This document shows positions 1 to 32,000 of a stretch of DNA of 32,000 bases, piece after piece (the first letter of the stretch is position 1; every line of letters begins with the position of its first letter). Under the pieces are notes generated by a model. That model ran no database searches. It was given only the letters and a program-made list of their open reading frames with translations, and was not told where the DNA came from. Source of the stretch: Mycobacterium simulans (GTDB lineage: Bacteria; Actinomycetota; Actinomycetes; Mycobacteriales; Mycobacteriaceae); contig NZ_OCVX01000005.1 of the NCBI RefSeq assembly GCF_900232995.1, positions 144,413 through 176,412 on the forward strand, written 5' to 3'. Position numbers and translations under genes: made by a program.

Positions 1-56
1 AGTGCACGCTGCAGTAGCGAACGCCACTGCCCGCGCTGATGTGACTTCACCGCCAT
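1..56 (-). CDS. 5' end (about 18 codons) of a gene running off the left edge; next gene downstream of the pspA-like gene (Rv2743c-like position)
   Basis: ATG at 56..54 lies 16 nt after the pspA-like stop (73..75). Reads MAVKSHQRGQWRSLLQRA and stays open to the window edge. Too short to assign a function. Confidence 0.4.
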   Translation of the reverse strand, partial: MAVKSHQRGQWRSLLQRA

Positions 57-72
57 CTGAAAACCGGCCGCC

Positions 73-891
73 TTACTGCTGGCCGAACGGCTTCTCGGCG
101 ATTGGCCCACCGGGAGTCTCGGTGGTCGGGGTGACTCCAGGAGCAGCTGCGCCGCCGGCTGGCAGCGCTTCGCCGCGCATCGACGCCCGGATTTGCTCCA
201 GCCGAGAATGCCCGGCCATCTGCACGCCCGCCTGCTGGACCTCGAGCATGCGGCCTTGCACAGAGCTTTGTGCAAGTTCGGCCTGTCCCAACGCGTTGGC
301 GTAGCGACGTTCGATCTTGTCGCGCACCTCGTCGAGGGTTGGGGTATTGCCCGGCGCCGCAAGCTCACTCATCGACCGCAGCGAGGCGCTGACCTGCTCC
401 TGCATCTTTGCCTGCTCGAGTTGGCTGAGCAACTTGGTGCGCTCCGCGATCTTCTGCTGCAGAACCATGGCGTTCTGTTCGACTGCCTTCTTGGCCTGCG
501 CCGCCGCCTGCAAGGCCTGGTCGTGCAGCGCCTTGAGGTCTTCGACGCTCTGTTCGGCGGTCACTAGCTGGGCGGCGAACGCCTCGGCGGCGTTGTTGTA
601 CTCCGTCGCCTTGGCGGCGTCTCCGGCGGCGGTGGCTTGGTCGACCAGCGTCAGCGCCTGACGGACGTTGACCTGTAACTTTTCGATGTCAGCTAGCTGC
701 CGATTGAGCCGCATCTCCAGCTGTCGCTGGTTGCCGATCACTTGCGCGGCCTGTTGCGTCAGCGCCTGATGAGTGCGCTGCGCCTCCTCGATGGCCTGTT
801 GAATCTGGACTTTGGGGTCGGCGTGCTCGTCAATCTTGGAGCTGAACAGCGCCATGAGGTACTTCCACGCCTTTACGAACGGATTGGCCAT
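73..891 (-). CDS. pspA: PspA/IM30 family protein (35-kDa antigen, Rv2744c homologue)
   Basis: 272-aa [41 protein letters not shown]..., long Ala/Gln/Glu coiled-coil typical of PspA/IM30. Lies downstream of clgR as in M. tuberculosis. Confidence 0.9.
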
Positions 892-1007
892 CAGTTAGCT
901 CCGCCTTCGCTTCTTCGTGCTGGATGGGCACATAACCCTGTCGCTCAATTTAACGGTTCAGCGCGACTCGCCCCACCCATGGTGCTTATCTGGTCGAGAC
1001 GGGACGC

Positions 1008-1346
1008 TCAGGCCACGGCCAGAGACGCGACCGGGGGGATGACGACCTTAGTGCTGGCATCAATACTGGTGCCGCTTGGCGCGGTGGCCGCAACAGTGCT
1101 GGCCGCACTCTCCAAATGCGCCATCCGTTCTGCCGCATCGGTGAGCATCTGCGACAACGGGACCTGTAAGGCATCGCAAATCGCGTTGAGCAGCTCGCTG
1201 GAGGGCTCCTTGCGGCCACGCTCGACCTCCGACAGATAACCGAGGCTCACCCGCGCTGAATCCGACACCTCGCGCAGCGTCCGGCCCTGCGAAGTCCGGG
1301 CTCCGCGCAGCACGTCGCCTATGACCTCGCGCACCAATGACGCCAT
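1008..1346 (-). CDS. clgR: ClgR, XRE-family HTH transcriptional regulator (Rv2745c homologue)
   Basis: [53 protein letters not shown] is an XRE HTH. ATG at 1346 is preceded by AAGGAG (rc of 1352-1357), so the 124-aa ORF start at 1382 is rejected. 112 aa. Confidence 0.9.
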
Positions 1347-1397
1347 CGTGGTCTCCTTCGTCCGGTCACGCCTGTTCGGCACCCAACGTTCTACATC

Positions 1398-1423
1398 AAC
1401 GCCGGCACCGGTGGGTTGGTTCC
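1398..1423 (-). promoter_or_regulatory. Candidate ECF (SigE/SigH-type) promoter for clgR: GGAAC-N17-CGTT
   Basis: On the minus strand, GGAAC (1423..1419) and CGTT (1401..1398) are separated by 17 nt, in the 84-nt pgsA3-clgR spacer about 50 nt upstream of the clgR ATG. clgR is known to be SigE-dependent in M. tuberculosis. Confidence 0.45.
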
Positions 1424-1430
1424 CGCTCGA

Positions 1431-2057
1431 TCAAGATCCGCGACTAGACCAGCGAACTTCCCTGATGGTCGATGCAACATAGTCGACACCGGTGACCACG
1501 GTGAGCACGATCGCGGCAACCATCACTACCTCTGCGGACACGTGGAGCGGACCCGAAAGCGGCAACACGAACAACCCGATCGCCACCGCCTGGACCACAG
1601 TTTTGAGTTTGCCGCCCCAGCTGGCGGGAATGACGCCCCGGCGGATGACGGCCAACCGCAACACAGTCACCCCAAGCTCGCGGCTCATGATCACCACAGT
1701 GACCCACCACGGCAAGTCACCCAGAATCGACAACCCGATCAATGCCGACCCGATCAGCGTCTTGTCCGCGATCGGATCAATAAACGCGCCGAATTCAGTC
1801 GCCATTCCATAGTTGCGGGCCAGCAGGCCGTCGAATCGATCGGTAATGCAAGCGGCCGCAAATATCGCCCACGCCACGACGCGGGCCGTGGTGTGGTGAC
1901 CGCCCCCGTAGAACAAAGCGAGCAAGAAAAGCGGAACCATCAGCAGCCGCAACAGCGTCAGGATATTGGCGAGATTGGCGATACGGGCGCGGCTTGTCAA
2001 TTGACCTGTTTCAGTCTGCCCCGACACGGCAACAGAATAACGGGTTGACCAGCCCAT
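1431..2057 (-). CDS. pgsA3: CDP-diacylglycerol--glycerol-3-phosphate 3-phosphatidyltransferase (PgsA3, Rv2746c homologue)
   Basis: 208-aa ORF with the CDP-alcohol phosphotransferase motif DRFDGLLARNYGMATEFGAFIDPIADK and multiple TM helices. Exact start uncertain. Confidence 0.85.
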   Translation of the reverse strand: MGWSTRYSVAVSGQTETGQLTSRARIANLANILTLLRLLMVPLFLLALFYGGGHHTTARVVAWAIFAAACITDRFDGLLARNYGMATEFGAFIDPIADKTLIGSALIGLSILGDLPWWVTVVIMSRELGVTVLRLAVIRRGVIPASWGGKLKTVVQAVAIGLFVLPLSGPLHVSAEVVMVAAIVLTVVTGVDYVASTIREVRWSSRGS

Positions 2058-2087
2058 GCGACCCCCCGATGTCGATACTGTTCACAC

Positions 2088-2603
2088 GTGAGCGAAAGTC
2101 CACGGGATTACCGGCCGGTGGTCCGGCGCGCGCGAACATCTGATGTGCCCGCGATCAAACAACTCGTCGACACCTACGCGGGAAAGATCCTGCTGGAAAA
2201 GAATCTCGTGACGCTCTATGAAGCCGTCCAAGAATTCTGGGTCGCAGAACACGAAGGCAAAGTGGTCGGTTGCGGAGCACTGCACGTGTTGTGGTCCGAC
2301 CTCGGCGAAATCCGTACCGTGGCAGTCGACCCCGCGATGACCGGCCACGGCATTGGCCACGCGATCGTCAGAAGGCTTCTCGACGTCGCCCGCGAGTTGC
2401 AGCTGGAGCGGCTGTTCGTGCTGACCTTCGAAACCGACTTCTTCAGCAAGCATGGGTTCACCGAGATCGAAGGCACACCGGTCACCGCGGAGGTGTTCGA
2501 GGAGATGTGCCGCTCCTATGACATCGGCGTCGCCGAATTCCTGGATTTGAGCTACGTCAAGCCCAACATCCTGGGCAACTCACGAATGCTGCTGGTCCTT
2601 TAA
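2088..2603 (+). CDS. argA: GNAT-family N-acetylglutamate synthase (Rv2747 homologue)
   Basis: 171 aa, GTG start. Acetyl-CoA binding region IRTVAVDPAMTGHGIGHAIVRRLL. Sequence is close to what I recall of Rv2747, and synteny agrees. Confidence 0.8.
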   Translation: MSESPRDYRPVVRRARTSDVPAIKQLVDTYAGKILLEKNLVTLYEAVQEFWVAEHEGKVVGCGALHVLWSDLGEIRTVAVDPAMTGHGIGHAIVRRLLDVARELQLERLFVLTFETDFFSKHGFTEIEGTPVTAEVFEEMCRSYDIGVAEFLDLSYVKPNILGNSRMLLVL

Positions 2604-2608
2604 TCCCG

Positions 2609-2666
2609 CGAGCAGACACAGAATCGCGCTCGCGAGGTCCGCGGAGTGCGATTCTGTGTCTGCTCG
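2609..2666. terminator. Perfect 19-bp-stem hairpin between convergent argA and ftsK stops (bidirectional, I-shaped terminator candidate; TRIT-like element)
   Basis: CGAGCAGACACAGAATCGC (2609-2627) pairs with GCGATTCTGTGTCTGCTCG (2648-2666), with a 20-nt loop. It fills the 66-nt gap between the two stop codons. No U-tract. Confidence 0.6.
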
Positions 2667-2669
2667 GCG

Positions 2670-5186
<2,517 letters not shown>

Positions 5187-5320
5187 GCCCGCAAGCCTAG
5201 TCGCAAATACACCATCTGCACCACAAGCCACACTGGTAACGGACGTGTGCCCGTCCCGTTACCTCTTAAACCATGAGTAGGGTGAAAAACATCACCCCCG
5301 GCAGACTCAGGAGGCCCTGC

Positions 5321-5635
5321 ATGCCCGTCGTCGTCGTCGCCACCTTGACCGTCAAACCGGAGTCGGTCGACACCGTCCGCGAGATCCTGACCGCCGCGGT
5401 CGAAGAGGTGCACGGCGAACCTGGCTGCCAGCTGTACTCACTGCACCAAACTGGCGAGACCTTCGTCTTCGTCGAGCAATGGGCCGACGAGGAGGCGCTG
5501 AAAGTGCACAGCACCGCCCCCGCGGTCGCCAAGATGTTCACCGCCGCCGGCGAGCACCTGACCGGCCAACCCGATATCAAGATGCTGCAGCCGATTCCCG
5601 CCGGAAACTCAAGCAAAGGACAGCTTCGCCCCTAA
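5321..5635 (+). CDS. ABM (antibiotic-biosynthesis-monooxygenase-like) domain protein (Rv2749 homologue)
   Basis: 104 aa from the ATG at 5321, preceded by [29 protein letters not shown]...[16 protein letters not shown] is typical of the ferredoxin-like ABM fold. Its stop overlaps the next start (TAATG at 5633-5637). Confidence 0.8.
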
Positions 5636-6456
5636 TGGTTCGGCCAATGGAAGGCCGCGTTGCCTTCATTACCGGCGCCGCGCGCGGCCAGGGCCGCGCC
5701 CACGCGGTGCGGCTGGCAGCAGACGGCGCGAACGTGATCGCGGTCGACGTATGCGAGCAGATCGCCAGCGTGCCCTATCCGTTGGGCACCGTTGACGACC
5801 TGGCGGAAACCGCGAAGCTGGTCGAGGACACCGGCGCCCGCATCGTGGCCAGACAAGGCGATGTCCGTGATCGCGCTTCGCTGTCGGCCGCTGTGCAGGC
5901 GGGGGTTGACGAGTTCGGCCGGCTCGACATTGTCGTGGCCAACGCCGGCATCGCGCCCATGCAGTCTGGCGAGGACGGCTGGCGCGACGTCATCGACGTC
6001 AACCTCACCGGCGTGTACCACACCGTTGAGGTCGCCATACCGACGATGGTCGATCAGGGTACCGGCGGGGCGATCGTGCTGATCAGTTCGGCCGCGGGGT
6101 TGGCCGGCCTCGGCAGTGCCCATGCCGGGGCTATTGGCTATGCCGCCGCCCAACACGGGCTCGTCGGATTGATGCGCGTGTACGCCAATCTGCTTGCACA
6201 GCACAACATCCGGGTCAATTCGATACATCCGGCCGGGGTCGACACACCGATGATCAACAACGAGTTCACCCGACAGTGGCTTGCCGCCCTGGTCTCGGAG
6301 TCCGATTCGCCGCCGGACATGGGCAACGCGCTGCCGGTAGAGATTTTGCAGCCCGACGACATCGCCAACGCGGTTGCATGGCTGGTGTCCGACCAGGCGC
6401 GCTATATCACCGGCATCACCTTGCCGGTCGATGCGGGCTTCATGAATAAGCGGTAG
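5635..6456 (+). CDS. Short-chain dehydrogenase/reductase of the carveol-dehydrogenase-like (mycofactocin-associated SDR) type (Rv2750 homologue)
   Basis: [34 protein letters not shown] Rossmann motif. 1-nt stop/start overlap with the upstream gene. The 325-aa ORF N-terminus (from 5479) overlaps the ABM gene and is rejected. Confidence 0.9.
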
Positions 6457-6459
6457 ACG

Positions 6460-7332
6460 ATGGCTCGAAATCCTGCTGCTCAGACCGCTTTTGGCCCAAT
6501 GGTGTTGGCGGCCGTCGAACAGAATGAGCCGCCGAGCCGGCGGCTGGTGGATGACGATATGGCCGACCTATTCTTGCCCAGACCGTTGCGCTGGCTAGTC
6601 AGCGCCACTCGGCCGGCGGCGCTCAGGCGCCTTTTCATCAGCTCGTTGGAGTGGTCCGGCCCCGGCCTGTGGGCGAATCTGGTCTGCCGTAAACGGTTTA
6701 TCGGCGACAAGCTCGCCGAAGCACTTGACGACATCGACGCGGTAGTGATCCTCGGCGCCGGATTGGATACCCGGGCCTATAGCTTGACCCGGCAGGTCCG
6801 TATCCCAGTCTTCGAGGTGGATCTGCCGATCAACATCGCTCGCAAGGCCAAGACGGTGCGGCGGGTGCTGGGCGAGTTGCCGCTGTCGGTTCGATTGGTA
6901 GCGGTGGATTTCGAGCACGACGACCTGCTTACCGCACTGGCCGAGCACGGCTACCAAACCGAATACCGGGTCTTCTTCATCTGTGAGGGCGTGACGCAGT
7001 ACCTCACCGAGAAGGCGGTCCGGAGGACCTTGGAGGGATTGCGCGCAACCGCAGCGGGCAGCCGCATCGTATTCACCTACGTCCGCAAAGACTTCATCGA
7101 AGGGACGAATCGGTATGGCACCCGGACGCTGTACCGCTCAGTCCGACAGCGAAGGCAACTGTGGCACTTCGGTTTACAGCCTGACGACGTAGCTGGATTC
7201 ATCACCGAGTACGGATGGCGCCTGGTGGAACAGGCCGGGCCCGACGAGCTTGTCGAACGCTTTGTCAAACCCACCGGGCGCAAACTCAAGGCTTCACAGC
7301 TGGAATGGTCCGCCTACGCCGAGAAGAAGTAG
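6460..7332 (+). CDS. Class I SAM-dependent methyltransferase, putative O-methyltransferase (Rv2751 homologue)
   Basis: 290 aa. VVILGAGLDTRAYSL and FICEGVTQYL motifs are typical of the mycobacterial TIGR00027/leucine-carboxyl-MTase-like family. Confidence 0.85.
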   Translation: MARNPAAQTAFGPMVLAAVEQNEPPSRRLVDDDMADLFLPRPLRWLVSATRPAALRRLFISSLEWSGPGLWANLVCRKRFIGDKLAEALDDIDAVVILGAGLDTRAYSLTRQVRIPVFEVDLPINIARKAKTVRRVLGELPLSVRLVAVDFEHDDLLTALAEHGYQTEYRVFFICEGVTQYLTEKAVRRTLEGLRATAAGSRIVFTYVRKDFIEGTNRYGTRTLYRSVRQRRQLWHFGLQPDDVAGFITEYGWRLVEQAGPDELVERFVKPTGRKLKASQLEWSAYAEKK

Positions 7333-7338
7333 GGCGCT

Positions 7339-9015
7339 TCAGACCTCGATGACCGTGGGCACGATCATCGGCTGCCGACGGTACGTCTCGCCCACCCACT
7401 TGCCGACGGTGCGACGTACACCTTGAGCGATGCGGATCGGATCGACGACGTTGGCGGCCACCAACTGTTCCATCTCTGCCTCGACCTTGCGCACCGCTGG
7501 CTCCAGCGCCTTGGGGTCCTCGGAGAAGCCGCGTGAATGTAGGTGTGGCGCAGCCACCGGACGCCCGGTGCCACGCTTGACCACCACCGTCACCGCGACG
7601 AAACCCTCCGACAAGATAAGGCGCTCACCCAAGGTGATATCGCCGACGTCGCCGGTGATCAGGCCGTCGACAAACATCTTGCCGACCGGAACCGCCCCGC
7701 TGATGCTGGCCTTGCCAGCCACCAGGTCGACGCTGACACCGTTCTCGGCCAACAGAATTGACTCCTCCGGTATCCCAGTGCTGGCGGCTAGCTTGGCGTT
7801 GGCCCGCAGGTGCCGCCACGTCCCATGCACCGGCATGACATGACGCGGCCGTACCCCGTTGTACAGAAAGAGCAACTCTCCGGCGTACGCGTGGCCCGAA
7901 ACATGCACCCGCGCTTGGGCATTGGTGACAACCCGAGCACCGATCTTGGAGAGCGAGTCGATGACTCCGTAGACCGCTTCCTCGTTGCCGGGAATCAGTG
8001 ACGACGACAACACGATGAGGTCGCCCGCAGTCAGGGTAATGCTGCGATGCTCGCCGCGCGACATCCGTGACAACGCCGACATCGGCTCGCCCTGGGTACC
8101 GGTGGTGACCAGCACGACCTTTTCGGGCGGCATCATCTCCGCTGCGGCTATGTCGATGAGGTCGGAGTCGGCCACTCGCAGGAAACCTAGCTGGCGAGCA
8201 ATTCCCATGTTGCGCACCATCGATCGGCCGACAAACGACACCCGACGGCCCAATGCGACTGCGGCATCGATGATCTGCTGTACCCGATCCACATTAGAGG
8301 CGAAACATGCAACGATGACCCGCCCGTCGGCCCCCCGAATCAGCCGGTGCAACGTCGGGCCCACTTCGCTTTCCGATGGCCCGACACCGGGATGCTCGGC
8401 GTTGGTGGAGTCGCACAGGAACAAATCCACACCGGCGTCACCGAGCCGAGACATACCAGGCAGATCGGTGGGGCGACCATCCAGCGGTAGTTGATCGAGC
8501 TTGATATCGCCGGTGAACAAGACCGTGCCCGCGCCGGTGTAGACGGCGATGGCCAGCGCATCCGGGACGGAGTGGTTGACGGCGAAATATTCGCACTCGA
8601 ACACACCGTGCTCGGTGCTTTGCCCCTCCGCGACTTGGACTAACACCGGTTTGATGCGATGTTCACGGCATTTCGTGGCGACCAGCGCCAGGGTGAACTT
8701 CGAACCAACGATTGGGATGTCGGGCCGCAGCTTGAGTAGGTATGGGATTGCCCCAATGTGGTCCTCATGCGCATGGGTCAGTACCAGCGCCTCGATGTCG
8801 TCGAGCCGGTCTTCGATATGGCGCATGTCCGGCAGGATCAGGTCGACGCCCGGCTCGTCGTGCGTGGGGAACATTACCCCGCAGTCGATGATCAGCAGTC
8901 GACCCAGATGCTCGAAAACCGTCATGTTGCGACCGATTTCGCTGATACCACCCAGCGCGGTTACCCGCAACCCACCCACGGTCAGGGGACCTGGTGGCGC
9001 GAGCTCTACATCCAC
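7339..9015 (-). CDS. rnj: Ribonuclease J (Rv2752c homologue)
   Basis: Metallo-beta-lactamase/beta-CASP protein with LTHAHEDHIGAIPYL. GTG at 9015 gives 558 aa starting VDVELAPPGPLTVGGLRVTALGG, 19 nt after the dapA stop. The 611-aa ORF extension overlaps dapA and is rejected. Confidence 0.95.
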   Translation of the reverse strand: MDVELAPPGPLTVGGLRVTALGGISEIGRNMTVFEHLGRLLIIDCGVMFPTHDEPGVDLILPDMRHIEDRLDDIEALVLTHAHEDHIGAIPYLLKLRPDIPIVGSKFTLALVATKCREHRIKPVLVQVAEGQSTEHGVFECEYFAVNHSVPDALAIAVYTGAGTVLFTGDIKLDQLPLDGRPTDLPGMSRLGDAGVDLFLCDSTNAEHPGVGPSESEVGPTLHRLIRGADGRVIVACFASNVDRVQQIIDAAVALGRRVSFVGRSMVRNMGIARQLGFLRVADSDLIDIAAAEMMPPEKVVLVTTGTQGEPMSALSRMSRGEHRSITLTAGDLIVLSSSLIPGNEEAVYGVIDSLSKIGARVVTNAQARVHVSGHAYAGELLFLYNGVRPRHVMPVHGTWRHLRANAKLAASTGIPEESILLAENGVSVDLVAGKASISGAVPVGKMFVDGLITGDVGDITLGERLILSEGFVAVTVVVKRGTGRPVAAPHLHSRGFSEDPKALEPAVRKVEAEMEQLVAANVVDPIRIAQGVRRTVGKWVGETYRRQPMIVPTVIEV

Positions 9016-9034
9016 TTGTGGGCCGCCCTTTGGT

Positions 9035-9943
<909 letters not shown>

Positions 9944-10037
9944 CTAGGTTACCTGGCGCTTTATCGCCGCCGCGAGCGTGCGTGTTTGTTCAGCGACACG
10001 CCGCGCGGGCAGTACATTTTCGCACCGTCGCGGCGGG

Positions 10038-10790
10038 TCAGGCTTCGGTCGCCAGCGGACTAGTCGCGACCTCGGTGCCGTCGGCCAAGGTCGAAACCTC
10101 GAAGTCGGCGAACACCGCGGGCGCGACGTCGACGAGCTGGCGCAAGCACTCGATGGCTAGCCGCCGGATTTCGACGTCGGCGTGTTCGCTGGCGCGCACG
10201 GCGATGAAGTGCCGCCACGCCCGGTAGTTGCCGGTCACGACGATGCGAGTTTCGGTGGCATTGGGCAGCACGGCGCGAGCGGCCTGGCGTGCCTGCTTGC
10301 GGCGCAGCACTGCGTTTGGCTGATCAGCGAACTTGGCTTCCAGCTTGGCCAGCAGGTCGGTGTAGGTGGCTCGGCTGGCGTCGGCGGCTGCGGTCAGGAT
10401 CTGGCGCAGTTCGGGGTCGTCCTCCATGCCGGGCGGCATCACGACCTGCGAGTCTTTCTCGGGCACGTAGCGCTGCGAGAGTTGCGAATAGGAGAAGTGC
10501 CGGTGCCGGATTAGCTCATGAGTACACGATCGCGAGATGCCGGTGATGTAGAACGACACACCGGCGTGCTCAAGCACCGAGAAGTGTCCGACGTCGATGA
10601 TGTGCTTGATGTAGCCGGCGTTGGTGGCGGTCTTCGGATTGGGCTTGGACCAGCTCTGGTAGCAAGCCCGGCCGGCGAATTCGACGAGCGCGGAACCCCC
10701 TTCCGCGTCGGTTGTCCAGGGCACATCCGAGGGTGCCAAGAACTCGGTCTTGGCGATGAGTTGCACGCGCAGCGGCGCGGTCTTTGCCAC
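10038..10790 (-). CDS. thyX: Flavin-dependent thymidylate synthase ThyX
   Basis: 250 aa with the ThyX signature [14 protein letters not shown] (RHR...S motif). Syntenic with Rv2754c. Confidence 0.95.
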
Positions 10791-10830
10791 GGCTGATCAC
10801 CTTAACGCGGCGACGGTACGCGGCGTGCCA

Positions 10831-11229
10831 TCAGACGAGTTCGGTCCGGCAGGTCAGTTGTGGCGCGCGGCTCAGGCGGGTGTCCGCGGTGAGCAGAGGA
10901 ATGTCGAGGTTGGTGGCCAGAGCCACGTAGAGCGCGTCGTAAAAACTCAAGTTGTGCCGCAAGCTCCACGCGCATCGGGCTAGTACCCCGACGTGTGGAT
11001 AGCGATCGTCGATCAGCGGGGCGGCGACGCGTAGCGCCGTATCGGCCTCCCTGGCGCTGATGTGCCCCGCCTGCTCGTGGCGGCGCAGCACGTTGCCGAC
11101 CTCGGCGTCGATCAAATGCGGTGCGTGCCGCCGCATCTCGGGCAGTCGCGCCCGCAGCGCATCGGCGGCGTCGGTCTTGGCGATCAAGGCCAGTACGAGC
11201 GCGGACGCGTCGATAACGTAGTCGTTCAC
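10831..11229 (-). CDS. vapC: PIN-domain ribonuclease toxin VapC
   Basis: 132 aa with PIN acidic residues in the expected contexts (VIDASALV, LIDAEV, FYDALYV, LLTADTRL). 4-nt overlap with the upstream antitoxin gene. Confidence 0.85.
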   Translation of the reverse strand: MNDYVIDASALVLALIAKTDAADALRARLPEMRRHAPHLIDAEVGNVLRRHEQAGHISAREADTALRVAAPLIDDRYPHVGVLARCAWSLRHNLSFYDALYVALATNLDIPLLTADTRLSRAPQLTCRTELV

Positions 11230-11462
11230 CGCCGGTCCGCGGCCAGATCGGCAAGGATAGATTCCCGCGTCGCCCCCGGCGTTTCGCTTTCCCTACGTAC
11301 GACCTCCATGGCTGCCAACGCCTCGGCCGCGGTGGGACGGCTCGCGAAGTCGATCACCCAGTCGCGCATGTAGGACTGGATGGAGCGTCCCGCCGCTCGA
11401 GCGCGCTTGCGAATCACCTCGTACGCGTCTTCGGGGATCTCCCGGATCTGGATTGTCGCCAT
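11226..11462 (-). CDS. vapB: Ribbon-helix-helix antitoxin VapB (FitA/Arc-like)
   Basis: 78 aa. MATIQIREIPEDAYEVIRKRARAAGRSIQSYMRDWV is an RHH N-terminus. Overlaps the vapC start by 4 nt. Confidence 0.8.
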   Translation of the reverse strand: MATIQIREIPEDAYEVIRKRARAAGRSIQSYMRDWVIDFASRPTAAEALAAMEVVRRESETPGATRESILADLAADRR

Positions 11463-11527
11463 AGCGCCACTTTAGCGCTATAACGCTAATACGGCCGTAT
11501 GGTTTCCTTGATACGGTTAGCCGTATG
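11461..11527. promoter_or_regulatory. Divergent vapB/vapB promoter region carrying three operator-like dyads
   Basis: ATAGCGC-N7-GCGCTAT (11461-11481, overlaps the minus-strand vapB ATG). Perfect 12-bp palindrome ATACGGCCGTAT (11489-11500). ATACGG-N4-CCGTAT (11511-11526, overlaps the plus-strand vapB ATG at 11525). Confidence 0.5.
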
Positions 11528-11767
11528 AAGACGACGATCAACCTTCCCGATGAGTTGGTACGAGAAGCGCAGGAATTGGCTCGCCGGGAGCGGACCACTC
11601 TGCGGGAGTTGATCGAAACAGGCCTGCGGGCCGTGATCAAACAGCGCTCGGGCGGTTCGTCGTTCGCCCTCCAAGACGCCAGCGTCGCCGGTCACGGTCT
11701 CCAGCCGGCCTTCCGTAACGCATCGTGGGGACAAGTGCGGGACGCCATCTATGAGCAACCCGAATGA
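11525..11767 (+). CDS. vapB: VapB-family antitoxin (RHH type)
   Basis: 80 aa. MKTTINLPDELVREAQELARRERTTLRELIETGLRAV. ATGA overlap with the following PIN gene. Confidence 0.8.
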   Translation: MKTTINLPDELVREAQELARRERTTLRELIETGLRAVIKQRSGGSSFALQDASVAGHGLQPAFRNASWGQVRDAIYEQPE

Positions 11768-12201
11768 TCGCCGTCGACACGAACATCCTGGTGTATGCGC
11801 ACCGGCGCGACGCGGAATTCCACGACGAGGCCGCCGAGCGCATCAAGGAATTGGCCGAAGGTAGATCTGCGTGGGCGATTCCATGGCCCTGCCTGCACGA
11901 GTTTTTCGCGATCAGCACGCACCCCAGGATCTATGACCCGCCGAGCACACGGAACCAGGCCGTCGCGCAGATGGGCGCCTGGCTGGCCTCACCCAGCCTG
12001 ACGATGCTCGGCGAGCCCGCCGGTTACTGGGATCAGCTCAAACACGTGCTTGCCAGTGGACGAGTAACCGGTTCGATGGTGCACGATGCGAGGGTCGCCG
12101 CGCTGTGCGTTGCGCATGGGGTTCGCGAGCTGTGGTCGGCCGATCGCGACTTCGGGCGATTCAGTTCGGTTCTGGCCGTGCGGAATCCATTGACCGGCTA
12201 A
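11764..12201 (+). CDS. vapC: PIN-domain ribonuclease toxin VapC
   Basis: 145 aa. MIAVDTNILVYAHRRD..., VHDARVAALC, LWSADRDF supply the PIN acidic residues. Confidence 0.85.
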   Translation: MIAVDTNILVYAHRRDAEFHDEAAERIKELAEGRSAWAIPWPCLHEFFAISTHPRIYDPPSTRNQAVAQMGAWLASPSLTMLGEPAGYWDQLKHVLASGRVTGSMVHDARVAALCVAHGVRELWSADRDFGRFSSVLAVRNPLTG

Positions 12202-12399
12202 CCTAATTAACGTTGCGGCACCGCTTTTGCGCTCGATGGGCGCGGACGAACGCGAACACAGCTACGTCCCCATCGAATTGGATTGCCAACCGCGCTGCGA
12301 GAACCGCCGGTCGACGGCATTTGTTGATGAGAGAGATGCCCGATCTGGAGTATTGCGTCACGGTATGGCTGCGCTGGGCTTTCACAGCTCGAAGGACAT

Positions 12400-13287
12400 T
12401 CACCAATTCAGGCCTTCGCCCGGCGGTCCGATCACTACCTTGCGCGGATCTTGTTGGATAATACCAACTTCAAATGCGTTGTCGCTGTAGATCTCTGCAT
12501 CGCTCTCCTTACCCTCCCCGTCGAATGCGATTTCATTGATCCGCAACGCAGTGGTCCACTTCCATTGCGCCATCCGCTCAACAACATCGCGCACCGAGAC
12601 TTGGCATTCCGCACAGTCATCGCAGGCGCTGTCATCGTCGACCTCGGCGTGCGCCTCACATCGCTCGAATTCGGTCGTGTAAACGTAGCCAGGGTCCCAG
12701 AGGCGCCCGGATGGAGGCCAGTCGAGTTCGATCCACTGCCCTGGTTCCAAGCCGAAGATGTCGATCGCCTTTTCCATCGCCGCCTTCTTGTCGGCGTTCG
12801 TCCAAGGCACATTCGGTGCCAACGCGACGTCCTCGATCGGATGAGAACCGGCGTACTCGACGGGATCGCGGACGGGTGCGACGGCTACATGGGCAGCATC
12901 GGCGCGGTCATACCAGTGGATTGTGCTCATCTCTCCGGTGTCGATGCGCGCGGGGTCGTGCGGCTCGGTGAACTCCGATTCGCGATAGGCCCAGCCGTTA
13001 CGCAGCTCATGCACGAGCCTGCGGGGTAAGCGGCCAACGATCTCGCGTTCGATCACGATATCTTCGGCGCGGGCATGCGCATCCATTGCGGCATTTACTG
13101 CTTCGGCGCCGTGGATACCGTTGGGGGCCAGGTCGTCTGCCTCGTCCCAGATGTCGCCGGCGGTCCGCTCCCGCTCCATCCGCAGCCAACTGACATGCCG
13201 GTAACGGGCCTCGGCATCGGCAAACTGGGGATCGCGTAGGTACTTCTCCTGTACGGTCTCGAATGCGCGAAATAGCCGATCAATCAT
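12400..13287 (-). CDS. Hypothetical acidic protein with C-terminal Cys cluster, translationally coupled to hsdR (function unknown)
   Basis: 295-aa ORF. Its ATG (13287) lies inside the last hsdR codons (GATGATTGA, 8-nt overlap). GC3-rich codons. Visibly D/E-rich. CEAHAEVDDDSACDDCAEC gives a C-x11-C-x2-C-x2-C pattern. I recognise no family. Confidence 0.7.
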   Translation of the reverse strand: MIDRLFRAFETVQEKYLRDPQFADAEARYRHVSWLRMERERTAGDIWDEADDLAPNGIHGAEAVNAAMDAHARAEDIVIEREIVGRLPRRLVHELRNGWAYRESEFTEPHDPARIDTGEMSTIHWYDRADAAHVAVAPVRDPVEYAGSHPIEDVALAPNVPWTNADKKAAMEKAIDIFGLEPGQWIELDWPPSGRLWDPGYVYTTEFERCEAHAEVDDDSACDDCAECQVSVRDVVERMAQWKWTTALRINEIAFDGEGKESDAEIYSDNAFEVGIIQQDPRKVVIGPPGEGLNW

Positions 13288-16200
13288 CGTCTTCCCCCTT
13301 CCCGATGCGGCGTGCTCGCTCGGCGTACTGCGGTGCCAATGCCTCCATCTGCTCGATAACCAACTTGATCGCTTCAGGCTGTTTGTCCGGAGGGTATCTG
13401 TACTTCACCAGTAGGCGCTTGATCGAAGACCGAAGCTTCGCACGTACGTCGTCGCGCACCGTCCAGTCGGTCTTGGTGTCGCGCTGCATCACACCGACCA
13501 GTTCGCGTGCGATCTGGGCGAGCACGTCCTCACCCTGAAGCTCGACGGCAGACTCATTTTGTGCCACAGCGTCGTAGAACGCCAGCTCGTCACGCGACAG
13601 GGCCGGAGTGAAGCGCTTACCCCGATTACCTTCAGCCGCGACATCTTTAGCCATTGCGATAAGCTCAGCGATCACCTCGGCGGAGGTGAGCTGCTGATTC
13701 GTATAGCGGCGCATCAGGTCGGTGATCCGGTCGGAGAATGCTCGCTGCCGCACCACGTTGTTCTTCGTGGCCCCTCCGAGTTCCTGGGTCAGCACCGCGC
13801 GCAGCGCCTCGATCGCCAGATGCGGGTGCGCGGCAGCCTTGGCCTTGGCTTCAAAGTCGGGGCCAAGGTCGGACAGCGACGGTTTCGGCAAGCCCGCTGC
13901 CTGGTAGATGTCGAGGATTTCGCCCGACGCGGTCGATTCCGCGACGAGACTAGACAACAGCCGTTTGATCTCGTCCGGGATCGGTTTGCCCTCGGCCCGC
14001 CGCTGCTCGGCGTCGAACTTGCCCATCCACACCCGGACCTGTTCGTAGAACTTGATTGTCGGCCGCCGGGACTCCAGGGCTTCGTTTCCGTCACACAGCG
14101 ACCACGCGCGGGCCAGGTGATTGGCCAGCTTGCGGAACCGGTCCCCGACGGTTGGCTCCCCGTCGGGAACCTGGTTTCCTGGGTTGGATGGTGACCGCAA
14201 GTGCGCGGTGAGGCCGATTGCCGCCCTCATCCATCCATGTTGCGGCTCATTGGCTTTCGATCTCCAGTCATATCCCGCGCACAGCTCGTCGAGCTGGCCG
14301 ACAAGATCTGTCGTCAGCTTGACCGCCGTGTCGATGTCCTTGCCGACGGGCTTAGTGTTGCGGTCGGTCTCAGTGTATTCGGCGAGTGCCGCGGCCAGGT
14401 TCTCCGCCAACGGCGCGTACGCGACCAGCAGCCCAGACGGCTTGCCTCGGAACGTCCGGTTGACCCGCGCCAGTGTCTGCATCAGCAGCGCGCCCTTGAG
14501 GGGGCGGTCGAGGTAGAGCGTGTGCAGCGGCGGCGCGTCAAAGCCCGTGAGCATCATGTCCTTGACGATCACGATCTGCAGCTCGTCCTCAGCGTCACGC
14601 AGCCGCTTCTGTATCACCTTGTTCTCGCTTTCGCGGCGCACATGTTTGGCGATGTTCCCAGGGTCCTGTGGGGAACCGGAGTAGACGACCTTGATCACGC
14701 CTTTGTCGATGGTGTCGCCGTGCCAGTCTGGTCGCAGCTTGCGGATCTCCTCATACAGCTGCGCGCAGATCTGACGGGTGGCACCGACGATGAACGCCTT
14801 TCCCGGAGAGGAGATGAACTTGCGCATCCCCTCGGATCGCGCTGCCCAATGGTTGACTATGTCCTCGGCCAGCGCCGCCAGCCGCTCGGGTGCGCCGTAG
14901 ATGGCGTTGATGACTGCGACCGATTTTTCGATCTGGGCGCGCTCCACGTCGTCGAGCCCGAGGGTTGCCTCGTCGACCGCATGGTCGAGGTCTCCTTCGC
15001 TGAAGTCCTCGGACCAGCCGACTTTGGCCAGTCGAGGTTCGAAATACACTGGTACGGTGGCGTTGTCAGCGACGGCGCGGGTGAGATCGTAGACGTCGAT
15101 GTCGGGGCCGAACACGTCACGAGTGTTACGGTCGGAGAACGAGATTGGCGTGCCGGTAAACGCGATGAACACGGCGTTCGGCAGGGCGTCGCGGATGTGG
15201 CGGGCGTAGCCGTCAAGATCGTCGTAATGACTGCGGTGTGCCTCGTCGACGATCACAATGATGTTGCGCCGCTCGGTGAGCAACGGGTGGTCCGCTCCGG
15301 ATTCGCGCTCCTCCTTGGTAAGACGGAACTTCTGCAGGGTGGTGAAGTAGATGCCACCGGTAGTTCGGTTGGACAGTTCGTCACGCAGCTGCGAGCGCTT
15401 GGTCATCTTCTGCGGTGATTCGTCGAGCAGCCGTGAGCGGTTGAAGGTCTCAAACAGCTGGGAGTCGAGCTCCTTGCGGTCGGTGATGACGACGATGGTC
15501 GGGTTTTTCAGCTTGGGCTGTTTGGCGACCAGGTGCGCGTAAAGCTCCATCTCCATCGACTTGCCGGAGCCTTGCGTGTGCCACACGACGCCGGCCTTGC
15601 CGTTGCTCTCGGCGGCTTCCACCGTCTTCCATACGGCTTTGGTGACCGCAAAGTATTGATGAGGCTTGGCGATTCGCTTGACCAGCCCATCGCCGTCTTC
15701 GTCGAACGCCGTGAAGTTACGTAGCAGTTGCAGGAACCGCTCGGTGTTAAACAGCCCGTCGATGAGAGTCTCGAGAGCAATCGGAACGTTCTCGTCGGCA
15801 ACCGGCTCACCAATGTTCACCACACGGCCGTCGTCGTCGACGTTCCAAGGCGCGAAGTGCTCCAGCGGAGTGAACGGCGTCCCGTATCGAGCGGTAATAC
15901 CGTCGCTGATGACCGTCAGGACGGCGAAACGAAACGCCATCGGGAACTCTCGCAGATAGGTCTGCAATTGCGCGTGCGCGGCTGCGATGTCCGCGTGCGC
16001 TGAGCCGGCCTGCTTGAGTTCGAAGATGCCGACGGGCATGCCGTTGAGGTACAGCACGACGTCGAAGCGCCGCTGATGATCCGCGGTGCGAATTGTAACT
16101 TGTTGCACTGCAAGGAATTCGTTGTCCTCGGGCCGGTGGCTGGCCAGCCTGATGGTTGGGTTCTGCTCGATGCCGTCGGCGTCGATGTAGCTGATGCCGC

Positions 16201-16489
16201 GATATCCATCTACGAGGATCTTGTGTAGCCGGTAGTTCTCGGCGATCGCGTCCTGTGACAGCGGTTGGATGATCGCGGCGCGGGCCTGGTCGAGGTATTC
16301 GGCCGGCACATCGGGATTCAGTTCGCGCATCTTGGCAAGCATGCGTTCGGGCAAGACTGTGTCGTCCCACGACTGGCGGCCACCCTCAGCGCCCGGCGCA
16401 ATCTGTTTTCCCGTGAGTTTTTGCCATTCGCGTTCGCCGAGTGTGTCCAGCGCGAGTTGTTCCCAGTCAGCTTCGCGGAATCCGGTCAT
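13280..16489 (-). CDS. hsdR: Type I restriction enzyme R subunit HsdR (intact)
   Basis: 1069 aa. N-terminal nuclease motif FDVVLYLNGMPVGIFELK (D...ExK). SF2 motifs HTQGSGKS (I), VDEAHRS (II, DEAH), FTGTP (III), QTLARVNR (VI). HsdR-type C-terminal helical domain. Confidence 0.95.
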   Translation of the reverse strand: MTGFREADWEQLALDTLGEREWQKLTGKQIAPGAEGGRQSWDDTVLPERMLAKMRELNPDVPAEYLDQARAAIIQPLSQDAIAENYRLHKILVDGYRGISYIDADGIEQNPTIRLASHRPEDNEFLAVQQVTIRTADHQRRFDVVLYLNGMPVGIFELKQAGSAHADIAAAHAQLQTYLREFPMAFRFAVLTVISDGITARYGTPFTPLEHFAPWNVDDDGRVVNIGEPVADENVPIALETLIDGLFNTERFLQLLRNFTAFDEDGDGLVKRIAKPHQYFAVTKAVWKTVEAAESNGKAGVVWHTQGSGKSMEMELYAHLVAKQPKLKNPTIVVITDRKELDSQLFETFNRSRLLDESPQKMTKRSQLRDELSNRTTGGIYFTTLQKFRLTKEERESGADHPLLTERRNIIVIVDEAHRSHYDDLDGYARHIRDALPNAVFIAFTGTPISFSDRNTRDVFGPDIDVYDLTRAVADNATVPVYFEPRLAKVGWSEDFSEGDLDHAVDEATLGLDDVERAQIEKSVAVINAIYGAPERLAALAEDIVNHWAARSEGMRKFISSPGKAFIVGATRQICAQLYEEIRKLRPDWHGDTIDKGVIKVVYSGSPQDPGNIAKHVRRESENKVIQKRLRDAEDELQIVIVKDMMLTGFDAPPLHTLYLDRPLKGALLMQTLARVNRTFRGKPSGLLVAYAPLAENLAAALAEYTETDRNTKPVGKDIDTAVKLTTDLVGQLDELCAGYDWRSKANEPQHGWMRAAIGLTAHLRSPSNPGNQVPDGEPTVGDRFRKLANHLARAWSLCDGNEALESRRPTIKFYEQVRVWMGKFDAEQRRAEGKPIPDEIKRLLSSLVAESTASGEILDIYQAAGLPKPSLSDLGPDFEAKAKAAAHPHLAIEALRAVLTQELGGATKNNVVRQRAFSDRITDLMRRYTNQQLTSAEVIAELIAMAKDVAAEGNRGKRFTPALSRDELAFYDAVAQNESAVELQGEDVLAQIARELVGVMQRDTKTDWTVRDDVRAKLRSSIKRLLVKYRYPPDKQPEAIKLVIEQMEALAPQYAERARRIGKGEDDD

Positions 16490-17621
16490 TGGTCTTCCCC
16501 TTGGTGCATGAGGGTTTCGGGCTCGTCAGTCAGCTCGGCTTCGAGTTCTTCGACCGTCGGCAGGCTGGATTCGAGTTCGGCAGGCAGGCTCTCGGTGATG
16601 GCGGTCTTCCACTCGGCGACACCGATCGGCGCGGTATAGCCGCGAAGGGCGTACTCGGCCACCACATTGTTCTTCGTTTTGCACAACAGCAGCCCGATGG
16701 TTGGCTTGTCGTCGGCATGCCGAGCAGCAGGTCGTCCACCGCGGCCATGTAAGTACCGAGTTGTCCCAGATAGCTGGGATCGAAATCGCCGACCTTCAAT
16801 TCGATTACGACGAAGCAGCGCAGATTCAGGTGGTAGAAGAGGAGCTCGGTGTAGAAGTCGGCGTCTCCGATTTCGAGGTGAACCTGCTTTCCCACGAAGG
16901 CGAACCCTCGCCCGAGTTCGAGCAGGAATCGTTCGACGCGGTCGATCAGCGCGCGTTCGAGGTCGCGCTCGCGTCGGAAGTCGGCGGTGCCGACGAAGTC
17001 GAACAGGTAGGGATCGCGGGCGGATTGCTGGACCAGATGGGAGTCCGGCGGGGGGATGGTGCGGGTGAAGTTTGTGATCGCGCGGCCGGCCCGTTCGTGG
17101 AACCGTCCCTCGATGTGGTGGACGAGGACGTTATGGCTCCATCCCTGCTCGACGGCGGCCTGGGCATACCAAAGTCGTAGGTCGGCACTGTTTAGCTTCT
17201 CCAGCAGCGCGATGTGATGGCGCCAGGGCAATTGTGCAAGCGGCGCTTGCACTTTGTCCGCCCGCGCAGCGGCGAAGGCTCTCATGTACTCGAGGTTGCG
17301 CGGTGAGAACCCCGAGGTGCCCAGGAACCGTTCACGCGGGTCGGCGGCCAGCCGATCGATGACCCGGGCTCCCCAGCCTTCGGTGTGTTGACGGGCGAGG
17401 ATCTCCGCAGCCACGGCCCAGGTTGTGCTGACGAGTTCCTGGTTGGCCGCCGATACCGCGCGTTGGCGTCCGGTTCGGACGCACGCGGCAACAGCGTCGA
17501 GCAGTTCGGGGTACCAGTCCGGGATGGTGGCCCGGGTGGGCGGCACCGGGAATCGGGCGTCTGCGCCGGCCCACGTCGGCCGCTCGTCGCGCTCGGTCAT
17601 CGCGCTCTCCGCAGTGCTCAC
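16486..17621 (-). pseudogene. DUF1016/YhcG-family PD-(D/E)xK nuclease, interrupted by a 1-nt frameshift near 16719-16735
   Basis: The 363-aa frame carries LFYHLNLRCFVVIELKVGDFDPSYLGQLGTYMAAVDDLL and then turns into junk (GMPTTSQPSGCCCAKRR...). The family continuation RHADDKPTIGLLLCKTKNNVVAEYALRGYTAPIGVAEW...LPTVEELEAEL is in another frame (the 66-aa ORF 16486-16686) and ends in an ATGA overlap with the hsdR start. Confidence 0.8.
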
Positions 17622-18781
17622 AGCACCTCGCTCACCGCGGCCTCGGCGTCCTTGACCCGGACCCTACCGGACATCAAGAGCGGGAGGAGTTCATCGCGAG
17701 TGCGCGCGAGCACTCGCGACTCTTTCCGCCGCTCATGGCACACCTGCCCGAGACCGGCGACCAACCCAGTCAGGTCAGGGCTCAGTTCGCGTACGTCCCG
17801 CACTTGGATGCCAAGCAAGTCATGGGGCCTTATCCGTTGATGGCTGCCAGATGTACCAGCGACCTTCTGCCGCAACTCTTCTGAGATTTCGGGCTGAGAC
17901 AACGCAGCCCACAGCAATGATGCGTCCACGGCGACGGACGTGAGGACGACGAACTCCGTACTTGCTAGCGGCATCTCCATGGGGAGTTCGCAAACGTTCC
18001 AAATACGAGGTATTCGCGGATTCAACTTGGAGAACAATACACACGGTTCTGACAGAGCAAATTTATTGCTCTTGATGGTTTTGCCATGAACGATCTCAGG
18101 CACAGCGCCGGCATCGAACGCCGGAAGACTAAAATGCGCAACGGAATCCCCGAACTGCTCAGGATAACGCGACGTGGTCGATTGACTCGCCAGAATGGAC
18201 AGCGGTGCGAACGCGGTAACCGAGTTGACAGTCGCGAACATTAGTGCCACTGCTGCCTCGACAACACGTTCGTTCGCGACGATCTTGTCATCGATGACGC
18301 CCAACACTTCTGCGATCGCCCGTTGTTCCTCAAACGAGGGCGCAGGAATCCGCACTTTGCGCAGTTCCGGTTGACGGATTCCGAGCACAGTTGTCCCGGT
18401 AGCCCGTGATGCCAGGTCAGCCTGGACATGGTCTGTCTGGAAGGCGTAGTAGAGGTACCGACTGTCAAGCTTTCCTGCAAGACCGCGCATGCAGAAGACG
18501 CGCTGCCCAATGACGATTGGTTCGTCGGTCCGAACCAACGCAACACGACCCAGCGGCGCCTCACTCGTCAGGACTACGTCGTTCGGTTCGGTCGGCCTGG
18601 GCATCCACTCCTTCCAGGTGTCGATCGAGGCGGTATTAGCAGCGGTTAGATCGAGACGACCCGCCCGAACCGACATACCGGAGACGACCGGGACGCCCGC
18701 CGGGCTGAATGGCGGGTTCTTTCCACGATTGTCGATCAATAGCTCGAGCGATTCGCCGAGAATTAACGAATCGGTTTTCAT
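17618..18781 (-). CDS. hsdS: Type I R-M specificity subunit HsdS (two TRDs)
   Basis: 387 aa. Central conserved helix EEQRAIAEVLGVIDDKIVANERV and C-terminal ESRVLARTRDELLPLLMSGRVRV. ATGA overlaps with hsdM (18778-18781) and with the DUF1016 gene (17618-17621). Confidence 0.9.
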   Translation of the reverse strand: MKTDSLILGESLELLIDNRGKNPPFSPAGVPVVSGMSVRAGRLDLTAANTASIDTWKEWMPRPTEPNDVVLTSEAPLGRVALVRTDEPIVIGQRVFCMRGLAGKLDSRYLYYAFQTDHVQADLASRATGTTVLGIRQPELRKVRIPAPSFEEQRAIAEVLGVIDDKIVANERVVEAAVALMFATVNSVTAFAPLSILASQSTTSRYPEQFGDSVAHFSLPAFDAGAVPEIVHGKTIKSNKFALSEPCVLFSKLNPRIPRIWNVCELPMEMPLASTEFVVLTSVAVDASLLWAALSQPEISEELRQKVAGTSGSHQRIRPHDLLGIQVRDVRELSPDLTGLVAGLGQVCHERRKESRVLARTRDELLPLLMSGRVRVKDAEAAVSEVL

Positions 18782-20397
18782 GACAACCGCTCCAGTTGCT
18801 CTCGGACCACCTTCTCCAACCGTGCCGACTCGTCGAACGCTGTTAACAGCTCTTTCGTCAGCCGCGCAATCTTCTCGTCGACAGGCTCGCCGTCGTCCTC
18901 AGCCTCTGGTGCACCCACATACCGACCCGGCGTCAGCGCATAGTCAGCAGCTTTGATCTCCGCTAAAGTGCTCGAATTGCAGAAGCCCGGAATATCCTCG
19001 TAGGTAAGGCCTTTCGCCGCCGCAGACGCCGATCCCCGCCAAGCGTGATAGGTGTCGCCGATCCGGACGATTTCCTCGTTCGTCAGCGCGCGCTCCGCGC
19101 GGTCCACCATGTAGCCCAGCTCCCGTGCGTCGATGAACAGCACCTGGCCGGCCCGGTCGGTCGAACCCTGTTTACCGGGCGTCTTGTCTTTGGCGAAAAA
19201 CCATAGACACACCGGGATTCCGGTGCTACGGAATAGCTGCGTCGGCAGCGCGACCATGCATGACACCAAATCCGCTTCGACAATCTGCGCCCGAATGTCG
19301 CCCTCGCCGTTGGAGTTCGACGACATTGAACCGTTGGCCATCACCACGCCCGCCTTGCCGCCCGGACCCAGCTTGGACAGGATGTGTTGGATCCACGCGT
19401 AGTTCGCGTTGTTGGCGGGCGGGACGCCGAAGCGCCAGCGCGGGTCTTCCTCATTTCGCGACCAGTGCTTGATGTTGAACGGCGGATTGGCCATCACATA
19501 ATCCATCTGCACGTCCGCATGCTGGTCGCGAGCGAAGGTGTCACCCCACCGCGCGCCCAGGCCCTTGTTGTCGATCCCATGAATGGCGAGGTTCATCTTC
19601 GCCATCCGCCAGGTCTCCTCGATGCTCTCCTGGCCGTAGATCGAGATGTCCTTCGGGTCGCCGTCGTGTTCGTAGATGAACTTCTCGGTCTGCACGAACA
19701 TGCCGCCGGAGCCACAGCACGGGTCGTACACCCGTCCCCGCGACGGCTCGAGCATCTCCACGATCACCTTGACCACGCTGGGCGGCGTGAAGAACTCTCC
19801 ACCGCGCTTACCTTCCGCGCGAGCGAAATTCCCGAGAAAGTATTCGTACACCTCTCCCATCAGGTCACGGGCGCGATGCTCACCTTGGCGGCTAAATCGT
19901 GCACTGTTGAAGAGGTCGATCAGTTCACCGAGCCGGCGCTGATCGATGTTGTCCTTGTTGTACAAGCGTGGCAGCGTTCCGCCCAGCGTGGGGTTGGCCT
20001 TCATCACCGCGTCCATTGCCTCGTCGATCAACTGCCCGACGTTCTTCGCAAGCTCGTCGCCAACCGCCGGTTTGCCTTTCGCGTTCTCCGCCAGGAACTT
20101 CCAGCGCGCGTTCGGGGGTACCACGAACACCCCGTAGCCCTGGTACTCTTCAGGCTCGTCGATCAGGTCCTCGATCTGAGACTCGTCCATCCCATCGGCG
20201 GCCAGTTCGGTTCGAATAGCTTCTCGCCGTTCGTCATACGCGTCCGACACGTATTTGAGGAACACCAGCCCCAAGATCACGTCCTTGTATTGGCTGGCCG
20301 AGAGAGACCCGCGCAGCTTGTCGGCGGCCTTCCAGAGCGTGTCCTTGAGCTGTTTCATGGTCGACGGCGCTTGCGGCTCCTTGTTCCTGGGAGGCAT
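18778..20397 (-). CDS. hsdM: Type I R-M N6-adenine DNA methyltransferase HsdM
   Basis: 539 aa. HsdM N-domain LWKAADKLRGSLSASQYKDVILGLVFLKYVSD, SAM motif VYDPCCGSGGMF, catalytic NPPF (VMANPPFNIKHW). RBS GGAAGGAA upstream of the ATG at 20397. Confidence 0.95.
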   Translation of the reverse strand: MPPRNKEPQAPSTMKQLKDTLWKAADKLRGSLSASQYKDVILGLVFLKYVSDAYDERREAIRTELAADGMDESQIEDLIDEPEEYQGYGVFVVPPNARWKFLAENAKGKPAVGDELAKNVGQLIDEAMDAVMKANPTLGGTLPRLYNKDNIDQRRLGELIDLFNSARFSRQGEHRARDLMGEVYEYFLGNFARAEGKRGGEFFTPPSVVKVIVEMLEPSRGRVYDPCCGSGGMFVQTEKFIYEHDGDPKDISIYGQESIEETWRMAKMNLAIHGIDNKGLGARWGDTFARDQHADVQMDYVMANPPFNIKHWSRNEEDPRWRFGVPPANNANYAWIQHILSKLGPGGKAGVVMANGSMSSNSNGEGDIRAQIVEADLVSCMVALPTQLFRSTGIPVCLWFFAKDKTPGKQGSTDRAGQVLFIDARELGYMVDRAERALTNEEIVRIGDTYHAWRGSASAAAKGLTYEDIPGFCNSSTLAEIKAADYALTPGRYVGAPEAEDDGEPVDEKIARLTKELLTAFDESARLEKVVREQLERLS

Positions 20398-20411
20398 TCG
20401 ACAGTTCCTTC

Positions 20412-22283
20412 CTATCTCTGGGCCGCGGCAACGCCGGGTGTGGTGGGTTGGGCATCAAGGGTGAGGGCGCCGGCGGCGACCCCCTCGATCAGGGCGGTCT
20501 TGAGATTTCGCGCGGCGTCGGCCCGCCGGCGCGCTTCGCGTTCGAACTCGTCAACCCGCTTAAGCGCCTCTTCGAGCCGTGCCGCCTCGTCACGGCGCAT
20601 CGCCGGAATGCTCCACGTTTTCCATTCGCTTCCCGCTGAGGCCATTTCGTTGATCACCGTGGCGAGCACCACCGGTCCGATCTCGGCCGATTCGCGCAAG
20701 CGGATGATTCGTGCGGGCGACGCGACCATGGCGCCGCCAACCGGGTCAACCCACGCCCGCGGGCGCGGCTTCTCGATGAAGATCACGTCGCCGGGGTCGG
20801 TGCGGGCCGCGCGCGGATACTTGCGCGCCGCGTCGAACGCGTCGAGGGCGATCGCTCCGGCAATTTCGGCGGGTAACACCGGAACCGTCCCGTCGGGCGA
20901 GGCGTCAGCGAAATTGATTCTGCTGCCACGCTTGACGGCGACGTGCTTGCGTTCGTGAAGCTCGCCGAGGGACTGGTGCAACAGCCGGAATCGCCCTGGC
21001 GAAGGTTCCACCAACACGTCCAGCGGCTCCAACGGTGATGTCGTCGTCAGCGTTGCGGCGTGCACGCGATCCAGGTGTGCGGTCGGGTCCGCTTCGCGCA
21101 GTCTTGGCGCGCGCACCCCGCGCGGTACTACCGAACCCGCGGCCAGCACGTTGCCCAGCTCGACGCGGCGAGCGTACCGGAAGGCGCGATCGTCAGTCTG
21201 CGCCAATGCCCCTGCGATGTCAGCCGCAATATCGCTGCGCTCAAGATTCTCGACGGCGCCCAGGTCGGCAACCCAGGGCCGCTGAGCATTGGCACCTCCC
21301 AGGCATATCCACGCCGCGAGGCTCTGCCGGTGCGCCTCTCGCCACAATCCACGCGGAAGTCGGAGTGCGGCAACCAAATTGCCAACCCGCAATGTCCGTG
21401 CGCGACGTTGCTGCAGAGTTCCCGCAAGCTCATCGGTCAGCGCGGCGGCGGGACCGAATAACCCCGTCACGTCGCCTTCGCTCAACGCGACGACTCCTTC
21501 GTCAGCACGGTCGAGCGCGTCTGCAATCTCCAAGCCGATAACGGATGACACCGAGATGCTAGACCGCGCGGTTGCCTCGTTGACGGCGATCCCGCGGATC
21601 ATCGCCCTGCGCCGAAGGGCGCGGTTGTTCGACACGATCTCAAGGTCGCATGCCGCGGCTATATCAAGCGAAACCGGTGAGTCGTCCGCCCGCATAATGA
21701 CCGGCTCGTGGTCGAGGTGCGTGGCCGCCGCCCCAACGATCCAGCCGAGCGACTCCACGGCGGCCGGTGTGAGCTCACGCGCACCTAGCACCCGCTTCAG
21801 ACGTCCTTGCTCCAAGCGCGCCAACGCGTCGGGCGGGCCGAACGACGCCTCCACCAGATCGTCGATGTAGCTGAGCACCGCGTCCGATGCCCGTAACCCG
21901 CGGATCTCACGCAGCAGCGAAACATCATCGGGGTCGAAACGCTCCGCCCGTCGCACCCGGTGAGCCAACGACGTGCCCCCGAGTTCTTCTCCGGTGACGA
22001 CATGCCAGCACAGCAGCGTCACCACGTCTTCCAGCTCCGCGCCGTGGGGCGCAGCAACCGCGGGTGCGTCATAGCTGTGTTCGGAGTTGTTGCCGCGGCT
22101 CGTGCGCGTCAGCCAGTCGACGACCTCATCGCGTGCGAACCTCGCGACACCGTCGATGACCTCCACTGGTTCCGGGAACGGAATCGACACGCCGCGAACG
22201 ATTGGCCTCTTTCGCCACATGCTGACCACAGGCCGGCGTACCTTTGCAAGGTCGGCGACGTCCTGCAACGTCAGCGTGTTCAC
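20412..22283 (-). CDS. Hypothetical 623-aa protein: N-terminal Xis/MerR-like HTH, degenerate (motif-less) gamma-MTase-like core, single TRD-like domain and C-terminal helix. First gene of the R-M operon
   Basis: GTG at 22283 preceded by GAGAGGAG. The stop is 14 nt before the hsdM ATG. HTH: MNTLTLQDVADLAKVRRPVVSMWRKR...ARFARDEVVDWL. MTase-like strings lack the SAM and NPPF motifs (see findings). TRD-like: GDVIFIEKPRPRAWVDPVGGAMVASPARIIRLR. The CDS call is solid; the domain reading is by eye. Confidence 0.75.
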   Translation of the reverse strand: MNTLTLQDVADLAKVRRPVVSMWRKRPIVRGVSIPFPEPVEVIDGVARFARDEVVDWLTRTSRGNNSEHSYDAPAVAAPHGAELEDVVTLLCWHVVTGEELGGTSLAHRVRRAERFDPDDVSLLREIRGLRASDAVLSYIDDLVEASFGPPDALARLEQGRLKRVLGARELTPAAVESLGWIVGAAATHLDHEPVIMRADDSPVSLDIAAACDLEIVSNNRALRRRAMIRGIAVNEATARSSISVSSVIGLEIADALDRADEGVVALSEGDVTGLFGPAAALTDELAGTLQQRRARTLRVGNLVAALRLPRGLWREAHRQSLAAWICLGGANAQRPWVADLGAVENLERSDIAADIAGALAQTDDRAFRYARRVELGNVLAAGSVVPRGVRAPRLREADPTAHLDRVHAATLTTTSPLEPLDVLVEPSPGRFRLLHQSLGELHERKHVAVKRGSRINFADASPDGTVPVLPAEIAGAIALDAFDAARKYPRAARTDPGDVIFIEKPRPRAWVDPVGGAMVASPARIIRLRESAEIGPVVLATVINEMASAGSEWKTWSIPAMRRDEAARLEEALKRVDEFEREARRRADAARNLKTALIEGVAAGALTLDAQPTTPGVAAAQR

Positions 22284-22350
22284 GGGCGCGGCGCTCCTCT
22301 CGGCATCGGATCGAATGTAGACCCTTCTCGGTCATCATTCAATGACATCT

Positions 22351-22370
22351 CTGATAAGCCGGCTTATCAG
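22351..22370. promoter_or_regulatory. Perfect 20-bp palindrome CTGATAAGCCGGCTTATCAG in the divergent promoter region (operator candidate)
   Basis: The sequence equals its own reverse complement. It lies in the 176-bp AT-enriched spacer between the 623-aa gene (start 22283, minus strand) and the 476-aa gene (start 22460, plus strand). Confidence 0.55.
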
Positions 22371-22459
22371 TATTCCAGTTGCATTCGATCTACAGACCTG
22401 CGGATCCTGTCTGCGGCGCAATACCGCACTCGGCGGTGGCGAGAAATCGAGGAGTAGCC

Positions 22460-23890
22460 GTGAACCACCCGCAGCGACAGGCATATTTCGACGAGACGAC
22501 GACCGCGGTCGTGATCGAAGGACTTACCGTGCGGGACAAGGACGTTGCGCGTGAGGCGCAACGCTGGACAACCGGTGCGCGAGGCCCGATCGTCGAGGAT
22601 CCCGACACGCTCAAGGCTGCCGATCTTTCGGAGTTCGTCGCCGAAGCGGTCAAGATCGGCGCGCATGCGCTGTCTGTGACTGGCCAGGCCCAGGAATCAC
22701 GAATGGTGGAGCAGATGCTGAAGGACGTCGGCGAGAAGGCGGCGGATTCGACTGCCAAGGCAGCCGAGGTCACCGAACGTGCGGTTAAGTCGGCATCCGA
22801 AATCATGGCAAAAGCCGCCAACGAGGCCAGGAAGGCAATCACCGAGGCCGATGCCACCAGCCGAAAGGAATTCACCGAATCGGTCGCGGCGGCCAAGAAT
22901 GACCTCAACGCCGAGGTGCGCCGCATGTTCGGCGGCGAACGCCCGGAGCTGCTGGACCGCCTGCAGCCCGTGCTCGACAAGTTCGCCACCGACCTCGACG
23001 CCAAGGTGAAGGCCGGAACCAGCGATCTGTTGACCAAGGCAGCCAAGCAATTCGACCCCACTGACCCCACCTCACCGATGGCGAAACATGCTGCGGATCT
23101 CGGGGCACGGCAAGAGAAGCTGACCGAGCTGATCGACAAAAACCACGCCGACGTAGTCAAGAAGGTCGACGAGCTGCTGACCACCCTGAAGGTTCAGGAC
23201 GCCAAAGCCAGCCTCGCCAAAGTCACGCCGATCAAAGGCGACACCTTCGAGAACCAGATCAACACCGTGCTCTCGGCGATTGCCGTCGGCCTCGGCGACG
23301 AGTACACCGATACCCGCGCGATCGTCGGATCGGTGGCCCGGTCGAAGAAGGGCGACGGCGTCTTGCATGTGGACGGCGACGCCGCCCGCGTGGTGATCGA
23401 GATGACTGACTCGGCGCGCGCCGGCTGGGCCGAGTACTTCGACGAAGCCGAGCGCAACCGCCTTGCCGTGGCTGCGCTCGGCGTCGTACGGACGAGCGAG
23501 CAGAACGGCGGCCAGTCCATCCGCACGCTCGGCGCTCGACGCATCGTGCTCGCGTTCGACCCCGGGTCAGATGATCCCGAGCTGGTGCGCACCGTCGTCA
23601 TGCTTCTGCGGACGGTCGCGCTCGCGGCGGCGACACGAAAAGGTGCGCACCAGATCGCTACGGCGGAGGAGAAAATCACCGAGGCCATCGCGCAGCTCAC
23701 TCGCTTGGACGAGGTGAAGAAGACCGCCGGGTCGATTCAGAAGAGCGCCATGAAGGTCGAAAATTCCTGCACCGGAATCAATTCCGGAATCCAGCGGTTG
23801 CTCAACGACGCACTGGCCGCCTTGACCGACGCGAACCCTGACACGGAGCCCGGTTCGACTGAAGGTCCAGTGCCCAACGCAGTCGCATAG
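22460..23890 (+). CDS. Hypothetical 476-aa protein: long Ala/Lys/Glu-rich helical (coiled-coil/apolipoprotein-like) N-terminal half, RmuC/DUF2130-like restriction-endonuclease-fold C-terminal half
   Basis: GTG at 22460 preceded by GAGGAG (22449-22454). Strong GC3 bias in this frame. C-terminal pattern KGDTFENQINTVL...KKGDGVLHVDGDAARVVIEMTDSARAGWAEYFDEAERNRLAVAALGVV. The upstream part of the 503-aa ORF has no RBS or coding look. Confidence 0.75.
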   Translation: MNHPQRQAYFDETTTAVVIEGLTVRDKDVAREAQRWTTGARGPIVEDPDTLKAADLSEFVAEAVKIGAHALSVTGQAQESRMVEQMLKDVGEKAADSTAKAAEVTERAVKSASEIMAKAANEARKAITEADATSRKEFTESVAAAKNDLNAEVRRMFGGERPELLDRLQPVLDKFATDLDAKVKAGTSDLLTKAAKQFDPTDPTSPMAKHAADLGARQEKLTELIDKNHADVVKKVDELLTTLKVQDAKASLAKVTPIKGDTFENQINTVLSAIAVGLGDEYTDTRAIVGSVARSKKGDGVLHVDGDAARVVIEMTDSARAGWAEYFDEAERNRLAVAALGVVRTSEQNGGQSIRTLGARRIVLAFDPGSDDPELVRTVVMLLRTVALAAATRKGAHQIATAEEKITEAIAQLTRLDEVKKTAGSIQKSAMKVENSCTGINSGIQRLLNDALAALTDANPDTEPGSTEGPVPNAVA

Positions 23891-24158
23891 GCGCTGACGA
23901 GCGATCCACGTGCGCGCAGCTCGAATATCGGCCTGGCTGAAAACAACGCGGACCGGTCGGCGTCGAAGACTTCGATCTGGATTCCGTAATCGTCCAGCAA
24001 ACGATCCACCAGCCGGCCGACGATAGCCGACGTGGCGACGATCACCGCGGCAAAACGTTGTCTTGTAGACGTAGACTTCGTTCTGCAGAATCGCGTGCTT
24101 GTCGTCGTCGGCGAGAAGCCTGTGGAGTTCTCGCAGAGTCACTTCCGCCGCAGCGCGC

Positions 24159-25310
24159 CTAGCCTCGGCGCACGATCAGCGCGACTGTGCGTTCGCTCTT
24201 GATATTGAGGCTCATGGTAGAGGGGTCTCGTTTTTCGGGTAGATCATCTGCCGCGTGGACATGCCCGTACATCAACAGCGGAAGAAGTGCATCGCGACGC
24301 GCCGACAACTGTGCGGATTCGGTTCGTCGCCCATGACACAACGCACCTAGGCTCGCGATTGCGCGCGCCGGCCCGGTAGCCAACCGCCGCACATCTCGCA
24401 CTCGGGTCTGCAGGAGTTCGTGGGGTTGGATTCGTTGGCGGCTTCCTGTCACGCCAGCAACCCGCTGATGGATAGTTGCCAAGACATCGGGTTGTCGTAG
24501 CGCTGACCACAAAGCGGAAGTATCAACGCCAAGTGGCCTCAGTACTACGAATTCCGTACTGGCCAAGGCCATTTCCGACGGCAGGCACGTAATATTCCAG
24601 ACTCGTGGGATTCTCGGATTCAACTTCGGGAATAGTACACACGGCTCCGACAAAAGGAACTTGGCGCTCTTGATTGTTCGACCGTCAACATGGCTTGGCT
24701 GGGTGCCGTCATCGAACGCCGGAAAGCTGTAGTGAGCGACTCTGCCGTCGAATTTCGGCGGAGAAAGATATGCGGTTGACCTCCTCGCCAAGCTCGACAA
24801 GGTCGCATAGTCACTGACTTGCTCGACTATCGCAACCATCAGCTTCTCGGCGGCCGCGATAACGCGGTCGTTAGTCGCTATCTTGTCGTCTAAAGCACCG
24901 AGAATTGCGCCAATTCGACGGCGGTCAGGTGCGGCGGCAGCCAGGACCACAACATTTCGAAGGATGCTCTGACTCAGCAGAGGCTGTCCCGACCCGGCGC
25001 GATATCGATTAAGTCCGCAGCTCTGCAGCGCGTAATACCAATATCGTGTTTCCTCGGGGTATTTGGCCCGGCAAACCAGCGCATTGTCGGTGACCCACGC
25101 ATCCGAATCGCAATAGCGCACGCTACCGCAATACGAACCAACCCGACCCACGACTATCAACGGGCCCTGCGCATTGCGTTCGGCCGCATACCCGATTGCC
25201 CCGTTGGCGCCATAGATGGGATAGCGACCGTGGGGCCCTCGCACTCGCGGAGTGCTTCCACAGGAAAAGTCGACGTGGTCACCCAAACGCACTTTCACCG
25301 CGCTGGCCAT
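24159..25310 (-). CDS. hsdS: Second, orphan type I specificity subunit HsdS (two TRDs, divergent C-terminus)
   Basis: 383 aa. Central helix DRRRIGAILGALDDKIATNDRV. TRD2 is paralogous to TRD2 of the hsdS at 17618-18781 (roughly 60% identical by eye); TRD1 is unrelated. The start ATG overlaps the ycaQ-like stop by 1 nt (TGATG). The C-terminus LLPLLMYGHVHAADD... departs from the usual LLPLLMSGRVRV. Confidence 0.85.
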   Translation of the reverse strand: MASAVKVRLGDHVDFSCGSTPRVRGPHGRYPIYGANGAIGYAAERNAQGPLIVVGRVGSYCGSVRYCDSDAWVTDNALVCRAKYPEETRYWYYALQSCGLNRYRAGSGQPLLSQSILRNVVVLAAAAPDRRRIGAILGALDDKIATNDRVIAAAEKLMVAIVEQVSDYATLSSLARRSTAYLSPPKFDGRVAHYSFPAFDDGTQPSHVDGRTIKSAKFLLSEPCVLFPKLNPRIPRVWNITCLPSEMALASTEFVVLRPLGVDTSALWSALRQPDVLATIHQRVAGVTGSRQRIQPHELLQTRVRDVRRLATGPARAIASLGALCHGRRTESAQLSARRDALLPLLMYGHVHAADDLPEKRDPSTMSLNIKSERTVALIVRRG

Positions 25311-26524
25311 CAGCCGGCCCGCTTGGTGGCCGTTCGCAACTCCACGGCCAGATCACCTCGGCTGGACACGGTGATCCCGCCCAGCCCCAACCATGACGCC
25401 ATCGACTCCAGCTCTGCTGTAAGAGCGTCGGCGACCCGGGCACCCGGTGCATCGGACTCGCCGAACGCGCCCACCACGTGCAGCGTGTTCGCGGCACGGT
25501 CGGCCTTGAGATCCACCCTCGCCACCAGCTGTCCGTCCAGCAGCAGCGGCCACACGTAATAGCCGTACTGTCGCTTTTTTGCGGGGGTGTAGATCTCGAT
25601 GCGGTAGTGAAAGCCGAACAGCCGCTCTACCCGGGGCCGGAAGAAGATCAACGGGTCAAACGGACACAACAACGCGGTGCCGCGATCCAGCCGTGGCACC
25701 GTCCGGCCTGCCCGCAGATAGGCCGGGGCCGACCAGCCCTCGACGCTCACCTTCTCAATCTCACCCGCGGCAACGAGGTCGGCGATAGCCGGTTTGATCT
25801 GCTGGGCCGACAACCGAAAGTAGTCGCGGATGTCGGCCTCGGTGCCCACACCCAGCGCGGTGGCCGCCCGCAGTGTGAGCTCGCGGACGGCTTCGTCGTC
25901 GTCGACCTGCCGGGCCAGCACGGCTGGCGGCAGCACCCTTTCCACCAGGTCGTAGTGGCGTGCGAAGCCGACCCGGGTGGCGGTGGTGAGCACCCCGGAT
26001 GCGAACAACGCCTCGGCGACCCACTTGGTGTCACTGCGCCCCCACCAGGGACCCTTAGCGCCACGGGGCTCGGCCTCCAGATGGGCCTCGATCTGCCCGG
26101 CGGTACTGGCCCCGAGTTCGGTGACGGCGGCGACGATATCGTCGGCCAGCTGCGGGTTGGCCTTGACGATCTGGGTGCCCCAGCGGCCGTGCCGGTACTG
26201 GCGCATCCGCCAGCGCAGAAGTGGCCAGTCGTCCACGGCCATCAACGCGGCCTCGTGCGCCCAGTACTCGACCAACAGCCGCGTCCTTGACGAGCCCCAC
26301 GCGGCCCGGTCCAGCACGTCGCGGTCATATGGCCCGAGCCGGCTGAACACCGGCGCATAGTGGGCACGCACCGCCACCGACACCGAATCCAGCTGCAGCA
26401 CCTGGATGCGCGAGATCAGCCGCTTGAGATGGGCACGGGTGATCGTGCCGGCCGGTTTGGGCTCGGCGAAACCTTGTGCCGCGATCGCCACCCGACGGGC
26501 CTGCGCGGCGGTCAAGGTGCTCAT
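25310..26524 (-). CDS. YcaQ/AlkZ-family (HTH_42, DUF1006) winged-helix protein, putative interstrand-crosslink DNA glycosylase
   Basis: [19 protein letters not shown]...[29 protein letters not shown]...[12 protein letters not shown] is typical of the family, including a Q-phi-D (QLD) motif. The ATG at 26524 overlaps the dfrA stop (ATGA); the longer ORF start at 26578 is rejected. Confidence 0.8.
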
Positions 26525-27006
26525 CGCCGCCGATAGCTGTGAAACCGGTACCGCAGCCCGGAGCGGGCGACGAGCCACTCCCCCGTCTCGCGCCGCCAGG
26601 TCTCGTCGAGCACGGGCGCGAGGGCGTCGTCGTCAACCTGCGGAAGGTCGATGTCGATCTCCGTGACTTCACATCGGGTGGCTTGCGGCAGTGCCAGCCG
26701 ATAGATCTGCGCCCCGCCAACGACCCACGTCTCGGGCTCGGTCAGGGCATCTTCGAGTGAACCGACTACCTCTGCTCCGTCAGCCATGAAGTCAGTCTGA
26801 CGGGTCAGTACGACATTTCGGCGGCCGGGCAGCGGCCGAAACCTCGCCGGCAAAGATTCCCAGGTCAGTCGGCCCATCACCACCGTGTGGCCCATAGTGA
26901 CCTGTCTGAAGTGCGCCAAATCCTCGGGCAGCTGCCACGGGATACCGCCCGCGCGGCCAATGACACCGGACGTCGACTGAGCCCAGATCAGGCCCAAGGT
27001 CGTCAT
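26521..27006 (-). CDS. dfrA: Dihydrofolate reductase
   Basis: 161 aa. [48 protein letters not shown] is the DHFR signature. 4-nt overlap with the thyA stop. Confidence 0.95.
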
Positions 27007-27803
27007 ACGGCTACGGGCGCTTTGATCGCCGGATGCGGGTGGTAGTTGTTGACGACGATGTCGTCGTACGTGTAGTCGAAGATCGAATCCCTAGGGGCCA
27101 GAACGAGTTCCGGATACGGCCTCGGTTCGCGCGTGAGCTGCAGCCGAACCTGATCGACGTGGTTGTCGTAGATGTGACAGTCGCCGCCAGTCCAAATGAA
27201 TTCGCCGACGTCCAGGCCGGACTGTGCGGCCATCATGTGCGTGAGCAACGCATAGCTGGCGATATTGAACGGCACGCCGAGAAACAGGTCGGCGCTGCGC
27301 TGGTAGAGCTGGCAGCTGAGCCGACCGGCGGCGACATAGAACTGGAAGAAGGCGTGACACGGCGGCAGCGCCATCTGCGGGATCTCTCCGACGTTCCAAG
27401 CCGACACGATGATCCGCCGGGAATCGGGCTCGGTGCGCAGCAAATCGAGCGCCGCGCTGATCTGGTCGATATGCTCACCCGACGGGGTCGGCCAGGACCG
27501 CCATTGCACGCCATAGATTGGGCCGAGATCGCCTGTGTCGCTGGCCCATTCGTCCCAGATGGTGACTCCATGTTCGTGTAGCCAGCCGACGTTGGAGTCG
27601 CCGCGCAGGAACCACAGCAACTCGTAGACCACCGACTTGAAATGCACTTTTTTGGTGGTGAGCAGAGGGAAGCCGGCGGACAAGTCGTAACGCAGTTGCC
27701 GGCCGAACAGGCTGCGGGTTCCGGTGCCAGTGCGGTCGGATTTCACCGCGCCCGTGTTGAGTACCAGACGCAGCAGATCCTCATAGGGAGTGGCGATCGG
27801 CAC
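27003..27803 (-). CDS. thyA: Thymidylate synthase ThyA
   Basis: 266 aa, GTG start. [25 protein letters not shown] (catalytic Cys) and [16 protein letters not shown] motifs. Confidence 0.95.
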
Positions 27804-27815
27804 GCGGCCAGCTTA

Positions 27816-28051
27816 GCGGCGATCGCGAGCGCGGCGAAGCCGGGCGCGGCGGGTCGGCGCCGATAAGTTCCGCGGCGATCGCGAGCGCGGCGAAGCCGGG
27901 CGCGGCGGGTCGGCGCCGATAAATTCCGCGGCGATCGCGAGCGCGGCGAAGCCGGGCGCGGCGGGTCGGCGCCGATAAATTCCGCGGCGATCGCGAGCGC
28001 GGCGAAGCCGGGCGCGGCGGGTCGGCGCCGATAAAATTCCGCGGCGATCGC
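27816..28051. repeat. MIRU-like tandem repeat: 4 full copies of a 56-bp unit (the last is 57 bp) plus an 11-bp partial copy
   Basis: Units start at 27816, 27872, 27928, 27984 and 28041. Unit: GCGGCGATCGCGAGCGCGGCGAAGCCGGGCGCGGCGGGTCGGCGCCGATAA(A/G)TTCC. The only differences are one A/G change and one extra A. Fills the thyA/hydrolase divergent intergenic region. Confidence 0.95.
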
Positions 28052-28068
28052 AGGAGTAGAACGGTGCC

Positions 28069-28806
28069 ATGCCGAAAATCACCGATCACGTCACCACCGC
28101 CGACGGCACCTGCAACGTCCGGCTATTCACCCCTGACGGCACCGGGCCGTGGCCCGGTGTGATCATGTTCCCCGACGCCGGTGGTGTCCGCGACACCTTC
28201 GACCAGATGGCGGCCAAGCTCGCCGGGTTCGGCTACACGGTGCTGCTTCCCGACGTGTACTACCGCGAAGGTGACTGGACACCGTTCGACATGGCGACCG
28301 CGTTCGGCGACGCGAACGAACGCGCGCGGATCATGTTCATGATTGGCACCGTCACGCCGGACCGGATCACCCGCGACGCCGCTGCATTGTTCGACTACCT
28401 GGCCAGCCGCCCCGAGGTCAGCGGCGAACGCTTCGGCGTATGCGGCTATTGCATGGGTGGACGGATATCGGTCCTGATGGCCGGCCGCCTTCCGGATCGG
28501 GTCGCCGCAGCGGCGTCCTTCCACGGCGGCGGCCTGGTGACCGACAACCCGGACAGCCCGCACCTGCTGGCCGACCGGATCAGCGCCAAGGTGTACATCG
28601 GCGGTGCCGAGAACGACCCGTCGTTCACCGCCGACCACGCCGAGCAGCTGGAAAAGGCCCTGACCGCGGCGGGCGTCGACCACCGCATCGAGTGGTACCA
28701 GGCGGCCCACGGGTTCGCGGTCCCCGACAACCCGCCATACGACGAAGCAGCCGATAAGCGGCATTGGGCCGCGCTTACGGAAACTTTCAACGCGGCGCTC
28801 GCCTAG
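28069..28806 (+). CDS. Dienelactone hydrolase family alpha/beta hydrolase (Rv2765 homologue)
   Basis: 245 aa. Nucleophile elbow GVCGYCMGG and a C-terminal His (AAHGF). RBS AGGAG is supplied at the junction with the last partial repeat unit. Confidence 0.9.
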   Translation: MPKITDHVTTADGTCNVRLFTPDGTGPWPGVIMFPDAGGVRDTFDQMAAKLAGFGYTVLLPDVYYREGDWTPFDMATAFGDANERARIMFMIGTVTPDRITRDAAALFDYLASRPEVSGERFGVCGYCMGGRISVLMAGRLPDRVAAAASFHGGGLVTDNPDSPHLLADRISAKVYIGGAENDPSFTADHAEQLEKALTAAGVDHRIEWYQAAHGFAVPDNPPYDEAADKRHWAALTETFNAALA

Positions 28807-28812
28807 CCCCCC

Positions 28813-28872
28813 GCGAGCAGACACAGAATCGCACTAGATCGCGGCGAGTCGTGCGATTCTGTGTCTGCTCGC
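28813..28872. terminator. Second copy of the conserved hairpin (22-bp perfect stem) between convergent hydrolase and acyl-CoA dehydrogenase stops
   Basis: GCGAGCAGACACAGAATCGCAC (28813-28834) pairs with GTGCGATTCTGTGTCTGCTCGC (28851-28872), with a 16-nt loop. Shares the identical 19-nt core with the hairpin at 2609-2666. Confidence 0.6.
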
Positions 28873-28874
28873 CA

Positions 28875-29972
28875 CTAGGAGACCGGCAGGTCGACCAGCT
28901 GGGCTAACCGGCTCCGGTGCCGGTAGGCGGTACCGAGGGCCAACTGGTCACTCTTGGCCCGCTTCAGGTACAGGTGCGCGGGATACTCCCAGGTCATCCC
29001 GATGCCCCCATGCAGTTGTACGCATTCCTCCGCAGCGTGCACGGCCACACCGCTGCAGTACGCCTGGGCGATGGCCGCGGCCACCGCCGCGTCCGCATCG
29101 CTGCGGGCACAGGTGTCGGCGGCATACCGCGCGGCGGCAGTCGCCGAATTGACTTCAATCCACAGATCGGCGAGCCGGTGCTTGATCGCCTGATACGAAC
29201 CAATGGCACGGCCAACCTGCTTGCGCTGCTTGGCGTAATCCAGCGTGGTGTCGAAACACCACTGCGCCAGTCCGAGTTGCTCGGAGGCCAGCAGCGCCGC
29301 GCCGATCTGTAGCGCATCCGCCACCGCCGCGTCACCCGCGCCGACGCGCGTCGACGCCACGCCCGAGAATCGCACGTCGGCAAGGGGCCTCGTCATATCA
29401 AGTGCCAACAATGGCGACACATGGACACCGGCCGCGTCGCGCGGAATCGTATGCAGCTCAAGCCCATCCGCGCCCGCAACCGGCACCACCAACACGTCGG
29501 CCTCGGCGGCCCCAGCGACACTAGTGACCACCCCGGTCAGACCGTCCGCGCCATTGGCTACCCCGAATACCGCATCACCTGGTGCCGTGGAGAGCGGCAA
29601 AACCAGCGCCGCGGTAGCCGCACCGGCGGCCAACGCCGGCAGGGTTTCCGTTTCGCCGGCACGCAGCAGCGCAACCGTGGCGAGCACGGCGCTAGACAGG
29701 TATGGCACCGGCGCGACGGCTCGACCGATCTCCTCCATGACGACGGCCGCCTCCCGGGCAGTAGCGCCGGCCCCGCCGAGCGACTCCGGAACCAAGAGCC
29801 CTGCTACCCCCAGCTCGGCGGCAAGTGTGCGCCATACACCTGAAAAGTCTTGCGGTGCTGAGTCATACGCCTTCGCAATCGATTCCTGGGGACACCGGTC
29901 GGTGAACAAATGCCGAAGACTTTCTCGCAACGCCTCCTCGGTGTCGGAGTACAGCAGGTTTGCGACGCTCAC
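28875..29972 (-). CDS. Acyl-CoA dehydrogenase family protein, probable non-catalytic beta subunit of a heteromeric ACAD
   Basis: 365 aa with ACAD C-terminal region ECVQLHGGIGMTWEYPAHLYLKRAKSDQLALGT. The position normally holding the catalytic Glu (I/YEGT) reads ALGT. 4-nt overlap with the upstream ACAD gene. Confidence 0.8.
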   Translation of the reverse strand: MSVANLLYSDTEEALRESLRHLFTDRCPQESIAKAYDSAPQDFSGVWRTLAAELGVAGLLVPESLGGAGATAREAAVVMEEIGRAVAPVPYLSSAVLATVALLRAGETETLPALAAGAATAALVLPLSTAPGDAVFGVANGADGLTGVVTSVAGAAEADVLVVPVAGADGLELHTIPRDAAGVHVSPLLALDMTRPLADVRFSGVASTRVGAGDAAVADALQIGAALLASEQLGLAQWCFDTTLDYAKQRKQVGRAIGSYQAIKHRLADLWIEVNSATAAARYAADTCARSDADAAVAAAIAQAYCSGVAVHAAEECVQLHGGIGMTWEYPAHLYLKRAKSDQLALGTAYRHRSRLAQLVDLPVS

Positions 29973-31153
29973 CGCGGCAAGTCTTTCCAGGCCACGATCT
30001 TGTCGACGCGGTGTTCGCCGGGCAAACCCAAGATCCGCTCGGAGATGGTGTTACGAAGGATCTCCGAGGTACCACCCTCGATCGAGTTGCCGCGGGCGCG
30101 CAGGTAGCGATAGCCCGGCTCGCGACCTATCAGGTCGACGGTTTCGGGTCGGCGCAGGGTCCAGTCGTCATAGTGCAAACCGGTTTCGGGGTGCAATTCG
30201 AGCTCGAACCCCGAAACCTGTTGTGCCAGATGGGCAAAGGCCACCTTCATACCCGCGCCTTCGGGTCCGGGCTGACCGCTGGCGGCCCGCTGCCGCAATC
30301 GCTCACCGCTGAGCCGCAGCACTTCAGCCTCGACCCACAGCCGCATCATCTCGTCGTGCATCGCCGGATTGCGCAGCGCCGGATCGGCGCGCCAGGCTTC
30401 GGTGACCCTGCCGATATGGCCGGCCTCGCGGGGGAATCCGGTTCGCGCGCCGATGGCGACACGCTCGTTGTTGAGCGTGGTGGTCGCAACCCGCCAACCG
30501 CCGCCCTCGCCGCCGAGCCGGTTGGCGTCGGGGATCCGGACATCGGTTAGGAACACCTCGTTGAACTCCGCCTCGCCGGTGATCTGGCGCAGCGGCCGGA
30601 TGTCGATACCCGGCTGCCTCATGTCACACAGGAAGTACGTCAGGCCAGCGTGTTTTGGGACGTCGGGGTCGGTGCGCGCGACGAGGATCGCCATTTGCGC
30701 GTGCTGCGCCATCGAGGTCCACACCTTCTGGCCGTTGACAATCCAGTCGTCACCGTCGCGAACGGCCCGGGTCGCCGCGGCGGCCAGGTCGGACCCCGCG
30801 CCCGGTTCACTGAACAACTGGCAGTACAGATGCTCGCCAGTAAACAACGGGCGCAGGAACTTTCGCTTCTGCTCGTCGGTTCCGAACGCGGCGATCGTCG
30901 GCGCCGCCATGCCGATTCCGATGATGTTTCTGCCGCCGCCCGCCGGGGGCGCGCCCGCTGCAGCCAGCTGGGCATCGACCTGCGCCTGGTAGGTGTGCGG
31001 CAGCTCGAGCCCGCCGTTACCCCGCGGAAAGTGCACCCAGGCAAGGCCCGCGTCGAACCGCGCGCCCAGGAAGTCCTTCGGGTCGGTGGTGGCCGGATCG
31101 TGCTCTTCGAGCAGCATCCGCACCCTGGTCTGCAGGTCCGCTTCGGTACTCAT
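29969..31153 (-). CDS. Acyl-CoA dehydrogenase (probable catalytic alpha subunit)
   Basis: 394 aa. CQLFSEPGAGSDLAAAATRA, WIVNGQKVWTS, and a C-terminal NSIEGGTSEILRN that retains the Glu. 4-nt overlap with the upstream SDR gene. Confidence 0.9.
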   Translation of the reverse strand: MSTEADLQTRVRMLLEEHDPATTDPKDFLGARFDAGLAWVHFPRGNGGLELPHTYQAQVDAQLAAAGAPPAGGGRNIIGIGMAAPTIAAFGTDEQKRKFLRPLFTGEHLYCQLFSEPGAGSDLAAAATRAVRDGDDWIVNGQKVWTSMAQHAQMAILVARTDPDVPKHAGLTYFLCDMRQPGIDIRPLRQITGEAEFNEVFLTDVRIPDANRLGGEGGGWRVATTTLNNERVAIGARTGFPREAGHIGRVTEAWRADPALRNPAMHDEMMRLWVEAEVLRLSGERLRQRAASGQPGPEGAGMKVAFAHLAQQVSGFELELHPETGLHYDDWTLRRPETVDLIGREPGYRYLRARGNSIEGGTSEILRNTISERILGLPGEHRVDKIVAWKDLPR

Positions 31154-31917
31154 CGGGTCTGGAAGCCCTGCGCGGGGCCAAGCAACAGGCCCCCGTCGAT
31201 GCCCATCGTCCCCCCGGTAACCCAGCCCGCCGCACCCAAAACCAGAAAGGCGCCCGCGCCCGCCACATCGGCCGGCTCACCGATCCTTCCGAGGGCTATC
31301 GACTTCCCTAACGGATCCTCGTGGTCCTTCCACAGCGCCTCGGCGAGCCTGGTTCGCACCACGCCGGGGCAGACCGCATTCACCCGGATGCGCGGTGAGA
31401 GTTCCAGCGCGAGTTGCTTGGTGACGTGGATCAGAGCCGCCTTTGTGGCGTTGTACATGCCCATGGCAGGTGATTGGTGCATGCCGCCGACGGAGGCGGT
31501 GTTGACGATCGCACCGCCGTGCTCACCCATCCATGACTTGACGACTAACGACGTCCACAGCAACGGGGCCCAGAGGTTGACGTCGAAGATCTTGGCGAAA
31601 CGGGCGTGGTCCTGGTCGATCAGCGGCCCATACGCCGGGTTAGTGCCCGCGTTGTTGACCAGAATGTCCACCCTGCCAAACCGCTCGAGCGCGAGATCAA
31701 CGCAGCGCCGCGCGGCGTCCTCGTCGACCGCGTGTGCGCCCACGCCCACGGCCCGGCCCCCTACCTGCGCCGCGGCCGCATCGGCCGCCTCCTGCTTACG
31801 GGCGGTCAGCACGACGTTCGCACCCGCATCGGCCAGGCGTTGGCCAATCGCCAACCCGATTCCCCTTGAAGCGCCGGTGATTATCGCGGCGCGCCCCGTC
31901 AGATCCAGTGAGGTCAT
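31150..31917 (-). CDS. Short-chain dehydrogenase/reductase (FabG-like 3-oxoacyl reductase)
   Basis: MTSLDLTGRAAIITGASRGIGLAIGQRLADAGANVVL. YNATK catalytic motif. The ATG at 31917 has AGGAA upstream. Alternative upstream starts (ATG 31938, GTG 31947) lack an RBS and fall inside an inverted repeat. Confidence 0.8.
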   Translation of the reverse strand: MTSLDLTGRAAIITGASRGIGLAIGQRLADAGANVVLTARKQEAADAAAAQVGGRAVGVGAHAVDEDAARRCVDLALERFGRVDILVNNAGTNPAYGPLIDQDHARFAKIFDVNLWAPLLWTSLVVKSWMGEHGGAIVNTASVGGMHQSPAMGMYNATKAALIHVTKQLALELSPRIRVNAVCPGVVRTRLAEALWKDHEDPLGKSIALGRIGEPADVAGAGAFLVLGAAGWVTGGTMGIDGGLLLGPAQGFQTR

Positions 31918-31930
31918 AGCGCCCGATTCC

Positions 31931-31948
31931 TGTGCCATGTTTGGCACA
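31931..31948. promoter_or_regulatory. Inverted repeat TGTGCCA-N4-TGGCACA upstream of the SDR-ACAD-ACAD operon (operator candidate)
   Basis: Perfect 7-bp arms (31931-31937 and 31942-31948) in the AT-richer region just upstream of the preferred SDR start. Confidence 0.4.
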
Positions 31949-32000
31949 TGTTTAGACGTGGTATGCGAAAAGAATGTTAGCGAAATTAAACCTCATGAAA

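Follow-up and report, generated by a model that had tools for sequence, protein, structure and literature searches.

The type I restriction-modification (R-M) operon found in this 32,000-nucleotide window of Mycobacterium simulans DNA (i.e., the whole stretch that was analysed) is probably controlled by the product of its first gene, g1, acting through a palindromic DNA site (dyad) upstream of that gene, and two further genes, a DUF1016 gene and the acidic gene g6, would be optional cargo. We assign this reading as a whole a probability of roughly two in three. Judged from related loci, the operon lineage is spread across Actinomycetota, and its conserved unit is composed of the divergent gene div477, the operator, g1, hsdM, hsdS, a variable slot, hsdR and a second slot, rather than of an hsd core with three extra genes.

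Gene content and junctions of the operon

The six minus-strand open reading frames listed in an earlier, sequence-only reading were all found where it had placed them, closely packed (ORF check of this window). The domain matches agree with its recognition of a complete type I R-M system. The hsdM gene (18778–20397, minus strand; 539 aa) encodes an intact N6-adenine methyltransferase subunit (Pfam N6_Mtase, E 1e-117, and HsdM_N), in which motifs I and IV are intact; the alignment shows no variation in DPCCGSGG and NPPF. The specificity subunit is encoded by hsdS (17618–18781, minus strand; 387 aa; Pfam Methylase_S and PADLOC Specificity_I, E 3e-84) and the restriction/translocase subunit by hsdR (13280–16489, minus strand; 1069 aa), where matches to HSDR_N, SWI2_SNF2, T1R_D3-like and T1RH-like_C (Pfam) and to TIGR00348 (NCBIfam) define a nuclease N-terminus and an SF2 motor. 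By domain content, the system is thus complete, i.e., HsdM, HsdS and HsdR are all represented.

Three of the junctions are as originally described: the g1 stop codon (TAG, 20414–20412) is separated from the hsdM ATG at 20397 by a 14-nt gap with AGGAAGGAA, hsdM and hsdS overlap in an ATGA at 18781–18778, and hsdR and g6 share 8 nt (ATGATTGA, 13287–13280), an overlap that is also found in two other loci (L083 and L010). The remaining two of the five had been misdescribed. An ATGA overlap had been claimed for hsdS and the DUF1016 gene, but positions 17621–17618 read GTGA instead, and a 17-nt gap is the likelier arrangement because homologues align from the ATG at 17600, with a GGAGAG Shine-Dalgarno sequence. 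The ATGA overlap of the DUF1016 gene with hsdR holds for the ancestral frame, which ends at 16486, but not for the current ORF, which carries a 2-bp frameshift and stops at TGA 16532–16530, 40 nt short of the hsdR ATG at 16489; the ATGA at 16489–16486 terminates a different frame from that of the ORF starting upstream.

The hsd genes and the three extra cistrons look like one transcription unit, as had been proposed, and the terminator scan found no terminator-like sites on the minus strand inside the six-gene unit. The combined sigma-70 and terminator scan of the minus strand returned no informative sites, Rfam gave no matches within 11500–24500, and a recombination test found no DNA repeats common to hsdS and a second hsdS. 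An identical six-gene order recurs in a Mycolicibacterium sp. (L083/L084) and in M. peregrinum (L010) and, given this recurrence, is not due to chance. Conservation of the order in other actinobacteria, a check proposed in the earlier reading, is observed for these species, but most related loci lack the DUF1016 gene and the 295-aa gene g6.

A probable methylase-like regulator and its proposed operator

The g1 gene (20412–22283, minus strand) encodes 623 aa from a GTG start at 22283. In an AF2 model (pLDDT 89), a winged helix-turn-helix (HTH; residues 3–62, nt 22098–22277, minus strand) precedes an HsdM-like body with helical and Rossmann-like parts devoid of catalytic motifs (residues ~70–400), a TRD-like domain (residues ~430–560, nt 20604–20996, minus strand) and a long helix (residues 564–603, nt 20475–20594, minus strand). 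The top Foldseek matches were 7eew_A (E 1e-15), BpuSI (4e-12) and several HsdMs; those to 7eew_A, 3s1s, 3lkd, 2okc, 7bst and 2y7c had a probability of 1.00, indicating a methyltransferase fold, and the matches span HsdM, fused M-S and type IIG methyltransferases. According to the model, g1 is a winged HTH joined to a fold like that of a fused HsdM plus half-HsdS. An hhalign comparison of g1 with the HsdM of the same operon found no sequence similarity (probability 0.3%), so the relationship between the two is one of fold.

The motif [NDS]PP[FYWH] is absent from 243 of the 244 full-length members of the g1 family, the single match being at a non-homologous position. Where motif IV (NPPY) would be expected, after the fourth strand, GPA(A/S) is conserved instead, and a vestigial motif I, DPxxGSGDLL, is kept only in a distant branch. 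Judged by these motifs, g1 is a catalytically dead, methylase-like pseudo-enzyme; its earlier description as an HTH/dead-methyltransferase protein is supported by both the structural matches and the loss of NPPY. The HTH appears to be of the excisionase/MerR-like class, as seen from the model, from visual inspection and from weak PHROG matches of residues 3–79 to a DNA-binding protein and an excisionase (E 0.002–0.005). Searches of Pfam (down to E 10), NCBIfam and PADLOC gave no match to g1, including no Pfam HTH, and a profile search of the N-terminus against PDB sequences returned nothing; a PIN-domain match in the PDB-sequence profile search (E 0.68) was judged to be due to chance. The family comprises more than 1000 clusters at 50% identity without a model in Pfam, NCBIfam or PADLOC. 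Across Actinomycetota, in six orders, g1 is found directly upstream of hsdM (73 of 75 informative loci), and 57 of the 62 loci with enough downstream sequence contain both hsdM and hsdR.

Upstream of g1, whose GTG start codon is preceded by the Shine-Dalgarno sequence GAGAGGAG, a perfect 20-bp palindrome is found at 22351–22370 (CTGATAAGCCGGCTTATCAG, i.e., CTGATAAG-N4-CTTATCAG). It is located 67 nt from the start codon within a 173-bp divergent intergenic region and occurs once in the window, vs 0.01 times expected by chance. The palindrome is kept in 77 of 78 loci, where it is found between −80 and −125 relative to the start of g1. Positions G2, T13 and C17 each carry close to 2 bits of information, and the outer positions do not match perfectly in many copies. 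Sites of the ATA type occur 56 times in 1.67 Mb, about one per locus. On the g1 side, a putative promoter of the g1-hsd operon (22314–22342, minus strand) consists of TTGAAT (22342–22337), a 17-nt spacer and TACATT (22319–22314); these hexamers are weak matches, below the threshold of the sigma-70 scan, and the TTG and TAnnnT elements keep their position relative to the palindrome across loci. On the opposite side, a putative −35 element of div477 (TTGCAT, 22379–22384, plus strand), 8 nt from the palindrome edge, mirrors this arrangement, and a TTGnCA element is conserved at the mirror position.

The divergent gene div477 (22457–23890, plus strand; 477 aa) shares this control region. The N-terminal half of its product looks like a coiled coil, and a KG...GDG...E-M-T motif is found in the conserved C-terminal half. 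It has 544 homologues, and about two thirds of the loci across Actinomycetota carry it upstream of g1 in divergent orientation (tblastn). Its NCBI record bears the name "Fis family transcriptional regulator"; searches of Pfam, NCBIfam and PADLOC gave nothing above threshold, an HTH was not detected, and the profile-search matches, which were to coiled-coil proteins only (PDB sequences) and to PHROG coiled-coil noise, were set aside. The operator, the regulatory role of g1 and div477, which starts just outside the coordinates considered there (12400–22283), had been missed in the sequence-only reading. In about 23 loci, the palindrome is kept although no div477 homologue was found; as far as these loci indicate, the operator follows g1, not div477. 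In one locus (L055), g1 is located 7 kb from hsdM, and hsdM has an operator copy of its own and a −10 element 121 nt upstream, a natural experiment that we count in favour of operator-based control.

Changes in the central bases of the palindrome are accompanied by changes in one residue of the recognition helix of g1. ATA operators pair with V(R/Q)RPVVSMWR, TTA and TTT operators with A19, and AGA operators with H18. Residue 19 is the only one of the 623 columns that perfectly separates the operator classes (A in 13/13 vs V in 59/59), and loci with A19 are found at no fewer than five (i.e., at least five) separate places on an approximate NJ tree of g1 residues 71 to the end. The AGA and TTT classes each form a single clade, so that descent confounds the co-variation in these two cases. 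Changes that look independent could also have arisen if HTH and operator recombined as one module, yet this would still link the two functionally. The near-universal conservation of the operator and the co-variation at residue 19 together point to g1 as the dedicated regulator of the operon, most likely acting through the 20-bp palindrome.

A mechanism may be outlined as follows. The g1 protein would descend from a fusion of a methylase and a half-specificity subunit in which NPPY was lost; most members lack the SAM-binding loop as well, with the body kept and an N-terminal excisionase/MerR-like winged HTH carried along. Dimerisation would probably take place through the module of TRD plus long helix, as in half-HsdS proteins, and the two HTHs of the dimer would sit on the dyad CTGATAAG-N4-CTTATCAG. 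The dyad would be positioned midway between back-to-back promoters, about 53 bp upstream of each predicted start site, from where g1 could control both its own operon and div477. By analogy with RptR and the methylase-repressor fusions (see below), homeostatic repression is slightly favoured as the sign of regulation, which is made less certain by the dyad centre near −53, an unusual position for a simple repressor. A pseudo-methylase body of 560 aa would be superfluous in a plain regulator, so g1 may have functions beyond regulation. The DUF1016 protein and g6 would not be subunits, but optional cargo in two insertion slots, using the expression of the operon.

Two cargo slots

The earlier claim of a PD-(D/E)xK nuclease between the S and R genes stands, as the middle gene (16486–17621, minus strand; likely start ATG 17600) belongs to the DUF1016/YhcG family, with Pfam matches to DUF1016_N and YhcG_C of 111 and 131 bits (cut-offs ~33) and a match to PADLOC PDC-S02 (E 6e-104). 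The gene is frameshifted. A DNA alignment places a 2-bp CT insertion at 16723–16724 (CTGCTGCT here vs CTGCTG in L083, L010 and L019), the tblastn alignment changes frame at this insertion, and the out-of-frame tail shares 94% identity with the protein of L083. The YhcG_C match covers only positions 1–102 of 157, i.e., the frame is not intact through the nuclease domain, and the current ORF ends at 16530. These alignments suggest that either this copy is broken by the insertion or the assembly is wrong there. DUF1016 genes have been reported before from positions between the core genes of type I systems (PMC9881135, PMC3424549; PADLOC PDC-S02). Among the related loci, DUF1016 is present in about 12 of 78; elsewhere the hsdS-hsdR slot holds a Schlafen/AlbA_2 ATPase, a PF06189 5'-nucleotidase, a 5'-nucleotidase together with DUF1016, or nothing. 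By this distribution, DUF1016 is swappable cargo of the slot.

The g6 gene (12400–13287, minus strand; 295 aa), which overlaps the hsdR stop by 8 nt, encodes a protein as acidic as had been noted (pI 4.55; 61 Asp+Glu vs 31 Lys+Arg; family median pI 4.49), with a partly conserved C-x2-H ... C-x2-C cluster. Family searches (Pfam down to E 10, NCBIfam, PADLOC, PHROGs) gave no match, nor did Foldseek searches of the AF2 model (pLDDT 89.7) against PDB and BFVD at E ≤ 0.001; the best matches (E 0.15 in PDB and 0.12 in BFVD, both with a TM of about 0.1) were rejected as fold assignments. Assignment to the fold of a DNA mimic such as Ocr or ArdA was also rejected: the acidity fits, but fold or sequence similarity to a known mimic was absent in PDB, BFVD and PHROGs. 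All 48 homologues are found in Mycobacteriales. Only a few loci carry this gene after hsdR; it occurs with and without DUF1016 (L081 is an example of the latter) and once, in L079/L080, away from hsdR. Other ORFs after hsdR were considered as relatives, and the sole match to an HMM of the g6 alignment was in L010. As far as this survey indicates, g6 is sporadic cargo without a recognisable fold.

In the sequence-only reading, three extra genes formed one complement with the hsd genes, and absence or variability of these genes in related hsd loci was to speak against it. Such variability or absence is what is observed for both DUF1016 and g6, and only g1 is constant (73/75).

Alternative explanations and relation to known systems

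Other explanations of the locus deserve consideration. In one, which we regard as rather unlikely, g1 is mainly a part of the restriction machinery, i.e., a dead M-S mimic that serves as a non-methylating recognition module with HsdR/HsdM or as a decoy sensing Ocr/ArdA, and operator binding is secondary or the output of sensing. Consistent with this explanation, conservation extends over the entire M-S-like body of 560 aa, with many residues beyond the HTH being invariant (e.g., RLPRGLWREAHRQ and RTEPGDV), the best structural match, 7eew_A, is a fused M-S methylase crystallised with Ocr, and g1 is tightly linked to hsdM. However, the sole column that tracks any DNA feature is found in the HTH, not in the TRD, and an un-methylated module that brought in HsdR would be toxic to its own cell unless it had a special kind of target. 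A specific decoy scheme is a long shot: a dead, M2S-like dimer would offer the DNA-binding groove that is attacked by Ocr/ArdA, and capture of a mimic or, through the TRDs, of unmodified target DNA would free the HTHs from the dyad. If so, the R-M genes, the slot cargo and div477 would be switched on together, and the locus would harbor an anti-anti-restriction circuit made from a pseudo-enzyme.

It is improbable that the palindrome is bound by another factor, i.e., div477 or a host regulator, and that the g1 HTH has its target elsewhere. The div477 gene resides in the same intergenic region, is conserved in most loci and is called a transcriptional regulator in database records, but its product has no detectable HTH or curated family, the palindrome is kept where no div477 homologue was found, and the perfect tracking of the operator by residue 19 of g1 argues against such a factor. 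Only marginally less probable still is a single integrated system of six subunits, in which DUF1016 and g6 partner HsdMSR as PrrC does in EcoprrI (PMC12707154). This precedent and the recurrence of the six-gene order with its 8-nt hsdR/g6 overlap in two other mycobacterial species are set against the absence of both genes from most related loci, the unrelated alternatives that occupy the slot, the occurrence of g6 without DUF1016 or away from hsdR, and the frameshift in DUF1016 in this window. That the palindrome is an RNA hairpin (an attenuator, terminator or 5'-UTR element) rather than a protein-binding DNA site is hardly credible: its two arms change together, which would preserve base pairing, but the sequence itself is conserved across orders beyond pairing, the outer positions are imperfectly matched in many copies, the site is upstream of the predicted −35 elements of both promoters, a T-tract is absent and no Rfam match was found.

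Control of the operon by g1 through the dyad would indicate an independent, phylum-wide regulatory solution in Actinomycetota, in which a regulator was made from a dead methylase-specificity fusion. The operator is legible straight from the sequence, and one residue-base pairing (V19 with A, A19 with T) is directly testable by a swap. Defining the g1 family would improve the annotation of mycobacterial and other actinobacterial defence loci, and the two cargo slots mark places to seek new defence genes, e.g., g6 and the unannotated ORFs after hsdR.

A literature search for an HTH/dead-methylase partner of type I systems found none described. The known fused methylases that g1 resembles, 7eew (the fused M-S "intact" type I methylase of Vibrio vulnificus YJ016) and BpuSI (PMC3185434), also combine, within one chain, a methylase domain and a single TRD behind it; they are active enzymes that possess SAM-binding and NPPY motifs but lack an N-terminal HTH, whereas g1 is predicted to be dead and has an HTH. 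Cargo embedded in type I systems is represented by PrrC in EcoprrI (PMC12707154), by DarTG2 (PMC12255303) and by DUF1016 and RhuM between core genes (PMC9881135). Similarly, DUF1016 is found between hsdS and hsdR here, and related loci place alternative defence-type genes there; unlike the known cases, DUF1016, the Schlafen/AlbA_2 ATPase and the PF06189 5'-nucleotidase alternate within one operon lineage, and a second slot after hsdR holds the orphan g6.

Among regulators, C proteins exert autogenous R-M control via a palindromic operator upstream of their own gene, an arrangement that the g1 dyad in 77/78 loci appears to share, and a C protein is reported upstream of hsdM/S/R in Mycoplasma gallisepticum (Fisunov 2017, as cited in PMC12707154). 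C proteins are small, stand-alone Xre-type HTH proteins that form dimers or tetramers on two adjacent C-boxes, whereas g1, with 623 aa, is seven times larger, apparently has an excisionase/MerR-type HTH, and has one visible dyad. RptR, described in 2025 as a small repressor adjoining type I R-M systems in Gammaproteobacteria, was the first dedicated regulator family linked to such systems (PMC12255303). As proposed for g1, it is a dedicated regulator at the head of a type I operon with embedded cargo (DarTG2 in the RptR case), and regulator and site are both conserved with the type I systems. The two are set apart by architecture, size, phylum and operator: RptR is small and homodimeric and binds TAGCTA repeats, whereas g1 would bind a single 20-bp dyad, CTGATAAG-N4-CTTATCAG, between divergent promoters. 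The methylase-repressor fusions of type II R-M systems, M.SsoII, M.Ecl18kI and M.EcoRII (PMC12707154), share with g1 an N-terminal HTH on a methyltransferase-fold body; they bind the R-M promoter region and tie R-M transcription to their own level, as may also hold for g1, for which binding is suggested by the co-variation. In contrast to g1, with its N6-adenine (HsdM/type IIG) fold and TRD, these fusions are C5-cytosine methylases, and in the SsoII type the fused methylase is itself the active modification enzyme, whereas g1 lacks the catalytic motifs and is followed by a separate, intact hsdM in a type I system.

Operon layout, gene junctions and genomic setting

ORF calling in the window found six consecutive genes on the minus strand: g1 (20412-22283, 623 aa), hsdM (18778-20397), hsdS (17618-18781), a DUF1016 gene of the YhcG nuclease type (16530-17621 as the present ORF, 16486-17621 counting the ancestral frame), hsdR (13280-16489) and g6 (12400-13287, 295 aa). 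The four inner genes were assigned with Pfam and PADLOC, which recognized a complete type I system accompanied by the DUF1016/YhcG nuclease, for which PADLOC uses the candidate name PDC-S02. The six-gene operon that had been proposed in the sequence-only reading, with a complete type I restriction-modification (R-M) system among its ORFs, is real. The products of g1, g6 and div477, a plus-strand gene divergent from g1, correspond to MSIMFI_03907, MSIMFI_03902 and MSIMFI_03908 of Mycobacterium simulans, respectively, each at 100% identity.

On one side the operon is flanked by genes for RNase J, dapA, thyX and a PIN toxin (7339-12201), and on the other side (24159-27803) by a second hsdS, an AlkZ-like glycosylase gene, dfrA and probably thyA. 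This location between thyX and dfrA presumably resembles that of the M. tuberculosis hsd locus, and the operon of a Mycolicibacterium sp. (locus L083) occupies the same thyX/dapA/RNase J site. The second hsdS (24159-25310, minus strand) is found 1.9 kb upstream of g1 and shares 51% identity with the hsdS of the operon across the C-terminal 273 aa, and the first target-recognition domain (TRD) differs; orthologues are present at the same place in six other loci (L005, L006, L009, L011, L048 and L050), and no DNA repeats common to the two hsdS genes were found. When read from its first start codon, the AlkZ-like ORF (25310-26578, minus strand) overlaps the dfrA ORF (26521-27006, minus strand) by 58 nt; its true start probably lies further downstream.

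The tight junctions described earlier were recovered between g1 and hsdM (a 14-nt gap containing AGGAAGGAA ahead of hsdM), between hsdM and hsdS (an ATGA overlap) and between hsdR and g6 (the 8-nt overlap ATGATTGA), and a scan of the six-gene unit revealed no terminator-like site on the minus strand. At the hsdS/DUF1016 junction the overlap is GTGA, not ATGA as had been reported, and the alignment of DUF1016 homologues begins with an ATG at 17600 that is preceded by a separate Shine-Dalgarno sequence, GGAGAG. The ATGA overlap described between DUF1016 and hsdR does exist at the end of the ancestral frame, but the present ORF stops at 16530, i.e., 40 nt before hsdR. A tblastn search with the L083 homologue showed that the frame switches at ~16725, and the DNA alignment identified a 2-bp CT insertion at 16723-16724, inside a CTGCTGCT run, which frameshifts the gene. 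The 64 C-terminal codons thrown out of frame still show 94% identity to L083 and terminate in the reported ATGA overlap; the earlier reading therefore followed the ancestral frame. DUF1016 is broken in this assembly and, because the displaced tail is still so similar to its homologue, the break is a mutation of very recent date or else a sequencing or assembly error. M. peregrinum is an example of a species with an intact DUF1016.

Constant and variable genes of the operon

When genomes were scanned at one per species, 78 loci with a gene for a g1 relative were obtained; they represent Mycobacteriales, Pseudonocardiales, Micromonosporales, Propionibacteriales, Frankiales and Micrococcales. In these loci hsdM directly follows g1 in 73 of the 75 informative cases, and both hsdM and hsdR were found in 57 of the 62 with sufficient downstream sequence. 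DUF1016 is present in only ~12 of the 78, all mycobacterial, and in most loci hsdS is followed by hsdR without an intervening gene, at a gap of ~18 nt. Elsewhere, the slot between hsdS and hsdR is occupied by a ~590-aa protein that combines Schlafen/AlbA_2, HATPase_c_4 and wHTH domains and is in addition similar to parts of PADLOC pAgo-associated models, by a PF06189 5'-nucleotidase (PADLOC PDC-S08), or by the 5'-nucleotidase together with DUF1016; such alternative cargo, of the ~590-aa or the 5'-nucleotidase type, is found at 14839-16599 in L016, 14747-16540 in L066, 14698-15750 in L012 and 7281-8321 in L014. That DUF1016 can lie between the core genes of a type I system is already on record (PMC9881135, PMC3424549).

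The last gene, g6, comes after hsdR in M. peregrinum (L010; split in L012), in Antrihabitans (L016), in Nocardia amikacinitolerans (L081), where DUF1016 is missing, and in the Mycolicibacterium sp. loci L083 and L084. In the latter two loci the order of all six genes is identical and the thyX/dapA/RNase J site is the same. In Nocardia nova (L079/L080) g6 is found by itself, in another R-M island. The protein is very acidic (pI 4.55; family median 4.49), and its confident model (pLDDT 89.7) matched no fold in PDB or BFVD; a role as a DNA mimic, considered because of the acidity, is left unsupported by this outcome.

Same-strand ORFs that overlap or abut the hsdR stop are found also at 19910-20995 in L017, 17863-19638 in L036, 17843-18862 in L065, 11284-11940 in L070 and 9983-10999 in L020. 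They belong to no Pfam family, are unrelated to g6 and may represent additional cargo genes of the slot behind hsdR. The locus of Candidatus Mycobacterium methanotrophicum (L001, 10001-19555) is decaying: hsdR is split, with the T1RH-like_C part in a separate ORF, and g6 is split in two.

Because the linkage of g1 to hsdM is nearly constant while DUF1016 and g6 vary among loci, the comparison identifies g1 as a constant fourth component of this type I system, and DUF1016 and g6 as optional cargo. The three extra genes therefore do not form the single complement that was originally suggested.

The g1 family and its putative operator

The g1 protein was recognized by none of the sequence libraries searched. 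Its family comprises 1012 representatives at 50% identity with E <= 0.001, all labelled hypothetical, and every member with a recorded source organism is from Actinomycetota. The AF2 model is confident (pLDDT 89) and is composed of a winged HTH (residues 3-62), a helical and Rossmann-like body, a beta-rich TRD-like domain (residues ~430-560) and a 40-residue helix (residues 564-603). In a Foldseek search the model matched 7eew_A (E 1e-15), the V. vulnificus "intact" methylase in which M and S are fused, as well as BpuSI, a type IIG enzyme, and several HsdM subunits, among them those of EcoR124I and EcoKI. At the position expected for motif IV, after the fourth strand, the family harbors a conserved GPA(A/S); (N/D/S)PP(F/Y/W/H) is found in only 1 of 244 full-length members, at an unrelated position, and the glycine loop is missing from most members. 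The earlier description of g1 as an HTH/dead-methylase protein was therefore right. In a distant Micrococcales branch the site of motif I still reads DPxxGSGDLL, and this reveals the descent of g1 from an active enzyme. Profile-profile comparison with the neighboring HsdM yielded no similarity and, given also the lost catalytic motifs, g1 is an old pseudo-enzyme rather than a recent duplicate.

A perfect 20-bp palindrome, CTGATAAGCCGGCTTATCAG, is located at 22351-22370, with the start of g1 67 nt downstream of it; the window contains this sequence once, whereas 0.01 matches would be expected by chance. Of the 78 loci, 77 have a corresponding dyad at a distance of 80-125 nt ahead of g1; the sole exception is L001, the locus with the broken hsdR and g6. 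In the 1.67 Mb of loci that were fetched, 56 sites of the ATA type were counted, essentially one per locus. Four variants of the putative operator are distinguished by the central triplet, each paired with a particular recognition helix of g1: ATA with V(R/Q)RPVVSMWR, TTA with (S/T)R(P/Q)AVS, AGA with RHVV and TTT with RQAVTNW. The AGA and TTT classes add little because each is a single clade. In a g1 tree built from residue 71 to the end, i.e., leaving out the HTH, the loci whose operator has T at position 4 are scattered over at least five places. Of the 623 columns in the alignment, only residue 19 separates the two classes without exception (Ala in 13/13 loci, Val in 59/59), and this split is the strongest evidence that the HTH of g1 reads the dyad.

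In Nocardia camponoti (L055), ~7 kb of lower-GC, ORF-poor DNA separates g1 from hsdM, and a further dyad, together with a TACTGT -10 element, precedes hsdM at a distance of 121 nt; in total, this locus contains three operator copies (9898-9917, 16042-16061 and 18618-18637). The arrangement fits a model where the dyad controls hsd transcription with g1 acting in trans. In Nocardia vaccinii (L031) two operator-like dyads (1874-1893 and 2325-2344), ~450 nt apart, are located upstream of g1.

The shared control region and known parallels

The dyad resides in the 173-bp intergenic region between g1 and div477 (22457-23890, plus strand, 477 aa), a gene not included in the sequence-only reading. A div477 homologue occupies the same divergent position in about two-thirds of the loci, across several orders. 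The dyad is kept in ~23 loci without a div477 homologue, which indicates that it follows g1. Many of the 544 div477 homologues are named "Fis family transcriptional regulator" at NCBI; no curated family or HTH that would back this name was found. The N-terminal half looks like a coiled coil, and the C-terminal half displays a KG...GDG...E-M-T pattern that, together with a single RmuC match (E 0.12), at most hints at a nuclease-like domain, perhaps of the RmuC or DUF2130 type. The control region is symmetric, with putative TTG-type -35 hexamers that begin 8 nt outside the dyad on both sides and -10 elements at a conserved position, clearest in mycobacteria. The putative promoter on the g1 side is TTGAAT, 17 nt, TACATT, and the putative -35 element on the div477 side is TTGCAT; if these assignments are right, the dyad would be centered near -53 for both promoters.

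The best-supported reading is that g1 would act as the dedicated regulator of the operon, possibly as a dimer held together by the TRD-plus-helix module, by analogy with half-HsdS proteins such as the engineered EcoR124I-NT (PMC2877798). As to the sign of this regulation, we lean towards homeostatic repression. Because the large body is conserved, an extra sensing or assembly role is also suggested, on which a rival reading and a more speculative one, g1 as a decoy sensor, are built. The noteworthy feature is the proposed control module composed of g1, the operator and div477, which has been conserved alongside this lineage of type I systems across Actinomycetota. The role of g1 would be comparable to that of C proteins, including the type I C protein of Mycoplasma, of the SsoII/Ecl18kI/EcoRII methylase-repressor fusions (PMC12707154) and of RptR (PMC12255303).

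Follow-up and report, generated by a model that had tools for sequence, protein, structure and literature searches.

Control of type I restriction-modification (R-M) systems is usually described as post-translational, e.g., through ClpXP-dependent restriction alleviation. Dedicated transcription factors of type I systems are only newly emerging, as in the case of the RMS-proximal repressor RptR, reported in 2025, which, according to that report, is the product of the ORF that opens a type I R-M/defence island operon in Gammaproteobacteria and regulates its own expression through a short conserved palindromic site (PMC12255303). C-proteins are dimeric helix-turn-helix (HTH) proteins encoded upstream in the R-M operon which act autogenously on a palindromic box before their own promoter (PMC2175313; PMC12255303). 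The active SsoII-type (cytosine-5) methyltransferases M.SsoII and M.Ecl18kI, from type II systems, are described as binding their own inverted-repeat operator through the N-terminal region and coordinating transcription (PMC3978073, PMC2760811).

Here, we explored a 32,000-nt stretch of the Mycobacterium simulans genome (hereafter, the window), in which the first cistron of a type I R-M operon encodes a 623-aa protein, denoted X, that shares features with each of these regulators. As with C-proteins, X is an HTH protein encoded upstream in an R-M operon, with a palindromic box at its own predicted promoter; however, C-proteins are Xre-type proteins of ~80-100 aa with paired C-boxes, whereas X carries a putative Xis/MerR- or Cro-like HTH and would rely on one predicted operator of 16-20 bp common to two divergent promoters. 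With RptR, X shares the position of the first ORF of a type I operon and a conserved short palindromic site. By contrast, RptR is small and all-helical and binds TAGCTA repeats overlapping the -10 element (PMC12255303), whereas X, found in Actinomycetota, carries a whole, apparently dead M-S module, is predicted to bind upstream of the -35 element and has no sequence match to the PDB chains searched. TAGCTA is not the predicted X operator, which reads GATAAG-N4-CTTATC. Finally, M.SsoII and M.Ecl18kI combine a methyltransferase (MTase) fold with an extra N-terminal DNA-binding region and an intergenic inverted-repeat operator, as does X, but they belong to type II systems and are active as C5 enzymes, whereas X is an N6-type, HsdM-like M-S fusion without catalytic motifs and belongs to a type I system with a separate active HsdM.

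Gene X and its family

The ORF that the first-pass annotation had placed 14 nt before hsdM is real and lies on the minus strand: gene X begins with a GTG codon, a ribosome-binding site, GAGAGGAG, is present at 22294-22301, and hsdM starts (20397) 14 nt past the end of gene X (Table 1). The same annotation had suggested a survey of the co-occurrence of the two genes, which revealed gene X directly 5' of hsdM in some 43 of the 46 loci, spanning Mycobacterium to Cryobacterium. This placement marks gene X as a dedicated partner of the type I R-M system.

We identified 293 homologues of ~620 aa, none with a name beyond "hypothetical", and the family comprises 997 clusters at 50% identity. X was expected to fall outside characterised families, and the searches bear this out: protein X had no above-threshold matches in Pfam, NCBIfam, PADLOC or PHROGs, and profile searches of PDB chain sequences, with full-length X and with the HTH alone, returned noise only. 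A restriction-system regulator of this kind was absent from all databases searched, and no relative of X was found in viral contigs. Thus, a large family spread across Actinomycetota, including many mycobacteria, lies outside the family libraries searched, and a regulatory role would explain the recurrent "hypothetical protein" before hsdM.

Table 1. Features of the X locus, in coordinates of the window
Feature	Position	Strand	Details and evidence
hsdR, restriction/translocase subunit	13280..16489	-	Pfam HSDR_N, SWI2_SNF2, T1RH-like_C; TIGR00348 E 6e-141
DUF1016/YhcG PD-(D/E)xK nuclease gene, embedded	16530..17621	-	Pfam YhcG_C, DUF1016_N; PADLOC PDC-S02 E 6e-104
hsdS, two TRDs	17618..18781	-	Pfam Methylase_S, PADLOC Specificity_I; start overlaps hsdM stop
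hsdM, intact N6-adenine methyltransferase	18778..20397	-	Pfam N6_Mtase E 1e-117, HsdM_N; DPCCGSGG, NPPF
Gene X, first cistron of the operon, 623 aa	20412..22283	-	HTH + HsdM-like + TRD + spacer helix; ORF and translation
Long helix of X, residues 561-605, homologous to the coiled-coil helix of an HsdS conserved region; probably involved in dimerisation	20469..20603	-	Model helix 564-603; hhalign to CR1/CR2
Single HsdS-type TRD of X, residues 434-560	20604..20984	-	hhalign vs HsdS profile
Class I MTase-like Rossmann domain of X, residues 166-400, without SAM-loop or catalytic motifs	21084..21788	-	Foldseek, hhalign, motif conservation
Helical domain of X, residues 69-165, predicted to be placed like the HsdM N-terminal domain	21789..22079	-	All-helical in model
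Winged HTH domain of X, residues 1-68	22080..22283	-	AF2 secondary structure, weak HTH profile matches, invariant residues
HTH recognition helix, residues 15-26, VRRPVVSMWRKR	22206..22241	-	
X operon promoter (predicted)	22314..22342	-	-35 TTGAAT 22337-22342, 17-nt spacer, -10 TACATT 22314-22319
Operator (predicted), perfect 20-bp palindrome CTGATAAGCCGGCTTATCAG	22351..22370		Core GATAA-N6-TTATC at 22353-22368
Divergent promoter of the 476-aa gene (predicted)	22379..22408	+	-35 TTGCAT 22379-22384, 18-nt spacer, -10 GATCCT 22403-22408
476-aa partner gene (w503, P0268), divergent	22460..23890	+	Coiled coils + central alpha/beta domain

An M-S methyltransferase body without catalytic motifs

A Foldseek search with the AlphaFold (AF2) model of X (pLDDT 87) retrieved 7eew_A (E 4e-16) and BpuSI (3e-12), also CamA and M.BseCI, along with the HsdM chains 3lkd, 2okc, 2y7c, 7bst and 5ybb (E 8e-10 to 1e-6; HsdM structures as a whole 1e-9 to 1e-5), the alignments with full-length HsdM chains extending over 420-650 columns. 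X matches the class I Rossmann-like MTase fold, with a probable HsdM-type N-terminal helical domain; the structural comparison proposed in the first-pass annotation recovered HsdM as well as MTase-TRD fusions. For the block-by-block comparison of X with HsdM made there by eye, hhalign recovered the blocks in a single collinear alignment, in which ELTP pairs with FFTP, VIMRADDSP with VYDPCCGSGG, NNRALRRRA with EETWRMAKMN, LRLPRGLW with ALPTQLF, and WVADL with LFIDA. However, whether the target is a single HsdM or an alignment of six HsdM sequences reassembled from PDB hits, this similarity is statistically non-significant at the sequence level (E 0.08-0.4); hence, the support for the alignment is structural, and the identification of the MTase domain derives from the fold search.

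The loss of the SAM loop and of an NPPF/DPPY-type motif, as first noticed by eye, is borne out across the family. The Gly-rich motif I (D/E-P-x-x-G-x-G-G) is absent, the aligned X segment, VIMRADDSPVSL, containing no glycine, and these columns are unconserved among 44 and 52 relatives (down to 27% identity). No tetrapeptide of the motif IV form (N/D/S)PP(F/Y/W) is found anywhere in X; the segment opposite HsdM ANPPFN is SSVIGLE and is likewise unconserved among the 52 relatives. The acidic motif II is not present in X either, and 0 of the 52 family members reach the threshold of Pfam N6_Mtase (PF02384; best E 0.015). We infer that X is catalytically dead and has lost SAM binding. The family conserves the motif RLPRGLWREAHRQ (residues 308-320) in the MTase-like domain, and R221, R294 and R308 of this domain are invariant.

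The C-terminal third of X corresponds to one half of HsdS, with one TRD and one helix compared to the two TRDs and two conserved regions (CRs) of HsdS (PF01420). In hhalign against a 45-sequence HsdS profile, X residues 434-616 match TRD1+CR1 with a probability of 94.9% (E 4.7e-8) and, in a second match, TRD2+CR2 (E 2.7e-5); the TRD framework motifs PGDV(I/V)F and ARI(I/L)RL are recognisable. Both the single TRD and the HsdS-like spacer helix of the first-pass annotation are thus retained, the profile comparison recommended there having separated a clear HsdS match from the missing N6_Mtase one. The domain order, MTase, TRD, helix, is that of BpuSI-type IIG enzymes, CamA and M.BseCI, all found by Foldseek; those proteins, however, are catalytically active, with specificity in the TRD, whereas in X the element that covaries with a DNA site is the added HTH (see below). 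Taken together, fold search, profile comparison and motif analysis agree with the original description of X as an apparently catalytically dead MTase-TRD fusion with an added HTH, a non-canonical component heading a complete type I operon.

The MTase and TRD folds could be taken to mean that X serves as a second methyltransferase of the ordinary kind or, as had also been suggested, an alternative specificity subunit joining HsdM and HsdR, and one of the 52 relatives accounts for the sub-threshold N6_Mtase match mentioned above. We consider this extremely improbable: the Gly-rich loop, acidic motif II and NPP(F/Y) are absent and the respective positions vary freely, intact hsdM and hsdS genes come next in the operon, and X, unlike the diversifying HsdS, keeps a conserved TRD. 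Indeed, mean pairwise identity is 52% for the X TRD, which is not hypervariable, against 27% for HsdS from the same loci. Given this difference, X cannot track the specificity of the system, which leaves the earlier suggestion that X senses modification status unsupported.

A conserved predicted operator covarying with the recognition helix

The HTH is the best-conserved part of X, with V15, R17, W23, R24, R26, F36 and P37 invariant. The secondary structure of residues 1-61 in the AF2 model (beta-alpha-alpha-beta-beta-alpha) fits a winged-HTH topology, and profile matches, although weak, are consistent with the HTH proposed from the sequence: PHROG 4745 and 66 ('DNA binding protein', 'excisionase and transcriptional regulator') match X with E 2e-3 and 5e-3, Pfam HTH_17 (PF12728) matches one X homologue with E 0.011, and Cro-type HTH chains from the PDB give E ~1. 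The placement of the HTH in a particular family by profiles is therefore weak (E 1e-3 to 1). The profile search gave no HTH_3 match in X, which is not a small Xre-type protein.

The palindrome named as a candidate target of X in the first-pass annotation emerges as a conserved predicted operator. In the form GATAAG-N4-CTTATC or a symmetric variant, it occurs at the equivalent position in ~50 actinobacterial loci; the chance expectation of such a palindrome is 0.08 per window. Of 47 loci, 40 contain GATAA-N6-TTATC, in a single copy per 20-kb locus and always 5' of X. Six of the remaining 7 loci have symmetric variants at the equivalent position, and one (L005) has X but no operator. Where hsdM or the divergent 476-aa gene is split from X (L036, L049, L022), extra operator copies precede these genes. 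In viral contigs, the operator pattern had 32 matches, which is about the chance level by a rough estimate (16 specified bases).

The operator variants GAGAAG, GTTAAG and GTTTAG follow substitutions at X residues 16-22, in the recognition helix. Group-specific residues occupy only 5 of the 623 columns of X, and three of them are the recognition-helix residues 16, 18 and 19; in all, covariation with the operator extends to residues 16, 18, 19, 21 and 22. A19 accompanies GTT(A/T)A in 6/6 loci, H18 accompanies GAGAA in 4/4, and T21/N22 goes with GTTTAG; GATAA is retained with S16 or E16 together with V19. Four of these HTH-operator pairs came from additional loci that served as tests, and the covariation predictions held. 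The pattern suggests a recognition code in which half-site bases 2, 3 and 4 go with residues 19, 18 and 21-22, respectively; given that the operator variants are confined to a few clades, the independent covariation events are few, roughly 3 to 5. Because of the likeness of GATAA-N6-TTATC to a symmetric target site of type I systems, a TRD dimer was considered as the operator reader and rejected: conserved columns that track the operator occur only in the HTH helix.

Predicted promoters and the divergent 476-aa gene

Promoter geometry is conserved on both flanks of the operator. Of 51 loci, 44 have TAnnnT on the X side, 33-35 nt past the operator core; on the side of the 476-aa gene, 34 of the 51 have nAnnnT at a distance of 34 nt from the core, with TTG ~11 nt from it. 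Because a generic consensus sigma-70 scan gave zero matches here, the two promoters are predicted from phylogenetic footprinting, i.e., from positional conservation only. As in the operons of C-proteins, X thus comes with a palindromic predicted operator at a fixed distance from predicted -35 and -10 elements. The operator lies ~10 nt upstream of both -35 elements, with its center at about -53.5 of each; since it is clear of both the -35 and the -10 elements, simple repression is not self-evident.

A homologue of the 476-aa gene is located divergently upstream of X at most loci. The 476-aa protein belongs to no Pfam family and has no HTH detectable in profile and model searches; its AF2 model is poor (pLDDT 58), with non-significant Foldseek results. 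Affinities to XisH-like or SMC-like proteins were considered, but their E values of ~1 or worse are not evidence. In many genomes, the protein carries the NCBI label 'Fis family transcriptional regulator', which is unsupported.

This label could nonetheless be read to mean that the palindrome is a site for the 476-aa protein or a host factor, or else an RNA/DNA hairpin, with the HTH of X acting otherwise; symmetric compensatory changes would preserve hairpin potential, too. We regard this as very unlikely. The operator arms are conserved in sequence, beyond mere complementarity, and their variants follow the recognition helix of X. Furthermore, the operator persists at loci without the 476-aa gene and thus is independent of that gene, whose product lacks a detectable HTH. 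Finally, the palindrome lies upstream of both predicted -35 elements and so would be outside the transcripts starting from them.

A probable pseudo-enzyme controller and its alternatives

Given that the conserved operator covaries with the HTH recognition helix, we propose, with a probability of about 0.75, that X is a pseudo-enzyme transcription factor which binds this operator as a dimer and controls the R-M operon together with the divergent gene. The first-pass idea of a sequence-specific controller analogous to C-proteins is thereby strongly supported, and binding of X to the operator is inferred from the covariation. Under this scenario, X would go back to a type I-like M-S methyltransferase in a single chain, consisting of an HsdM-like body and half an HsdS, in which SAM binding and catalysis were lost and the N-terminal winged HTH was added. 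An engineered half-HsdS (EcoR124I-NT), with one TRD and one CR helix, forms a dimer that reads the symmetric bipartite sequence GAAN7TTC (PMC2877798); because half-HsdS proteins dimerise and the operator is palindromic, X is most likely to form dimers by way of its HsdS-type spacer helix, which would place two recognition helices on the half-sites of GATAAG-N4-CTTATC. One promoter would then serve X-hsdM-hsdS-(DUF1016)-hsdR and the other the divergent 476-aa gene. With two back-to-back promoters flanking its operator, X would be expected to autoregulate and to coordinate the entire system, in the manner of C-proteins, M.SsoII/M.Ecl18kI and RptR in other R-M systems, by either repression through a bulky clamp or class-I-type activation. 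If so, a whole M-S methyltransferase has been reused as a pseudo-enzyme regulator with a readable recognition code, offering a testable operator/promoter module for mycobacterial genetics.

Why an entire M-S body would be kept invites other explanations. X might be an assembly or restriction-alleviation factor that mimics M2S1, binds HsdR or HsdM and buffers free HsdR on entry into an unmethylated host, the HTH providing only feedback on X synthesis. X does have the full M-S layout on which HsdR docks and is the first protein translated in the operon, and across loci with X, HsdM (77-95% identity) and HsdR (65-90%) are unusually conserved, making for constant ligands. Yet the most conserved, covarying part of X is the HTH rather than the body, and the shared operator on the divergent gene is left unexplained, so that we view such a role as decidedly improbable.

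A decoy or guard function would extend the regulator model rather than replace it: a phage DNA mimic, such as Ocr or ArdA, or another ligand would bind the DNA-binding groove of the dead M2S-like dimer, and the resulting change in the clamp would free or reposition the HTHs and induce the R-M operon and the 476-aa gene at infection. The sensor would, in effect, be a complete but catalytically dead copy of the methyltransferase core of type I systems, with anti-restriction mimics from phages or HsdR:M2S imbalance moving the two HTHs onto or away from the operator, which we rate as a long shot. Compatible with sensing are the maintenance of the M-S body over ~1000 clusters despite the lack of catalysis, the invariant arginines and the RLPRGLWREAHRQ motif of the MTase-like domain, the constrained, non-diversifying TRD, and an operator shared with a second, non-R-M gene. 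There is also a documented HsdMS decoy, Ronin, an hsdS-hsdM-ronA system located beside defence genes (bioRxiv 10.1101/2023.04.06.535777), which resembles X in placing a type I-derived module in a non-restriction role near such genes but joins canonical HsdM and HsdS with a toxin of 61 aa, without hsdR, an HTH or a dead fusion protein. Conversely, the dead body could serve only dimerisation and non-specific DNA clamping, and, on balance, we find a sensory function of X unlikely. If true, it would amount to a decoy-guard wired straight to transcription. X is a candidate link that connects restriction with the divergent 476-aa gene and perhaps with the detection of anti-restriction proteins. At the locus where the 476-aa gene has been relocated (L022), this gene carries its own copy of the operator.

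Domain architecture and fold of X

The first-pass annotation described X, the 623-aa product of the leading cistron of the type I R-M operon, as a dead methyltransferase-TRD fusion with an added HTH, and its four-part architecture (HTH, HsdM-like centre, TRD and HsdS-like helix) is real. X had no match in Pfam, NCBIfam or PADLOC, and its 44-sequence profile found none among the PDB chains. The AlphaFold2 model built on the same 44-sequence alignment is confident (mean pLDDT 87.4), and in the PDB Foldseek matched it to DNA N6-methyltransferases only: the V. vulnificus type I methyltransferase chain 7eew_A (E 4e-16), the type IIG methyltransferase-TRD enzyme BpuSI (E 3e-12), HsdM of five systems (E 8e-10 to 1e-6), and the methyltransferase-TRD proteins CamA and M.BseCI. 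The blocks previously paired by eye with HsdM were recovered by hhalign in a single collinear alignment (X/HsdM: ELTP/FFTP, VIMRADDSP/VYDPCCGSGG, NNRALRRRA/EETWRMAKMN, SSVIGLE/ANPPFNI, VTGLFGPAA/AGVVMANGS, LRLPRGLW/ALPTQLF and WVADL/LFIDA), but its sequence score does not rise above noise (E 0.08-0.4), so that the methyltransferase assignment of X is structural. Residues 434-616 match TRD1 and the first conserved helix in a profile of 45 HsdS proteins from related loci (probability 94.9%, E 4.7e-8), as well as the second HsdS half (E 2.7e-5); thus, the C-terminus is a true half-HsdS. Residues 1-68 have winged-HTH secondary structure in the model, and their profile matches, although weak, agree in type (PHROG DNA-binding and excisionase families, HTH_17, Cro-type chains).

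X lacks a (D/N/S)PP(F/Y/W) motif and a glycine in the β1 loop, and has SNN where the motif II acid would stand. When 44 close and 52 distant relatives (down to 27% identity) were aligned, few positions proved less conserved than those of motifs I and IV; invariant are V15, R17, W23, R24, R26, F36 and P37 of the HTH, the basic motif RLPRGLWREAHRQ, and G498, D499 and P523 of the TRD framework. The claim that X is a dead enzyme therefore stands, as far as the sequence can tell.

Genomic context and spread of the family

X leads a tightly packed minus-strand run of six genes, in an R-M island surrounded by otherwise housekeeping mycobacterial genes (table). In M. tuberculosis, hsdM and hsdS presumably occupy the equivalent position between thyX and dfrA/thyA, without X or hsdR.

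Features of the R-M island
Feature	Position	Strand	Remarks
thyX	10038-10790		Flanks the island
295-aa ORF	13287-12400	minus	Sixth gene; 8-nt overlap with hsdR stop; no family match
One-mismatch operator-like site	13355-13370		GATAACCAACTTGATC; inside hsdR end, ~70 nt upstream of the 295-aa ORF start
hsdR	16489-13280	minus	Fifth gene
DUF1016/YhcG PD-(D/E)xK nuclease gene	17621-16530	minus	PADLOC candidate PDC-S02, E 6e-104
hsdS	18781-17618	minus	4-nt overlap with hsdM
hsdM	20397-18778	minus	14 nt past X; Pfam N6_Mtase, E 1e-117
X	20412-22283	minus	GTG start at 22283; 623 aa; GAGAGGAG upstream at 22294-22301
Putative X operon promoter	22337-22342; 22314-22319		-35 TTGAAT; -10 TACATT
Operator	22351-22370		CTGATAAGCCGGCTTATCAG
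Putative divergent promoter	22379-22384; 22403-22408		-35 TTGCAT; -10 GATCCT
Inverted repeat, 9 nt	22309-22317; 22382-22390		GATCGAATG / CATTCGATC; either side of operator
476-aa gene	22460-23890	plus	Divergent from X
AlkZ-like DNA glycosylase gene, orphan hsdS	24159-26578	minus	Orphan hsdS of 383 aa
dfrA/thyA	26521-27803		Flanks the island

A word-indexed search yielded 293 homologues of X, all named ones "hypothetical", including an identical protein (hypothetical protein MSIMFI_03907 of Mycobacterium simulans), and the literature searched does not describe the family. An exhaustive profile search returned 997 clusters at 50% identity, with E below 1e-30 for 411; among the 150 matches listed, all have E <1e-74 and most are full-length (~620-700 aa) and aligned end to end, about a fifth being shorter fragments. 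X is directly followed by hsdM-hsdS-(DUF1016)-hsdR in 48 genome loci from Mycobacterium, Nocardia, Gordonia, Amycolatopsis, Pseudonocardia, Micromonospora, Frankia, Nocardioides and Cryobacterium, as well as in additional metagenomic contigs; in two loci, L036 and L049, hsdM stands apart.

HsdM is 77-95% identical between loci even where X is down to 44-50%. In the same loci, mean pairwise identity is 27% for HsdS vs 52% for the TRD of X, which thus is conserved while HsdS diverges, so that X does not vary in step with the specificity of its system. Two roles offered initially for the fusion, an alternative S subunit and a sensor of methylation state, are accordingly disfavoured.

A conserved operator between putative divergent promoters

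The palindrome flagged in the first-pass annotation is a perfect 20-mer. The window has a single copy of its core, GATAA-N6-TTATC (0.08 expected, one mismatch allowed). In 40 of 47 loci, including some with X relatives of only 27-30% identity, each 20-kb stretch likewise has one, invariably 70-150 nt upstream of X; the spacer varies freely among loci, unlike the arms. Where hsdM and X are not adjacent (L036, L049), and where the divergent 476-aa gene has been relocated (L022, operator at 20508), the displaced gene has its own copy ~90-110 nt upstream. In L036 (Nocardia camponoti), ~6.9 kb separate X and hsdM, and an identical 21-nt operator is present at 16044-16064 and 18620-18640, the second copy 111 nt before hsdM, an arrangement suggestive of an insertion in which the promoter-operator module was duplicated. 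The sole locus with X intact (84% identity) and neither operator nor divergent gene is L005 (Ca. Mycobacterium methanotrophicum), where the upstream region (9840-10000) is replaced and contains another inverted repeat, GGCTATCCGCC...GGCGGATAGCC.

On the X side, 44 of 51 loci have TAnnnT at 33-35 nt from the core; on the divergent side, 34 of 51 have nAnnnT at 34 nt; and TTG occurs ~11 nt away on both sides. Judged from conservation only, these would be two promoters arranged back to back, with the operator centre at about -53.5 relative to each; a generic sigma-70 scan detected neither. The 9-nt inverted repeat overlaps the putative X -10 and divergent -35 elements, and its conservation elsewhere is not obvious.

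Covariation of operator and recognition helix

Six of the 7 loci without GATAAG have symmetric variants at the same position, GAGAAG-N4-CTTCTC in 4 and GTTAAG-N4-CTTAAC in 2. Among 45 aligned full-length X proteins, we sought residues uniform in a variant group and never present in the 39 GATAA proteins; only 5 of 623 columns were group-specific, and three of these, residues 16, 18 and 19, lie where the recognition helix begins. Further loci were then picked by HTH sequence alone and the operator read afterwards: VSRPAVSQWR (P0150) and VTRPAVSQWR (P0145) accompany GTTAAG, VTRQAVTNWR (P0136, P0158) a fourth type, GTTTAG-N4-CTAAAC, and VSRPVVSMWR (P0121) and VERPVVSMWR (P0180) GATAA. A19 pairs with T at half-site position 2 (6/6 loci), H18 with G at position 3 (4/4) and T21/N22 with T at position 4, a covariation that comprises few independent evolutionary events.

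The operator is also found in loci without the 476-aa gene, in whose product no HTH or Pfam family was detectable, despite the frequent NCBI name "Fis family transcriptional regulator". Thus, there are strong grounds to infer that X is the operator-binding protein. The initial observation holds, and the conserved palindrome with its covarying variants supports X as a pseudo-methyltransferase that serves as transcriptional controller of the R-M system.

Possible mode of action

By analogy, X probably dimerises via its HsdS-type helix: half-HsdS proteins dimerise and then read symmetric sites, such as GAAN7TTC for EcoR124I-NT (PMC2877798). Such a dimer would set two HTHs on the palindrome and control both promoters, placing hsdM, hsdS, hsdR and the synthesis of X itself under X. 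With the operator upstream of the -35 element, steric repression by a 136-kDa clamp is one possibility and class-I-type activation the other; perhaps X does both, as C-proteins do.

Conserved and inert, the M-S body must have some role, for which dimerisation together with DNA clamping is a candidate. Binding of HsdR or HsdM, and service as a decoy sensor for DNA-mimic anti-restriction proteins by analogy with Ronin, are further candidates, each rather unlikely.

X would work like the SsoII/Ecl18kI methyltransferases, C-proteins and RptR, but belongs to none of them. The SsoII/Ecl18kI methyltransferases use an extra N-terminal domain to bind an operator that separates divergent R-M genes (PMC3978073, PMC2760811), and RptR, encoded by the first ORF, represses type I systems of Gammaproteobacteria (PMC12255303). 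Unlike the former, X apparently is not an active methyltransferase; unlike C-proteins, it is not a small Xre-type protein; and no sequence relationship to regulators in the PDB was found.

Associated genes

The 476-aa gene adjoins X in most loci, with the operator common to both; its product combines long coiled coils with a central alpha/beta domain (motif KKGDG...VVIEMTDS...EAERNR), in a poor model (pLDDT 58). The DUF1016/YhcG gene sits within the operon, between hsdS and hsdR, where stop and start codons overlap; only a subset of related loci has it. In the metagenomic locus L091, within the stretch examined, a Schlafen/AlbA_2 + HATPase_c_4 gene (7891 onward) follows X-hsdM-hsdS in the usual place of hsdR. 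Homologues of the 295-aa ORF follow hsdR in L005, L012, L013 and L017 (44-71% identity over matched pieces). Finally, the orphan second hsdS directly follows the AlkZ-like glycosylase gene within the thyA-dfrA string of genes, so that one HsdM may serve two S subunits; the pair recurs in L009, L011, L034 and L048.

Follow-up and report, generated by a model that had tools for sequence, protein, structure and literature searches.

ShdA, the nuclease of the Shield system of Pseudomonas, consists of a transmembrane (TM) helix, a coiled coil and an RmuC nuclease domain. The protein has nuclease and anti-phage activity (PMC10270631) and also occurs inside type I restriction-modification (R-M) loci (PMC11090510). 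It is encoded as a single accessory gene in defence islands, in type I R-M and in DISARM-like loci. DUF2130 (PF09903, COG4487) is listed within the PD-(D/E)xK superfamily, for which motif variation has been described (PMC3424549), and is an uncharacterised family without known function or R-M linkage. Here we describe a 476-residue protein of Mycobacterium simulans, CC476, for which ShdA is the closest characterised analogue, and the 623-residue product of its divergent neighbour, P623.

The window, a stretch of 32,000 nucleotides, holds CC476 beside a type I R-M operon (Table 1). The first-pass annotation had proposed an open reading frame of 476 codons at 22460-23890, and the gene is genuine. 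An open frame runs from a TTG at 22379 to the stop at 23890; the GTG at 22460, with GAGGAG at 22449-22454 upstream, gives the 476-residue product and agrees with the starts of its homologues. Codon-position GC (0.67/0.45/0.80) follows a coding pattern, which is reversed in the overlapping antisense frames. A database search returned 507 homologues and a product 100% identical to M. simulans MSIMFI_03908. The gap to the 623-residue gene is 176 bp (22284-22459), as first read. The first-pass annotation set the gene between hsdM and the orphan hsdS; it lies between the 623-residue gene and the second hsdS and does not directly adjoin hsdM.

Table 1. Features of the CC476 locus, in window coordinates.
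Feature	Position	Strand	Basis
hsdR	13280..16489	-	Pfam HSDR_N, SWI2_SNF2, T1RH-like_C
yhcG/DUF1016 PD-(D/E)xK nuclease gene, frameshifted near 16722	16495..17621	-	Pfam; tblastn match split over two frames
hsdS of the operon	17618..18781	-	Pfam Methylase_S
hsdM	18778..20397	-	Pfam N6_Mtase 1e-117, HsdM_N
P623, predicted N-terminal HTH, inactivated γ-class N6-adenine DNA methyltransferase fold, TRD-like domain, C-terminal helix	20412..22283	-	AF2 pLDDT 84; Foldseek; motif scan
Divergent control region, 176 bp	22284..22459	.	Length 150-210 bp in most loci
Operator-like perfect palindrome CTGATAAGCCGGCTTATCAG	22351..22370	.	Unique in window; positional conservation; follows P623 HTH
Small stem-loop ACCGC-ACTCG-GCGGT, presumed 5' leader of CC476	22423..22437	+	Recurrent hairpins at the same position
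CC476 gene (476 aa; MSIMFI_03908)	22460..23890	+	ORF, RBS and start codon, identical entry, homologues, GC3 pattern
N-terminal small α/β domain, aa 1-56	22460..22627	+	AF2 pLDDT 84-92 for residues 11-60; conservation
Long helical arm, aa 57-255	22628..23224	+	AF2 secondary structure, pLDDT about 70-78; composition
Helical-arm break D199-P-T-D-P-T-S-P206	23054..23077	+	Conservation; served as search pattern
DUF2130-like PD-(D/E)xK-fold domain, aa 256-395	23225..23644	+	AF2 pLDDT above 90; profile link to P0468; nuclease-rich Foldseek lists
K259-G-D-T-F-E264, start of helix α1	23234..23251	+	K259 in 147/149, G260 in 149/149
K297-G-D299; D299 is the 'PD' aspartate	23348..23356	+	K297 and D299 each in 149/149; aligns to CKKGD of P0468
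E314-M-T316, variant (D/E)xK	23399..23407	+	E314 in 149/149; P0468 has LEAK at the aligned position
C-terminal long helix, aa 396-458	23645..23833	+	AF2; inside the region covered by the DUF2130 model in related proteins
Second hsdS, downstream of CC476	24159..25310	-	Pfam Methylase_S

In the AlphaFold (AF2) model of CC476 a small domain at the N terminus is followed by long helices over about 200 residues, then by a confident α-β-β-β-α-β domain and a long helix towards the C terminus. In the N-terminal domain W36 and D55 are near-invariant. The arm is rich in Ala, Lys, Glu and Leu and is modelled as three helices (57-157, 162-197 and 206-255), interrupted at 158-161 and 198-205 by breaks that are conserved; around the second break D199, S205 and P206 show little or no variation. 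The first 270 or so residues had been read as one uninterrupted run of helices from the N terminus. The helical character holds for about 57-255, while the small domain at 1-56 and the two breaks correct the rest. Weak Pfam matches to apolipoprotein/ApoLp-III, matches to the V-ATPase E and ATP synthase b subunits and an NCBIfam BrxC match (18.7 bits against a 400-bit cut-off) all come from the arm and were rejected as compositional. CC476 has no transmembrane helix; its maximum Kyte-Doolittle hydropathy in a 19-residue window is 1.39, in a segment within the globular domain.

The globular domain has the topology of a PD-(D/E)xK core, αβββαβ, formed by H263-277, E281-284, E300-304, E309-316, H323-334 and E338-343, all with pLDDT above 90. 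A profile of this domain finds the DUF2130 protein P0468 (hmmsearch E=1.1e-10 in 5.8e9 sequences), which hhalign aligns to it at 97.9% (E=5e-13). P0468 scores 31.7 bits on the Pfam DUF2130 model, above the gathering threshold of 26.7 bits. Within the CC476 family the best score is that of P0169, whose residues 272-492 align to DUF2130 profile positions 22-228 with 21.3 bits, below the threshold. CC476 itself matches neither DUF2130 nor RmuC (PF02646) in Pfam at E up to 10 and reaches no threshold in Pfam, NCBIfam or PADLOC. Of the RmuC/DUF2130-like C terminus first suggested, the DUF2130 half is thus borne out by the profile link and the fold, and the RmuC half is not. Foldseek searches of the model returned top lists from PDB and BFVD made up mostly of PD-(D/E)xK nucleases, no PDB match being significant singly, and PDB sequence searches with CC476 and with the domain profile gave nothing useful. 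The motifs quoted in the first-pass annotation (KGDTFE, KKGDG, VVIEMTDS and W..Y..EAERNR) were all found and are the best-conserved columns of the family.

Conservation was counted in an alignment of 149 homologues. Both acidic residues of D...(D/E)xK are kept (D299 and E314), and the catalytic Lys position is not. Position 316 is Thr in 126 homologues, Ser in 15, His in 4 and Lys in 1, and the canonical Lys is missing in 147 of 149. The EMT noted earlier in place of ExK is therefore present, as a conserved variant site of the family (Thr or Ser in 141 of 149) rather than a lesion or decay. Without the canonical Lys, nuclease activity of CC476 may be absent or unusual. The substitution would suit a pseudo-nuclease that binds DNA or serves as a scaffold without catalysis and modulates the adjacent translocating restriction enzyme, for example by keeping self-restriction in check, by flagging stalled complexes or by bridging DNA. 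Consistent with such a role, P623 also appears to be an inactivated enzyme, and the neighbours of CC476 are SF2 translocase-nucleases that already have a nuclease domain of their own. We nevertheless consider it unlikely. D299, E314 and K297 are each present in all 149 homologues and the T/S-D-S motif is conserved too, so the site resembles an active or metal-binding site that has been maintained. Invariant K297 and conserved K259 lie near it. PD-(D/E)xK enzymes are known in which the lysine has moved or been replaced.

Related loci were gathered with a closer alignment of CC476. CC476 is divergent from an adjacent homologue of the 623-residue gene in 59 of 71 species-level loci, with the partner operon reading 623-residue gene-hsdM-hsdS-hsdR. 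P623, hsdM and hsdR occur together at CC476 in 52 of 62 loci. CC476 also co-evolves with P623 (mirror-tree r=0.89; partial r 0.74 with HsdM and HsdR controlled for). The suspected link to the 623-residue family and type I R-M is strong, though not reciprocal: P623/type I cassettes without CC476 exist (L091/L092 and L093), showing CC476 to be dispensable for restriction. Other copies of CC476 adjoin different restriction genes of helicase-nuclease kind (PLD-SNF2, Type ISP-like, HNH-helicase, SNF2 or GmrSD), and a single locus (L056) has no defence context. The second hsdS of the window has one half in common with the operon hsdS (50.5% identity over 273 residues), and an hsdS downstream of CC476 recurs in four loci (L010, L020, L049 and L064). 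The cassette is encoded in Mycobacterium, Nocardia, Amycolatopsis, Kribbella, Nocardioides and others. It is flanked by thyX and dfrA-thyA, which we take to be the gene order of the M. tuberculosis hsdM/hsdS region. No description of the cassette was found in the literature, PADLOC or Pfam. PADLOC has no model matching P623 or, at E up to 1, CC476, in keeping with the first-pass annotation, which recognised CC476 as part of no named defence system.

P623 is predicted from its model to be a fusion of an HTH, a DNA methyltransferase that has lost catalysis and a target-recognition domain (TRD). Its Foldseek matches (7eew, E=8e-14; BpuSI, 7e-11; HsdM proteins, 1e-8 to 1e-6) point to the fold of an M+TRD enzyme. 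Catalytic motif IV, (N/D/S)PP(Y/F/W), and the SAM-binding motif I (GxG) are absent from all 21 family members, and P623 has no Pfam N6_Mtase match. Its matches to HTH_17/LacI are weak. In hhalign comparisons with the window's own HsdM and HsdS the P623 profile gave no significant score, the segments aligned being those expected.

The region between the two genes carries a 20-bp palindrome, CTGATAAG-N4-CTTATCAG, with a single occurrence in the window and none expected by chance. It is kept at -100 to -135 in 62 loci, with the variant TGTTTAG/CTAAACA in 10 loci. The switch to the variant accompanies a change in the P623 HTH from RPVVSMWR to RQAVTNWR; the 10 loci form one clade, and this co-variation is therefore not countable as ten independent events. 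Where the P623 and CC476 genes are separated, as in L044, each retains a copy of the palindrome. The N-terminal HTH of P623 most likely binds this putative operator. Hairpins with differing stem sequences recur in the CC476 leader in 41% of loci against 18% of shuffles, a weak signal. Scans of 22200-24250 with Rfam and for sigma-70 promoters and terminators gave nothing useful, the promoter scan not being designed for mycobacteria.

Since CC476 stands head to head with type I R-M under a common operator in most Actinobacteria that carry it, it is a credible candidate, argued by association, for a new accessory of bacterial anti-phage defence. We propose that it is a DNA-targeting accessory effector tied to restriction systems and co-regulated with the type I cassette, a function that we infer and hold with about even confidence. 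CC476 would be soluble and probably dimeric, with a long helical arm. Its working end would be the divergent DUF2130-type domain, with Thr/Ser for Lys and with D299 and E314 as metal-binding acids beside K297. It is transcribed divergently from P623-hsdM-hsdS-(yhcG)-hsdR, and both promoters would use the one operator. P623, acting as a dimeric pseudo-methyltransferase/TRD protein on that operator, may couple the production of CC476 to that of the restriction enzyme. By analogy with ShdA, CC476 would most likely be a second nuclease or DNA-binding layer against invading DNA, possibly one that cleaves it.

The same operator links P623 to the expression of CC476, and P623 could instead be a bait. 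P623, a dead HsdM-HsdS look-alike, would attract phage anti-restriction DNA mimics and, once bound, leave the operator or free CC476 as an abortive-infection effector. We judge this distinctly unlikely. P623 does mimic an M-S methyltransferase in structure without the catalytic motifs, and in Ronin a catalytically irrelevant HsdMS guards an effector (bioRxiv 10.1101/2023.04.06.535777). P623 and CC476 also co-vary, and their rate of evolution is about double that of HsdM and HsdR. However, CC476 is also found without P623, beside unrelated systems, and P623 without CC476. The TRD-like domain of P623 shows conservation and no diversification, a pattern that suits several models equally well. An elaborated form, in which the pair is a transcriptionally wired decoy-guard module on the type I enzyme, seems improbable. 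There, a P623 dimer mimicking M2S would be titrated off the operator by phage DNA mimics or another infection cue, and CC476 would be derepressed, and possibly directly activated, as a back-up or abortive effector. If real, such a module would give Actinobacteria, mycobacteria included, a new class of anti-anti-restriction immunity.

We regard as very improbable that CC476 merely travels with the R-M island and has a housekeeping role in recombination or repair, of the kind put forward for RmuC, in processing DNA structures or breaks. A coiled coil with a PD-(D/E)xK domain is common to RmuC and DUF2130 proteins, whose functions are unknown or recombination-related, and the gene is chromosomal only, with no homologues in the plasmid and phage collections searched. 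The distribution is patchy, though, at about 120 of 185,579 species representatives in a scan limited by the sequence pattern from the arm break. CC476 is also tightly linked to a horizontally spreading cassette (its HsdM is 70-95% identical across families), with which it has the operator in common, and relocated copies land near other restriction genes. That CC476 is a Fis-family transcriptional regulator is suggested solely by the name that NCBI and UniRef give to many family members. This is effectively refuted: Pfam and NCBIfam searches at E up to 10 gave no Fis/HTH_8 or other DNA-binding HTH, and the AF2 model has none.

Should CC476 and P623 prove to be functional partners of the type I enzyme, they would define a widespread five-gene actinobacterial cassette absent from current defence catalogues. 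Such a partnership would also offer a first lead on the function of the DUF2130 branch of PD-(D/E)xK proteins, and carry beyond Pseudomonas the Shield-type idea that a coiled-coil nuclease can assist R-M. The regulatory circuit of operator and HTH, which includes a natural switch in specificity, is open to immediate testing, and the cassette is relevant to mycobacterial genetics and phage therapy.

Like CC476, DUF2130 proteins have a helical region followed in the same order by KG...E, KKGD, the ExK-position strand and EA.RNR. The profile-level homology, through P0468, takes in the C-terminal helix; CC476 differs in its sub-threshold Pfam score, the Thr/Ser for Lys, and the additional N-terminal domain and arm of about 200 residues. 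RmuC is alike in its N-terminal coiled coil, restriction-endonuclease-like fold and G-x-x-x-E helix motif before the core, but has no sequence match to CC476 and retains the canonical D...(D/E)xK. In Ronin (HsdM-HsdS with the 61-residue toxin RonA) and PrrC/EcoprrI, as at this locus, an effector gene is tied to type I-like methylase and specificity proteins that need not be catalytically active. Ronin lacks HsdR and has a tiny membrane protein as its effector, whereas the CC476 locus has a full hsdMSR; PrrC is an ABC-ATPase anticodon nuclease. Unlike in either, the look-alike at the CC476 locus is a separate protein, a putative dead M-TRD fusion with an HTH. Controller (C) proteins resemble P623 as HTH proteins encoded first in an R-M operon, with a palindromic operator in their own promoter region. 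They are small (about 80-100 residues), Xre-type and from type II systems, while the HTH of P623 is the N terminus of a 623-residue predicted pseudo-methyltransferase and its presumed operator also faces a divergent effector gene. ShdA and CC476 each place a PD-(D/E)xK-superfamily domain after a coiled coil, and both are encoded by a single gene beside restriction systems, type I and PLD-SNF2 in the case of CC476. Unlike ShdA, CC476 lacks a transmembrane anchor and a PADLOC match, is DUF2130-like rather than RmuC, and is encoded in Actinomycetota, where it is paired with a likely HTH pseudo-methyltransferase and an operator.

CC476, the 476-aa protein studied here, is 100% identical to M. simulans MSIMFI_03908 by database comparison. 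It starts at a GTG at 22460 behind the ribosome binding site GAGGAG (22449-22454), and the starts of its homologues coincide. Its codon-position GC of 0.67/0.45/0.80 is the pattern of a real high-GC gene and is reversed in the antisense ORFs that overlap it; CC476 is thus a real gene. The gap to the start of P623, a 623-aa protein encoded on the opposite strand, is the 176 bp reported as a shared control region in the first-pass annotation. The CC476 motifs quoted in that annotation were all found, and it is at these columns that the family is most conserved.

Features of the CC476 locus and protein
Feature	Position	Strand	Remark
ORF containing CC476	22379-23890	+	ORF call
P623 gene	20412-22283	-	operon head
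hsdM	18778-20397	-	operon with P623
hsdS (operon copy)	17618-18781	-	operon with P623
yhcG/DUF1016 nuclease gene	16495-17621	-	frameshifted; between hsdS and hsdR
hsdR	13280-16489	-	operon with P623
Second hsdS	24159-25310	-	downstream of CC476
rnj, dapA, thyX	7339-11254		flank
AlkZ-like gene, dfrA, thyA	25310-27803		flank
Perfect palindrome CTGATAAGCCGGCTTATCAG (CTGATAAG-N4-CTTATCAG)	22351-22370		within the 176-bp region
CC476 small α/β domain	aa 1-56		AlphaFold2
CC476 helices	aa 57-157, 162-197, 206-255		AlphaFold2
CC476 globular α-β-β-β-α-β domain	aa ~260-395		AlphaFold2, pLDDT above 90
CC476 C-terminal helix			63 residues; AlphaFold2

The second hsdS shares its C-terminal two-thirds with the operon copy (50.5% identity over 273 aa) and differs in the N-terminal TRD, and is therefore an alternative specificity subunit. 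The same gene follows CC476 in four other slow-growing mycobacteria (L010, L020, L049, L064). The yhcG/DUF1016 PD-(D/E)xK nuclease gene, intact in M. vanbaalenii (L006), is split into two reading frames near 16722, either as a frameshift pseudogene or by a sequencing error. We take the flanking order rnj-dapA-thyX...dfrA-thyA to match the Rv2752c-Rv2764c region of M. tuberculosis H37Rv, where the equivalent position presumably holds hsdS.1-hsdM, vapBC pairs and hsdS. On that gene order, the orphan methylase locus of M. tuberculosis may be a decayed version of the P623/CC476-type I cassette.

No Pfam, NCBIfam or PADLOC model matched CC476 at threshold; weak matches to apolipoproteins, BrxC and ATPase stalk subunits were set aside as due to long-helix composition. 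In an AlphaFold2 model computed from 34 diverse homologues, with a mean pLDDT of 80, the first ~270 residues, earlier described as unbroken helix, consist of an α/β domain followed by long helices with breaks. No transmembrane segment was found in CC476. A profile of the C-terminal domain (A3) retrieved the protein P0468 at E=1.1e-10 from 5.8 billion sequences and aligns with it at 97.9% probability in hhalign. P0468 lies above the Pfam DUF2130 threshold (31.7 vs 26.7 bits), and P0169, a full-length family member, falls just under it. We consider this profile link the decisive evidence on the probable identity of CC476. DUF2130 (PF09903, COG4487), a functionally uncharacterised family, is accepted as part of the PD-(D/E)xK superfamily (PMC3424549). 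Of the RmuC/DUF2130-like C-terminus first proposed, the DUF2130 part stands, on the profile link and the predicted fold, and the RmuC part falls, as the RmuC model did not match CC476. The whole CC476 model also matched three unnamed viral proteins in BFVD at E ~1e-4 (A0A1C9C4X3, A0A886NIA3, V5LRB5), one from Heterosigma akashiwo virus 01, which may be coiled-coil/DUF2130-like proteins. Many homologues among P0391-P0430 are short (~210-270 aa; for example P0430 of Actinoallomurus vinaceus, 270 aa), lacking the N-terminal domain and helical arm and consisting of just the nuclease-like domain with the C-terminal helix. Truncation on short contigs may account for some of them; an isolate genome is the source of at least one.

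K297, D299 and E314 do not vary in any of the 149 full-length homologues. At position 316, where ExK has its canonical lysine, 126 of them carry Thr and 15 carry Ser, ahead of a conserved D-S; P0468 reads LEAK where CC476 has EMT. This conservation argues that EMT is a selected variant of the motif and not decay. The reading with the best support, to which we give an even chance, makes CC476 an accessory effector that targets DNA as part of restriction systems. The data show its architecture, its homology, its linkage to the restriction genes and the operator, while catalysis, oligomeric state, binding of the operator and phenotype are inferred. That CC476 instead modulates restriction without catalysis is unlikely, though it is the strongest of the alternatives.

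We scanned one genome per species and recovered 80 CC476 loci, nearly all from Actinomycetota. A divergent adjacent P623 homologue is present in 59 of the 71 with at least 2.5 kb upstream, and P623, hsdM and hsdR together in 52 of the 62 with at least 8.5 kb. The CC476-P623 intergenic length is kept at 150-210 bp. Mean identity to the window proteins is 80% for HsdM, 72% for HsdR, 58% for CC476 and 46% for P623. The CC476 and P623 distance matrices correlate at r=0.89 (partial r 0.74 with HsdM and HsdR removed), and the partial r between CC476 and HsdR given P623 is ~0.

The AlphaFold model of P623 (pLDDT 84) matches γ-class N6-adenine DNA methyltransferases carrying a target-recognition domain, including the fused M-S enzyme 7eew (Foldseek E=8e-14), BpuSI, several HsdM proteins, M.TaqI and CamA. 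The (N/D/S)PP(Y/F/W) motif and motif-I GxG are absent in all 21 family members, no Pfam methylase model matches P623, and its N-terminal HTH has weak HTH_17/LacI matches. P623 thus joins an HTH to a methyltransferase that has been inactivated and to a TRD-like domain, the latter conserved, not hypervariable. In three further loci (L030, L070, L088) the P623 position, followed by hsdM, is taken by a diverged protein that shares this HTH; that of L030 (784 aa) may be less degenerate, since it retains a weak N6_Mtase match.

The palindrome in the control region is unique in the window, with 0 expected by chance. In 62 loci (spanning L009-L088) the CC476 start is preceded, at a distance of 100-135 bp, by TGATAA-N6-TTATCA, nearly the sole copy in each 21-kb locus. 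Ten loci have TGTTTA-N6-TAAACA (CTGTTTAG-N4-CTAAACAG) at this position, and in all ten the P623 recognition helix reads RQAVTNWR, not RPVVSMWR. All ten belong to a single clade, so the change counts as one coordinated switch; two minor variants occur besides (L038/L091 and L039). The palindrome is absent at CC476 loci without P623, present at a truncated P623 remnant (L033), and in Nocardia donostiensis (L044; 9826 and 20446), where ~8 kb separates CC476 from the P623-type I cassette, each of the two has its own copy. It tracks the HTH gene, not CC476. The 11-bp half-site spacing fits a dimeric HTH, suggesting that P623 binds this operator-like site. A small stem-loop precedes the CC476 start by 20-58 nt (22423-22437 in the window), and its stems vary between loci (e.g. 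GCCGC/GCGGC, GCATCAC/GTGATGC, CGCTGTCGA/TCGGCAGCG). It occurs in 41% of loci vs 18% of shuffles and may represent RNA structure in the 5' leader. With an effector role for CC476, in most genomes it would be wired into the P623 regulon and co-expressed with the type I enzyme. A guard/decoy circuit formed by CC476 and P623, by analogy with Ronin, is doubtful.

The expected association with P623 and type I R-M is common, but not constant. In the exceptions CC476 adjoins other translocase-nuclease restriction genes: GmrSD_N and PLD-SNF2 (L004), PLD-SNF2 and a Type ISP-like methyltransferase (L059), PLD-ResIII-DUF3427 (L074), an HNH-helicase (L018) or an SNF2 helicase (L033). One neighbourhood (L056) lacks any defence context, and no homologues were found in plasmid and phage collections. 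Nor is the pairing reciprocal, as P623/type I cassettes without CC476 occur at L093 and L091/L092. The latter, metagenome contigs, encode P623-hsdM-hsdS with a PIF1/AAA_30 helicase in place of hsdR and keep a variant of the palindrome, TGTTAAG-N4-CTTAACA, upstream of P623. L093 (Ca. Mycobacterium methanotrophicum) has two small genes in the CC476 slot, one with a weak DivIVA-like match. We think it improbable that CC476 is a repair or recombination factor. The Fis-family regulator of the database label found no support and is very improbable.

The initial interpretation of a coiled-coil, nuclease-fold candidate partner or effector in defence is supported, with these corrections. As first noted, CC476 is not recognised as part of a named defence system, and it matches no PADLOC model; PADLOC, Pfam and the literature open to searching yielded no description of the P623/CC476 cassette. 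The closest characterised analogue of CC476 is ShdA (Shield), an RmuC nuclease with a coiled coil and a membrane anchor. ShdA degrades DNA, reduces transformation and gives protection from phage (PMC10270631), and is reported within Pseudomonas type I R-M loci (PMC11090510) and DISARM-like operons. Unlike ShdA, CC476 is soluble and actinobacterial, has a DUF2130-like domain without the ExK lysine, and is paired with an HTH pseudo-methyltransferase. CC476 would accordingly be counted among the coiled-coil PD-(D/E)xK accessories of R-M systems.
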